A DNA stretch of 64,000 nucleotides from Prorocentrum cordatum (lineage: Eukaryota), in assembly GCA_963575745.1 (NCBI GenBank), contig CAUYUJ010000215.1:1-64000 (forward strand). Reading direction: 5' to 3'. This document shows, piece by piece, positions 1-64,000 of this stretch (position 1 is its first letter; every line of letters begins with the position of its first letter). Position numbers and translations under genes: made by a program. Below the pieces are notes generated by a model that was given only the letters and a program-made list of their open reading frames with translations, searched no databases and was not told where the DNA came from.

Positions 1-135
1 GGGGAGGAGGGAGCGCGCGCGCAGGCGCCTGGGCATCACGTTCACGGCGACCGAGGACGGCAGGCGCGGGGCGGGCGGGGATGCTTTCTTTTTGTTGTGG
101 GCTTGTCGCTCCTCCTGCCTGTCAGCGAGAGTTAT

Positions 136-328
136 GTTGTTCCCGTCCTACTTAAGGACCGCATCCCAGAAATAGTTTCGAACACCCAGAGAAGTATCAC
201 AAGAGTGCCGAAACAGTGTCGAAACAGTGTCTCCCAGGGCCTGGCACGTGAAACCTTTGAGTTTCGGTACTTTATTGGGCGCTCGAAATTCTTCCTGGTG
301 ATCAAAGCTAAAGTAGGCTGGGCCATCA
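136..328 (+). repeat. Dispersed ~190-bp repeat; inverted partner at 3499-3681
   Basis: TACTTAAGGACCGCATCCCAGAAATA...CTCCCAGGGCCTGGCACGTGAAA...GATCAAAGCTAAAGTAGGCTGG aligns with the reverse complement of 3499-3681. Confidence 0.75.
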
Positions 329-827
329 TAAAGCCAGAGGGAGAAAGGGGTACTCCGAGTTTCGTGATAAGAGGGAGGGGGTCACAAGCCTCCCAGACGA
401 GGTGTTTCAGACTCCCCCAGACCAGCCATGAAAAGGCGGCCTTTTGCCCAGACCCCCCTGGAATCCTCCAAGACAGCTCAAGTCAGACCCCCGAATCATA
501 TTACCATGCTTTTATCATGAAATCTGGAGTGCCCATGCGGCTGACCCTGTCCTCGATTTCGCCTTTTTGGGCATCTTGGGAGGCCCTCGTCGCCACGGCT
601 GGATTCGCCGACAAAAACCGGTCCAGGGAGCAGCGGTATCGGTGTCCCTTGGTCTCCCCAGTCAGGGCCGATCCGATCCGATGCGAGTCGATTCGTCGGC
701 TTTGGACCGCGGTTCCGACTCGATCCGCTTCGGCTCGACTCGCTGGCATCGGCCGGGGCTGGTCAGAGCCTGGCGCTGCGGTCCAACCTCGATTCGATCC
801 GGGACGAATCGCTGGCGATCCGTTCCG

Positions 828-991
828 TTGAGGGCGGGAGAACACACACAGACACAGTTAACCGTCGACTCCCCAGAAAATACGGGAAAATATGGGAAGT
901 GGGGGGGAAGACAGAAACCCCGAAAGTATCGGAAGATATGGGGGATCCTGTTATTTGTGTGTATTTGTTTGTGTGTCCCAGGGCCCCTTCA
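828..991 (+). repeat. Dispersed ~160-bp non-coding repeat (also 59311-59471 +, and ~40325-40464 -)
   Basis: Shared core ACACACAGACACA..TAA.CGTCGACTCCC.AGAAAATA.GGGAAAATATGGGAAGTGG...TGTGTGTCCC.GGGCCCCTTCA. Confidence 0.75.
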
Positions 992-1200
992 TCCGTTTCC
1001 GGTTCGATCCGATGTCGCGATGGGGTCCCCCTCGGCCGCGCCAGCCTGTGTCCGAGGCCACGGCGGCAGGTGCTGTGGGGGCGTGGCGTCTGCCCCCCGT
1101 CGTGCTGCCCAGCGGCGGGGTCGAGATTCGCCGTGTGTGCGCGAGAGGCGTGTCGGTGTGGTGAAAGCCACCGAGCGCGGTCCACTATACTCGCAAAGTT

Positions 1201-1361
1201 GATGATGCTGCTGCTGATGCTGATGCTGCTGCTGATGCTGATGCTGATGATGCTGATGATGATGATGCTGCTGATGCTGATGATGGTGATGATGATAATG
1301 ATGATGATGATTATGATGAGTATGATGATGCTGATGATGTTGTTGATGATGAGTATGCTGG

Positions 1362-1407
<46 letters not shown>

Positions 1408-1643
1408 AAGGATGGTGGCGATGCTGATTGCGGTGATGGTGATGGTGATGTCCATGGTGGTGGTTGTGATGATGATGCTGATGATGATGATGCTGATGCT
1501 GATGCTGCTGATGATGATGATGCTGATACTGATTATGATGATGATGTTGTTGATGATGATGATGATGATGATGAAGATGATGATGATGATGATGATGAGG
1601 ATGATGCTGATGATGATGAAGATGAAGATGATGATGATGATGA

Positions 1644-1675
<32 letters not shown>

Positions 1676-1735
1676 GATGATGATGAAGATGATGATGATG
1701 ATGAATGATGATGATGATGATGAGATGATGATGGA

Positions 1736-1775
<40 letters not shown>

Positions 1776-1883
1776 GATGATGATGATGAAGATGATGATG
1801 AAGATGATGATGATGATGATGAGATGATGATGATGATGAGATGATGATGATGATGATGATGATGATGAATGATGATGATGATT

Positions 1884-1932
<49 letters not shown>

Positions 1933-1992
1933 GGAGGAGGAGGAGGAGGAGGAGGAGGAGGAGGAGGAGGCGGAGGAGGAGGATGATGATGA
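1201..1992. repeat. Degenerate (GAT)n microsatellite ending in (GAG)n
   Basis: Direct reading of the trinucleotide repeat. Confidence 0.95.
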
Positions 1993-3013
1993 ACATGCAA
2001 GCATCCCCTTACCTGACGGCGGGCACCAAACCTGACGCAGGGCCCGCTGCCTGTGGGCTCCGGAGGCACCCTGGCAGCGAGACCAGCGGTGACGTGTAGC
2101 TCTGGTGAGCGCTCGGGGCCTGAAAACTTTCGAAAGGAAGCTCCCGCCCGAGCGTCGGCCACATGTCAGGCGTCTGACCGCACTGCCAGCCACGTGTCCA
2201 GCCTGATCTGGCCGCAGGGAGGAGTTATTTGTAAGCCCCCCGGCGCTGTCGTCGAGAAAGCCCGGAGCGCGGCAGAGGGCCAAACGGGGGCTCGGGCAGG
2301 AGGGGGTACTGAAAAGGAGCAGGCGGGCGGGCAGGGTGATCGGTGCCTGCCCAGGGGGAGGCGACGTGCTCAGGAGCGAAAAGAAGGACATGCACGCACA
2401 TCATGAGTCCACATTGGCTTCGAGAGTACGCACTGCGCGAGCGTTCGTATCACGGGGCGGGTCTCGCGGGCGGGGGGGCCGTGTTCATGTACGTGGATGG
2501 GCGCGCATGTTTTTTGCGGGAGGAGGAGGAGGAGGAGGGGGGAGGGAGGGAGGAGGAGGAGGAGGAGGAGGAGGAGGAGGAGGAGGAGGAGGAGGAGGAG
2601 GAGGAGGAGGAGGAGGAGGAGGAGGAGGAGGAGGTGCTCCCCACATTCGTGTGACCACGTGGTGGTCTCTCAGCATCAGACTCGTTAGGCTGTAGACAGC
2701 TGGTCTGTTGCCGCTTCCAGCGCTGTGCGTGATTTGGACGGGAGCGCCGTTGCCAGGCCAGGATGCATCTTTTGTTGTCTCCCAGCTTGTGTCCATCGTA
2801 GCCTTACCCTCGGTCTATGCTTGCTCGCGCAGGGTCAAGATGGAGATGACCCAGAAGCCCCGTGGAGAGCCAATCAAGCTGAGCGGACTGCTCACCTTGA
2901 TGCAGGCTCGACGTTCTCCTGGACCATCTTGCTATCCGGTGTGACTTCTTGTCTCTTCGAAGGTTGTTTGGGATGCGTCCATTCTCGGAATCCCGCAAAG
3001 GGGGATGTGCCCT

Positions 3014-3055
<42 letters not shown>

Positions 3056-3057
3056 TG

Positions 3058-3197
3058 TGAGTTCGATCGGTTTTTGCACCGAACTGCCCAAAACAGATGC
3101 CCCCCCAGCCGCTGGCAGCTCCCCATAGTTGCTGCTAGGTGAGGCAGGCAGGGGGCATCAGTTTGCGGCAGTTCGGTGCACCAGTGGATCTAACTCA
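3058..3197. mobile_element. 140-bp MITE-like element with ~47-bp imperfect TIRs
   Basis: Left TGAGTTCGATC...TGCACCGAACTGCCCAAAACAGATGCCCCC; right end reverse-complements to TGAGTTAGATC...TGCACCGAACTGCCGCAAACTGATGCCCCC. No clear TSD. Confidence 0.65.
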
Positions 3198-3498
3198 AGG
3201 CCCCCCCTCAGGGTCACTCCCCCCCTTGGTGGATCCCGACATTCCGAACCGAGGAAGCGCAGACATGTTTTGAGGCGTGTGGGTTAGCGACGGGTACGTT
3301 TCCCACGCGACAGCAGCGCGGTGCGTCGCCGAGTCGGGCGGCACTGGCGCCACGCTTCGGGGGGCACGCTTCCCCGATCCGTGGATTGGGCGCCCGCGCC
3401 CCAGATCCACGGCTCTCTGATCCGCGGTCAGCGCGTGCCCGAGCATGTGCCTGGTTTCAGGGAGCGTTGAACTCATGGCATCCTGACCTCAGGGTTGC

Positions 3499-3681
3499 GA
3501 TGCTCCAGCCTGCTTTAGCCTTGATCGCAAGAAAGAGCTCTGAGAACCAAGAATGTACCAGAACTGGAGGGATTTCACGTGTCAGGCCCTGGGAGGCGAT
3601 ATTCGTTCGACACCCTTTCGATACTTTTCTGGGTGCTCGAGATTATTTCTGGGATGTGGTCCTAAGTACGACGGGATCAAC
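3499..3681 (-). repeat. Inverted copy of the 136-328 repeat
   Basis: Reverse-complement alignment to 136-328. Confidence 0.75.
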
Positions 3682-4202
3682 ACAACCCCAGGAGCGCCGC
3701 GAGCAAATGTGGCCCCACACCGCGCCCCCAACAATCTGCCGGCCAACCTGCTGGCGAACCCCAGACCAGCACTGCGCCTTTGCACCGCAGACCCTCATCA
3801 GAACCGGCTCCTATCCCCTTCGAGAAATTGGCGGCGCGCCCAGGGGGGTGAATATGCAACAAGTTAAAGTTCTCCTTAGGAATCAGGGCGATTGTGGCCT
3901 CCTTGGGCCCTCTTGGGGGTCCTCTTGGAGCTGTCTGGCGGCGCCTTGGAGGCTTCGTGGGCCGTCCTTAGGCTGCCATGCCTCTTGCTGAGGCCTCCTT
4001 GGCGTGCTGAAGCCCAGCTTGGTCAAGCTCAGACAGTAGCTTGGGCATCTTGGAGGTCACGGAGTGGGAACGGAGGCTCCAGAGGCCCGGGGGGAGCGTT
4101 GAGGAGCCTGGAGAGCCCCCCCCGAAGCCTGGACCCATCCCCCAACCTTCATATCACCCGAACGAGTATCTGATAGACTCAAGTATGCGACAATTAATTG
4201 TT

Positions 4203-4290
4203 GACGCTTCGCGAATCCCCACCAGCCCATGCAGAAACGATGCCCAGAGGAATTGCCTCGATCAGGGAAGTGGGCAGCACACAGAGGAAG
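4203..4290 (+). repeat. Dispersed repeat (also ~42700-42742 and ~47524-47612)
   Basis: GACGCTTCGCG.ATCCCCA.CAGCC..T..AGAAACGA.G.CC occurs three times; two copies continue to GATCAGGGAAGTG. Confidence 0.65.
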
Positions 4291-4528
4291 CCATTATGAG
4301 ACATCTTGGGATATCTTGGGCCATTTTTGAGCCATCTTGAGTATTCGAAAATTAATTCACGATCGACCTTTGAGCAGCATGCCAGTAGCTTGTCACTTGC
4401 GATCGTCGTCTGCCCACGGTGCTGTGTGCACGCGGACGGGTAGGGGGATGGGATGGGGGGAGGTGTGAGATGGGATTCCCAGATATGGGAGGGCGGACAA
4501 AGCAGGGTCATGTTGGAAAGGACGGATT

Positions 4529-4558
4529 CTGATGGTAATGGTATGGGTGATGATGATA

Positions 4559-4614
<56 letters not shown>

Positions 4615-4890
4615 AATGATGATGATGATGATCATGATGATGATGATTATGGTGGTGGTGCACAGGATGTATATGGTGCCAATTCTGATGATGACGACGA
4701 CGATGATGATGACGATGGCGATGACGATGACGATGGTGATGATGATAACGATGGTACTGATGATGCCGATGATGATGTTGAGGATGAGGATGAGGAGGAG
4801 GAATTAGAACTTGATGATGATGATGGTGATGATGATGACAATGACGATGCCGATGACGACGATGACGATGATGATGACGATGACGATGAC

Positions 4891-4935
<45 letters not shown>

Positions 4936-5279
4936 AACGATGCTGCTGATGATGATGATGATGCTGGTGATGATGATGTTGATATTGATGTTGATGTTGA
5001 TGATGATGATGATGGTGATGATGATGAGATGGTGATGGCGACGACGACGACGATGCCGCCGCCGCCGACGCCGCCGCCGACGACGATGACATGATGACGA
5101 CGATGATGATGACGATGATTGTTATGATGGTAGTGGTGATAATGATGATACGTGTGGTGGGAATGCTTATGGCTGGTGATGGTGACGGTGGTGGCGGTGG
5201 TGAGATGATGCTGATTCTGATCATGATGATGGTGGTGGTGATAATGATGATGGTGTATATGATGTCTACGGTGCCGATA

Positions 5280-5329
<50 letters not shown>

Positions 5330-5538
5330 CACGATGCTGACACTGATGATGGAGATGCGGATGATGATGACGATGGCGATGACGATGATGATGATGCTGA
5401 TAATGATGACGATGATTACGATGATGGTGGTGATGAGGATGACGATGGTACTAATGCTGACGATGATGATGTCGAGGATGAGGATGAGGATGAGGATGAC
5501 GATGATGACGATGACGATATTGATGGTGATGGTGATGG

Positions 5539-5583
<45 letters not shown>

Positions 5584-5860
5584 CGATGACGCTGACGCTG
5601 ATGATGATGGCGATGATGATGATGATGCTGATGCTGCTGATGTTGATGATGGTGATGATGATGACGATTCTGATGATGATGCTGCTGATGATGGTGATGA
5701 TGATGAGGCGGAGGGTGATGCTGATGATGATGAGGATGAGCATGATGATGTTGATGATGATGATGATGATGATGATGCTGATGCTGATGCTGATGCTGAT
5801 GCTGATGCTGATGCTGCTGATGATGATGGTGACGATGATGATAATGAGGAGGAGGATAAT
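4529..5860. repeat. Degenerate (GAT/GAC)n microsatellite
   Basis: Direct reading. Confidence 0.95.
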
Positions 5861-7316
5861 GAGCTTTGAGAATGAGGTGGAGGAGGAGCTTTAGGATGCA
5901 GCAGGAGCTTTGAGGACTTGAATGAGGAGAGGGATCGAGGAGGAGGGCGAGGAGGGTGGAGGCGCCCACCCCCTTCTCCCTCTTGCGTCCAGAGAGAGGT
6001 GGCCGGAAGGGGAGGAGGAGAGGAGGAGGGGAGTCGGGGATGGAAGGGGGGAGTACAGTCAGATCCGGTTAGTATGTCGACCCTGCAATGTCGAGTTGTT
6101 CTCGTGCCCTGCCTGTCACGCTTCACGGCCTTCTTGATCTCCCGAGCATATGGTATATGGGCTGCCCGCAGAAGATGCCTGGGGCCCTCTCGGGCGTCCT
6201 TTTTGCAACCGGTCCCAACTGTGGGGCGAGATTTGGAGGTTAGGAGGAGGGCGGAGGAGGAGGAGGAGGAGGAGGCGGAGGAGGAGGGAGGAGGAGGAGG
6301 TGGAGGAGGAAGAGGAGGAGGAGAAGGGAGGAGAGAGGAGTGAGTGAGCGAGTGAGAGCAATCGCGATGCGATCCCGTGCCTCCGGGCCGTCCCTTGAGC
6401 TCCATACCGCAGGCGACGAATAAGAAGAGAGCGGAGACGACGCGACGCAATTGCATTGAGCTTGCCCCATTCTCCCACACTGTACGCCCGAAGCTGCTGA
6501 CGGGAGCGCGGAAGAGGGAGGTTTGCGGAGCGTTGACGACGCGACGCGTAAGCATGTCTCTATCCATGTCCAACCTGAAGTACGCCAATACTGCAGGAAG
6601 CATCAGGAAGCAGGGTTTTGGTAGCCTGGGACGGACACCACCGCTGAAGCCCAGGAAGAAAACACAAACGTCATGTATCCGTGTGCAGTGAACTTGGAAC
6701 CCAGCATACTCCAACCCATGTTCGAGAAGCCCTACCGGGAGCACACTGTGTTCACCCTATTGCCACGCCTTGGCAGGAACGAGCACCGACGACCACGCCC
6801 CGGCAGGGGAACAGTCCCGCATGCACCTGTTACAGAGCCACCATATACTCCCGCCCCAACAAAGCACAGCTCATGTTCTTCCACTGCTGTGCGTAGAAGA
6901 CTATTAGGTTGAATGCTGAGGACTGGACCAACAGTATACGAGCGTCGCGGCACTCTGCGCGACTGAAGACAGTCTGTTCGATTGCACAACTTGCCTTCCT
7001 TCGTCGTCGGGAGGAGCAGCACGAAACATGTCTAGATACTCGCGCGGCGGACCCGAAGCCCCCCAAGCACCGCGAGGAGGCGAGGGCGGCCTGGGCGAGG
7101 CGAGCCAGGAACCTGAAGAAAATGGCAATGGGGCGCTGCCTGGGGCGATGCTTGAGCCAACATGGCTTGAGCTGAAATGGCTTCGGGAGGGAGGGGCGGG
7201 GGCACGGTCGACCAAGAGGGCATACCGTTTTGGGGGCCTGGACGACTATCCTCCATCCTCTCTTCCCTCAGCAGGGCGTTGCCCGCGCCGAGTGCTGAAT
7301 GGATTTCGAGGGGCAC

Positions 7317-7645
7317 CTCCTCCTCCTCCTCCTCGTCCTCGTCCTCCTCCTCCTCGTCCTCCTCCTCCTCCTCCTTCCCCTTCTCCTCCTCCTCCTCGTC
7401 CTCCTCCTCCTCGTCCTCCTCCTCGTCCTCCTTCCCCTCCTCCTCCTCCTGCTCCCCCTCCTCCTCGTCCTCCTTCCCCTCCTCCTCCTCCTGCTCCTCC
7501 TGCTCCTCCTCCTCCTCCTCCTCCTCGTCCTCCTTCCCCTTCTCCTCCTGCTCCTCCTCCTCCTCCTCGTCCTCCTCCTTCCCCTTCTCCTCCTCCTCCT
7601 CCTCCTCCTCCTCCTCCTCGTCCTCCTCCTTCCCCTTCTCCTCGT
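7317..7645. repeat. (CCT)n microsatellite with internal higher-order CCTCGT/CCCCTT variants
   Basis: Direct reading. Confidence 0.9.
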
Positions 7646-7694
7646 GCTCAGCTGCCACCCCTCCTCGTCACCTTCATCCCCTTTTTCTGCATTT

Positions 7695-9950
7695 CTCGGG
7701 ATCCCTGGTCGCCGAGGCTGCGGCCTCCGAGGCTCCTGGGAACTCCAGCATGCGTGCGAGGTCCGAGGATTTCAGTGCGACAGGCCTGGCTGTTCAAATT
7801 GCTAGTTGTCCCCAATAAACGTTGACATTCAAATAGCTACTTTTCTAATGGAGGAGGCCTGAACATTCAATCGAAATTCCAATGAAACAGGCCTGAAGAT
7901 TCAAATCGTTTTTTTCCTTAGGACTTCAATGAAACTGGCCTGACTATTCAAATTGTTTTTTCCGGAGGATTTCACTGGAACAGGCCTGCATATTCAAATT
8001 GTTTGTTCGTGAGAAAAATAGACATTCTGGGGGCCCGGGGTTGTCGGGATTCCGGGTCGCCTGGGCCGCAGACTCCCGGGCCCCTGGGAATTTCAAAATT
8101 TGAACGATGGTAGACATTATTTTCTGGGGGATCGTGGGGGTTCGGGATTCCTGGTCGCCTGGGCTGTGGACTCCAGGGCCCTCGGGGATTTCAAACACAC
8201 AGAGCATTCTAAATGTTTTAAGAAACCGTGATTTTGTGAATTTGTTCAAAAACATATTCTTGCAAATCTTGTTTGACATTCTGGGGGTCGGGGTTTTCGG
8301 GATTCCTTGTCGGCGGGGGTGCGGGTTGCAGTTCCCATGGGAATTTTCAAAATTCTAGAAATTTTGAAAACATTGAAACATGCCTGAGCTCCTAAAACGC
8401 ATATTTCCCTACCTAGGCTCTGCCTAGAAGGGTTCTTACTCGGAGGCTTAAAGGGCCGGGCAGTGGAACCCGCCCCGGGCGGTTCCCCCAGGATCCCCCC
8501 TTCGGTTCCCCCAGTTACGTCCCCTTAGCTTAGCGTTGCTTATCTCATCTTAGCTTAGCCTAGCTTAACTTAGCCTAGCTTAGCTTAGCTTAGCTTAGCT
8601 TAGCTTAGCTTAGCTTAGCTTAGCCTAGCCTAGCCTAGCTTAGCTTAGCTTAACTTAGCTTAGCTCAGCTTATCTTAGTGCAGCGCAGCATTGGCATAGC
8701 ATAGCATAGCATATCATATCATAACATGGCATACCATAGCATGTCATAGCGCAGCATAGCATAGCGCATCATATCATAGCATACCATAGCATATCATAGC
8801 ATAGCATAGCGTAGCATAACATAGCATAGCATAGTTTAGCTTGGCATGACACAGCGCAGCATATCATAGCATACCATAGCATATCATAGCATACTATATC
8901 ATGGCGCAGCACATGATAGCATATCATAACATATCATAGCGCATACAAACATAGCACATCATAGCATAGCATCGCGCAGCATAGCATAACATAGCATATC
9001 ATAGCACCACCCATCATATCATAGTATAGCATAGCCCAGCATACCATAGCATAACGCAGCATATCATAGCATACCACATCATATCATAATATATCATATC
9101 GCAGCATGTCATGTCATATCATGCCATATCATATCATATCACATCATGTCATATCATATCATAGCATACCACATCATATCATATCATATCATAGCATCTC
9201 ATATCATGCCATCGCATATCATATCATATCATATCGTATCATATCATCCCATCTCATCCCATATCATGTCATATTATATCATATCATATCATGTCATATC
9301 ATATCATATCATACCATAACATAACATATCATAGCATAACATAGCGCAGCATAGCATAGCATAGCATGTGCTTCAACTTCTAGGTAGAGTCGCACTGGGA
9401 TAATTTTGAAATTCTGAGGGGTCAGGTTTTTTTCGGGATTCCTGGTCGCCTGGGCTGCGGATTGCAGAGGACCCTAGGAATTTTCATGTTTTGTTCAAGA
9501 TTTTGAAAATCATGTGCTATGCTTCCTTTCTTAGACTTTCATTACTCGTAGTGAGTTGCTATAAGAACAGCCTGGATGGTCCCAGGTTTTCGGGACTCCT
9601 GGTCGCCTGGGCTGCGGATTCCAGGTCCTTCGGGATTTCCATTTTTCTGGAATCATACATTTCGTTTTTTTTTGAAAGAGGCCTGACTTTTTTATATCCA
9701 GAATTTTGATTACATGACATTCTGGTGTCCGGGTCTCCTGGGCTGCGGACTCCGGGGCCCGTAGGAATTTCAAACAAATATAGAATTCAGAAGAGATGGA
9801 AATAGTCCTGAATATGTACGTTGTTTTTTGTTTGAAATTCTGGAGCGTCTGGGGTTTTGGGAACTCCTGATCGCCTGGGCTGTAGAATCCGCAGCCCATG
9901 TGACCAGGAATCCTTAATTGGTGAACTGTTTGCAAGATTTGAAGTTCTGG
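7695..9950 (+). repeat. Degenerate ~100-150-bp minisatellite (about 8 units), interrupted by a pentanucleotide block
   Basis: Core CGGGATTCCTGGTCGCCTGGGCTGCGGA(C/T)TCC recurs near 7697, 8045, 8143, 8298, 9434, 9591, 9729 and 9858. Confidence 0.75.
8524..9366. repeat. Compound pentanucleotide microsatellite (TTAGC)n -> (ATAGC)n -> (ATATC)n -> (ATAGC)n
   Basis: Direct reading. Confidence 0.9.
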
Positions 9951-11000
9951 TGATCTGTGGGCTGGGGCCTCTCCGGGCCTCTCCTGGTTCTCCTCAGGGG
10001 TTCCTGGGGCCTCCTGGGGCCTCCTGGGGGCCTTCTGGGGCCTCTGGGGCTCCTCGGGGCCTGGGGCCTCCCTGGGCTCCCTGGGGCCTCCCAGGGCCTC
10101 CTGGGAGCTCCAGGGGCTCCTTGGGCCCTCCTGGGGCCTCCTGGGCCCTGCCGGGGCCTCCCGTGCCGTCCTGGGGCCCCCGGGGGCCCGCGGAGCCATC
10201 CTGGGCCCGCGGCTCCCCGACCCTGGCTTTCGGTCGGGCCTGTCCCCCCCCCCACAGGGGCGTGTTGGACGACACATAAAAGCATACCCAAACGATATGC
10301 AACAAATGCCCAAACATATTCAAAACATAGTCCACCCAGACTTTTTTTTGTTTTTTTTTTTTTTTGTTTTTTTGGGGGGGGACTATTTTCGAATATCCCC
10401 CCTGTAGAGGGACAGGCCCGGCTTAACCCTGGCTCCGCGGCGCAGGGCGCTGTGAAGCATTGATCCTGCGCAGACGTCGCGTAAAGACGACGTCTGCGCA
10501 ACACTTCGCCGCTCTGGATCTGCTGAAAGGGGCTCTGTATTTCTGGAACCCTGGGCTGCAGGTCACACCACCTCCTCCAATCTCCAGTAGATGGACAATA
10601 TGTTCGAACCCTTACACATTCGAGGGAGACTCTAAATCACCACCGCGCCCCCGACATCAATGTTGATCTCAGTAAAGGCGGTGCGTTGGGGTTCGAATAT
10701 TTCTGTCCACTCAAGCCCCCCCTCCCGTCGCCACGCCATCCATACTAATTTCGGGGGGTCTGGGGGACATCTTGGGCCACAGGGTTCGAATATATTGTCC
10801 ATGTACGGTCCCTCCTCCTCCCTCTGGTCTCATTCGTCCACCCCCCATCTGTCCTCTTCCTCCTCCCTCACTCCCTCCTCCTCCGTTTCCTCCTCCTCCT
10901 CCTCCTTAGGAGGAGAAGAAGGGGAGGGGGAGGAGGAGGAGGAGGATATGGGAGGAGCATAAGGCATGTGAAGCATGTCGAAGATGGGGGCCAGGAAAAG

Positions 11001-11561
11001 GATGAGGAGGACGATGACGATGGTGGTGATGATGATGATGATGATGATGATGAGGATGCTGATGATGATGATGATCCAGTGGATGTACGTGAAAGAGGAG
11101 GCGTGGGATGATGATGATGATGATGATGCTGATGATGATGATGATGATGATGATGATGGTGTGGTAATGAGGATGATGCTGATGATGATGCTTGTGCTTG
11201 TGCTGATGCTGATGCTGGTGCTGATGCTGCTGATGCTGATGATGACGACGACTCTGATGACGATGACGATGATGATGCTGATCACGATGACGATGACGAT
11301 GACGATGACGACAATGATGATGATGCGTCTGATGATGATGCTGATTCTGATGATGATGAGGATGATGATAATGATGATGATACTGCTGATGCTGCTGATG
11401 ATGATTATTATTTCGATGATGACGATTCTGGTAATGATGATGGTGAAGATGATGATGATGATTATGCTGGTGCTGATGATGATGCTGCTTACGATGACGA
11501 TGACGATGACGATGACGATGTCGATGATGATGCTGATGATGATGGTGATGATGACGATGAC

Positions 11562-11601
<40 letters not shown>

Positions 11602-11642
11602 GTGCTGATGATGATGATGACGACGATGAGGATGATGATGAC

Positions 11643-11685
<43 letters not shown>

Positions 11686-11704
11686 CTGATGATGATGATG
11701 ATGC

Positions 11705-11756
<52 letters not shown>

Positions 11757-11773
11757 GGTGTGGTGATGCTGCT

Positions 11774-11804
<31 letters not shown>

Positions 11805-11866
11805 ATGATGATGACGATGATGATGATGATGATTGTGATGATGACGATTCTGATGGTGATGATGGT
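11001..11866. repeat. Degenerate (GAT)n microsatellite
   Basis: Direct reading. Confidence 0.95.
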
Positions 11867-12964
11867 GAGCCGAGGGTAGGCCGATGGCGACGAGAGCGGC
11901 GACGAGCACGATGGTGGCGGCTGCGACTATCTTCTGCAAGGTTGCCCTCCCTAAGGATGATGATGGTGAGGAGGAGGAGGACAAGGATGCGGTGGAGGAG
12001 GAGGAGGAGGAGGAGGAGGAGGAGGAGGAGGAAGAGGAACTCATGCAACGCCCTCGGAGGGGTGCTGTCGATCCCCGGTGGTCCACATATTGCTGTCGAC
12101 TTCGAACGGGCTCCTTGTTTCGCAGTCCTCCTCATCCACATCCCGCGTGTCCTCCTCCTCCTGCTGATCCTCCCCCGCCTCACCATCATCCTCATCATCA
12201 TCACCATCGGCATCACCATCCTCATCATCGTCACCATGTCCACCCTAACGCATACTCATTGCAATGTATTGCATTGCGTATCTTACCCCTCTTCATAATT
12301 CTAGTGCTTTTGAGTAGCAATTTCGGTTGTGCCAATTTTTGTGTGTGTGCACTGCCTGTTCCTTTGTGGGCATGGCTCTGCGCTTCCCACGTCCTGAGTG
12401 CACAGTTCCGCTGTTGCAGTTCTTTACCACCCGCAAAAATGTCGTGGGCAACTCTGCGAAAAGAGTCGCATATCCACGTATACATACATAGACACATAAA
12501 ACGCATACGTAAGCGATACGCATGTTGTAGTATACGTACGTCCCTATATGCGTACGCATGTACGAATGCATGTATCCATGCGTGCACACGTCGACATTCA
12601 CACACGCGCATACTTGAATGTCGCATTGTGTCACTGGGGGCGGTTTTGCAAAAGCTGTCCGCTACCCTGCTACCCTGCTACCTCGCTGCTACCCTGCTAC
12701 CTCGCTGCGGCCTCGCTGCCGAGCAATGTAGCAGGGTAGCAGGGTAGCAGGGTAGCGGGGTGGCAGGGTGGCAGGGTGGCCGGGTAGCGGGATTGCGGGG
12801 TAGCAGGGTAGCAGGGTAGCGGGGTAGCGGGGTGGCCGGGTAGCGGGATAGCCGTGTAGCCGTGTAGCAGGGTAGCAGGGTAGCAGGGTAGCGGGATTGG
12901 GAGCAGGGTCGCACAGAGTCGCCGTGACTGGGGACAGGGCCGCCGTGTTTGGGGACCTGGATAC

Positions 12965-15480
12965 GTGTACAGGTATCGCCTGAGTGGGGACACTTTGGCT
13001 ATTTCTCGCATTGCTTTTCATCTCAAGGTTCGGCGCTTGTGTAGGACGGTAGACTTTGGGGCTCAAGTTCGACAGTTCGCCGTCAATGGGGCAGGTTTAG
13101 GGCGACCTGCGTGTAGTGTCCGCCTGCGGTTGCTACATGAGCTGATGTTTAACAATTGGAGCGTCAAACCTAAGCCGTGGGCACTGCGAAGGGGTCAGCA
13201 AGTTCAGGCACCAATGCGCGTGCTGGCCCCAGTGCGTGCAGCACCTAAGGCCCGAGCTCTTCCGAGACAGCCTGCTGCAGCGGCGCTGCCTGCACCTTTG
13301 CCAGCTGAGCAACGCACGCTGGACGATGCTGCCCTGCTACTGCGCGCCGAGCCAGCTGGCCACCGCAATAGCAAGCTCAAACGTGAAAGATGCATGGCGG
13401 TGCGTTTGCAAGCTGGGCGATCGCCGCGTACACTGTTGCGGCTGGTGGAGCAAGGGCTGCTCCCAGAGCCTGAGTCGGCCATCCTGGATACTGCGCTTCC
13501 GACTACAGGTCGGACGGCTACGGTGCATGGCCTGGAGGTTTAAATTATAAGCCAATGCTCCTTCCGAAGACTGCCGAGGTTTGACGTGGCTCCCATCCAT
13601 GCGCTTCCTGGTCCAGCAGGTTCTACGCACACCTTGAAGCTGCGCGCTGTGCACTCATGCTCCAGGGAGGAATTGCACGGTGTCTGCTACCGCTACCGCT
13701 ATCAAGTAGAGAGCATCAAAAAGAGAAGGGCGAGGTTGACAGAGGTGACGCCGACAGCAGATGATGCCCACCGACAGGTACTCTCTCTGCTAGGAAGCGG
13801 CTGGCATCCTTAGTCCCTCGTCCAACTCCAGTAGAACCGGCGATAAACGACGATGCGCGAGTGCAAGATCCTGTGATGGTCGTTCCAGCAGAGGCAACAA
13901 GACACGATGAAAGTGAGGGTCACGTGGTTCAGCCGCGAGGCCAGCGGCTGTGTGGAAATCGAAAATTGGCTGGCTCTGTGAATTTGGATGCGGACAGATT
14001 CGTAGATTTGGATGCGCGGCCATGGCGATGTATGATTTGTCAAGTAAACCGTGGGACTGCGGGAACGCATTACTATGCTCCCACGGTAGCAGATGTTGAA
14101 AAGGCTGTGCTGGACACGCTGACGCTTGGTGATGGCGGTCGCGTTTTCTTCACCAGGCGTTTTCTGATGCAGCTTCTGATTGCCTTGTATGAGACGATGA
14201 ACTTCCGAGCAGCGCGGGGGAGGCTTGTGGATATGTTGCTGGCTCGGGCGATGCGTAGCGGCCAGACCGGCCTCGAGCGATTGGCAGCGCGGCTGGAAGT
14301 GTTTCCGAATGCGGGCCGACTTCGAGACATAGCGACGCTTGTTTTCCCAACACTTATCTCTAAGCGGGTTTTGGCACGGCAGCGGCTGCAGTTCCTAGGC
14401 AATGGTCAGTCAGTGCGTCTGGATGGCAGTTATGCGAAGGCTAAACTCACAGCCAGCTATCTTCCAGGGGCACGGCGCGGAAAGCGCAGAGTCCGACCAT
14501 TCGCTTGCCTCTTTGCATTTTGCGGCGCAGATGGCTCGCGGTTAGGGCCCGTGGTCCCTTCGAAGGGCGAATCGTGGCGTGACATGGGGGCTCTTCTGAA
14601 GCTACTGCTTCGGCGATAGGTGGCAGAGCGATTACAGGCAGGAGTGTCGCTGGGAGAAGCACTTCCTATATTCATCACTACGGACTCATGGCCAACGCCG
14701 CCGCCTGCACAGACAGCTCACGCGCGATGTGTCTGCGCAGTTAAGATTGCAACTCATGGGTGCGACGCCGCGTGGAGAGGCAGCCTGCGTGCGAGTGCTG
14801 GGCGAAGCGAGCAGTCCGAGTGATGACTTGACGACAGTGGCCGGCGAGCCATGCCGCAACGTCACCAAACTCCGGTGTCACTGTGGGCTAACGATGCTGT
14901 CTGTTTTGTGAAGGACCACGGCGTTATGCTGTGCCGACTCAGCGCTGAGAGTCGCCGTCGGCGAGTCGCGACCGTTGAGACTCCAACTCTTGGCGACGCG
15001 TGAAGATGCTGCCTCGCCAGTTCCTCAATGTCGGAAGCAGGCGCGCCTGTCAGGGTGCGCCAGGCCGTGTGGACATCCAAGGTGGCATCCCACTACCGAT
15101 GCCTCCTGAAGCCTGTGTACCTCGAAGGGTTGATCAAGTTGCGGCGTTGCGCCTTGGCTTTAAATTTCGCGGGCCTGCCCGGGCACTCAGGCGCAATGCC
15201 TGCGGGGCGTTCGCGGCTCCAGAACAGCAGCTATTGGCCGCCTCAGACACGGCGGCTGACAGGCCAACTTTCTGCCTCCTCTCCGACGCGTGTTTCTTGA
15301 GATTCCAGTGGGCCCATTGCGACGAGCCCTCAGCGCGGAGCTGGACTCGCGGTGATGTCCCCCTCCAACAGAGGGCGTTTTGAAATGCTTGCCATGCTGG
15401 GGGCCGCGCGGGGCGGCTTGGCAACTCTTATAGAGCAGGAGCTCGCCGATGCCTTTCAAGATGCCAGGCGCAGGAGAACG
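12965..15480 (+). pseudogene. Fragmented putative DDE-type transposase
   Basis: Consecutive + strand ORF fragments inside the TIRs. Cys/His region (WRCMICQ...HYY), then VRLDGSY...KGESWRD...LPIFITTDSW across an in-frame stop at 14617-14619. Family not assignable by eye. Confidence 0.5.
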
Positions 15481-15556
15481 GCGGGGGGCTCGGGGAGGCC
15501 AGCCGCGGCGCGAGGCTGCGAGGTTTCTGTGATTCCGTCAGGGCGTTATTTTTCAA

Positions 15557-15712
15557 GCCCGTGGCGTGAGGCCGCGAGATTGCTCGTTGGCGCCGTGGCG
15601 TGATGCCGCGAGATTGTTCGCAGGTTAGCGCCGTGGCGCGATGCCGCGAGATTGTTCGCAGGTTAGTTCCGTGGCGTGATGCCGCGAGATTGTCCGCAGG
15701 TTAGCGCCGGGT
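15557..15712 (+). repeat. ~39-bp tandem repeat x4 inside the DNA transposon
   Basis: CCGTGGCGTGATGCCGCGAGATTGTTCGCAGGTTAG repeated. Confidence 0.8.
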
Positions 15713-15841
15713 GCCGGGGGGCCGAGAACGACGAGGCGCCGGGGCCGACGAGAAACAACGAATCGACGAGGCCGACGCCGAGGCCCCCGCCGCCGCTCTG
15801 TCGCTCCGTGGAGGGGCCTCCGTCCACAGGGCCGACGCCCG

Positions 15842-16640
15842 CAGGCAACCAGTGCGCGCTGAGGCTCGCTACGAGCGGCTTGTGACAAACAAGCTGGTGC
15901 GATCAAGGCTCCGAAGGGCGAGCGATGACTAGCGAGGCCCTCAATATCAAGGCTCTCAAGGGCGAGCGGTAGCGAAGGGTGCTCTTGCCACCGACGCTCT
16001 CGAGAGCGAAGGGCGCCGCGAACAATCTCGGGCCATCTCTGTATTCGCTGGTTGCCTGTTGTTCTTCGGTGGGGGGCCCCCCGCCCGAGAGCCGCAGGTA
16101 ACCGGAGAACGCAGTGGCCCCCTCGGAGCGGCTTTTGACGCAGGCAAGCTGATGCGACGCAGGCTCCCAAGAGCGAAGAGTGCCATGAACCATGTCGGGC
16201 CCTCTCTGTGTTCACTGGTTGCCAGTGGTTCTTCGGTGGGGCGACCCCCCGAGGAAACCGAGGCAACCAGTGAACACAGTGGCCCTCCAAGAGCGACCTG
16301 GTACGGAAACGAGTTGATACGACCAAGGTTTCCAAGGGCGAACGGTGGCAAACAAGGTTTTCACATCGAGGATGAAAAAGGCGAGCGGCAATCCCGCAAG
16401 CTGTTAACATCCAGGCTCTCAACAGCGAGAGGGCCCATGAACCATCCCGGCCCATCTCTGTGTTCACTGGTTGCCCGTGTTTCTTCCGAGGGGCGATTCC
16501 CCGAATGCCCACGGGCAACCAGTGAGCGCAGTGGCTTCCTCAGAGCGACCTTTCATGTAAACTAGCTGACATGACCAAGGCTCCCAAGGGCGAGCGGTGA
16601 CAAAAAAGGTTCCTGACATCAAGGCTCCCAGGGGCGAGCT
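15842..16640 (+). repeat. Degenerate ~200-250-bp tandem units (related sequence at ~29100-29150 and ~29390-29460)
   Basis: Recurrent GGCAACCAGTG, CAAGGCTCTCAAGGGCGAGCGG and CATCTCTGTGTTCACTGGTTGCC modules. Confidence 0.6.
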
Positions 16641-17618
16641 GGGAAGGGCGGAGGACGGAGGGAAAAGGGCGGAGGAAAACGGGAGACGGAGGACGGAGGA
16701 CAGAGGACGGAGGCGAGACGGAGGGAGGACGGAGGGCCCCGGACGTCCCCGGACGAGCCCCCGATGGGCTTGCACCCCTCCCCTCCGGGGGGGCATGCGG
16801 GTCCGAGTGCAAGCTTCTCCGCCGACTCTCTTCGATGCATTCGTGGAAGTTATCCATTGGGTCAGTACGAGTCTGGATTCACAATGCGTGAGCTCCTGCG
16901 CGGCGACGTTCGACGACGACGACCAGCACGACGACATTCGACGACGTTCGACGCCGAGTGCGACGACGCACGACGACCTACAACGACGCAGCGCGGCAGG
17001 CTGACTTCTGCCGATTTTGGCCGACTTATTGTCCGGTCCACCCGATGCTGGGGCCGCGTGCCTTGCTGCGGCGTGCCAGGTTCAAGCTTCCTCTTATGAC
17101 GTCCCGTTCCCTCCCGGCTACCCTGCTACCCCGCTACCTCGCTACCCCGCTACCCGGCTACTCGGATACCTTGTTATCCTGCTACCCTGCTACCCTCCTA
17201 CTCTGCTGCCCTGCTGCCCTGCTGCTCTGCTACCTTGTTCGGCAGCGAGGCCGTGGCATGGTAGCAGGGTAGCAGGGTAGCGGATCGATTTCGCACCACC
17301 CTGCTACCCTGCCACCCTGCTACCTTGCTACATTGCTCGGCGAGGCCGCAGCGAGGTAGGAAGGTAACAAGGTAACACAGCAAAGTAGCGAGATAGCAGA
17401 GTAGCAGGGTAGCGAATCGATTTTTGACTTCCGTGGGTGACACTCTGGAATGTCGCACTGCATAGGCGTTCGCTGGATGGCACGTGAACGCGTTACATCT
17501 GCATGCAACCATGTTTTACTTACGTATGCGTAAGCATGTATGCATGCATGCATAGATATTCACACGCGCATATTTGAACATCGCTTTACATAGGCGCGCG
17601 CTGAACATGCATCTTTGT

Positions 17619-17829
17619 ATGGGCGCTCTGGGCAGCATTTGAGCGCGGGGAGAAGTCGCGCGAGCGTCGTGGCCCCTATTGGCTATCTTCTTGCTTGTCT
17701 CTAATGCTGCGGGACGGCTATTCACGGCTGAGGCGGATCCCCACCCTGCGCGCCCGCGAGCGCGTTCTCGTCGCAGGTGAATGGGATTTGTCTCACGCGT
17801 GGCCGTCCCGCTGGCGGGATGCGTTTTTC
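17619..17829 (+). repeat. Terminal repeat A1 of element 1
   Basis: Matches 25966-26176. Confidence 0.95.
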
Positions 17830-18125
17830 GCGCGCGTTCGCTTGGCCGCTCCGCCGCCTCTTTCTCCCGTCGCAGGTTCCCCCCCCCCCCCCTCCTCCCG
17901 CGCGCGCGTCGCTTGACCGCTCCGCCGCCTCTCTCTCCCGTCGCAGGTTCCCCCCCCCCCCCCCTCCTCCCGCGCGCGCGTTCGCTTGGCCGCTCCGCCG
18001 CCTCTCTCTCCCGTCGCAGGTTCCTCCCCTCGCCCCTCCTCCCGCGCGCGCGTTCGCTTGGCCGCTCCGCCGCCTCTCTCTATCTCCCGTTGCAGGTTCC
18101 TCCCCTCCCCTCCTCCCCCACAGGT
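17830..18125 (+). repeat. ~72-bp tandem repeat x4 in the 5' leader of element 1
   Basis: TCGCTTGGCCGCTCCGCCGCCTCTCTCTCCCGTCGCAGGTTCC at 17838, 17909, 17982 and 18054. Confidence 0.9.
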
Positions 18126-18229
18126 CCGCGCGTCTACTTCGTGGAGAGCACCTACGTCCCTCGTCGGTTTTGCGGCTCGAAGGTCTGGACACACATGAGT
18201 ACGGGTCATCCTGGGCCGAATGCCGACCC

Positions 18230-18775
18230 AGTGCGCAGTATGCCTGCGGATGCCGTATGCTGGCCACTTGTCCCCTGCGCTGTGCTGCAAGTGCGCGCCG
18301 TATGCTGGTCCCTTGTGCGCAGTGTGCCTGCGGATGCCGTACGCCGGCAATCACTCCTCTGTGCAGTATGCCTGCAGTGTGTGCCGTATGCCGGCCATTG
18401 TGCGCAGTATGCCTGCGAATGCCGAATGCCGGCCCTGTACGCAGTATGCCTGCGATTGCTGCCTGTCAGCCCCTCTCCGCATTATGCCTGCGCGTGCGGC
18501 TGTATGCCTGCAAGTGGGCGCCGTATGCCGGCCATTAAGCGCAGTATGCCTGCGAGTGCCGTATGCCGGCCCCCCCCCATAGCGCAGTATGCCTGCGTGC
18601 GTTGCAGTATGCCTGCAAGTGTGTGCCGCATGCCGGCCCTTGTACGGAGTACGCCTGCGGTTGCCGTATGCCGGCCCAGTGCGCAGTATGCCTGCGGATG
18701 CTGCCTGTCTGCCCCGGTGCGCAGTATGCCTGCGGCGTGCGTTTGCCTGCCCTCTTGCGCTGGATGCCTGCGGGT
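18230..18775 (+). repeat. ~40-bp degenerate tandem repeat (~12 units) in the 5' leader of element 1
   Basis: TGCGCAGTATGCCTGCG..TGCCGTATGCCGGCC repeated. Confidence 0.85.
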
Positions 18776-18858
18776 TATGTCATGTGCAACCGCCAGCGCG
18801 CGATGAGGACGCCGAGGGGGATGCGTGCACGGCGCTTTCCGACGCGCGCGCAGCATCC

Positions 18859-20651
18859 ATGGCGCTGGCTCGCTCAGACATCGTTGAGTTGCTTGGCGAT
18901 CTGCCTGCTGGCGCATTCGGCACCGACAAAAATGCCATCAGGGCGCGCGCGCGCGTCTCCGTGCGTCTACCGCGGGCATGAGCCCACTCGCAGCGGCGCG
19001 CAAGGCCGATTGGGTCCTCTTCGTCGCAGCGGCCAACGCGGCGGAGGGGGGCGCATCGCCAGCTCCCGAGCTGGTGCTGTGCACCACGGTCGCGCGCCTG
19101 ATGGCCGAAGCGATCGGGGCGGTCCGCCCGATTGATTACTCGGATGCGGCCATGCGCGATATGTTGATTGCGGCCCTGAAGCCAGGCGCGAAGCCGTTTG
19201 CGGGCGATTCTTCCGCGGAGTGGCGCGATTTCGCGATTAAGCCGTGCCACATCAATATGGCGCTGCGGACACAGTCGCGAGCGATGGAAGCCTTCGGGCG
19301 GAAGGCCCCCGCCCCGTTGGTGCGCGAGGACGCGGGCCGCCGCGCGGCGTGCCGCCAGGAGGGTCAGCAATCGGCCCCGGCGGAGGCGGCCGCCAAGCCC
19401 GCGGAGGAGACGACGCGGATTGCGGCGGCAATGGAAGAATACGTGAAGGCCAGCAAGGAATTGCTCGAAGAAAAGCGGGAGAAGCCGCTGGCGTTTGCCG
19501 TGGAGGCGCGCCGCGTTTTCGCATGCGCGGGCGGCATTGTCCGGGGATACGCGCCTCGGCAGGACCGTGTGCGCGAGGTCTGGCTCGGCAAGTTCCCCCG
19601 TGAGGGATCGCCGACCGAGGAGTCGATGCGCAAATTCGCGGCCGCGGGCCGGACGGCCCAGTCCCATGGCCGCTCATACATTGGGAGCGCCGAGGGCGAG
19701 AGCCTGCAGGCTCCCTGCTCGGCGGCACGTGCAATGACAAGCTTCCGTTTCGCCGATTGCTCCGCGCGCAGGACCACTGCAAGCCCCAATGGGCGCGAAT
19801 GCCGAAGCTGGACTCGGTGCCAGCGGGGGCGGGCTCGTGGCGCGATCGCGCGTCGGCCGTCACCGCGGCGAACCGCGCGGGTGCGGCCCTGGACCGAATG
19901 GATTTTCTCGGTTATGCGCACTTCCAGGTCGCGCGCGACGCAGCGCAGCGCGCGCGCCCACGCGCGCCCCGTGGCGCGAGGCCCACGTAATGGAGTGGGG
20001 GCTTCGCTGCATCCTGTCCAAAGTGTTTGATCCCGTCGTGCTATTGGGATACATGTACCAGCTCGCGCGCGTGAGCGAGGAGCACGGGGGCGTCAAGGCG
20101 CGTCCGCGGAGCGGCGGGCCCGATGCCCAGGGAGCCGCGCGCGGGAGCCCGCGCCGCGTCCAGGTTTCCTACACGTACGATTTGCTTCTCCGCCAGAAAG
20201 TGGCGAAAGACCTGGAACACGGCGACGAGGATGCGACGGCCTCGTTCACTGCGTTGTCGTGGGACATTCTGCGCGCCGCCAAGGAGCGCAGCGCTTTTGA
20301 GTGGCCGCCGCCCTGGCATCGTGCATCGCGCTGCGCGCTGTAGGAGAGAGTCCAGCAGTCGGACCGCCAGGCGGCGTTCGCCAAGGGCGGGGGCAAGAAA
20401 GGCGGCAACGACCGGCGCGACCAGGCGCGAGCCCGCGCGTGCGCGCCCCGCGAGCGCGAGCACGCGTCGCGGCGCGCGAGGCGGCGAAGCCACGGACCCC
20501 GGTGAGCCCTGTCCTCCGCCAGCGCTCGCGCAGCCCCCGCCGCGATACCTTCAGCAAGAAGGGGAGCGGAAAGGCCGGCAAGGGAGGGGCTCCCAAGGAC
20601 GCGGGGAGCTCGTGGCACAAGCCTGAGCGAAAGGAGTCCTGGCGGTGGTGA
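18859..20651 (+). CDS. Gag-like protein of element 1, 8 exons
   Basis: Introns 18943-19004, 19506-19562, 19710-19771, 19928-19980, 20098-20163, 20284-20343 and 20425-20480 (all phase 0, GC/GT/GA-AG). Splicing gives one open frame MALARSDIVELL...YQLARVSEEHGGVK|VSYTYDLLLRQKVAKDLE...RSRSPRR...WRW*. Gag identity is inferred from position and the basic tail. Confidence 0.78.
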
Positions 20652-20902
20652 AGCCAGGGCGCCGGCGCTGTGCATGCTAATTATTCGCCCGCCCGAGGCG
20701 CGCTCCGCGCGCGCGCGCGCGCGCCCCCCCGCGGGGGCGCCGCGCCAGCCAGTGATGCAGACGACGGGGCCTCCCCATTGCACCCTGCCGACAGCGGTGA
20801 GGGCGCAGTGTGGCGCGGGCCGTCGCCCGAGGGGCAGGAGGCGCCGCCAGTGCGCCGCGCGCGAGACCGCCCCGCCCGCGGCGAGCGCAGCGCAGGACGC
20901 GG

Positions 20903-23617
20903 ATGTTGATTCCGACGACGGCGCCGAAGGCGGGGGCGGCGACCTTTGCCCCCAGCAAATCCACGATGCCGGCTGCGCATTTGAAGAGGCCCTTGCCCGC
21001 CACTCTACGGGGGCGGAGCCGCGAAGCGCGCGCGCAGATCAAAGCCGCCGTGGATGCGTTGCTCGACGACGAAGACAAGAGGGCGGGCATGAGCCCTCTT
21101 TGCCACGCCGCCTGGGCGGCACACTTGCCGCGAGTCCGCGAGATAGCGCCGCTTGCGGGACCTGAGCGCGATGCGGCGGTGGCGGCGAGCCAGACGAGCG
21201 ACGCACTCTTGCAAGAGAGGCGCGAGGCGGCGTTGCAATTTTGGCGAGAGCGCAAACGTGTGACGGCTTCAGAATGGAAGGCGCCGCCCGGCACGCCGCT
21301 ACCGCGAAGCACCGGCGGAGAGCGCGGTCGGGCGAGGCACGCTATGCGAAGTTACCATGGCATGTGCGCTCCGTCCTTGGGCCTGACAAGAACTTGTTGC
21401 TTTTGGCCGAAATGATGCAAGCTGCAGGGGTGACCAGCGACGCAGCGCGCGCGCGCGACAGCGGGGCGCGGCTCCGTGCTTGAGGCGTCCGACGAGAATT
21501 TGACGCGTGACTTGGAGCGGGGCTTCCCGCTAGTGGGGGTCCTGCCGCGCTCGGGCATGAACGCGCCCGTGACCCCCAAGGGAGCCGAATGCCCATCCGA
21601 GTTGCGCAGCCGAGCGGACACTTTGAACGCCGCCACCCTCGAGCGCGTGTCTCGGGATCTGGGGACCGACGCGGAAGTCACCCAGATTTTGCATGATAAA
21701 GCATACGAAGAGGCGCGCGCCGCGCAAGCCAGCGGGGACAGTCGCCCATGCTGCGACGTCCGCGAGCGTGCAGGTGGCCGCGGGCCAGGCAGCGTGGGTC
21801 CGGTTGTCCGACCTGCCACGCGGGGCGGTGTTAAACCCGCGATTCCCTGTAGACGAGGGATGGCGCTGGAAGTTGGAAGAATGGATACGCAAGGAATGGC
21901 GCATTCGCCGCGGCATGCACCGTCCCCTCCCCTGGGCGCCGCGCCGGGAGCCAACGCGTCCAGGTACGCGCGATCGACGATTTCACTGCCACGGGCGTTA
22001 ATGACTGCGCCGCCGCAGCCGAGAGGTGCAGGCGGGCCCTTGCCCCCCCGCCCCGCCCCTCGCGCGCGCTGTCCGCTCTCCCGTGTCGCCGCGACCGCGC
22101 GTGGGTGGATTCTCTCGATGCTCTGGTCGAGCTGGCGCGGATCGCGGCCGCGGCCGGCACGCCGGTGCTGAGCAAAGAAGATTTCATCGGTGCTTACAAA
22201 ACGTTGCCCGTGCGAGGCGCCGACCTCCCGTTGGCCCATTCGGTATGGGCCAAGGGAGCCCGCGAGGGCTACTGTCTGCAACTCTTGAGCTGCCCCTTCG
22301 GCGCCGTGGGCAGCGGATACGCTTGGGACCGCGTTGGGGCGGCGCTCCAGGCGCGAGGCGCGCGCGCCGCGGCGGCACGGCGAGCGCGCGGCAGGCCATC
22401 CTTGCCAAGCTGTTCTCGCTCGTTCCGGGCCGACGCGGACAGGGGGCCCGGCACGGGCGGCCCCCGCGATGCCGCAGAGGTCCTGAGGGCGGTCGTCGAA
22501 GACCTTTTGGGCTGGCGCCTGGACGCCGGCAAGCGCGTTGTTGCCGAGCCGAGGGCCACTGTGCTCGGCGTCGACGCGGAAGTGCGCGGATCGGGCGATG
22601 AGCTCTCGATTAGTATTCGCGATCGGTGGCGACAAGCGCCACAAATGGATCCAAGAGATCGAGTGGGTGCTGGAGGTAGGGAGAATGTCGCCGGCGGCGG
22701 CATCAAAACTTGCCGGCAGACTCGGATGGGGCTCCTCTGCGGTGTTCGGCAGAGGCACGCCCAAGCTCCCGCGCGCGAGCGACGCGCGCGCGCGAGAGCG
22801 ACGGCAGGTGCCCGGGTATACCTCGCCCCGCTGTTCTGGCACGCGCAGCAGCGGGGATGGAGGTTGAAGTCGCGGCTCCGCGGGGCATTGGAATGGTGGC
22901 TGCGCTTCCTCCGGAGCGCGCCGGAACGAGCGGTGCCCCTGCGGGTGACCCCGGAGCGGCCACGCTACCTCGTCTATTCCGCGGCAGGCGACATACGCGC
23001 GCGCCTGTTTGGAACGGCGCCCGCATTGCCCGGCCCGCCCCGCCTCCGCAGGCTCGCGTGGGTCATCATTGGGCCCAGCGGTAAGCGCTATGCAGCGGCT
23101 GATGTGCCTTCGTCGATCAAGCGGTGGACGAAGCACCGCAAGACGCAGGCGGGGGCGCCCCGGCCACGCGTAGCCTGGCGGACAGCCCGCCGTGTTGCGA
23201 AAGGTCGCGGCATGGGAACTCGTCGCGGCCGTTTGCGCCTTGCATCATTTGCTCGCGACGCTGCGCGATGCGGAAATCGTGTTGTTTGTCGATTCGAAGG
23301 CGCGGCCGGGCGCGGGTCGCCGAGCTGCCCGTGCGATGCTCCGCTGACCGCGCCAGGCCGCGCTCGGGGTGCTCCTACGCGGGACCTCGCGCCAGGCAGA
23401 TTATAACGCGCTCGTGGCAGATATTTGGTTCGCAGCAGCGACCGCGCGGTGCCTCCTGAGCGCGTGGTATGTGCCATCCGCGCTCAACGTGGCAGACGCC
23501 CCTACGCGGCCCGCCACGAAGGCGGCCGCGATTGCGGCCATGCACCGCGAGGGCTTCACCCGAGTGGCGTGGCCATGGCCCCGCGCGGCGCCCTGGCATT
23601 CGCGCGGGCATGCATAG
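20903..23617 (+). pseudogene. RT + RNase H (pol) of element 1, spliced and disabled
   Basis: Introns 21281-21336, 21430-21484, 21713-21773, 21894-21963, 22351-22394, 22755-22807, 23149-23203 and 23300-23356. Spliced motifs: DLERGFPLVG, K|VRAIDDFTATGVN, KEDFIGAYKTLP, CPFGAVGS, SKLAGRLGW, Q|VAAWELVA, LFVDSK|AALG, YVPSALNVADAPTR. YxDD is missing at ~22433 and there is a frameshift near 22585. Start position approximate. Confidence 0.85.
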
Positions 23618-23710
23618 CAAGTAGCACAGGGCAATTTGTAGGGGGCGCAAAGGCTTGCGCGGCGAGCGCGTGACGACCAGGCCCGCCGCGAGAGGGGGCC
23701 CGCGGGCGCC

Positions 23711-25770
23711 ATGCTTGCGTGCTTGTCACACGCGTCGCGGTGGACGCCCGAAAATGATTCGCATCCGGTAGGCGCGGAAGCTCTGCAGTGTCTGACATCC
23801 ATGCTCGCAGCCGAAGGAGCGGCGTATCCCCCCGACCTGTCCGGATTCACGGCGAAGGAGGCGAGGGAAGTGTTCCCGTGCCTCCGGGAGTGGTCAGAGT
23901 GCTTCACCGTGACGCTTATTACTCACGCGCGTAAGCTGACCCACGAAAAGGCAAAGCGGCCCCGGGAGGACGATGCAGCGGTATCGCTCTCCCAGGTCGA
24001 GCGCGCGCGCAACTCCGCCCCATCCGGCGGAGCAAGCAAGGCCGGCCGCCGCCCGCTGACCCGTGGGCGCGAAGGCGGCGGAAACGTTACTCGAGAAAGC
24101 GGCCAAGTGCCCGGCACCGGCACCGGGCTTGCGCGCGAAACGCCGGCCCGGCGGGGGTTTGACGCCTCAAGAAGCCCTCGCGTTGCTCTCAGCGGCAAGG
24201 CAGGCACGGCAGGCACCACCGCGCGGCGCCACCGTCCTCGTGCGCCGCGCGAGGCGCGGAGGTACCAGCGCCGCCGATGCTGGCAGAGGCAATCCGCCAG
24301 CTGACGAAACTCCAGGCTCCGCCCGCGATATTCATATGCGAAGGCGGCATTCCGCGGGAGGTGCGCGCGAGGCAGGACATCGGCGTGCGGCGGGTGCCAG
24401 GAACACCTCGTCGGCGCGCCGAGGAATTGCGGGTGTCAGGAGCAGGACTGGAGTGCATGCGCCGCATCCAGATGGCCGCGCTGTGGCGAGAATTCCACGC
24501 GTGGAAGCTCTCGGCATACCCGTATGCCTCGGCGGTGGAGTTGTACGGCCAGGCGTGCGATGCGGCAGGCGTCCCGCCCTGGCCGCCGTGCGCCATCGCG
24601 CGGGACATGATGGTGGCGCTCTGTCGCCGCCCGGGGACCCTGTCGAACTATTTGCAGGGCATTCGCTCAGTCCTGCATCTGCTCCGCGCAGACACAGGGT
24701 CTTTGGCGGACGCGCGGACCCTGGTATTCGGTGCCCGAAAGGTACGGCCGCCGCGCGCGTCGGCCGCGAGCCCATGATATCGGCGGCAGGCGGAACCGCC
24801 TGGTGCGCAAAGATTTCGTGCGCGCGCCACGGCCGAAAACGTGCGCGCGATGTCGGATTGGCTGCGCGAGGCGCGGCCGCGCGCTCTTCGAACTAAGCGG
24901 CCTGCCGTGCGTGCCGGCCCGCGGGCCTGGCGTTTGGCAGATCGGACGCGGCGATATGGCCGACGCTTTCGTCATATGCTGGCAGTTCTGCTTGCGCTTC
25001 GGCTCCGAAGTAGTGGGGCTGAATGCGCCTGGGCATAGTGCCGTCTCGCTCCACGTAGACGAAGGAAAGCACCAGGTGCAGGTGCAATTCCGCCAGCGGA
25101 AGGGGAGAGTGGCTCCCGACCCGGCGGGCCGAGCGCGCGCGCGCGGCGGGGCGCGCCCCGGGCTCCCCGCATCGCGAGGTCTGGAGGGTATGCGTATGCC
25201 AGCTCCAGGGCAAACGATTGTGTGCGGTCTGCATCATTCGGCATTCGCTCCGGCCCGGCGAGCAGCTCCTGCCGGGCGTCTCTTACGTGGACGGGCTGGC
25301 TTGCGTCAAGCTCGCCGCTGCCCACCTCGGGCTCCATAGGGCATTGGAGTGGGGGACGCATTGCTTCAGGCGCGGCCGGGCCGACCAGGCATGGGCTCCC
25401 CTTGCCGTCCCCTGCCTACCCAGGGCCCGCGCGCAGTTCGTGTCTCTCGCACACAGGCACTCCGCACCGGGGGGCCAGCAGCGCTGTTCTTCGAAGGGGG
25501 TTGGAGATCTGTGGCCGCGTTCGGGCACTCCATTCCGACAGGGGGCACGGCCGCGCTGCCTGGGTCGCGAGGGCGCGGCGCTTGGCGGCGCACAGGTACC
25601 CGGCCGCAAAGACGCGGGCCATGGTGCTGGCGGCAGAAGCCGAGATCGCGCACTCCGATTCCGACGAGGCGCCGCCTTGCAGGCATCGGGGTCGGGGCTC
25701 CGCGGCGGCGCGTGGCGCGCAGGACGCGCCGATCGCCGCGGAAGCGGTGCAGGGGCCGCCCAGGCCGTGA
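23711..25770 (+). CDS. Tyrosine recombinase of element 1, at least 9 exons
   Basis: Introns 23996-24074, 24204-24261, 24316-24375, 24742-24789, 24871-24940, 25124-25178, 25389-25456 and 25525-25595. The spliced product has TLSNYLQGIRS, FCLRFGSE (R), RQRK (K), CVC...CAVC, GTHCFRRG (HxxR) and GGWRSVAAFG|Y (W, Y). Confidence 0.85.
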
Positions 25771-25845
25771 GTCAAGCAGACCAGGCATCTGCGGTCTGCT
25801 TAGAGCGCGCTTGGGCGTCGTTCCGCCGAGCATGCATCGGGAGGC

Positions 25846-26396
25846 CGGCGAGGTTGCTCGGCTCCACGACGCCGATTCGCGCTCACCCCACCGCCTGGCC
25901 TGGGCCTGCGCCAGTCGACGGTTGTGCCCTGCGTTAGCGCGGGCCCAGCCTCGACGCGACTTCTCATGGGCGCTCTGGGCAGCATTTGAGCGCGGGGAGA
26001 AGTCGCTCGAGCGTCGTGGCCCCTATTGGCTATCTTCTCGCTTGTCTCTAATGCTGCGGGACGGCTATTCACGGCTGAGGCGGATCCCCACCCTGCGCGC
26101 CCGCGAGCGCGTTCTCGTCGCAGGTGAATGGGATTTGTCTCACGCGTGGCCGTCCCGCTGGCGGGATGCGTTTTTCCCCACCCGCCCGACCCTGCTGCGC
26201 GAGCGCACTGGCGTCGCAGTGGCTGCTAGTTGTGTCGAGGCTGGGCTGACCCAGCGCCAGGCTTGGGGGAGGCGTCGGCGAGGTTGCTCGGCTCCGCGAC
26301 GCCGACTCGCGCTCACCCCACCGCCTGGCCTGGGCCTGCGCCAGTCGACGGTTGTGCCCTGCGTTAGCGCGGGCCCAGCCTCGACGCGACTTCTCA
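25846..26396 (+). repeat. B1-A2-(spacer)-B2 right end of element 1
   Basis: B1 25846-25966, A2 25966-26176, B2 26276-26396. Confidence 0.95.
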
Positions 26397-27085
26397 CGAT
26401 ACACGTGCACACATGCGGGTGCGCATGGCCGCACATATCTGCTTGCGCAAGCGGTTCGAAAACACGCTAAGAGTTCGGAGGCCCCATGGGCACCACGAGT
26501 GCATCAACGTTGCATTTGCGAGGCCCGGAGAGGCTCCAGGAAACCACCCCCGCGAGGCTCCAGGAGATTCCAGGAGGCCACCCCGCGATGTCCCAGTAAG
26601 CGGCAGGAGGCCCCCCCAGAAATGGCACAAGAAACTCCACGAACCGTACACCCCGCGAGGCCCCTGAAAGCTGCGAGATGGAGGTCGCCAGCTGCTCCAA
26701 GGTCTTTTGGTCAAGGCGCAGCAAAACATGTTCTCGCGAACAAATGTTCTGTTGCGCGCTTTCGCTGCCTTCCTCTTGGAGGGGGGGTTGAAGTGAAGGG
26801 CGGGCGCGCTCGAGGAGGAGGAGGAAATGATGACGAGGAGGAGGAGGAGGAGAATGAAGACAAAGAGAAATAGTACTACGAATGTCAAGAGGAAGACGAA
26901 TGATGATAATCTTAATGATGGTATCAGCAATATAAGTAGTGGCAATCGTTGAACTAATAATGCTACGACGATTGCAAATTCTAACATGAATAGTAGTAAA
27001 ACGATTCGTAGTAATGGTAATAGTGCGGATGCAAGAGCTAAATCATGAGGTCTGGGCGCCGCCGTGAAGCAGTGTCGGGACTTGT

Positions 27086-27688
27086 TTGTTTTTCGACCCT
27101 GACCCCACAGATCTGCGTGAGGGGTGCCGCCGAATGTTAGAAATGTGGCAAATCCCGTGTGTTTTTGGACCCTGACCCTATTGATCTGCGTGAGGGATGC
27201 GCCGAATGTTAGAAATGTGGCAAATCCCATGTGTTTTTGGACCCTGACCCTGCTGATTAGCGTGAGGGGTGCCGCCGAATTGTGGAAATGTGGCAAATCC
27301 TTTGTGTGTTGGGACCCTGACCCTGCCGATCTGAGGGAGGAGTGCCCCCGAATTTCAGAAATGTGGCAAATCCCTTGTGTTTTGGGACCCTGACCCCGCC
27401 GATCTGCGTGAGGGGTGCCAGCGAACTTGTGAAATGTAGCGTGGCCTTGCCGATCTGCGTGAGGGGTGCCACCGAATGTCAGAAATGTTGCAGATGCTTT
27501 GTGCTTTTTGACCCTGACCCCGCCGATCTGCGTGAGGGGTGCTAGCAAATTTCAGAAATGTGGCAAATCCTTTGTGTTTTTTGACCCTGACCCCGCCGAT
27601 CTGCGTGAGGGGTGCCACCGAATTTCAGACATGTGGCAAATCCCATGTGTTTTTGGACCCTGACCCCGCCGATCTGCGTGAGGGGTGT
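27086..27688 (+). repeat. ~72-bp minisatellite, ~8 units
   Basis: GACCCTGACCCCGCCGATCTGCGTGAGGGGTGCC..CGAATTTCAGAAATGTGGCAAATCCC.TGTGTTTTTG repeated. Confidence 0.92.
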
Positions 27689-27902
27689 CAATTTTAACCC
27701 ACCCCAGCAATTCAGAGCACACGCTCAGGGCGTGGCAAAAATGCTGGATTTGGGCCTCCCACCCTCGCGCGGTCCACCAACAAGGAACAGTAAGCAGCAA
27801 GAAGCAGAACTGTATCGGTGGAAACTGGAAGCTGCAACTGGCACAGGAAACTGCGAACCTTCGCCCTACAGCCTGGTGGCCCCACAAGGGGGCCGGCAAA
27901 TT

Positions 27903-27953
27903 CGTAGTATTAGTCGTAGTCGTAGTCGTAGTCGTAGTCGTAGTCGTAGTCGT

Positions 27954-28022
<69 letters not shown>

Positions 28023-28114
28023 GGTGGTGGTGGTGGTGGTGGTGGTGGTGGTGGTGGTAGTAGTAGTAGTAGTAGCAGTAGCAGTAGCAGTAGCAGTAGC
28101 AGTAGCAGTAGCAG

Positions 28115-28146
<32 letters not shown>

Positions 28147-28200
28147 TTACTACTACTACTACTACTACTACTGCTACTACTACCAATACTAGTACTAAGT
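27903..28200. repeat. Compound microsatellite (GTAGTC)n(GTA)n(GGT)n(GTAGCA)n(TAC)n
   Basis: Direct reading. Confidence 0.9.
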
Positions 28201-28553
28201 CGAGTAATCATAATAGTATCAATCGGAGGTTGGGGGGTGAGATCAAAGTGGAACGGAGAGCCCCCCACCGGGAAATCGGTTTCGGTTTCGTGTTTGTGCG
28301 TGCCGTGCTTGCGGGCGAGGCGAAGCTGTGTGGGCCGGCGAGAGGAAAGTCTCCTGTGGCTGAGGCGAGGCCGGACCAAATGTTTCCCCCCTGGCAAACG
28401 GGGCCGCGCGGTGTCCCGCCAGTGTCCCGCCAGTGTCCCGCTGCTCCTGTGGCTGAGGCGCGGCCGGACCAAATGTTTCCCGACTGGCAAACGGGGCCGC
28501 GCGGTGTCCCGCCGGTGTCCCGCTGGTGTCCCCGTGTCCCGGTGGTGCGAAAA

Positions 28554-29065
28554 CGATAGTGAGACCGATATTCAGATCGATTGTGAGATCGATTGTGAAA
28601 TCGATAGTGGGATCGATAGTGAGATCGATCGAGTGAGATCGATAGGGAGATGGATAGTGAGATCGACAGTGAGAGCGATAGTGGGATCTATGTTGAGATC
28701 GATTGAGTAAGATCGATAATGAGATCGATTGAGTGAGATCGATAGGGAGATGGATAGTGAGATCGACAGTGAGATCGATGGAGTGATATCGATAGTGAGA
28801 TTGATAGTGAGATCGATGGAGTGATATCGATAGTGAGATCGATAGTGGAATCGAAAACGAGATCGAGAGTGAGATCGACAGTGAAATCGATCGAGTGAGA
28901 CCGATAGTGAGATCGATCGAGTGAGATCGATAGTAAGGTCGATAGTGAGGTCGATCGTGGCTTCGATATTGAGACCGATAGTGAGATGCAAATCGAAATG
29001 CAGATCGAAATGCAAATCGAAAAGCAAATCGACATGCACATCGATAAGCAAATGCAAATGCAAAT
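28554..29065. repeat. Degenerate 12-bp (GAGATCGATAGT)n array grading into (AAATGCAAATCG)n
   Basis: Direct reading. Confidence 0.85.
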
Positions 29066-31259
29066 CGTCAGGCACATCGACATCCCGTGCTGTATACTGT
29101 GCCAAGAGCGAGCGGCAACGCAACAATCTCTGAACACTAAGGCTCCCAGTGCGAACGTTGGCGGAACATGCTCTTAATGGTCGCTCCAAGAAGCTCACGG
29201 GAGGCCCCAAGAGACCCCCAAGAAGCCCCAAGAGGCTCCCAAGAGGCCCCCAGAGACCCCCCAAGAGGCCCCCAAGAGCCCCCCAAAGGGGTCCAAAAGA
29301 CGAGCCCAAACGGCCCCCCAAGCCCTTGCAAAATGAACGAAATACTTGACTATTTCATCAGTTCTCGGGGGGGGGGGACTGGTGCCAAGGCGCCCAAGAG
29401 CGAAGGGTGACGTAAACAACTGGACACCAAGGCTCTCAAGAGCGAGCGGCAACGCAACACTCTCCACTGGCATCGTCAGAACAACAATCACCACTGTTGC
29501 CCATTGCTGGCCCCATCCCCTCCCCCAGCCTCCTTATCACCCGCAGGGTGGTCGTATAGGTAACATTATAATATGAGGAGGAGGAGGAGGAGGAGGAGGA
29601 GGATGAGGAGGAGGAGGAGGAGGAGGAGGAGGAGGAGGAGGAGGACCAGGAAACACAGCACCAGGAAACCGCTGGGGCCAGGAGGCTGCAAGACGACCCA
29701 GATGCCTCAGGAGGCCACGTGAGCTCCCAGGATGCTTCAGGAGCCCCCTCCCCCGCGATGCCCCAGGATATCCAGGAGCCCCAGGAGGTCCCAGGAGGCC
29801 CCAGAAGGCCACAGGGGGCGCCAGAAGGTCCCAGGAGCCCGCAAGGAGGCTCCAGATGGGGCTCCGGGATGCTCCAGGAGGCTCCTCAGAGGGCCCAGGA
29901 AGCCCTAGGAGATCCCAGAAGGCCCCAAACAGGCACCAGAAAGCCCCAGGAGGCCCCAGGAAACACCAGGAGGCCCCCCAGGAGGTCACAGGAGACCCCA
30001 GGAGGTCTCGGGAGGCACTGGGAGGCTCCAGGAGGCCCCAGAGGGCCACAGGAGGTCCCAGGAGGCCGCAGGAGGTCCTATGAGGATGCAGGAGATCCCA
30101 GGAAGCCCGAGGCCCCAGGAGGTCCCAGGATGCTCTGGGAGGAAGGCCTGGAGGCTCCAGGAGGCCACCAGATGGTACCCCCTCCTGGTCGATCCGACGG
30201 GAGGGAGGGAGGGACGGAGGGAGGGAGGCAGGGAGGGAGGGAGGGAGGAGGAGGTAGAGGAGGAAGAGGATCGAGGATGATCGAGGAGGAGGAGGATCGA
30301 GGAGGAGCTGCCCCGCCCGGTTTCTCCGTGTCCGAAGGGGGTGGTGGACCGCCATTCGGACCTGCTGGCCGAGGAGCTGAGGGCCGCGGGCGGGCACGTG
30401 ACGCTGTTCTGGCGGTACATGGGCGGGGACTGCCCGGAGCTCCCGGCCGCCCGCCCCGCTGGGAGCCTGCAAGGTTCGAGGCCTCCTGGATGACCTCCTC
30501 CTCCTCCTCCTCTTCCTCCTCCTCCTCCTCCTCCTCCACCATCATCTCCTCCTCCTCCCCCTCCTCCTCCCCCTCCCCCTCCTCCTCCTCCATTTCCTCC
30601 CCCTCCCCCTCCTCCTCCCCCTGCTCCTCCTCCTCCTCCTCCTCCTCCTCCTCCTCCTCCGCCTCCTCTTCCTCCTCCTCCTCCTCCTCCTCCTCCTCCT
30701 CCTCCTCGGGTCGCCTACGGCCCCAGGGAAACCGTGCAGATGGGGTCGGCGTAGATGGGGTCGGAAGATCGCGCCGCATCGCCGATGCACCGCCGATGCG
30801 GCTCGATGCGGGCCTTGATTCTCTCCGCGCCGACGCCCACCCGCCCCGCCTGCGAGAGCGTGTTTCTTTACTGCTTGGGGCTGGCGGGCGTCGTGGCTCC
30901 CGGCCTCCCCCCCCTAATGACGTAACGCTCTCCCCCCGTCTTTGGTATCTTAGTTTTTTTTGTGCGAAAGAAGCCTGTTGACGCTCAGATACACATGCAC
31001 ACTTGGTAACATTAGGGCTCAGGGCGCTTAGCATCCGAGGCCACGCCCACTGTGAGCAGAGTGGTGGGGAGCTCATCCATGTGCACTGTTGGAAGCGTTT
31101 GCGATCACATTCAACCCCCTTAATGCGTTCTGGGCACTGCCGCCGTGCGCATCGTGATCCGCATGGGTGTCCGCCGTGGGTTCTGTCATACCTCCCCCCC
31201 GCCCCCCCCCCCCATGACGCCCGTCGTCGTCGAAAATAAAGGGACGCGCTCCAAGGCTG

Positions 31260-31398
31260 AAGACGGGCACGTCCCTCTACGGAAGGAATATTCAAAGATA
31301 GTGAAGAAGGTAGTCGGGGGCTGAATTTTTCTGGGCATTTTTTGACTATTCGCTACTTCTCTCAGAAGGTCCGCCTGCAGGGGGACATGCCCGACCTA
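31260..31398. mobile_element. MITE family with ~28-bp TIRs (also 55438-55588 and 56591-56667; single ends at ~10394-10425, 56073 and 58837)
   Basis: Left end AAG(A/T)CGGGCACGTCCCTCTAC(A)GGA; right end reverse-complements to AGGTCGGGCATGTCCCCCTGCAGGCGG. Confidence 0.7.
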
Positions 31399-32443
31399 AC
31401 GCAGGACCGATCGCTCGCCGTGGGCGAAGCGGGTCCCGAGGGAAGCGGGTCCCCAGGCTTTTCGCCGCTTTTCTCTGGCAGGCCCGGGGCCCTTCGCGGG
31501 CCCCGGGACTGCCGGGGAACGCTTCGGGAGGAAGTTAACGGGCCCTGGGGGAGTCCAAGCCTCCCGTATGGGGTCGGAGTGGCGTCCATGGCCAAGCCTC
31601 AGCTGGAGTCACACCGGGGTCCAGACCTTGGATTCCTCTAGGCCTCCTCCTCCTCCTTCTCCTCCTCCTCCTCCTCCTCCTCCTCCTCCTTCTCCTCCTC
31701 CTCCTCCTCCTCCTCCTCCTCCTCCTCCTCCTCCTCCTCTCTCCTCCTCCTCCTCCTCCCTCCTCCTCCTCCTCCTCCTCCTCCCGCTCCCCCTCCTCCT
31801 CCTCCTCCTCCTCCTCCTCCTCCTCCTCCTCCTCCTCCTCCTCCTCCACCTCCTCCTCCCCCTCCCGCTCCCCCTCCTCCTCCTCCTCCTCCTCCTCCTC
31901 CCTCCTCCCTCCTCCTCCTCCTCCGGTCGCCTACGGCCCCAGGGGAAACCGTGCAGATGGGGTTGGAGAAGGTGGGGCCGGTGGATCGCGCCGCACCGCC
32001 GATGCATCGGCGATGCGTCGGCGATGCGCCGGTGAGCTGGTCCTGCAGGATCCTGTCAGGAGCCGCCGTGCGCCCACGAGGCTCGCGCGGGAGCTCAGGG
32101 GCGGTGCGCCCAGTCTGGGAGCCCAGCCTGGGCGGCCATCGGGCCCGAGCTGCCCGTTCTCGATCGCCTGCTGGGCGGGGAGGGGGGGCCCACGGGCCGA
32201 GCCGCGCGGGAGCCCCGAGGAGTTCGCGCTGGCCAGGCAGGAGTGGTCAGCGCCAGATCTTGCAGGATCCTGTAAGGCCCGATTGACCAGGGTCTAGATC
32301 GACCCAGGTCAGCAGACCCCCGAACTCATGCGTTTTCGCTCCTAGCTCTCGTATCTGGGTCGGGGGCGGGTGGATATCATGGCGGGGCCATGATGTCTCC
32401 CCAGATCTCATGGTGACCTTCTCAGGTCAATGCGTCCGCGGCT

Positions 32444-32491
32444 CCCCCCCTCTGGGCCGAGCACGCTGGCCAGGTCGCGGTCTTGGAGGAG

Positions 32492-32526
<35 letters not shown>

Positions 32527-33650
32527 GGAGGAGGAGGGTGGTGGGTGGCGTGAGGGAGGAGGGAAGCGGGACGAGGGAAGACGCTCATGATGACGAGAAT
32601 TTTGGATGAGGGTTAGGATGGGGATCGAGATGGGGAGGAGGAGGAGGAGGAGGAGGAGCAGGAGGAGGAGGAGGAGGAGGAGGAGGAGGAGGAGGGGGAG
32701 GAAGGTGATTACATATTACATGGATCATGGTCATGCTAACCTGGATGATGGTGACGATGAGGATGATGCTGATGCCGCTGATAGCAATGTTTTAGATTGA
32801 TGGTGGTGATGGTGATGGTGATGATGGAGACGATGATATGAGATAAGGAGGGGAGAGTGAGGATGAATCCATGGCTGATTAGGAAGCTCAGGATGTGGAG
32901 ATGGGGAAAGACGAGTGGGACGGTGATGGTGGGATGGGGTGGGAGGGGAGGGGAGGAAAGGATGGATTGCTAGACGGGAGGAGAATAACGAGGGAGAGGA
33001 GGAGCAGAAGGGAGTGTGGATCTTCCACATGTAGTTTGACCGGTTGCCGCGCGCTCCAGGAGACTAGGCGAACCGAAGGGCTGCCTCTGCACGGCTGGTC
33101 CTCAGATTGGTCCCACACCGACATCGCGATGCCTGATTTCACCTTCACAGAGTACAAGGAGCTGGCCGATTCAGGGGGATGCGAACAGAGGGGGGCAATG
33201 GGAACGGGAGGCAGAGGAGAGGGGAAGGGTCAGGAACAGGACGCAAACTGTGGATGAGTTGGAGGAGGAGGAGAAGGAGCAGGAGGAGGAGGAGGAGGAG
33301 GAGGAGGAGGAGGAGGAGGAGGAGGAGGAGGAGGAGAAGGAGGAGGAGGAGGAGGAGGAGGAGGACGACGACGAAGACGAAGGTGTCGTTTCCGTCCCGC
33401 TTGGGCCTCCCTGCAACAGGGGTGGGCGATGCCCCCCCGGGCAGTGCTGGGTGCACGCACCCCCCCTCTGGGCCGCGCACGCTGGCCAGGTCGCGGTCTT
33501 GGAGGAGGAGGAGGAGGAGGAGGAGGAGGAGGAGGAGGAGGAGGAGGAGGAGGAGGAGGTGAGAGGGAGGAGGAAGCGGGACGAGGGAAGACGCTCATGA
33601 TGACGAGGATTTTGGATGAGGGTTAGGATGGGGATCGAGATGGGGAGGAA
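32444..33650 (+). repeat. ~200-bp direct repeat pair (32444-32642 / 33461-33649)
   Basis: CCCCCTCTGGGCCG.GCACGCTGGCCAGGTCGCGGTCTTGGAG(GAG)n...GACGCTCATGATGACGAG.ATTTTGGATGAGGGTTAGGATGGGGATCGAGATGGGGAGGA occurs twice. Confidence 0.85.
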
Positions 33651-34007
33651 GAGCACTCGCAGGGTGCTGCGCGCGCACGACCTCGGAGGCCGGGCCCACG
33701 GGCCCGGCGGCGCCGCGGCGCGCGGTGGCGGGCCGGCGGCGCAGGCGCGCCCGCGGGGCCGCGCGCCGGCCAGGCCGCGGCGCCGTGGGCGCGCTCCGCT
33801 TTCTGCGCTCCGCTTTTTGCGCTTTCGTTGTTTTTTTTTTTTGTTTTTTTTTTTTTTTTTGGTTTTTTTTGTTGTTGTTGTTTTTTTTTTTCGGTTTTAA
33901 TATATATGTAAGTGCTCGCACGTGAATCATCTAGGCAAGCCCGACCGCCGCTAAGCGGTACAACGCTTCCGTAGTCTTCTCTGGGCTCAAGCGGGGCCCC
34001 AGGTGGC

Positions 34008-34451
34008 ATGGATTTCGGGCTAAACCTTTTCTACGAGGTTGTTCGATCGTTGGGCACCGCCGCCATAGTCTCGGCGGGCAGCTGCCCAGCGGTGCCCGCG
34101 TGCCCCGCCTGCCCGCCGTGCCCGGCGGTGCCCGCGTGCCCAGGCGCGCCACCGCTCCCCGAGCCGACGTGCGGGGTGAGCGACCCCGAGGTGCTGGCGG
34201 ACAACAGCCGCCTGTGGGCCTGGACGGTGCTGCTGCTCGCGGCCAGCTCGACGTTCGTCGCCCTCGGCTTCGCGCGCAATGGCGGCCGCAGCCCCGGGGG
34301 GGCCGCTGCCCCTGCAGGCGGCGCCGGGGCTGGGAGTGGCGGCGCAGGCGGTCCAGGCGGCGGTGGCCTGGGCCTTCGTATGGTACGCGACGCCGGAGGC
34401 CCTGTGGCACCAGAGGCTGCTGCTCGGCGTGCTGGCGTCATCGGCGACTAG
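34008..34451 (+). CDS. ORF0: small Cys/Pro-rich putative single-pass membrane protein
   Basis: First ATG after A1. CPAVPACPACPPCPAVPACP repeat, hydrophobic LWAWTVLLLAASSTFVALGFA, Gly-rich tail overlapping ORF1. Confidence 0.55.
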   Translation: MDFGLNLFYEVVRSLGTAAIVSAGSCPAVPACPACPPCPAVPACPGAPPLPEPTCGVSDPEVLADNSRLWAWTVLLLAASSTFVALGFARNGGRSPGGAAAPAGGAGAGSGGAGGPGGGGLGLRMVRDAGGPVAPEAAARRAGVIGD

Positions 34452-35614
34452 GTTCCTCATTGTCACGCCAGATGGACAAGTATATGATGAAGAGCATGGA
34501 CCTGCCAATGCGGACGTGGTGGGGATCCGCTTCGCGACGCAGCGGTGGCCACCTCCGCCCGGCGTGACGAGGGCGATGTGCTACAGGTTCGCCGCCGCTC
34601 CGGCGGCGGCTCAGATCGCCCAGTGGACGGGTGAGGCGACCGCCCACGCCATGGCGCTGCAGACTACGGTGGCGCCGCTCCCCGCGCTGGTGCACGGCAG
34701 CGCGACGCCGCCGGGGGTACCAGCCGCCGCGCCTGCTCCTGGGGCCGCCCGCGCCTGGCGCGGCGGCCGCCGCGGGTGCTGCACCCGCGCCCGCTCAGGG
34801 GGGAGCAGGCAGCTGGCTGGCGGTCGAGACGCGGGCTGGGCTTCGTCGCGGTGATGCGGTGGCCCTCTTGCCGCAGGCCATTGTGCAGGGCACGCGTGCT
34901 ATGCAAGAGCAGGGGGTGCCGCCGCAGTGGGTGCTGCTCGCCTTCGTGCCGCAGGGCGGCGAGATCGAGTTCGCGGGGGCGGAGGCGGTAGGCGACGCTC
35001 GGCTGATGACCGTGACGACCATCGGTGGGCAGAGAGTGAAGGCGGTGTTCCGAGCGGCAGTGGATGCCGTGCAGGAGGTGAACTTCGTGGACTTCCCGGT
35101 GCCAGGCCCTCGCACGACGTTATGGTGCCTGAAGTTCACCAATCGCCGCAACGGAGGTGCTATTGACTGGCACCGCTTCTGGGAGCACACGCACGGCCTC
35201 AAGGCCGAGTTCTGGGGCGTCGGTGAGCATTTCATGATCATGCAAACCGTGGAGTTAGCCCTCACGTACGACGCCTTGGACGTCGTGAACCTGGGGGCTT
35301 TCGAGCTGATGATCAGGAAGGCCCAACTCATCGAGTGCAGCTACTCCGAGATGGGCGGCGGCGGGAGGTCCAGCGACGGCGCCGAGGCCGACGGCAAGGA
35401 GAAGAAGGACAAGAAGGGCAAGGGCCGTGGCGGCCTCATGCGAGTGGGGCTCTACGACGAGTCCCAGATCTTCATGGGGGGCCACAAGGAGTTCGGGGAC
35501 ATCATGGTGGCCCCCGACCTCCTGGACTACGTGTCGAAGGAGGTGGAGCGCGACGCCAGCGTGCTCAAGCAGGTTCGCAAGGCCCGCGAGGAGCGGGCCG
35601 CGGCGGGCCGTTAG
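34279..35614 (+). CDS. Gag-like ORF1 with a single +1 frameshift at ~34741-34744 (GGGG)
   Basis: ORF 34279-34854 (LWHQRLLLG...IVTPDGQVYDE) joins ORF 34631-35614 (PVPGPRTTLWCL...YDALDVVNLGAFELMIRK...LKQVRKAREER) if one G is removed, giving ...APAPG-PPAPG... Confidence 0.72.
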
Positions 35615-35689
35615 CCCTACGAGAAGGCCGCCCGATCAGGCCTCCTGCCTGGTCGGGCTCCCGGCGAGGGGACTCTCGTTCCCTCGCCC

Positions 35690-38600
35690 ATGCGGGCGGC
35701 TGCCGCGTCCTCGGACATGAAGGCTGCCCACAGTTTTGGACTGCCAGCCGCTGACGGTCGACAGCGCGACCTGCTCCCGCTGCCTGATGTGTTTCAGGGG
35801 CCATCCAGTTTTTCGGCGTCGACACGACCGAGTCTGTCACGACGCTCACGCCAGCGCCTCCATGCGCATCAGCACGAGTTGAAGTGGGCGAGCGACATGG
35901 TGGAGTCGCTCAACGAGATGAGTGCTGGGCCGCAGCACCGCGGCGCGCCGGGGGCGCAGGCCACCGAGGGCCAGCAGATGGTGCTCGACCGCCTTCTCTC
36001 GTGTGCTCAGGAGGTGGGTCGCCCCCCTCCTGGGCTTTCAGGCCAGGAAGCCTTGCGAGAGCTTCTGGCCCGCCGGGGCTACGACGGCGAGCCCGCGACC
36101 CTGGCCAACCTTGATGTTGACTGTCTGGCACTTCCTGAGCGAGGTCACCGAGCGGTACCTCTTTTGGAACTGGATGAGCCAGCTGGTGTGGAAGTCAGAA
36201 GGATCCTACAGGAGAAGCTCCTGCCAAAAGAGGAGGCGGAGCAGCGTAAGTTGAGTTCGGGAGTGAAGAAGGTTTTCACGGATTCTCGCCTTCGTAATCG
36301 CCGTGAATACTGCAAGCTGGTGAAGCGGCTTGAGGCGTGCGGTCTTATCGAGTACAGGACGCACCGCGAGGAGGATGTCGGTGTGTTCGCGGTCCACAAA
36401 AAGGATGGCAGACAACGTATGATCATTGATGCCCGATGGGCCAACTCTCACTTTGCTGACCCACCAGACGTCAAGCTGGCCACGGGCCAAAGCTTCGCCA
36501 TGCTCGAGGTCGACGCAGGCGAGCCCGTGTGGCTTGGCGGAGTGGACATCGTGAACTGTTTTTACACGCTGGAGCTCCCGGCCGAGTTCCGCGGGTACTT
36601 TGCCCTTCCTCGCCTTCGCGCCCGCGATGTTGGTGGAGACGGTGATGGAGTCGTATTTCCGTGCCTGAAGGTGATCCCGATGGGCTGGAATCAGGCGCTG
36701 ATGGCCTGTCAGGTCATCCACGAAGCCATGGTGGACAAGATCGAAGGGATCTCGGCCGCCAACAGGATGTCCGACGGGGCCGAGGTGCCAGCCATGCAGC
36801 CGAAGGTCCACACGGAGTACGTGGACAACTTCGTGGCGTACGCTGGCGAGCAAGGCCCTGTGGCAGAGGCTGCTCGGCGGGTGGACGCCCTGTTCCGCTC
36901 GAAGGGGCTCCCTACCCACGGGGTCGAGGTGGGCCAGGGCGGCGCTTCGCTCGGCTGGGAATTCGCGACCGACACCAGCCTGGTGGGGCCGAGTCGGCTT
37001 CGCCTCTGGCGGCTGCGGCTGGGCATCCAGGAGGTGCTGCGCCGCCCGAGGGTGTCGGGCCGTGTGATCGAGATCATCATAGGCCATCTCACCTTCGTGG
37101 GCTTGCTGCGCCGTGAGTTCCTGGCAGTTTTCGGGGCCGTCTATGCCTTCGTCAGCCAGAATCGTGAGCGGGAGGTTGCACTCTGGCCTGCCGTCAGGAG
37201 GGAGTTGAAATGGGCGTCCTCCTTACTCCCTCTGCTGCGTCGTGATCTCGGGGCAGCGTGGTCGGACACGGTCTGTGTCAGCGACGCGTCGCCGTGGGGT
37301 CGCGGCGTCGTAGAGGGGGAACGGGCGGTGCCGCTCATTGCAGCTGCCGGGCGGGTGAGCGAGCGCTGGCGCTTCTCGAAGAGTGAGGAGCTCGGCGCCC
37401 GGGCTCGACTGCACTGCGAGTTGCAGCAAAGCAGGCTGCGATCGCAGGAGAAGGACAACCAATGGCCAGACAGCTGTACCCCTTCCTCAGACTTCAGAGA
37501 AGTCAGCCCTGAACTCATGAAAGGCGAATGGAGAGTTGTGTCTGCTGGCCGCTGGTGGAAGTCCGAACACATGCCCCTGCTCGAGGCTAGAGCGGTCCTC
37601 TGGGCCCTGAAGCACCAGCTCCGACGTCGGAGATCTTTTGGCAAAAAGCTACTATTCATCGTCGACGCTATGAGTATCGCTCTGATGTTTTCAAAGGGGA
37701 GATCGTCGTCATCACCTATGAATCGCATCTGCAGACAATGGAGCGCACTATGTCTCGGAGCCAATGTTATGCCAAGCGTACGATGGATCATGAGCGAGCT
37801 AAACCCAGCAGATGAGCCATCACGAATATATACACCACCATCAACGTCATCAGCACTACATCGTTATTTCCTCGGTTCCGTACCACGTCTTGGATCCGAT
37901 TCAGGCAGCCCGAGGTCGGGGCACCGGGGCGACTCAGAGCGCGATGCTGCGCCGCCCTGCCCTGGCGGCGGCAGCGTCGCCCGCGGCGAGCAGCGGGCAG
38001 CTCAGCCGAGCGGCGGCCGCTGCGCCCTCAGCGACTCGGAGGCCGACAGCAGCGGCGGAGGCGAAGGCCAAGCGGGCCGCCCAGAGGAGGGCGCGCCAGC
38101 CCGAGGCGAAGGCCTACCAGGCCTCGGAGGGCCGCACCTTCCTGGAGGCCCGATCGGTGTCGAAGCCCGTGGAGGCGCTGTACAACACGCTGATGGACGA
38201 GTTCGAGCGCTGGGCGGCGGCCGAGCAGCTGGAGCTGCGGACGCTGGCGCAGCGCGACGCGGCGCTGGCGAAGTACTCGACCTTCCTCTTCTTCGAGGGC
38301 CATTCGGCGAGCGACTTCAGCAAGACGAGGGCGGCAGCCGCCTTCCGATGGCTCGACGTGTCGAAGTCGGGCGTGGAGTTGCAGCGGGCGCGGCGAGCCC
38401 AGATCGGGTTCTGCAAGGTAGCGCCCGAGCGGTCGAGGCTACCCATCCCGCTGCTGATGGTGGCCGCGATCGCCAACGAGATGGTGTGCATGGGGGTCCC
38501 CTGGTTCATGCCGATCGCCGTGATGCTCCAGTTCGTGCTCTACCTCCGCCCGTGCGACGTGCTGTCGCTCTGCCGGGAGGAGCTGGTCCCGCCTCTCCCC

Positions 38601-39853
38601 CAGAGCGTGGGAGGGCTGGGCAGGTGGAGCGTGCTGCTCCATCGCCAAGAGATGGGACAGCCGAGCAAGACTGGCGTGTTCGACGAGGCGATGGTTCTCG
38701 ACAACACCGAGTACGACGACCTGGACCAGGTGTGGGCCTACCTCCTCAGCCGCTCCAAGGGGATGCTGTTCCCGATGACATACGTGGAGTGCGCGAACGG
38801 CTTCGCCAAGGCGGTGGAGGCCTTGGGGTGCGGCCCGCTGGGCGTGGCTCATCTGTGCCAGCTGCGCCACGGCGGGGTGAGCCACGAGGTGGCGAGTGGA
38901 CGGCGGCCGATCGCCGACGCTCAAAAAAGGGGAAGGTGGCTCAGCAGTGCCAGCATGAGGCGCTACGAGAAGGGAGGCCGCGTGACCGAGATGCTGCACC
39001 GCCTGTCGTCCGAGCAGCTGCTGCGCGCCCGCGCGTGCCGAGAACGGATTGGTGCGATCCTCTCCGGCTGCTCAGCGCCTCTGCCAGGCGGTCACGACGA
39101 GGCGTTGCGCTCGAGCTCTTCTCGGGCAGCGGCCACTTCTCGCAAGCGTGGCGCCAGTCGTCTTTCTTGAAAGGGATACCCATCTTCGAATGGGACATCA
39201 AGCATGGCGACCGTTTCGATTTGCTGAAGCCGAGCAATCAAAAGCTTATCCGTGGATGGCTCATGGCAGGCATGGTGCGGGCAGTTTGGATCGGTCTTCT
39301 TTGTGCAAGCTGGTCTTCCGCCCGCAGGTCGGACAACAGCGGGCCGCCCGCCTTGAGGAATGCTGAACACGTGATGGGCCTGCCCGGTCTCTCGCCCGCA
39401 GATCAAAGAAAAGTCAATGAAGGTAATGCAATGATGAGGTTCTGTCACTCCATCTTTTTGTTGTGCAAACGGTTGCGCATCCCAGTAGTGCTTGAGAACC
39501 CCCACTCCTCGCGCCTCTGGGTTTCTCCTCCCTTCCTCCACATAAGACAGTGGCCAGAGGCCCGGGAATTCGTCACCGATTTCTGTCAATGGGGAAAGCC
39601 ATGGAGAAAGCGAACCCGTTTTGTTTCGCTTTTTGTGGACCTGAGCGATGCCGAGAGACGGTGCCGCTCGTGTAAAGGAATCTGTACTCGTACTGGTAAG
39701 CCCCATATGATTTTATGCGGTAGGCAGGACAACAAGTTTCTGACGGCTATCGCCGAACCTTACCCCAGCAAGATGTGTGCTAAGCTTTGTCAATGTTTCG
39801 CTAATGCCATTGCCAACAAAAGAGCCCTCGCTTTGTATGATTTCGGCCTGTAG
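35690..39853 (+). CDS. Pol polyprotein: reverse transcriptase - RNase H - linker - C5 DNA methyltransferase-like domain
   Basis: RT: KKDGRQRMIIDAR, VDIVNCFY, IPMGW, EYVDN. RNase H: VSDASPWG, LLEARA, FIVDAM, SELNPADEPSR. C-terminal ELFSGSG, GLLC, ENP and RKRT. The true start may be the second ATG. Confidence 0.92.
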   Translation: MRAAAASSDMKAAHSFGLPAADGRQRDLLPLPDVFQGPSSFSASTRPSLSRRSRQRLHAHQHELKWASDMVESLNEMSAGPQHRGAPGAQATEGQQMVLDRLLSCAQEVGRPPPGLSGQEALRELLARRGYDGEPATLANLDVDCLALPERGHRAVPLLELDEPAGVEVRRILQEKLLPKEEAEQRKLSSGVKKVFTDSRLRNRREYCKLVKRLEACGLIEYRTHREEDVGVFAVHKKDGRQRMIIDARWANSHFADPPDVKLATGQSFAMLEVDAGEPVWLGGVDIVNCFYTLELPAEFRGYFALPRLRARDVGGDGDGVVFPCLKVIPMGWNQALMACQVIHEAMVDKIEGISAANRMSDGAEVPAMQPKVHTEYVDNFVAYAGEQGPVAEAARRVDALFRSKGLPTHGVEVGQGGASLGWEFATDTSLVGPSRLRLWRLRLGIQEVLRRPRVSGRVIEIIIGHLTFVGLLRREFLAVFGAVYAFVSQNREREVALWPAVRRELKWASSLLPLLRRDLGAAWSDTVCVSDASPWGRGVVEGERAVPLIAAAGRVSERWRFSKSEELGARARLHCELQQSRLRSQEKDNQWPDSCTPSSDFREVSPELMKGEWRVVSAGRWWKSEHMPLLEARAVLWALKHQLRRRRSFGKKLLFIVDAMSIALMFSKGRSSSSPMNRICRQWSALCLGANVMPSVRWIMSELNPADEPSRIYTPPSTSSALHRYFLGSVPRLGSDSGSPRSGHRGDSERDAAPPCPGGGSVARGEQRAAQPSGGRCALSDSEADSSGGGEGQAGRPEEGAPARGEGLPGLGGPHLPGGPIGVEARGGAVQHADGRVRALGGGRAAGAADAGAARRGAGEVLDLPLLRGPFGERLQQDEGGSRLPMARRVEVGRGVAAGAASPDRVLQGSARAVEATHPAADGGRDRQRDGVHGGPLVHADRRDAPVRALPPPVRRAVALPGGAGPASPPERGRAGQVERAAPSPRDGTAEQDWRVRRGDGSRQHRVRRPGPGVGLPPQPLQGDAVPDDIRGVRERLRQGGGGLGVRPAGRGSSVPAAPRRGEPRGGEWTAADRRRSKKGKVAQQCQHEALREGRPRDRDAAPPVVRAAAARPRVPRTDWCDPLRLLSASARRSRRGVALELFSGSGHFSQAWRQSSFLKGIPIFEWDIKHGDRFDLLKPSNQKLIRGWLMAGMVRAVWIGLLCASWSSARRSDNSGPPALRNAEHVMGLPGLSPADQRKVNEGNAMMRFCHSIFLLCKRLRIPVVLENPHSSRLWVSPPFLHIRQWPEAREFVTDFCQWGKPWRKRTRFVSLFVDLSDAERRCRSCKGICTRTGKPHMILCGRQDNKFLTAIAEPYPSKMCAKLCQCFANAIANKRALALYDFGL
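37812..39170 (+). CDS. Tyrosine recombinase nested in the +1 frame of pol
   Basis: YLRPCD (R), SKTG (K), QLRHGG (xxRH variant of HxxR), RGRW (W), RRYEK (Y). Start codon uncertain. Confidence 0.88.
   Translation: MSHHEYIHHHQRHQHYIVISSVPYHVLDPIQAARGRGTGATQSAMLRRPALAAAASPAASSGQLSRAAAAAPSATRRPTAAAEAKAKRAAQRRARQPEAKAYQASEGRTFLEARSVSKPVEALYNTLMDEFERWAAAEQLELRTLAQRDAALAKYSTFLFFEGHSASDFSKTRAAAAFRWLDVSKSGVELQRARRAQIGFCKVAPERSRLPIPLLMVAAIANEMVCMGVPWFMPIAVMLQFVLYLRPCDVLSLCREELVPPLPQSVGGLGRWSVLLHRQEMGQPSKTGVFDEAMVLDNTEYDDLDQVWAYLLSRSKGMLFPMTYVECANGFAKAVEALGCGPLGVAHLCQLRHGGVSHEVASGRRPIADAQKRGRWLSSASMRRYEKGGRVTEMLHRLSSEQLLRARACRERIGAILSGCSAPLPGGHDEALRSSSSRAAATSRKRGASRLS
39101..39853 (+). other. C5 cytosine methyltransferase-like domain within pol
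   Basis: Motif I VALELFSGSG, acidic motif II FEWDI, motif IV GLLC (Cys codon 39302-39304), motif VI LENP, motif VIII WRKRT. Confidence 0.78.
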
Positions 39854-39895
39854 GCCAGCAGTATTTCTGGCATCGTGAGCGCTTCCATAGTTTTG

Positions 39896-40303
39896 GTGTG
39901 TGTGTGTGTGCGTGCAGTGGCCCTTGTATGATATCAAACAGGTGCCGTCGGCTCGCCATGCCTCCAGCTGAGGCGGATCGCCTCCGACCACACACAGAAA
40001 AGGTCTCTGCTGGCGGGGAAGGTGCAGGCAGGCTGATGTAAGTGCTCGCACGTGAATCATCTAGGCAAGCCCGACCGCCGCTAAGCGGTACAACGCTTCC
40101 GTAGTCTTCTCTCCCCCCCTCCCTTGGCTCTCGCTGCCCCGTTCGACTCTCTCAGCGCTATGTGTGTGTGTGTGTGCGTGCAGTGGCCCTTGTATGATAT
40201 CAAACAGGTGCCGTCGGCTCGCCATGCCTCCAGCTGAGGCGGATCGCCTCCGACCACACACAGAAAAGGTCTCTGCTGGCGGGGAAGGTGCAGGCAGGCT
40301 GAT
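39896..40303 (+). repeat. B1-A2-(spacer)-B2 right end of element 2
   Basis: Exact repeats; B1/A2 junction CAGGCTG-AT-GTAAGT. Confidence 0.95.
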
Positions 40304-43300
40304 ATATATATATATATATATAAATATGTGTATATATATATACAAATAAAAATTGTCACCGTATTTTCACATATTTTCTGGTCTTCCCCCCCTCAATTCC
40401 CATTTTTTCCCATATTTTCTGGGGAGTCGACGATTGATTGTGTCTGTATGTTTCTTTCCCTCCTGATGAATTTCGAGCTTCCCCGCGCGCGCAGCGCGCT
40501 CTCCCGCGGCGCGGGCCCGTGAGCCGGCTGTTTTGCGGCCGCGTCTGCCGCTGCTGCCGCGCCGGCCCTTGCTGCCCGTCGCCGCCCCCGCGGCGTTCCG
40601 GCGGTCGCCGTCGCTGCGGGTCGCTGTCGCCGGTGCGACGTCCTGTCGGTCGTCGTGCCGCCGCTTCGCCTCAATGGTCGTCGTTGGCGGCCGCCGCCGC
40701 CGCGGTTGCGGCTACTGAGTGCGCGTCGCCGTCGCCGTCGCCGTCGCGGGTGCTTCGCCTGTCGCGGCCGCTCCGTCTTTGCGTTCGCCGCTGCTTTCGC
40801 CGTGCCGCTCTTTGGCTGGTCCGCTGCTCGGGCTGCGGTTGCGGTCGCGCGCCGCCGCCCCGTCGTCGTTCGGTCGTCGCGGGGGCGGGTTCGCCGTCGC
40901 TGCCGCGTCATCTTCGCGGTCGTCGTCGCCACCGCTTCGCCCCCGCTGGCTGCGGCTGTTGTCGTGGTCGCCGCTGCTGCTGGCGCGTCGCCGTCGCCGT
41001 CGGGTCGCCGTCGCTGCCGCGCCGTCGCCGCGTCCGCCGCCGTTGTCGCCGCGTCGTTGTCGAGTCGCGTCGTTTGTTTTTAGCCTCTTGCCGTCTTCTG
41101 CGTAGCTCCGCGCCTCGGGTCGCGCGTCCTCGTCGCTCTCCCGTGCTCGCGTGGTGCGTGCGCACGCACGTGTGGCGTGTCTTTGCTGCACATTGGGACG
41201 TTCCGCGCCCGTGCGGGCCAGCCGCGGGATGGCCTGGCTACTTTGGCTGCGCCGCCATCGCGCAGTCCGCGGGCGATTCACACGAGGGCGACTGGGGCGA
41301 CGAAATCAGCGATGACTTGCGCCAGCGCAGACCAGACCTCCACCGACCGCCCACACATACCCACTCGAAAGGTGAACCAAACGACACCGCATGGATGCGA
41401 ACATCCCAGGACACCGAAACATGGACGGCGCTCGAGCATCACTGCACCGACCCCGCACCAGCAAACACACAGGACCAAGGCCAATTAACATGAACACCCA
41501 GCAGAAGTCGAGACGACACGCCCTGCCCGCGCCTACACCGACACCAGGATTTTTTCTTCCTCCCTCCGTCCCTCCTCTTCCCCACCGACACGCGCGAGCA
41601 TGCCGAACGGTGCGCCGACATCGACCTTCAGGACCCTTCTCCCCCTCCCTCCCCTTCTATGTTTTACATGTGTCGCGCGTTGCATGTTGTCCAGACGCGC
41701 CAGATCTCTGAGGCCACGGCCTTGCCCGCCTGGTCTTAGCCAGGCTCGGGCGGTGTCCGCAGCGGTGGTCGTATCGCATCGCGACGTAAGAGCGCGCGTC
41801 GGCCGACGCGGTCACTTTTTACTTCTCAAGGTGCAAGAATCGAGACTGGCCCGCAGTTGCATTGCGCACCTGCTGGTGCACCAGCTCTCCCGCCGCGCGC
41901 GCGGTGCATGTTGCGCAGGAATTCATCGCGGGGGTCCCCGTGGGCGAACCCGCTTTCCCCCGCTTGCGGCGGGTGGATTCCCCGAGGGGCAGTGTCTCCG
42001 GCCGCCTCCGTTGCGTGGGCCATGAGAGCCGCGGCGCCGCGTGCCAGCGCGCCAGGGGGGGTGCGCTTCACTAGCCACCGGAGAGGTCCTTCGACGTAGC
42101 CATGCCGAAACGAAGAGACGGCGCCAGGGTCGCCGCTGTGAGATCATGCGAGACGGTGGCTTGCCATCTGGAGCGTTCGGGGAGTATCCCGACATGCACC
42201 GCAGTGAATGCGAGGCATCCGCCGAGGCGGTAGCCGCCGCCTCTGGCGGCAGCGCACCGCGTTGCGCAACGGTCCCCTCGCGCTCGGCGCTGCGAAGCTT
42301 GGGCTCGGTGCGCGCTGCGACCTGCACCCTGGGGAAGAGGAGGAGGAGGAGGAGGAGGAGGAGGAGGAGGAGGAGGAGGAGGAGGAGGAGGAGGAGGAGG
42401 AGGGAGGAGCAGAGGAGGGAGGAGGAGGAGGAGCAGGAGGAGGAGGAGGAGGAGGAGGAGGAGGAGGAGGAGGAGGAGGAGGAGGAGTAGGAGGAGGAGA
42501 CGGAGGAGCAGGAGGAAGGTGGCGGCAGGCCGTGCGTGCCCTGTCCGAGCGAGCCTGGGCGCCTGCCCTGCGGCTTGGGGTTCAACGCCCAGGCTGACCC
42601 GGTCGGGGACGGCGCCTGCCACCGCGAGCGCGCCCACGCTCGGTGCCAGAGTTGTGGAGGACGATCAATGGAGAGGAAGCATGTTGCCACATAATTCTAG
42701 ACGCTTCGCGTATCCCCACCAGCCCGTCCAGAAACGACGCCCGGGCGAGCAGAGGGTCGTCCTGAGGGGCTTTTCGGCGTCTTGGGTGCCTCGGGGGGGC
42801 CTCTGTGGGCCGTTCGGGATCCTCTTTGGGGCCTCCTGGGGGCCTCTAAACCACCGACGCCCAGAGGGCTGGTGGGACTTCCAGATGTCTAAAGCATCTG
42901 TCAAAACTGCTTTATTCTTTTAAAAAAGCCATGCTTTCAACATCTCCAGGACATTTTTTCCTACATGCTATAAACACCTTCTAAATTCAACGATCGGACT
43001 GTTAGGGTGTCTATTGTCGTGGCACCCACAATGCTAGAGGCTCGGGAGGCAGCCTCGGCTCGGTCGCTGCACCCATCGTTCGGGCGCTGCGCCCCCATGT
43101 CGGGCATTCGAGGGGGGATTCGCCGAGACTCGCGGGGCGCACCAGACGGAGGTCGGGCCGACGGGCCCGCGGCGCGGCGGCGCCCGCGACGCGTGAGGCC
43201 CGCCCGCGGGGCGCGCTGCCGTGGTCATCCTTCGGCGCGCGATTCCCGTGCGATTCGCTTTGCAGTTTGCACCGCGCTCGCGGCGCGCTCGCCCGCGGCG

Positions 43301-43867
43301 CAGGCCCGTCGGCCGCTCTGCCCCGCCCGCCTGGTCGAGGGGTCCTGGGTTGGGCCGCCCCTTCGAGGGGGCGGCCCGTGCCCGCCTCGCCCGCCTCGCC
43401 CGCCCTGGGGGTGCGACGCGCGTGGCCTGCCTGGTGGGGGGCGGCGCCTGCAACCGCGAGCGCGCCCCGCGCGCAGCGCCGGCAGGTCGGCGGTCAGCCG
43501 TGGTTCGGTCGCCGCAGGAGGGGGGGAGGAGGAGGAGGAGGGGGAGGAGGAGGAGGAGGAGGAGGAGGAAGAGGAGGAGGAGGACGGGGAGGAGGAGGAG
43601 GAGGAGGAGGAGGAGGAAAGGAGAGGATGGGGGAGGAGGAGGGGGAGGAGGAGGAGGAGGAGGAGGAGGAGGAATTGGGGGGAAAACGAGGAGGAAATCG
43701 GTGCGAAAGGAGGCGGAATGGGACGAGGAGGACGAGGACACCCACGACGAGGGTGCATGGGAAAAAGAGGTTCGAGGAGCCGCACGCTCGCTCGTTTGGC
43801 GTCCGCGCTGTTCGTCATACAGTAACCCTCCTTCGGACTCATCCTGCGGCCGATATGATTTTTACCT

Positions 43868-43902
43868 TTACTACCACTACTATCACTACTACCACCACCA
43901 CG

Positions 43903-43938
<36 letters not shown>

Positions 43939-43981
43939 GCTACTGCTACTGCTACGACTACTACTACTACTACTACTTCTT

Positions 43982-44012
<31 letters not shown>

Positions 44013-44054
44013 GACTACCACTACTCCTACTACTACTACTACTACCACTACTAT

Positions 44055-44098
<44 letters not shown>

Positions 44099-44100
44099 AG

Positions 44101-44132
<32 letters not shown>

Positions 44133-44211
44133 GACTACTACTACTACTACTATTACTACTACTACTTCTGCTACTACTACTACCACTACTACTACTACTA
44201 CTACTGCTACG

Positions 44212-44278
<67 letters not shown>

Positions 44279-44703
44279 ATATTACTACTACTACTACTAC
44301 TACTACAACTACCACTACTACTACTACTACTACTACTCGTATTACTACTAGTAGTATTAGTAGTACTACTACTACTACTAGTACTAGTACTACTACTAAC
44401 AACCACTGCTACAACCACTACTACTATTATTTCTACTACTACTACTACTACTACTACTATTACGACTACTACTACTACTGCTACTACTACTACTACTAAT
44501 GCTACTACTAGTACTAGTACTAGTACTATTTTGATTTCTACGGCTACAACTGGTACAACAACAACTACTATTATTACGACTACTACTACTACTACTACTG
44601 CTACTACTAGTACTGTCACTACTACGAGTCGTAATACTACTCCTCCTTCTCCTACTACTAGTACGATTAGTACGACGAGGACGACTACTGCTACCACTAC
44701 TAT

Positions 44704-44736
<33 letters not shown>

Positions 44737-45290
44737 AACTATTCCTACTACTACTAGTATTACTACTATCACTGCTACCCCTACCACTACTACTACTACT
44801 CTTACTACTACTACTATTACAACTACTAGTACTAGTACTAGTACTAGCACTCTTTCTACTACTCCTGCTACTATTACTGCTACTACTAGTGTTACTACTC
44901 GTGTTACTATGACTCGTGTTACTACTGGTACTGTTACTACTACTACTACTACTACTACCACTACCAGTACTACGTCTACTACTACGACTACTACCACTAC
45001 GATTGCTTCCACAACTACTACAACTACTCCTACTGCTGCTGCTGCCGCTGCTGCTACTATTACCACTACTACCACGACCACCAGTATCATACTTACTACT
45101 ACCACTACTACCACTACTGCTACTACTAATAGTATTACTCCTACTAGTATTACTACTACTACTACTACTGCTACTACTACTACTACTACTACTATTACGA
45201 CTACTACTACTACTACCACTACTACTACTACTACTACTACTAAAGCATTACTACTACTACTACTACTACTAGCACTACTAGCACTACTAG

Positions 45291-45327
<37 letters not shown>

Positions 45328-45930
45328 GTCGTCACCACGACTACCGCGACTACTACTACTACTACTACTATTACTACTACTACTACTACCACTACTACTA
45401 CTTCTACTACTTCTACTACTACTACTACTACCACTACTACTACTATTACTATGGCTACGACTACTACTACTAGTCATATTTCCACTACTACGACGACTAC
45501 TACTACTACTACTACTACTCTTACTACTACTACTACTACTACTCTTACTACTACTGTTACTACTACTACTACTACTACTACACTTACGGTTAGTGCCGCT
45601 ATTAGTACGATTACCGCGACGACGACGATTACTACGACTACTACTACTGCTTTTATTATTATTACTACCACTACTACTTTTAATACTACTACTCCTAATA
45701 TTAACAACGCTATTGCTACCCACCTGATCAGCATTGATACGACTAATGCTAATACTCGCGATACTACTAAGACTTAACATCTCAATCGTAGTGGTAGTAG
45801 TATTAGTAGTATTAGTCGTAGAACTATTCTCGGTATTCCGAATACAACGACTCATAATATTACTCATCGTAATAATACGGATAGTATTATTCATACTAAT
45901 AGTGGCAATACTAACTATATCATAAATATC
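43868..45930. repeat. ~2-kb degenerate (TAC)n microsatellite
   Basis: Direct reading. Confidence 0.95.
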
Positions 45931-47919
45931 AACATTAATAATAACAATAATGCAGCTGATGTTGATAGTGATGAGGATGCTGCTGATGAGGATTACATTG
46001 CGAACGGTATCAACAATAACAATAATCAGAGGACGAACAACCAGCTGCATCAACATATCTGCTCGACGGTCCGCGTGGATTTCATGGATGTGCGCTGGGG
46101 GCCCCACGCGGCGCCTCCAGCGCCGCCCCTTGCGCTCTCCGCGCGCCAGGGAGGGGTCCAGCGCAGATCCAAGAAGTCCGCGCGGACCTCCGAAGGGTTT
46201 ATGCTTGTGGGGCAGCGTCAAAGAACGAAGCCACGGTGCTGTCAGTGCTCACATGTGCGCTGCTGTCGTTGGCTTCGGCCGTTTCGCTCGACCCCGCCCA
46301 GGGCGCACACTGGATCCAGGTCCACATGCGATGAAGGCGTCGGCATCGGCTGTCGTTCGGTGAACACTTGCTCAATTGCAGGGCTCCTTTCCACGCTTTC
46401 GAAATAGTACTTCGCACGTTTCGTGGGTGGCATGGGATGATGAGCGTTCGCAGCGAAGTATACATAAAAAGTGGACGAGGGAGGAAGAGGGGGAGGCGAA
46501 AGAGGATGATCATGTAAGCACAGCGCGCATGGTTGACGATACACTGCGCCCTCCCGTCCCGAGTGAGTTCTAAATCTTGAAATTTCAGTACTCACGGTGA
46601 TCATATGATATTGTACGGTGGTCCTGTTTACTGTTCGGGACATTGGAAAGGCGGAGCGTGGACAAAACAGTGTAGCTTCCTGCACCCAGCTGCCCTGGAG
46701 GATGAGAGTCGTAAGGACAGTAACCGCTGCACACTGAATCAGCTGTCGCTTCGAAGAGGCTCGGCGAAACGACATGCAAGCGCTTTTCGTCTGCATCCAG
46801 ATGTGATCAATAATGCGAGCGGATACACGGGCACGAGCGTTGAGGGAGAGGAAGGGAAGCGGGGGCAAGAGTGCTGTTCGAGCGACATCCTGGCGGCCGG
46901 CTGGCGGCGACTGTGAGCACAGTACGTGCGAAGGAGATTTTGCGTGCGTGGTCGTGCTGCATGGACGTTGTGTGATGGCTGTGCGAGTACAGTGCTTGGG
47001 AGTGTGCAGACAATCTGTGAGCTGGGAGGACATCTCTCCATCGATTTGGCCAGTGTGCCGCACAGGCCTCTTGAGAGCAAAACAGTGTCCGAGGCGCTTG
47101 GGCGGGGGTGCGATTTTGGAGGCCATCTGCCAACTCATTCCTTGGAGCCGCTCCATGCTCTGAGCTTCAGGGTCAGACAGGCAGCACGTTTGCAGAAGGT
47201 CCACTTTTGCTTCCAGCGTGGGTCTTCGCCCGGCGCTCCTGATGCATCTGGGCGCAGCGGAGGCCCCATAAGGTGCTTTGTTCTGTGTGCAAGGTTCCTT
47301 GTAGTAGCACAACTGTGTGTAAACTGCGAGGTGTTTCTGTGGAGGCCGCGTATTTGCGGGCGGGCCGTGCTGCATCCATGCGGGCGTTCAGGTTCAGATC
47401 GTCTTGATCATGAATCGCCACGTGGACTTGCGTGAGAGGTTGGTCCTGAAAATGTGACGACATCCGTCCTTGTATCTCTTGAAGCTGTCGGTCTCTAGGA
47501 GCGTGAGCTAAGAGGGGAGTCTTGACGCTTCGCGTATCCCCATCAGCCAATCTAGAAACGATGTCCAGTCGAGTTGTTTTGATCAGGGAAGTGCAGACGC
47601 ATGCAGTGGAACAAACATGGTGGATGAGCTGTTCATTTTAGATGTTGGATCAGCCTGATCATGAGCAGGAGGAGGCGGTTGAGATGAATGATGGGGCATC
47701 AGCAGGAAGAGGCGGTGGAGACGGGTGAGGGGGTGGCGGGAGGAGGAACACGATAAGGAAGAGGGATGAGAGGAAGCATGAGGGGTTATGAAACATTCGC
47801 ATAATGACTATGCAGCTGACGGAATACGTTCCCACCTGACTTCTGCTGAACCTTGGGTGGTCGAAGGAGCAGAAGGACGAGAATAAGGCAAGTGAGGAGA
47901 AGGGGGATGCCGCCATGGT

Positions 47920-48180
47920 GGGATGATGACGATGATGATGACACGGTTGTTGATGATAAGGATGGTGACGGTGACGATAACGGTGGCGATGGCGATGACG
48001 ATGATGATGATGATGATGATAATGATGATGATGATGATGATGATGATGACGATGATGATGATGATGATGATGATGATGCTGATGCCGATGATGGTTGTGG
48101 TGGTGATGATGATGATGATGATGATGATGGTGGTGATGATGATGATGATGATGTGCTGGTGATGGTGATGATGATGATGT
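47920..48180. repeat. (GAT)n microsatellite
   Basis: Direct reading. Confidence 0.9.
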
Positions 48181-48293
48181 TAGTGGTCGCTCCAATAGAT
48201 GCGGGGTGGCCCGAGCGCAGATGAAACCAGAGACATCGACTTGAGCATCTCTGGCGGCAACACTATGACAATCAAACTCGTCAACAACATGGA

Positions 48294-48460
48294 TCACCAC
48301 CCACCAAACCGCCCCAACCCAACCCGAAGGCTCAGATTTACCCTCGATTTCCAGTGGGGGGGGGGTCGGGAAACATCGAAAAAACACGCGTGGAACCCTT
48401 ACCCCCCCAACCCGAAATTCGGGTCTTCGGGTTGGGTTGGGGTGGTCTGGTAGGTAGTCA
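48294..48460. mobile_element. 167-bp MITE with ~35-bp TIRs and 5-bp TSD ATGGA
   Basis: ATGGA at 48289-48293 and 48461-48465. TIR TCACCACCCACCAAACCGCCCCAACCCAACCCGAAG vs TGACTACCTACCAGACCACCCCAACCCAACCCGAAG. Excision restores the LINE frame. Confidence 0.88.
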
Positions 48461-48963
48461 ATGGAGGTGCTGGGAGCTCTTCTGGACCATCGGGGCTCGA
48501 GCACGTGCAGCTTCGAGCATCGACGGCAGAAAGGGGAAGCATGTTGTTGGGCTCGTTCGGCGGACTTTGTCGGCCTGGGAACGGCAGAGGATAAGTTTCG
48601 CGCTTGGTGTTCGCGACCTTCAGCTTCGGATCAAGCTCGTGGCATGTGACATCTTCGTTGCTGCTTGCGGCCAAACGCTGGGAATACAAATTCTTGCGCT
48701 GGGCACTGCGCCTTCGCAGGTGGGCAAGTGAGGGCTGCATGGACTACAACCAACGCACGGCGAGAATAATAGAATCCTGGGCCTGTCGTGTCAAATGCCG
48801 TCTACTTCATCATCGTATCCTTCATGAGATCTTCCGGGGAACTTGGAGGGAGGAGTACCAATCCTACCCAGCTGGACAGAGCTTTGTTTGATCATCACAT
48901 CTTTTAAGGAACCAGGAATGGTGGGCAGGCACGCAGCAGGTCACATGGCGATCCCGCCGAGGC

Positions 48964-49785
48964 TTGGGTCTTATGCACTCGGCCCCCGGGCACGAGGCCG
49001 AATGGGAAGATGTATTGGTGATGGTTTACGGGGCGCACTGGAGGGCATTCCGGGACCCGTTCGGCAATGTGCGGGGATGGATGGCGAATTCCGAGTTCTT
49101 CGCCAATCAAGTCTGCGCGCGCTGGCAGCTGCCACTCCTACCGTGCCGGCCGTGCGTGGACGCTGCGGCGGCGCCCGGGGACAAACGCCGACAGCTTCAT
49201 GGACATGTTCTTGACGACATTGCAAGGTCCCACGCCCAAAGCAGGATGAACGTCGCAATGCCGTGGGGGACGACGCCGAGACGGGTCCTTTTTGTAGTGG
49301 ACCGCCAACCTTTGCAACGCATGGTTTGTGGACATGCCCCATGCCTGGACCCATCAGCTTCGGCACTGGTGCGCCGCACTTGGGATGACATCGTCAAGTT
49401 GATGTCTTCCGGATGGTCTCCACTGGTCCTTTGGGCTGACCCGGTGGCGTGGCGTCGGAAGGAGTACAATGTCAGAGCAGACCATTTGGCAAATTACACG
49501 ATGGATGTGCAGAAAACGTGGTCTGTGGATTTTGATTGGCCGTGCCCCACGAAGTCCCTACGGGAGTGCAGCTTGATTGTCCACTCCGACGGCGGTGCGC
49601 GTGGCAGAGCATGCGCTGCCTCAGCGTTGGTTGTCGAGGTCTTACCTGACAGAGGGGGCGCACGCCCTTTGGCCATCATGGGCACCTTCCACAGCACATG
49701 GATTGATTCGTTCTTGTCTGAGGCGGCCGCGCTGGCTGAATGCTCGTCGTTTGTGAGAGAGCTCGTGGGTAATTGTGGGGTGTAA
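48964..49785 (+). CDS. LINE C-terminal ORF fragment with RNase H-like motifs in permuted order
   Basis: FVVDRQ (49300), WRRKEYNVRADHLAN (49480), IVHSDGGARG (49588), SFLSEAAAL (49720). Confidence 0.65.
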   Translation: MGLMHSAPGHEAEWEDVLVMVYGAHWRAFRDPFGNVRGWMANSEFFANQVCARWQLPLLPCRPCVDAAAAPGDKRRQLHGHVLDDIARSHAQSRMNVAMPWGTTPRRVLFVVDRQPLQRMVCGHAPCLDPSASALVRRTWDDIVKLMSSGWSPLVLWADPVAWRRKEYNVRADHLANYTMDVQKTWSVDFDWPCPTKSLRECSLIVHSDGGARGRACAASALVVEVLPDRGGARPLAIMGTFHSTWIDSFLSEAAALAECSSFVRELVGNCGV

Positions 49786-49861
49786 TATAGTTTGGTTGCC
49801 TTTTAGTGTGGTAGACTTCGAGCCGTAATCCAAATCCAAGTCCAAGATGGTGGTAGTTGCG

Positions 49862-49875
49862 GTGATGCTGATTAC

Positions 49876-49912
<37 letters not shown>

Positions 49913-50536
49913 TGGATGATGATGATGATGTCCTGATGATGATGCTGCTGCTGATGGTCAGGATGTTCGTAGTGGTGATGATGGCGACAATGATGCCGGC
50001 GTTGACGATGACGATGTTGATGACGACGTCGACGATGATGGTTTTGGTGCTATTGATAATGATGTTGATGAGAAGGATGATGATGAGAGCTATGCTGCTG
50101 ATGATGATGTTGGTGATGTTGATGATTATCATGGTAGTGGTGATGTTGATTTGGATGCTGATGCTGATGTGATGGTAATGGTAATGGTGGTTGTGATGAG
50201 GTTTGTGTTGACGACTACGACGACGATGATGATGCTGATGATGATAACGATGCTGATGACCATGATCATGATGATGATGACAATGCTGCTGATTATGAGG
50301 ATGAAGACGACGATTGTGATGATCACGATGTTTATGACGATGACGATGATGCTGATGATGCTGACGATGATGATGATGCTGATGATGATGACGATGCTGG
50401 TAATGATGCTGACGATGATGCTGATGCTGAGGATGACACTTATTGTGAATGATGATGACAAGTCTGCTGATGATGGTGATTACTCTGTTCATGCTGATGA
50501 CGATGCTGCTGATGATGCTGATGATGTTGATGACGG

Positions 50537-50582
<46 letters not shown>

Positions 50583-50660
50583 TGTACACATGCTACTTCT
50601 GACGATGACGCTAACTGAGAGGCTGGTGGTGATGATGAAGTTGCTGATGATGATGATGGA
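49862..50660. repeat. Degenerate (GAT)n microsatellite
   Basis: Direct reading. Confidence 0.95.
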
Positions 50661-52837
50661 ATTGGGGATACTAGAGGTCGGGGAGGGAAAGTGCGACTAC
50701 GACGGCGACGATAAATCCATACAGGCCTTAGCGGATGCAGGCATTTCGCTCTGGGAGTTTCTAGGGGCAATATTGGATCCCCCATTGGGCCCATCTCGGT
50801 TGTTTTTTTTTGCCCTCCTGTAGCCTTCTTTGGGGCCGTTCGGTCCATCGTCAGGCCATCTTGGAAGCCATTTATCAAAGACGGGAGGGTTCCCAATTAT
50901 CCCCGTCCCTCTGGAGTCCGACAACTCGCCTCTTGTTGCCCTCTTGGGCGTTCGTGTGGTCGTCTGGGGTCTCTTCTGGCCCTCTTTTTGCACTCTCGAA
51001 ATGATCATGGGGTCGCCTGGAGGCCTCGGAGATGGTCATCGGAAACTAACAGGCGATAGCGCAACCAGAAGTGTTGAGTTGGCAGCTGTTCTTACACCGA
51101 GTCTGACCTCTCGGGGGTCTCCATTGGGACGTTCCGTGACCACTTGGAGCCGTCTTTGGGTGGTCTTCTGGCCTCATGGAGGCAGGTTCGAGAACATGTG
51201 GTGCCATCCTTGGCAGCCATACTGGAGCCCATCTTGACCCTTATTAATCTATAGCGGAGCCGTATTGTCCCAACAACCTGTCGATGATGTCTCCTGAGAT
51301 ACCACAGTCTTTCAGACGCCCATTGGTCTTCAATGGTTCTGGCGTCGGGGAGAGGCGATCTTAAATTTCCCCCCGCCCTACCAGGAGCCCGAAACGCTGC
51401 CTTTTGGGCCCTCTTCAAGGTACGTTGGAGGCAATATTGGGTCGTCTTGAGCTATCTTGAACCATACGTGTGGCCATATTAGGCTATTTGAGGCCATCCT
51501 TGATCTATCTTGGGCAATCCTGGACGCTCTAACTGGTCGCGGAGCGCTCCATTCAGACCCAGGGGAGGCATCATGGGGAAAGTAAGCTTCTCTCCGACGT
51601 ATTGTATTGTATTGTATTGCGCTTCGATTGATGCGAGTCCGCTTGCCCGCCGTCTTGGAACCGGGCCTCTGGGAGCGGGGGCCTCGTGGTGGCCTGCTGG
51701 CGATCTCGCGGGCCACCTTGAAGCAGCGGGCTCGAAATGTCAGTGCGTGTTCCCCTCTGGGGCCCCTCTTTGGGCTGTCTGGGGGGCTATTGGGACGGAC
51801 CTCTTGGGGACTTCGGTGCCGTCTTGGGGCGATATTGGGTGCCGCCTTGGCCTTCTTGGACGCTCTTTGGCCGGACCCAAGCCCCCCAGAAGAAGGTTCC
51901 ACGACGGACCGTGGGACCATTTTAGGCCATGTTAGAAGTACGAGTTCTCAGCTACGCTCCCGAGGCGAGGCCTCTGGCATAGTTACACGGAAAAACAACG
52001 CGAGCGCTCGGAAGCGCTGGGAATCTGGATCTGGGCGCTTGAGCGTATTTACAGCATTCGATCATTTGAAGAATTCGAAAGGGCTTGAGGGCACTTCGCT
52101 CAGTGCTTGCGACACGGTTGCGATGCATACCAGCTGCCTACGGCAAGTCCCGCCACCCTGCCTGGATTGTGGGTATGAACCCTAATGATTGAATTTTCGT
52201 TGGGAAGGCCTCGGGGTAGCCGTTTCGGGGCCTGTTGGGGCCTCTTGTAGGCCTCTTGGGGGCCTCTTGCGGCCTTTTGGGGGCCTCTCGGAGCCTCTTG
52301 GGACCTCTTGGGGCCTCCTGGGGGCCTCTCGGGGCGGAAGGCTCGGATTCTCGCTTCGTGTCCCCTCTCTTGGGCCCCTTTGGGGGCCGTCCTGAGGCCC
52401 TCTTGGGCTGTCTCTGGCGCCTCTTGGGCGGTCTTGGGGCGCTCTCAGGCCGTCTTGGGGCACTCTTGGAAGCATCTTGGACCTTTTTGGGGTGGTCTTC
52501 GGCGCCTCTTGGGCCGTCTTGGAGCGTCGGAATGCCGAAAAGGCAGTAACGCCAAAATGTTCCAAACACCTCAGGAAAATCAATGATTCTTGCCTCTTGG
52601 GAATCCTCTTGAGGGGCCTCTTGGAGGCCTCTTGGGGCGTCTTGCAGGCCCCTTGGGCCATCTTGGGGCCATCTTGGGCGTCTTCGAGCGATCGCTCGGC
52701 GACTCGGGGCCCTCTTGGGCTGTCTGTGGGGGGGCCTCCTGGGCCGCCGTGGAAGCCTTGCAGCGCCCCGAGGGAGGCGCCGCGGCCGCCCATGGGACCC
52801 CCCCGGGAGCAGGGGTGGTGCAGTCAGATGGGTGCTA

Positions 52838-53023
52838 CAGGCCTCGGAACAAAAATAGCGAACACTCATGCCACATTTATCTGTGAACGCCTCCCCCTCC
52901 CCCCAATGTTCAAAGTTGGCGGTGGGTCTGATGAGTTGCACCTCGACCGCAGTCTCCCCCGCGCGTGCCAACTTTGAGTTTGGGGGGCAGGGGGGTTGTT
53001 CACTATCTGTTTCCCTCTACCGT
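52838..53023 (+). repeat. ~185-bp repeat; inverted partner at 58578-58760
   Basis: CAGGCCTCGGAA...TAGCGAACACTCATGCCACATT.ATCTGTGAACGCCTCC...TGTTTCCCTCTACCGT matches the reverse complement of 58578-58760. Confidence 0.9.
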
Positions 53024-53161
53024 ACCGGAGCGGGTGGGGGGTCCCCTACAACCCTCGTCAAACATTCCCCTGTGACGTACCCAACCCATTTGTATCAGTG
53101 GAAACGATGAGTTGGCCGAAAGTTGTATGGAAAATCAACTTGATGTGTAAGCTACTTGGGA

Positions 53162-54188
53162 GGCGTCACTGTGCTGGGCCCCGCAAGCAGGCCTCGAAAG
53201 TGGCGACAGTTTCACAGATCGCAACCCCCCAGGGATGGCGAGGTCTAATTTGAATCTGCGTGTGGCGTCATTGTGCTGGGCCCCCCAGCAGGCCGCGAAA
53301 GTGGCGACAGTTTCACAGATCGCAGCCCCCCAGGGATGGCGAGGTCTAACTTGAATCCGCCGTGGGTACCCACTGTGCTGGGCCCCCCAGCAGGCCTCGA
53401 AAGTGGCGACAGTTTCACAGATCGCAACCCCCCAGGGATGGCGAGGTCTAATTTGAATCTGCGTGTGGCGTCATTGTGCTGGGCCCCCCAGCAGGCCGCG
53501 AAAGTGGCGACAGTTTCACTGATCGCAGCCCCCCAGGGATGGCGAGGTCTAACTTGAGTCCGCCGTGGGTACCCACTGTACTCGGCCCCCCAGCAGCCCT
53601 CGAAAGTGGCGACAGTTTCGCAGATCGCAGCCCCCCAGGGATGGCGAGGTCCCATTGAGTCCGCCGTGGGTACAGACTGCGCTGGGATGGCGAGGTCCCA
53701 TTTGAGTCCGCCGTGGGTACCCATTGTGCTGGGCCCCCCAGCAGCCCTCGAAAGTGGAGACAGTTTCGCAAATCGCAGCCCCCCAGGGATGGCGAGGTCC
53801 CATTTGAGTCCGCCGCGGGTGCAGACTGTGCTGGCCCCCCAGCACGCCTCGAAAGTGGCGACAGTTTCGCAGATCGCAGCCCCCCAGGGATGGCGAGGTC
53901 CCATTTGAGTCCGCCGCGGGTGCAGACTGTGCTGGGCCCCCCAGCAGCCCTCGAAAGTGGCGACAGTTTCGCAGATCGCAGCCCCCCAGGGATGGCGAGG
54001 TCCCATTTGAGTCCGCCGCGGGTGCAGACTGTGCTGGGCCCCCCAGCAGCCCTCGAAAGTGGCGACAGTTTCGCAGATCGCAGCCCCCCAGGGATGGCGA
54101 GGTCCCATTTGAGTCCGCCGCGGGTGCAGACTGTGCTGGGGCCCCCAGCAGCCCTCGAAAGTGGCGACAGTTTCACAGATCGCAGCCT
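53162..54188 (+). repeat. 102-bp minisatellite, ~10 units
   Basis: CTGTGCTGGGCCCCCCAGCAGCCCTCGAAAGTGGCGACAGTTTCGCAGATCGCAGCCCCCCAGGGATGGCGAGGTC... with unit starts at e.g. 53927, 54029 and 54131. Confidence 0.95.
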
Positions 54189-56719
54189 CCCAGCAGCTGG
54201 CACGCAGCGACGAGCGAGGTCAAAGGCAGAGGGGAAGAGAGGGGCGGGAGGGGGCGGGAAGGAAGGAAGGCGCGAGCAGTGCTCTATTCAAAACGAGAAC
54301 CCAACGCAGGAGGGTTGGGAATACATTGAGGGATTCTGTTTTCGGTGATTGTATGGTCAGCGCTACTCCAATGCTAGCGCTAGATATCTGACGTGGACGC
54401 AAGGGCTTCAAAAATCCGACGACCCCTCCGCAACATTGAAGAACGCAGTTCCTAACAAGTGCCCGAGAAGATTGATCGTCGTGATTTCCAACTGCGTTTC
54501 TGTTTATTTTTGACGAGGCTTCTAGGATCGGGCGGGTGGTAAGGGGGGGTGACCCAAGGTGAAGGTATGGGCCCTAAAGGGGCCTCCCGGGGCCCCGGGC
54601 CCCCAGGGGGGCCCCAGAGGGCCCCCGTTTTGGAGGCCTCTTCGCGCCCCAGGCAGGCCCCCCCCCCATTGGCGCCCGCCCGACAGGAGGCTGCAGGCGC
54701 CCTGCCAGAGAGCCCTTCGCATTCTTCCCCGCCTCAGTGTGCCGCAGGCGCGGTGGCGGATTCTGCCATGTTTCTGTTGAGCATGTCCGTCGACGGTGGG
54801 CTTAAAGTTCGACCCCAGCGGACTTTGGATGACTGCGTGGCTCTCGTCGGCGTCGCTTCCCTTGATGGGCCTGTTTTCCACCACCGCCACCATAAGTTGG
54901 AGGGGGTCCTCCTCGTCGTCGTCGTCCTCCTCCTCCTCCTCCTCGTCCTCCTCGTCCTCCACCTCCTTCCCTTCCCCCCTCCAACTTATGGTGGTGGTGG
55001 AAAACAGGCCCATCATCCCTCCTCTCCCCCTACAGTGGAGACCCATGCCAAGAAACACCCTGCTTGCCTCCAGGGTGCCCTGGGTTTCTTGGGTTTCGAT
55101 GGTTTCGCTTTGGGGGGCGCGACGCTCCCACATCAGAAATCGATGGGCTTCCTGGGGTCTCAGGGTGGGGTTTCTTGTAGAAGGTTTCTTGTGGACTGGC
55201 CTCCATTGTAATTTCCCCCGCATATCCAGGACATCCGGTCGAAGGAGACCCCGCCCTGCGCGATGCGTTTGTCTCGTACGTCCGCGCGGCCACGCTGTCT
55301 TGCCTGTATGTTCATCGGTCTCATCCGCCTGATCTTCTTCTGTGTCCGCGCCTCCGATTCCAGCTTCCCGTTTCCCCTCCTCCTGTTCTTCTTCCCCATT
55401 CTTTTTCATCCAGACGATTTCTTCTCTTCCTAATCTGAAGTCGGGCGTGTCCCTCTACAGGAGGGACATTCAAGAATAGGCAAAAATAGTCAGGGGACGA
55501 TTTTTCCGCCATGACAATTCTTGAGCACTTGTGGATAATAGTTTTTTTGTTCGCCCAACATCCGCCTGTAGGGGGATATGCCCGATGCCCGACCGAATCC
55601 TGATCTCTCTTTCACCCGCTGCTTCTTGCTTCTTGTCTGGTGGGGGGCGACCTGTTGGCACCACCTTCAGAAGATAGCCTGCGCCGTGCAGACCCCGGAG
55701 GCGGCAACTGCCCTCCTGGGACACGGAACCCCCACGGCGTCGAGAACGGTCGGGAGCCCCGAGACGGGGGTCAGTGCAAGCGGGGGTCGGCCCGGGCGCC
55801 CGCTCTCGCGGGATCCTGCAGGGCCGGGATCGCACGGACTCGGGCTCGGGCGCAGGATCTCCCGCAGGATCCCGCGGGAGCCTGCCTGGGCTCGGGCGCA
55901 GGGTCCTGCAGGATCCTTGCAGGGTCCCTGCAGGACTCCGCCAGGCCCGACGGGCCTGGGTCTGGACGGACCCGGGCGCCAGCAGCGGACCCCGGAGAAG
56001 GCCGCGCGCGGAGGGCGCGCGCGGCGTACGGCTTGGGCGTTCTCGTGTCTGGGGCACGAAGTGGTCAGCATGAAGTCGGGCACGCCCCTCTACAGGAGGG
56101 ATGCCTAAAGATGGCCAACAACTGATCCGCGGGCGATGTTTCCATTAGTCTTTTACTATTTGTTGGAGTTTTGTTGTGTCAGGAGGGATGCTAAAAAATG
56201 GCCAACGAATGATCCGCGGACGATGTTTCTATTGTTAGTTTCTACTATTTTTTGAGTTCTTTGGGGCTATCTTCTATGTTTCCTCCGCGCGGAGAGCACG
56301 TGCCGCGTGCGGATTGTCGGAAGCTGGAACATCTGCACTGCCGGTGGCGGGCAGTCTTTCAATCCCGGGACTTCTCGATGGGTCGAGGACGACGCTGGGG
56401 TGGTGTGGTATATACTTTTGTTCCCCGATGTCCCGGGAAAACGGCGAAGAATGTATACACCAGGATCCCGTACAAACCAGGATCCGCTCTCCAGTGCAGA
56501 TTCCAATGGAGGGCCGGAAGAAGCGTCGGTGTATAGAGTTCGATTCCTTCGTTTGTGTGTCTCGTGTTGGGGCACGAATTTGTCAGCATGAAGTCGGGCA
56601 CGTCCCTCTACAGGAGGGATGCTCCATTTCCTACTCTTCCTCCTTAGGGGGGGACATGCCGGACCTGATGTGAGCACCACGCTCAGAGAGCCTGTGCTGT
56701 GCAGACCAGGGGTGGCAAC

Positions 56720-56858
56720 AGGCCAGCCACAACTGGGGGGGCTGTGGTCCTTACCCCCCTGGGGGAACCATCGATTTCGACACCCCTCTCGAGGTCGTCG
56801 ATGCGATGGGTTCCCCCAGGGGGGTAAGGACCACAGCCCCCCCAGTTGTGGCTGGTCG
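56720..56858. mobile_element. ~140-bp hairpin MITE with ~47-bp near-perfect TIRs
   Basis: CCAGCCACAACTGGGGGGGCTGTGGTCCTTACCCCCCTGGGGGAACC and its reverse complement. Flanking (T/G)GGCAAC duplication. A related uninterrupted site GCAGACC...GGCAACTGCC lies at ~55688-55712. Confidence 0.82.
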
Positions 56859-58577
56859 GGGCAACTGCCTCCCCGGACCAGCACCCCACGGCGTCGAGAA
56901 GCGGCCACTGGCCAGAGCCGCGCGCGCGGCGTGCGGCCTGTGCGCCTCGTGCCCTCTGTTTCTCGCGCGGGGCTGCCGCCGCAGCCCTCTCTCCTCCTCC
57001 TCCTCCTCATCCTCCTCCTCTTCTCTGTCTGCGATGGGCCTGCGGCACCCGACGGCGCAGGGGGGGCCACGGGGGCGGCGAGGCAGCCTGCTCCAGCAGG
57101 CAGGCAGCAGGCGCAGCAGGAGGGGAGGAGGGGATCCGGCGGGCCGAGCGTGGCGGGGGGGGGGGACGCCAGATGGCGGCGGGGCCTCTCGGAGGCCGTC
57201 GCGCCCTCCCGGGAGCCGCCGACGCCTCCGCCGAAGACGTGCGCCACCGAGTTCCTCAGGAGGCCGGAGGGCCTCTGAGAGGCCCCGCCGCCGTCTGAGA
57301 CGGCCGCCCCATGCTCTCTCACTCCCCCCCCCCTGGCTCGGGGGTGGGCAGAACCCCCAGCAGTGACGCGTCGATGAGTGAATTGGCCGTTTTCGGTTCT
57401 CGAGGGGGCGCCGCGGCCGTCATTTTCCAGTCTTGCGTCCGCCAGGTTTGGGCCTCAGGTCGTTTTCACCAAACCACGTTTTGCAAAAGGGAGGTCTGTC
57501 CATCCCCGACTGGCTCGCCGCCGAGAGGAGGGCGCGGCGCAGCCTGCCGCCGCAGGGGGGCCTCGTGGTCCTCGGGTGTGGTTTTTCTTGGCGGCTCACG
57601 GATGCCCCCGGCAGGGCCTCCGCAGAGCAAGCGCGCAGACGGATGTCAAGGCCCACGTCCCCGGGGCGGAGCTGCGAGGCGCCTTCTCGGCCACTGCGTG
57701 GAGCAGAGTGATGCCCCTCCCCCTTAGGCTGCCCCCTCGCCGCCCTTGTGGCCAGCCCGTGCTATCCCCGGCCATCGCGAGCTGCGACCCGCCCGGGAAC
57801 TCGCGTCTCCCCCTTCCCCCCTCCTCCTCCCCCCCTCCCCTGTCCGGTCGAAGTGCATGTGGTGCGAGGGCTGGTGTGCCATGAGTGCGTATGTGTGTGT
57901 GTGTGTGTGTGTGTCTGCTGCTGTCTCGGGTCGCAGGTGGCCAGGAGGAGGAGGAGGAGGAGGAGGAGGAGGAGGAGGAGGAGGAGGCACGAATTGTTGT
58001 ATTGCTTTGATGTGCCCAGTGACGAGTAACCTCATATTGATCATTGAGGTTGACGCCTCTCTGACGATTTTACCTCGGTGGCGGAGCAACGGCCCGCTGA
58101 CCGGTGCTCCCGCTGCGCACTCCGTGCGCTGGTCAGTGTCATAATCTCTCTTTCGCTCTTGCCATCGAGAGATTTGGTGTTGGGCTGACCATGGGTTCCT
58201 GTCCAGTGACACGCTGGACTTTCGAATCCTGTGCGAATTGTCGTCGCGCTATCCTACTAGAGTTGTACAAAAGGGGTGTCATCATCTTGCGAAGCCAGCG
58301 CGAACTGTGGAAGCACCGTCCTGCTAGAGCTGCGCAGGAGCGTCGGATAATCTGAGTTAAGTCGACCAAGCCCGGATTACGGGGAGCTTGAAGGTGCCTC
58401 CAGCCTGGCCCCCCTATTGGAGCTCGTTTCAGACTGGTTGCGTTGCGTTACGCTGTGGGGCATAGCGACGGGGATTCCAGGGCAGGCTCAGGGCGCGGCC
58501 CTTGTGGTGAGGTTGGGGTGGTGCCACTCGAGAGCTCGCAGGTGAGCCGGACGCCCAGACACCGCAGCAGGGTGAGA

Positions 58578-58760
58578 CGGTAGAGGGAAACAATTAGTGA
58601 GCCCCCCCCTGCCCCCCAAGCTCAAAGTTGGCACGCGGGGGGGAGGCTGCGGCCGAGGTGCAACTCATCAGACCCACCGCCAACTTTGAACACTGGGGGG
58701 AGGGGGAGGCGTTCACAGATGAATGTGGCATGAGTGTTCGCTAATCTTTTCCGAGGCCTG
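58578..58760 (-). repeat. Inverted copy of 52838-53023
   Basis: Reverse-complement alignment. Confidence 0.9.
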
Positions 58761-59576
58761 GATGTTGGACTTGGATGGTGGCCTCGGCCCGAGACAGGCG
58801 ACTGGCCTCGCCGTGTCGCTGCGCGGAGTTACGCTTGAGTCGGGCACGCCTCTCTACAGCAGGAACGTTCAAACGTAGTCAACGAATAGTCCGGAGACGA
58901 TTTTCCGATTATTTTGATTATTGTTTTGATGGCTTCTGGCTTCTACCTTCTAGCTTTCCTAGCTTCTAGGGGATTACCTTTACAAAATCCCCCTGGGGGA
59001 TTACCTTCTAGCTTTCCTAGCTTCTACCTTACCAGCTTCTGGCTGTTCCTAGCTTCTTCCATCAAAACAGTACTCCAAGAGATTACTCTTGGAGTACTGT
59101 TTTGATGGCTTCTAGCTTTTCCTGCAACATCCACCCTGGGGAGGCCGCGCCCGACCTCAAATTTGCGCGGAGCCGTGCGCTGGAGGCTGGTGAAGACGCG
59201 ATTCGAGCCCTTCGGCGATGCTGGCCTGCTCGGGGCGCAGCCGCGCGAGGCGCGTCGGCGCGGCGCCGAAGGAGGCTCCAGGCGCGGAGGCGTCGCGCCG
59301 GAGATCATTCAGGAGGGAAAGAAACACACAGACACAATTAATCGTCGACTCCCTAGAAAATATGGGAAAATATGGGAAGTGGCGGGGAAGACAAAAACCC
59401 AGAAAATATGGGAAAATATGGGAAATCTTTTTATTCGTGTGTATTTTTTTGTGTGTCCCTGGGCCCCTTCAATCATGGCCTCGGCCTTGGCCCCGCGTTG
59501 TTGACCAGGCTGCGTGTCAGACCTGCGGAGGGGGTGCGTTTGTTCAGCCTGTTCGAGAATCGTTGGCCCGAGGATG

Positions 59577-59913
59577 TCACCACCCACCAAGCCACCCCAG
59601 CCCAAACCGAATGCTCAGATTTACCCTCGATTTCTAGTGGGGGGGGGGGGTCCGGGAACATCGAGAAAACACATCTGGAACCCGTACACCGTAGGCGATG
59701 CTTAAGAAAACTTAAGTTTTCGGCCAGAGTCTCGATTATTCTTACTGTTTCAATTTAATTCCTAAGATTTTGATAGAAACGTTGGTTTTTATTCCAGATC
59801 TGAGACGATGAACTTCTTAACCCATGATTTCTTCAGCATTTCGCAGGGTGTACCCCCCCCCAACCCGAAATTCGGGTCTTCGGGTTGGGTTGGGGTGGTC
59901 TGGTAGGTAGTCA
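59577..59913. mobile_element. Second copy of the 167-bp MITE (5-bp TSD GGATG) with a nested insertion
   Basis: GGATG at 59572-59576 and 59914-59918; aligns to 48294-48460 apart from the insert. Confidence 0.88.
59687..59850. mobile_element. 164-bp Tc1/mariner-type MITE with TA TSD
   Basis: TA at 59685-59686 and 59851-59852. TIR CACCGTAGGCGATGCTTAAGAAA vs CACCCTGCGAAATGCTGAAGAAA. A single TA at the empty site 48400-48401. Confidence 0.82.
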
Positions 59914-62839
59914 GGATGAGGCGGGGCTGCGGGGGCTCCTTCAGAGCATCCGATGTCGCGGCCGTGTCGTCATGCAGCACGGGGGCGCTCGAGCGGCCGA
60001 TCGAGCAGTTCGTGCTCCGGGCGCGACAACACATCTTTCTCAATGAGTTTGTATCGTTATAAGTGCCCGAAGCTCCGTTTCGTTCCTCTGTTTCGGCGCA
60101 GCCGGCGTTAAGACTGTTAAAGCAGTTTCCGCCCAATCCGGCGTTAAAACTGTTAAATCAGTTTGCGCCCACTTCCGAATGCCACGGAGCCCCCCCCCCC
60201 CCAAAAAAAAAAAATCTTTCCCAGTCATGACGAATGACGGCGACAATTCGGCAAACGGCGGGCAGTACGAATCAGTAGGGTTGTTTCTATCGGGTGGCGT
60301 CGCCACCTGCTGTTCCACCGCCCCCAGCGCCTTGGACACCGAGAGCGGCGCCGATGCAATCTACTTCGACGATGCTACGCCAGCATCGGGCGCTTGCCAC
60401 TACCCTGGTGACGGCGATCGGGACTTCGCCATTTATTTAGCAGACGTTGAACGCAATTTGCGTGGAGATGTGCTTTGGCACGAGTACGTGATGTCGCAGA
60501 AGCGGCGGCGACAGTTCAGTGGCGAGTCTTCCAGATTCCACCGGCGCAATGCCCAGAAGGGATCCAAGTGCGGTGGACAGACTTTCGGTCGAGGCTTGTT
60601 GGGAAAAAAGTTCAATGTCGGACCGACGGCTCCACAACCCCCAGTCGGCGGTGTTGTTTCGAGCATTTTAGGGCCAGGGCCGTTCGTTGGAGCAGGCATA
60701 TCAGATGAGTGCCAAGTGCCGCTGTGGAAGAGGTGTTCGCCCGAAGGGCGCCATGGGCACTGTGATGTGTAGTCGCATTCGCAACACTGATCAACACTTC
60801 GCTCGCGAGCGCCTGCAGGGGAAAACCAAAGGTGGCGGCAACGAGAGCAGGGCTTCATGACCAGCGCAGCTGGCGTCTATAACAACGGCGGGGACTACGG
60901 CGCCGGTGCTGGGATGGGTTGCGGATGCACAGCCGGTGATGGAGCTGCCAGTGAGCACCTTCGGGAATCTTGCGTCGTGCTCGACTCGAGCCGCGCGCCC
61001 TGCGGGATCGCGACGGCAGTCACTATGAGGTTGAGGGCGACTTGGGCGGGGGAGATTACGGTGGGGATGCAGATAATTCAGCTCGCCTTCGACCCAGCGG
61101 AGGCAAGACAGGACGCGGCAAGAGGCAGTGGTCAGCGCGGCGGCCGTTTCGTCGTTCAGACAACGCAGCTGATCAGCATTGTTAGCAACGAGGAGTCGGA
61201 CGAGAGGAAGGTCAGCATCAGTGCAGAATCCGACGCGATTGTCGAGCGAGTTGCTGCTGCTCTTGTGCCTAGGGTGCTGGCGCCGCCGTCGCAATGCCAA
61301 CCTCAGCCCCCCCGCGGACGTGATCTTGCGCTGCCTCCTTCGCGTGGTGCTGATGCCATCGCGGCCGGGGTTGCTGCGTTGACCTCGCCTGGATTTTGTG
61401 GTGGACGTCAGGGGCAAGGCCTGGTCTTTCCAACGCATGGGCCAGGTCGGTCTCTCGCTCGACAGCGCATCGGCGCGCGGCGCTCGCGGGCTCGTCTTGC
61501 TGACGGTCGCGAGGCTTTGTTGGTAGCAAATAGTTTTAGCGCGTGCCAGCGGCGCGCGAGGACCGTGGCATGAAGATGGAGTTCAGGCGCGTGGATCGCC
61601 TCATTGGCGTGGGAGGTGTCGGCAGCGGGGCTTGCCCGCGCGTGGATCGCACCCAGCTCGAGCTGGCACTCTCAGGCGGCACCCCGGGTGCGTTCGACGC
61701 CTGCGTCGCGCCCAGCTCGTCTGTGCCAGCGTTGCTGGGCAACTTAGCATTGCGGCGCAGCAGGCGATCCTGGATTGCTTCGACGGCGCGCTCTATGTCA
61801 TCGGCCCTGGTGGTCATCAGTTGTGTCGTCACTGCACGCCGCTGGTGGCCGCGTTTGGCGATCGGCGCGCAGGTTCGGCGAGCGGCCGTCGGGGGTGCTC
61901 TGGGCTTCGCTCGCCGTGCTCCTCGCCCACCAGTCAGGGCGGCGGCGCGACCTCGGGCGCCGGGAGTTGGGCGCGGTGTCCGACTCTGGGTTGCGTGGCT
62001 GGTATCCAGCTGGCGTCCATCACCGCTGCTTCGACTTCCAGCGGCGCCGCGCCTGATGGCGTTCCACCTCGGAATCCCAGTCGGCCCGTTTCCCCAAACC
62101 GCGCGTGTATTTAGGAGTTCTTATTCAGTTTCTCGGGAACTGGGCCTGGCTGGCGGTCTGGCGGCTCCGCTCTCACCGTCGCCGCCCCGTCGCCGCCTCG
62201 TCGCGGCTCGTCATTTGGGCGTGGCCAGCGGTCTGGCGGGTCTGCGCTCGCCGTCGCCGCCCCGCCGCCGCCTGCCCTTATTGTTCTTATTGTTCTGCGC
62301 GGTCGCGGTTGGTCGCGCACGTCGCGGGTCATTTGGGGCGCGATGAATCGGAGGGAAACGGAACTCGGCGCCGCCAGGTGGCTGGAGGGAGCAGGTGGCG
62401 CGGGGGCCTTTGTTTCCCCCCTCCTCTCAACCTCCCGGTGCTGCCGCCCACGTTGTTCCCGTGTCAGCGCGCGCTGTTTCGGATTGCGAACGGCGGCGAT
62501 TTCAGCGCCGCGGATCGGCCGCGCTGGCCGCGACAAAAAACACGTTCTGGAGCCGCGATTGGCCAAGGCGGGGCAGCCTTTGACGTGCAGCTGCGAGCCC
62601 CGGGAAAAACGCGCACCCACGCATTGGCCCCCTCGTGTAAATAACACCTGGGTCGCATCCGGCCGGTTCAACCCGTTGAGTCTTCAACGGGACGGGGAAG
62701 GTTCAGCGAGGTTTCGAGGTGCAACGTCTGATCATTGTTGGCATCGCCACTGGCGTTTGCCCGTCGTGACCCCGCCACAAAGCCAGCCGATGGCCGCTCA
62801 ATCTGGGCCGCCCCGCCCAACTGGTTAGAGTCAATAGGA

Positions 62840-63926
62840 AGAGGCGAGGAGGAGGAGGAGGAGGAGGAGGAGGAGGAAAGGAGGAGGAGGAGGAAAGGAG
62901 GAGGAGGAGGGAGGAGGAGGAGGAGGAAAGGAGGAGGAGGAGGAGGAGGAGGGGGAGGAGGAAGAGGACGAGGAGGAGGACGAGGAGGACGAGGGGGACG
63001 AGGAGGACGAGGAGGACGAGGAGGACGAGGAGGACGAGGAGGACGAGGAGGACGAGGAGAAGGAGGAGGATGAGGAGGACGAGGAGGAGGAGGAGGAGCA
63101 GGAGGAGGAGGAATATCAATAATAATAAGACTAATAAGAATAATACTAACAATAGAAAGAAGACGAATAAGACTACTAATAATAATAACACTAATATTAC
63201 GAGGAGTAATAATGATAATCGTAAGAAGAATACTAATATGCAAACACATCATACTACTGCTAGTAATAAGAAACACAAGAATACTACGAATCATAATAAC
63301 AATAATACTACGAATGCTACTAATAACAAGAGTAAGAATACGAATGCGAATCATAATAACACTAAGCATACTAATACTACGAATACTAAGAATAGTAAGA
63401 CTAATACTGATAATATTAATAATATGAAGAATAATAACAAGACGACTAATAATATACTGCGGAATAATACAACTAAGAATGCACATATTATCCATGATAA
63501 TAATAAGAGTGATAATATTCATAATGCTAAGAAGACGGCCAATAATACTAATAACATTACGATTAATATTTACATTCAGAAGGATAATAATAGTAATACT
63601 AAGAATGATCCTACGAAGAATAATATTACTACTATTACTGATACTATTAAGAATACTAATGATATCAGTAATACTACTACTACGGTTATCATTTCTGATA
63701 TTACTAATATTACTAATACTATTAAAAATACTAATAATGCTGATACTACAAGCACTACTAATACTGCTAGTACTACTATTACTAATATTATTACTAATAA
63801 TAATAAGAAGAATACGAAGGCTAAGAATAATAAGAATAATAATACGAAAAAGAAGAATACGAATAAGAAAACTAAACATAATAATAATAACAACAATACT
63901 AACAATACTAAGAAAAATAACAATAC

Positions 63927-63966
<40 letters not shown>

Positions 63967-64000
63967 AATAAAGATAGGAGGGGGAGGACGAGGAGGAGGA
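62840..64000. repeat. (GGA/GGACGA)n followed by degenerate (AAT/TAC)n and (GAT)n microsatellite
   Basis: Direct reading. Confidence 0.92.

What the first reader, a model, noticed from the sequence alone, without database searches (positions are those of the whole stretch)
17619..26396. A retrotransposon packed with at least 23 spliceosomal-type introns
Seen: the element has complete split direct repeats (A1...B1-A2-B2, 2 mismatches per pair), but its ORFs look shredded. The breaks are 44-79-bp GC-rich segments bounded by G|GC, G|GT or G|GA and AG|(G): 7 in gag, 8 clear in pol and 8 in YR. Removing them restores the frame at each junction, deletes in-frame stops (TGA 18979-18981, TAG 20341-20343, TGA 24775-24777) and assembles motifs across junctions (K|VRAIDDF, FVDSK|AALG, HCFRRGRADQ|ALR, GGWRSVAAFG|Y). 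Established: GC/GA donors are typical of dinoflagellate introns, and retroelements normally lose introns because they replicate through RNA; Penelope-like elements are the best-known exception. Inference: this family either packages an unspliced genomic RNA while translating fully spliced mRNAs, or moves as DNA through YR excision of a circle (Crypton-like) while still carrying RT. I know of no described YR retroelement with this intron density.
Basis: partly seen in the sequence, partly recalled or inferred. Interest (0 to 1): 0.92.

Follow-up and report, generated by a model that had tools for sequence, protein, structure and literature searches.

The report
Intron-packed tyrosine-recombinase retrotransposon in a dinoflagellate
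A mobile element that should copy itself through RNA nevertheless carries about 24 short introns in its three genes, and related elements share some of them, so this family seems to move without losing introns.

Summary
Window 17619-26396 is a retroelement with split direct repeats (A1...B1-A2-B2). Its gag, RT/RNase H and recombinase-like reading frames are broken by 24 short, GC-rich segments (23 measured: 44-72 nt). For 17 of the 24, an uninterrupted homologue runs straight across the junction. Placing the cuts by homology alone gives ends that fit AG|G(C/T/A)...AG|G (chance about 1e-8 for 8 pol junctions). I applied 8 indels that another run's dominant form carries and removed the segments. 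All three frames then open (477, 678 and 517 aa). The pol product matches a profile of intron-free relatives end to end at 804 bits, against 286 bits for the best unspliced frame.

The window copy is itself dead: private deletions remove the RT FVDD and RNase H DATG motifs, and one acceptor is destroyed. One apparent "intron" near FVDD is really a 26-nt deletion.

Tandem spliced-leader relics elsewhere in the window point to a dinoflagellate host. Relatives from metagenomes carry 0, 3 or more such segments, some at identical codons.

No RNA run held the element, so splicing and the replication template remain inferred. Introns were reported before in kangaroo-1, so this is a new variant of a known kind, notable for its intron density.

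The parts
17619..17829 (+). A1, left part of the split direct repeat
   Evidence: 211 nt, 99% identical to A2
17829..18116 (+). 72-nt tandem array (3.9 copies). Each unit ends in a pyrimidine run plus CAG|G, like a splice acceptor.
   Evidence: sequence read
18215..18754 (+). degenerate 37-105-nt repeats between A1 and gag
18859..20651 (+). gag-like ORF (no family match): 7 exons, 477 aa once the 6 segments are removed
   Evidence: exons conserved with locus L002
18943..19004 (+). intron g1 (62 nt, AG|GC..AG|G), holds TGA 18979-81
   Evidence: motif plus frame logic only
19710..19771 (+). intron g2 (62 nt, GC donor)
   Evidence: motif plus frame logic
19928..19980 (+). intron g3 (53 nt, GT donor)
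   Evidence: motif plus frame logic
20098..20163 (+). intron g4 (66 nt, GC donor, in frame)
   Evidence: motif plus composition; L002 changes frame in the same interval
20284..20343 (+). intron g5 (60 nt, GA donor), ends in TAG 20341-43
   Evidence: motif plus stop removal
20425..20480 (+). intron g6 (56 nt, GC donor)
   Evidence: motif plus frame logic
20756..23617 (+). pol ORF (RT + RNase H-like). The start is not established: 20756 is the first in-frame ATG of the form corrected with the other run's indels. The part from 21026 gives 678 aa after removing 10 introns.
21281..21336 (+). intron a (56 nt, AG|GC..AG|G)
   Evidence: homology-placed, ties for top score
21430..21484 (+). intron b (55 nt, GT donor)
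   Evidence: homology-placed, 4 points below top
21713..21773 (+). intron c (61 nt, GC donor)
   Evidence: ties for top
21894..21963 (+). intron d (70 nt, GA donor), junction K|VRAIDDF
   Evidence: ties for top
22032..22103 (+). intron e (72 nt here, GC donor; alternative GT donor at 22026). The acceptor AG is destroyed in this copy by a 1-nt deletion after 22102.
22351..22394 (+). intron f (44 nt here, GC donor; 9 nt longer in other copies)
22421..22422 (+). private 26-nt deletion that removes the RT FVDD motif. It lies between 12-nt direct repeats. It is not an intron.
   Evidence: (P0001 has FVDD)
22609..22609 (+). private extra base (frameshift)
   Evidence: table 4
22755..22807 (+). intron i (53 nt, GC donor)
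   Evidence: ties for top
22980..22981 (+). private 13-nt deletion that removes the DATG motif at the start of the RNase H-like part
22988..23051 (+). intron j (64 nt, GC donor)
   Evidence: ties for top in the corrected sequence; P0011 has an insertion at the same codon
23149..23203 (+). intron k (55 nt, GC donor)
   Evidence: ties for top; same codon interrupted in L002 and P0011
23300..23356 (+). intron l (57 nt, GC donor), junction FVDSK|AALG
   Evidence: ties for top; same codon interrupted in L002
23711..25770 (+). third ORF, recombinase-like, 517 aa after removing 8 segments
   Evidence: one HSP to intron-free P0132
23996..24074 (+). intron y0 (79 nt here, GT donor), the least certain
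   Evidence: motif plus stop removal only
24204..24261 (+). intron y1 (58 nt, GC donor)
   Evidence: the window changes frame where P0127 is continuous; ends placed by motif
24344..24400 (+). intron y2 (57 nt, GC donor, in frame)
   Evidence: ties for top against P0127
24742..24789 (+). intron y3 (48 nt, GT donor), holds TGA 24775-77
   Evidence: 2 points below top against P0132
24871..24940 (+). intron y4 (70 nt, GC donor, AG|A acceptor). The ends are poorly fixed.
   Evidence: P0131 and P0132 are continuous here; ends placed by motif
25124..25178 (+). intron y5 (55 nt, GC donor)
   Evidence: ties for top against P0132; 63 and 66 nt in P0131 and P0130
25389..25456 (+). intron y6 (68 nt, GC donor)
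   Evidence: ties for top
25525..25595 (+). intron y7 (71 nt, GC donor), just before the presumed catalytic Tyr codon
   Evidence: ties for top
25846..25966 (+). B1
   Evidence: 98% identical to B2
25966..26176 (+). A2
26177..26266 (+). 90-nt spacer between A2 and B2
26267..26396 (+). B2, right end of the element. No target-site duplication is visible in the flanks.

Best explanation
This is a decayed copy of a multi-copy retroelement family of the DIRS order. It has the Ngaro/PAT-like layout: gag, then RT/RNase H, then a recombinase-like ORF, framed by split direct repeats A1...B1-A2-B2. The host is probably a dinoflagellate.

Shown:
- The three ORFs are split by about 24 short, GC-rich segments.
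- These segments are part of the element's DNA in every copy sampled.
- They are missing from continuous homologues at exactly those codons.
- Their ends fit the dinoflagellate-type pattern AG|G(C/T/A)...AG|G.
- Removing them opens all three frames.

Inferred:
- They are spliceosomal introns, and the proteins are translated from spliced mRNA (about 0.85).
- Relatives only 45-60% identical share some intron positions and every sampled DNA copy keeps the introns, so the transposition intermediate carries the introns.
- The intermediate is most likely a full-length unspliced RNA. It would be reverse-transcribed into a circle closed at the B-A junction and inserted by the recombinase (about 0.5-0.55).
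- Intron content differs between lineages (0, 3 or 10 in pol), so introns are gained or lost over time, as in cellular genes.

The window copy is non-functional.
For: Structure: repeats and flanks without duplication.

RT homology:
- 125 relatives at E<=1e-3.
- One relative (P0042) passes Pfam RVT_1: 36.6 bits against a cut-off of 29.6.

Insertions relative to continuous homologues:
- 10 in pol against P0004, P0006 and P0007.
- y1-y2 against P0127.
- y3-y7 against P0132.

Ends placed by homology alone:
- A canonical pair ties for top score at a, c, d, f, i, k, l, at j, at y2 and at y5-y7.
- It is near top at b, e and y3.
- Joint chance for 8 pol junctions is 9.4e-9.

Frames after applying 8 indels of run X4's major form:
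- pol 678 aa, one HMM domain, 803.9 bits. The best unspliced frame gives 285.8 bits in 4 pieces.
- gag 477 aa.
- Third ORF 517 aa, one HSP to P0132 at 6e-80. The unspliced window gives 5 HSPs in 3 frames.

DNA copies:
- X4 contigs at depth about 113-138 run through the segments, for example 23564-25842 with 8 differences.

Relatives:
- L001 pol is uninterrupted.
- L002 has three 54-57-nt GT..AG segments with stops, two of them at the window's k and l codons.
- P0011 has insertions exactly at j and k.
- y5 is 55, 63 and 66 nt in three relatives while the flanking exons stay conserved.

Host:
- Two tandem spliced-leader relics at 7151-7186 on the minus strand. 0 of 100 shuffles gave 2 matches.
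- GC/GA-AG introns make up 25-74% in Symbiodiniaceae (passage read in PMC11453091).
Against: - No RNA evidence: none of the 24 listed runs is on record as RNA.
- Among the 40 of 182 variant sites that were listed, introns are not more variable than exons: 5 in 1,465 nt against 29 in 4,977 nt. Exonic changes are 14 synonymous to 15 non-synonymous, which is only a mild sign of constraint.
- Seven segments (g1-g6, y0) rest on the motif and frame logic alone.
- The recombinase assignment is weak. There was no Pfam match, even for the intact homologue P0132, and no PDB sequence match. The structure model has pLDDT 48.8.
- The described dinoflagellate DIRS elements are intronless (passages read in PMC5890265).
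- The corrected sequence uses 8 of the 37 indels reported, 12 of which were listed.
Confidence: 0.68

Rival explanations
1. The family spreads at the DNA level. The recombinase would excise a circle (Crypton-like) by recombining A1 with A2 or B1 with B2, or copies would arise by duplication. Introns are then never exposed to loss. The RT is a relic or serves another step.
For: All DNA copies sampled keep the segments, and no precise intron-loss joint was listed in 4 runs. The direct repeats offer sites for excision. A retroelement keeping about 24 introns through RNA would need an RNA that escapes splicing at every site.
Against: With 5 indels of the other run's major form applied and the 10 introns removed, the RT/RNase H frame is fully open. 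It matches intron-free relatives over the whole profile, with FVDD and DATG present. That argues for continuing selection on RT. A1/A2 and B1/B2 are 98-99% identical, as expected if the ends are rebuilt at each reverse-transcription cycle. Cut-and-paste alone does not raise copy number.
Confidence: 0.2
2. The segments are not removed at all. The family is dead, and the restored frames are an artefact of picking convenient GC..AG pairs in GC-rich DNA.
For: Many motif pairs exist at each break. The window copy really is broken by private indels. No RNA data could be used.
Against: The cuts were placed by homology without using the motif, and they still fall on canonical ends. Three frames of 477, 678 and 517 aa open at once. 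Exons stay conserved in relatives only 37-66% identical, while the segments change length by non-multiples of three.
Confidence: 0.05
3. The segments are removed or skipped by a route other than the spliceosome. One possibility is translational bypassing of GC-rich inserts, as I recall for yeast mitochondrial 'byps' (not checked in any call). Another is that they are recent insertions of one intron-generating transposon family (introners).
For: The segments are short and GC-rich, with the same AGG(C) on both sides. L002 has a 7-nt direct repeat around one segment. Introners are active in dinoflagellates (passage read in PMC11453091).
Against: The segments share nothing beyond runs of GC, so they are not copies of one family. 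Their positions are shared across deep divergence, so they are old. The ends match nuclear splice sites.
Confidence: 0.04
4. It is a domesticated, multi-copy host gene cluster derived from a retroelement, which accumulated introns like any host gene.
For: The intron density resembles that of host genes. Exon-rich dinoflagellate genes have short exons (passage read in PMC5890265).
Against: The terminal split repeats are complete at 98-99% identity. Depth in a DNA run is high. The copy sits in a repeat-rich region and differs from the dominant form by only about 0.33% in substitutions (22 in about 6,600 nt). All of this points to recent mobility.
Confidence: 0.03

Closest known systems
SymbioDIRS, the DIRS-like retrotransposons of Symbiodinium (de Mendoza et al. 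2018, PMC5890265; passages read)
   Same: Same A-coding-B-A-B repeat layout. Same content: a Pol ORF with RT and RNase H, plus a separate recombinase ORF. The RT is too divergent for Pfam seed models, as found here. The host group is dinoflagellates.
   Different: Those elements are described as intronless, and some carry a DNA methyltransferase. This family has about 24 introns and shows no methyltransferase part. Relatedness to SymbioDIRS sequences was not tested, because none were at hand.
kangaroo-1 of Volvox and other PAT-like elements
   Same: A tyrosine-recombinase retroelement with split direct repeats. A passage in PMC1636488 says introns were identified in kangaroo-1 transcripts.
   Different: The source paper (Duncan 2002) is not held. 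The number and position of its introns are unknown to me. The host is a green alga. PAT-like elements usually carry a methyltransferase domain (recalled), and none is seen here.
Ngaro elements
   Same: Same order gag, RT/RNase H, recombinase. Split direct repeats, no methyltransferase, no target duplication (layout recalled, compared).
   Different: No RT phylogeny was made, so clade membership is open. I recall no report of intron-rich Ngaro elements, and searches found none.
Penelope-like elements
   Same: Retroelements known to keep introns through retrotransposition. They are called 'highly unusual' for this (passage read in PMC8557442).
   Different: A different RT clade, with a GIY-YIG endonuclease and pseudo-LTRs. 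They usually carry one or a few introns, often in the 5' UTR. They have no recombinase.
Cryptons
   Same: Recombinase-driven elements that can carry introns because they move as DNA.
   Different: Cryptons have no RT or RNase H. Here the RT/RNase H frame is conserved and opens fully after the indel correction and intron removal.
Introners of dinoflagellates
   Same: Short inserted sequences that become introns, flanked by short direct repeats (passage read in PMC11453091).
   Different: Introner families consist of many similar copies. The 23 segments here share only runs of GC.

Membership tests
DIRS-order (tyrosine-recombinase) retrotransposons | Reverse transcriptase | tested here: met
   The window ORF has 125 relatives at E<=1e-3. 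Relative P0042 passes Pfam RVT_1 (36.6 bits against 29.6), and 4 others hit it below threshold. The FVDD motif is present in other copies. Placement inside the DIRS RT clade was not tested.
DIRS-order (tyrosine-recombinase) retrotransposons | RNase H after the RT | tested here: inconclusive
   The C-terminal third aligns along its full length with relatives. One relative (P0088) hits RVT_3 at 20.4 bits, below the 21.6 cut-off. The window piece 23348-23614 gives only a weak hit (E 0.037) to a viral polymerase RNase H region.
DIRS-order (tyrosine-recombinase) retrotransposons | Tyrosine recombinase instead of a DDE integrase | tested here: inconclusive
   No Pfam match for the window pieces, the read-through relatives or the intact homologue P0132. 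No PDB sequence match for P0130. The P0132 model has pLDDT 48.8. Most of its top Foldseek rows are Cre recombinase, but at E 0.04 or worse and TM 0.10-0.17. The motif order R...K...HxxR...W...Y fits from recall only.
DIRS-order (tyrosine-recombinase) retrotransposons | Split direct repeats (A1...B1-A2-B2) or inverted repeats with an internal complementary region | tested here: met
DIRS-order (tyrosine-recombinase) retrotransposons | No target-site duplication | tested here: met
   The flanks read differ on the two sides. This is a single copy only.
Spliceosomal introns of dinoflagellate type | Segment absent from a continuous homologous coding sequence at that codon | tested here: met
   17 of 24: 10 in pol, y1-y2, y3-y7. 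The 7 others (g1-g6, y0) have no intron-free comparator.
Spliceosomal introns of dinoflagellate type | Ends GT/GC/GA...AG with G after the acceptor | tested here: met
   A canonical pair ties for top at 12 junctions placed by homology alone and is near top at 3. Overall: GC 18, GT 3, GA 2; AG in 22 of 23; +1 G in 22 of 23.
Spliceosomal introns of dinoflagellate type | Removal gives open, homologous reading frames | tested here: met
Spliceosomal introns of dinoflagellate type | Spliced RNA observed | not testable with these tools
   No listed run is on record as RNA. The single read-laying run covered contig runs only: two recorded as DNA and two of unrecorded kind.
Spliceosomal introns of dinoflagellate type | Host's own introns have the same ends and sizes | not testable with these tools
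   No whole genome is held. 60 long ORFs elsewhere in the window gave no Pfam family above threshold, so no host gene model was available.
Introners | Many near-identical copies of the inserted sequence | tested here: not met
   All-against-all blastn of 23 segments found only short runs of GC. Copies elsewhere in the genome could not be searched.
Penelope-like elements | GIY-YIG endonuclease and pseudo-LTRs | tested here: not met
   No such domain in any Pfam scan. The repeats are of the split direct kind.

The most novel reading that the evidence does not exclude
This family, and its relatives in marine metagenomes, may be retroelements that routinely reverse-transcribe fully unspliced pre-mRNA. 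They would then inherit, gain and lose spliceosomal introns as cellular genes do. The intron load would be useful to the element: it lets its mRNAs pass as ordinary spliced host messages in an organism where nearly every mRNA is spliced and trans-spliced. The tandem acceptor-like array behind A1 would decide between a leader-trans-spliced, cis-spliced mRNA and an untouched full-length template.
Probability: 0.25. Interest if true: 0.9.

Novelty: new variant of a known kind. Interest (0 to 1): 0.78.

Why it matters
Copying through RNA is the textbook reason why retroelements and retrogenes lack introns. A family that keeps about 24 introns while spreading, with some sitting at the same codons in relatives only 45-60% identical, breaks that expectation.

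It offers a concrete system for three questions:
- How does a template RNA escape the spliceosome?
- Do recombinase-bearing retroelements also move as DNA?
- How fast are introns gained and lost when the "gene" is itself mobile?

It also warns annotators. Intronless gene models and Pfam scans will miss such elements in dinoflagellate genomes. Here 26 unspliced ORF pieces gave no relevant Pfam hit.

Tried and rejected
- RNA evidence: no RNA holder was listed among 24 runs. Two runs guessed to be RNA held next to none of the words.
- Read laying on 4 contig runs listed no joint that equals an intron. The nearest skips 25526-25592 (67 nt, X4, depth 9.8 against about 140). It leaves 4 intron bases, so it is a deletion variant.
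- No whole genome is held.
- Genome contigs and viral-contig scans with the RT exon found nothing.
- The peptide patterns used in the metagenome scan do not fit the window's own family, so close DNA relatives were not sampled.
- Pfam on unspliced pieces, read-through relatives and P0132 gave nothing for the third ORF. PDB phmmer gave nothing.
- The AlphaFold model of P0132 is too poor to rely on. Foldseek gave no row at E<=0.001.
- Rfam found nothing in the window.
- Intron versus exon variability among close copies was uninformative.
- Pfam on 60 other ORFs of the window found no host gene to compare introns with.
- Spliced proteins could not be put to the Pfam or CDD libraries. A profile built from intron-free relatives stood in for pol only.
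- Earlier-findings look-ups were empty.
- Literature: searches found no report of an intron-rich DIRS element. One search led to the kangaroo-1 passage. Duncan 2002 is not held. No supplements were read.
- Rejected idea: that the frame break near the RT active site is an intron. It is a 26-nt deletion.

Full report
1. What is there

The region 17619-26396 is bounded by split direct repeats. A1 (17619-17829) matches A2 (25966-26176): 211 nt, 99%. B1 (25846-25966) matches B2 (26276-26396): 121 nt, 98%. blastn extends the B pair to 130 nt at 96.9%. B1 abuts A2, a 90-nt spacer separates A2 from B2, and the outer flanks show no duplicated target. The window holds no second copy.

The element is 68-71% G+C and sits in repeat-rich DNA with long trinucleotide arrays. 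Behind A1 lies a 72-nt tandem array whose units end in a pyrimidine run plus CAG|G. After that comes a stretch of degenerate repeats.

2. Unspliced, nothing is recognisable

26 plus-strand ORF pieces gave no relevant Pfam family. A 517-aa open frame across the RT region nevertheless found 125 relatives in 1.84 billion representatives at E<=1e-3 (45 at 1e-10, 6 at 1e-30). Three of them are complete, continuous proteins of 650-682 aa: P0004, P0006 and P0007. Of 12 relatives scanned, one (P0042) passes Pfam RVT_1, four hit it below threshold, one of these also hits RVT_3 below threshold, and seven hit nothing. This agrees with a published remark that dinoflagellate DIRS reverse transcriptases align poorly with Pfam seeds (passage read in PMC5890265).

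3. The segments are insertions relative to continuous homologues

tblastn of the continuous relatives onto the window gives exon-sized matches in shifting frames. The matches are separated by 44-79-nt stretches at points where the homologue is unbroken.

I then placed each cut without using any splice motif. Every donor/acceptor pair was tried, and the joined translation was scored against five homologues.
- At a, c, d, f, i, k and l, the top-scoring tie includes AG|GC or AG|GA ... AG|G. At b a GT..AG pair is 4 points below top.
- Canonical pairs are only 0.5-3.5% of the candidates. The joint chance for the 8 junctions is 9.4e-9.

For the third ORF, two relatives serve as templates: the continuous 533-aa homologue P0132 and P0127.
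- y2, y5, y6 and y7 tie for top with canonical ends.
- y3 is 2 points below top.
- y4 is not resolved.
- y1 is marked by a frame change where P0127 is continuous.

The six gag segments and y0 have no intron-free comparator. They rest on the strict motif, on removal of stops and on frame logic. Many motif pairs exist in such DNA, so these seven are probable rather than shown.

4. This copy is broken, and that matters for the reading

The element was laid on contigs of four public runs. One run (X4) carries a dominant form at depth about 113-138. This form runs straight through the segments and differs from the window by 22 substitutions in about 6,600 nt. It also differs by frame-changing indels.

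Compared with that form, the window lacks:
- 2 nt after 21025;
- 1 nt after 22102;
- 9 nt after 22385;
- 26 nt after 22421;
- 13 nt after 22980;
- 2 nt after 24000;
- 2 nt after 25845.
The window also has one extra base at 22609.

These have clear consequences. The 26-nt piece encodes the RT motif FVDD and makes the frame continuous there, so an "intron" is not needed at that spot. P0001, a read-through ORF of the same family, also has FVDD. The 13-nt piece restores DATG at the start of the RNase H-like part and gives junction j a top-scoring GC..AG solution. The single base after 22102 restores the AG acceptor of intron e.

5. The decisive in-silico test

These 8 indels were applied inside a script, and then the segments were removed.
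- pol reads 678 aa without a stop. It matches a profile built from five intron-free relatives in one domain over profile positions 3-665, at 803.9 bits. The best unspliced frame gives 285.8 bits in four pieces. The uncorrected window copy, spliced, gives 368.6 bits and 8 stops.
- gag opens to 477 aa.
- The third ORF opens to 517 aa. It aligns to P0132 residues 70-531 in one HSP (37.6% identity, 6e-80). The unspliced window gives five HSPs in three frames.

6. Properties of the segments

23 segments were measured (y0 left out):
- length 44-72 nt, median 58, 1,373 nt in all;
- donors GC 18, GT 3, GA 2;
- AG before the donor in 19 of 23;
- acceptor AG in 22, plus the one mutated acceptor;
- G after the acceptor in 22;
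- 17 of 23 are not multiples of three.
They are 79.5% G+C, against 67.6% for the rest of the coding span. They share nothing with each other beyond runs of GC, so they are not copies of one introner family.

7. Host

A search with the recalled dinoflagellate spliced-leader sequence found two tandem relics at 7151-7186 on the minus strand: a full one followed by a truncated one. 0 of 100 shuffles gave two matches. Tandem leader relics are, from my recall, the mark of recycled cDNAs in dinoflagellates. A review states that dinoflagellates use GC/GA-AG introns at 25-74% in Symbiodiniaceae (passage read in PMC11453091). The window offered no host gene for a direct comparison of introns.

8. Relatives

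A metagenome scan returned 11 loci.
- L001 encodes P0006 as one uninterrupted 659-codon frame.
- L002 (70% G+C) has an uninterrupted RT. Its RNase H-like part carries three stop-containing segments of 57, 54 and 57 nt with GT..AG ends. Two sit at exactly the window's k and l codons. One is flanked by a 7-nt direct repeat.
- L006, L007 and L009-L011 (about 50% G+C) also show matches in shifting frames with short gaps.

Among the protein hits:
- P0011 has read-through insertions of 17 and 20 residues exactly at j and k, but none at i.
- P0100 is continuous over c, d and e; P0038 over f; P0056 over i.
- Read-through ORFs of family members share the positions of y3, y5 and y6, while the inserted sequence is not conserved. 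y5 is 55, 63 and 66 nt in three members. P0131 lacks y4.

Intron content therefore varies among lineages, and some positions are old. Whether the continuous proteins come from intron-free DNA or from spliced transcripts could not be learned, because the cluster look-up was off.

9. How it most likely works

Shown:
- a DIRS-order layout with an RT;
- introns that are part of the element's DNA in every copy sampled;
- frames that open only after the segments are removed;
- intron positions shared across deep divergence.

Inferred: the proteins come from spliced mRNA, and the intermediate of transposition keeps the introns. I favour an unspliced full-length RNA as that intermediate (about 0.5-0.55) for two reasons. 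First, the RT/RNase H frame is fully open after the correction and intron removal, with its catalytic motifs present. Second, the end repeats are 98-99% alike, as expected if they are rebuilt in each cycle.

DNA-level spread through recombinase circles is the main rival (about 0.2). The acceptor-like array behind A1 might separate a leader-trans-spliced mRNA from an untouched template. That is speculation.

10. Weak points

- There are no RNA data.
- The recombinase call is not backed by any profile. The model of P0132 is poor (pLDDT 48.8). Most of its top Foldseek rows are Cre recombinase, but only at E 0.04-0.3 with TM 0.10-0.17.
- Among the 40 of 182 variant sites that were shown, introns are not more variable than exons. 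Exonic changes are 14 synonymous to 15 non-synonymous, and all 14 third-position changes are silent.
- Only 12 of 37 indels were listed.

11. Comparison and novelty

- The closest described elements are the SymbioDIRS of Symbiodinium. They have the same layout and are described as intronless.
- Penelope-like elements are called highly unusual for keeping introns.
- A 2006 paper states that introns had been identified in transcripts of kangaroo-1, a split-repeat recombinase retroelement of Volvox. The source is not held.
- Five full-text searches found no intron-rich DIRS element. The Ectocarpus and Chlamydomonas transposon papers I checked by passage do not report one either.

I therefore rate this a new variant of a known kind. 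What is new is the density (about 24 introns in about 5 kb of coding sequence), the dominance of GC donors, and the evidence that the introns are inherited through transposition.

Noticed in passing
window 7151-7186 (minus strand): Two tandem relics of the dinoflagellate spliced leader: a full-length one followed by a truncated one. This suggests a retroposed (cDNA-derived) gene downstream on the minus strand.
   Followed up: partly
window 22421 and 22980: The two largest private deletions of this copy (26 and 13 nt) each remove a catalytic motif: RT FVDD and RNase H-like DATG. The 26-nt one lies between 12-nt direct repeats. This may be chance, or the mark of a non-autonomous derivative.
   Followed up: partly
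window 25526-25592: A minor variant in run X4 (depth 9.8 against about 140) lacks 67 nt of intron y7 and keeps 4 intron bases. It is a near-miss of a precise intron loss.
   Followed up: no
window 17829-18116: A 72-nt tandem array (3.9 copies) just inside A1. Every unit ends in a CT-rich run plus CAG|G, like a row of splice or trans-splice acceptors.
   Followed up: no
window 35615-39850 (+): A 1,412-codon open frame with no Pfam match. It may be another unrecognised element or a chance frame in GC-rich DNA.
   Followed up: partly
window 1200-1932, 4548-5862, 11001-11868, 43869-45697, 49863-50580: Very long trinucleotide arrays, (TGA)n, (GAT)n and (TAC)n, up to 1.8 kb. The (TAC)n array accounts for the dip to 37% G+C and the strong GC skew at 44-46 kb.
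   Followed up: no
window 17098-17361 and 12728-12892: 8-nt repeats (GCTACCCY)n directly upstream of the element, with their complement (GTAGCAGG)n 4.5 kb further up.
   Followed up: no
window 27087-27687 and 53162-54193: Satellite-like arrays of 73-nt and 102-nt units.
   Followed up: no
L002:4500-4556: The 57-nt segment at the k position of this relative is flanked by the same 7 nt on both sides. This looks like a target duplication, or a duplicated splice-site context.
   Followed up: partly
L006, L007, L009, L010, L011: More distant relatives (about 50% G+C) from marine metagenomes also have their pol matches in shifting frames. The matches are separated by stop-containing gaps of roughly 60-180 nt, at positions other than the window's.
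   Followed up: partly
window 24059: In run X17 the A of the in-frame TGA inside segment y0 reads G (TGG). In that relative the stretch may be readable.
   Followed up: no
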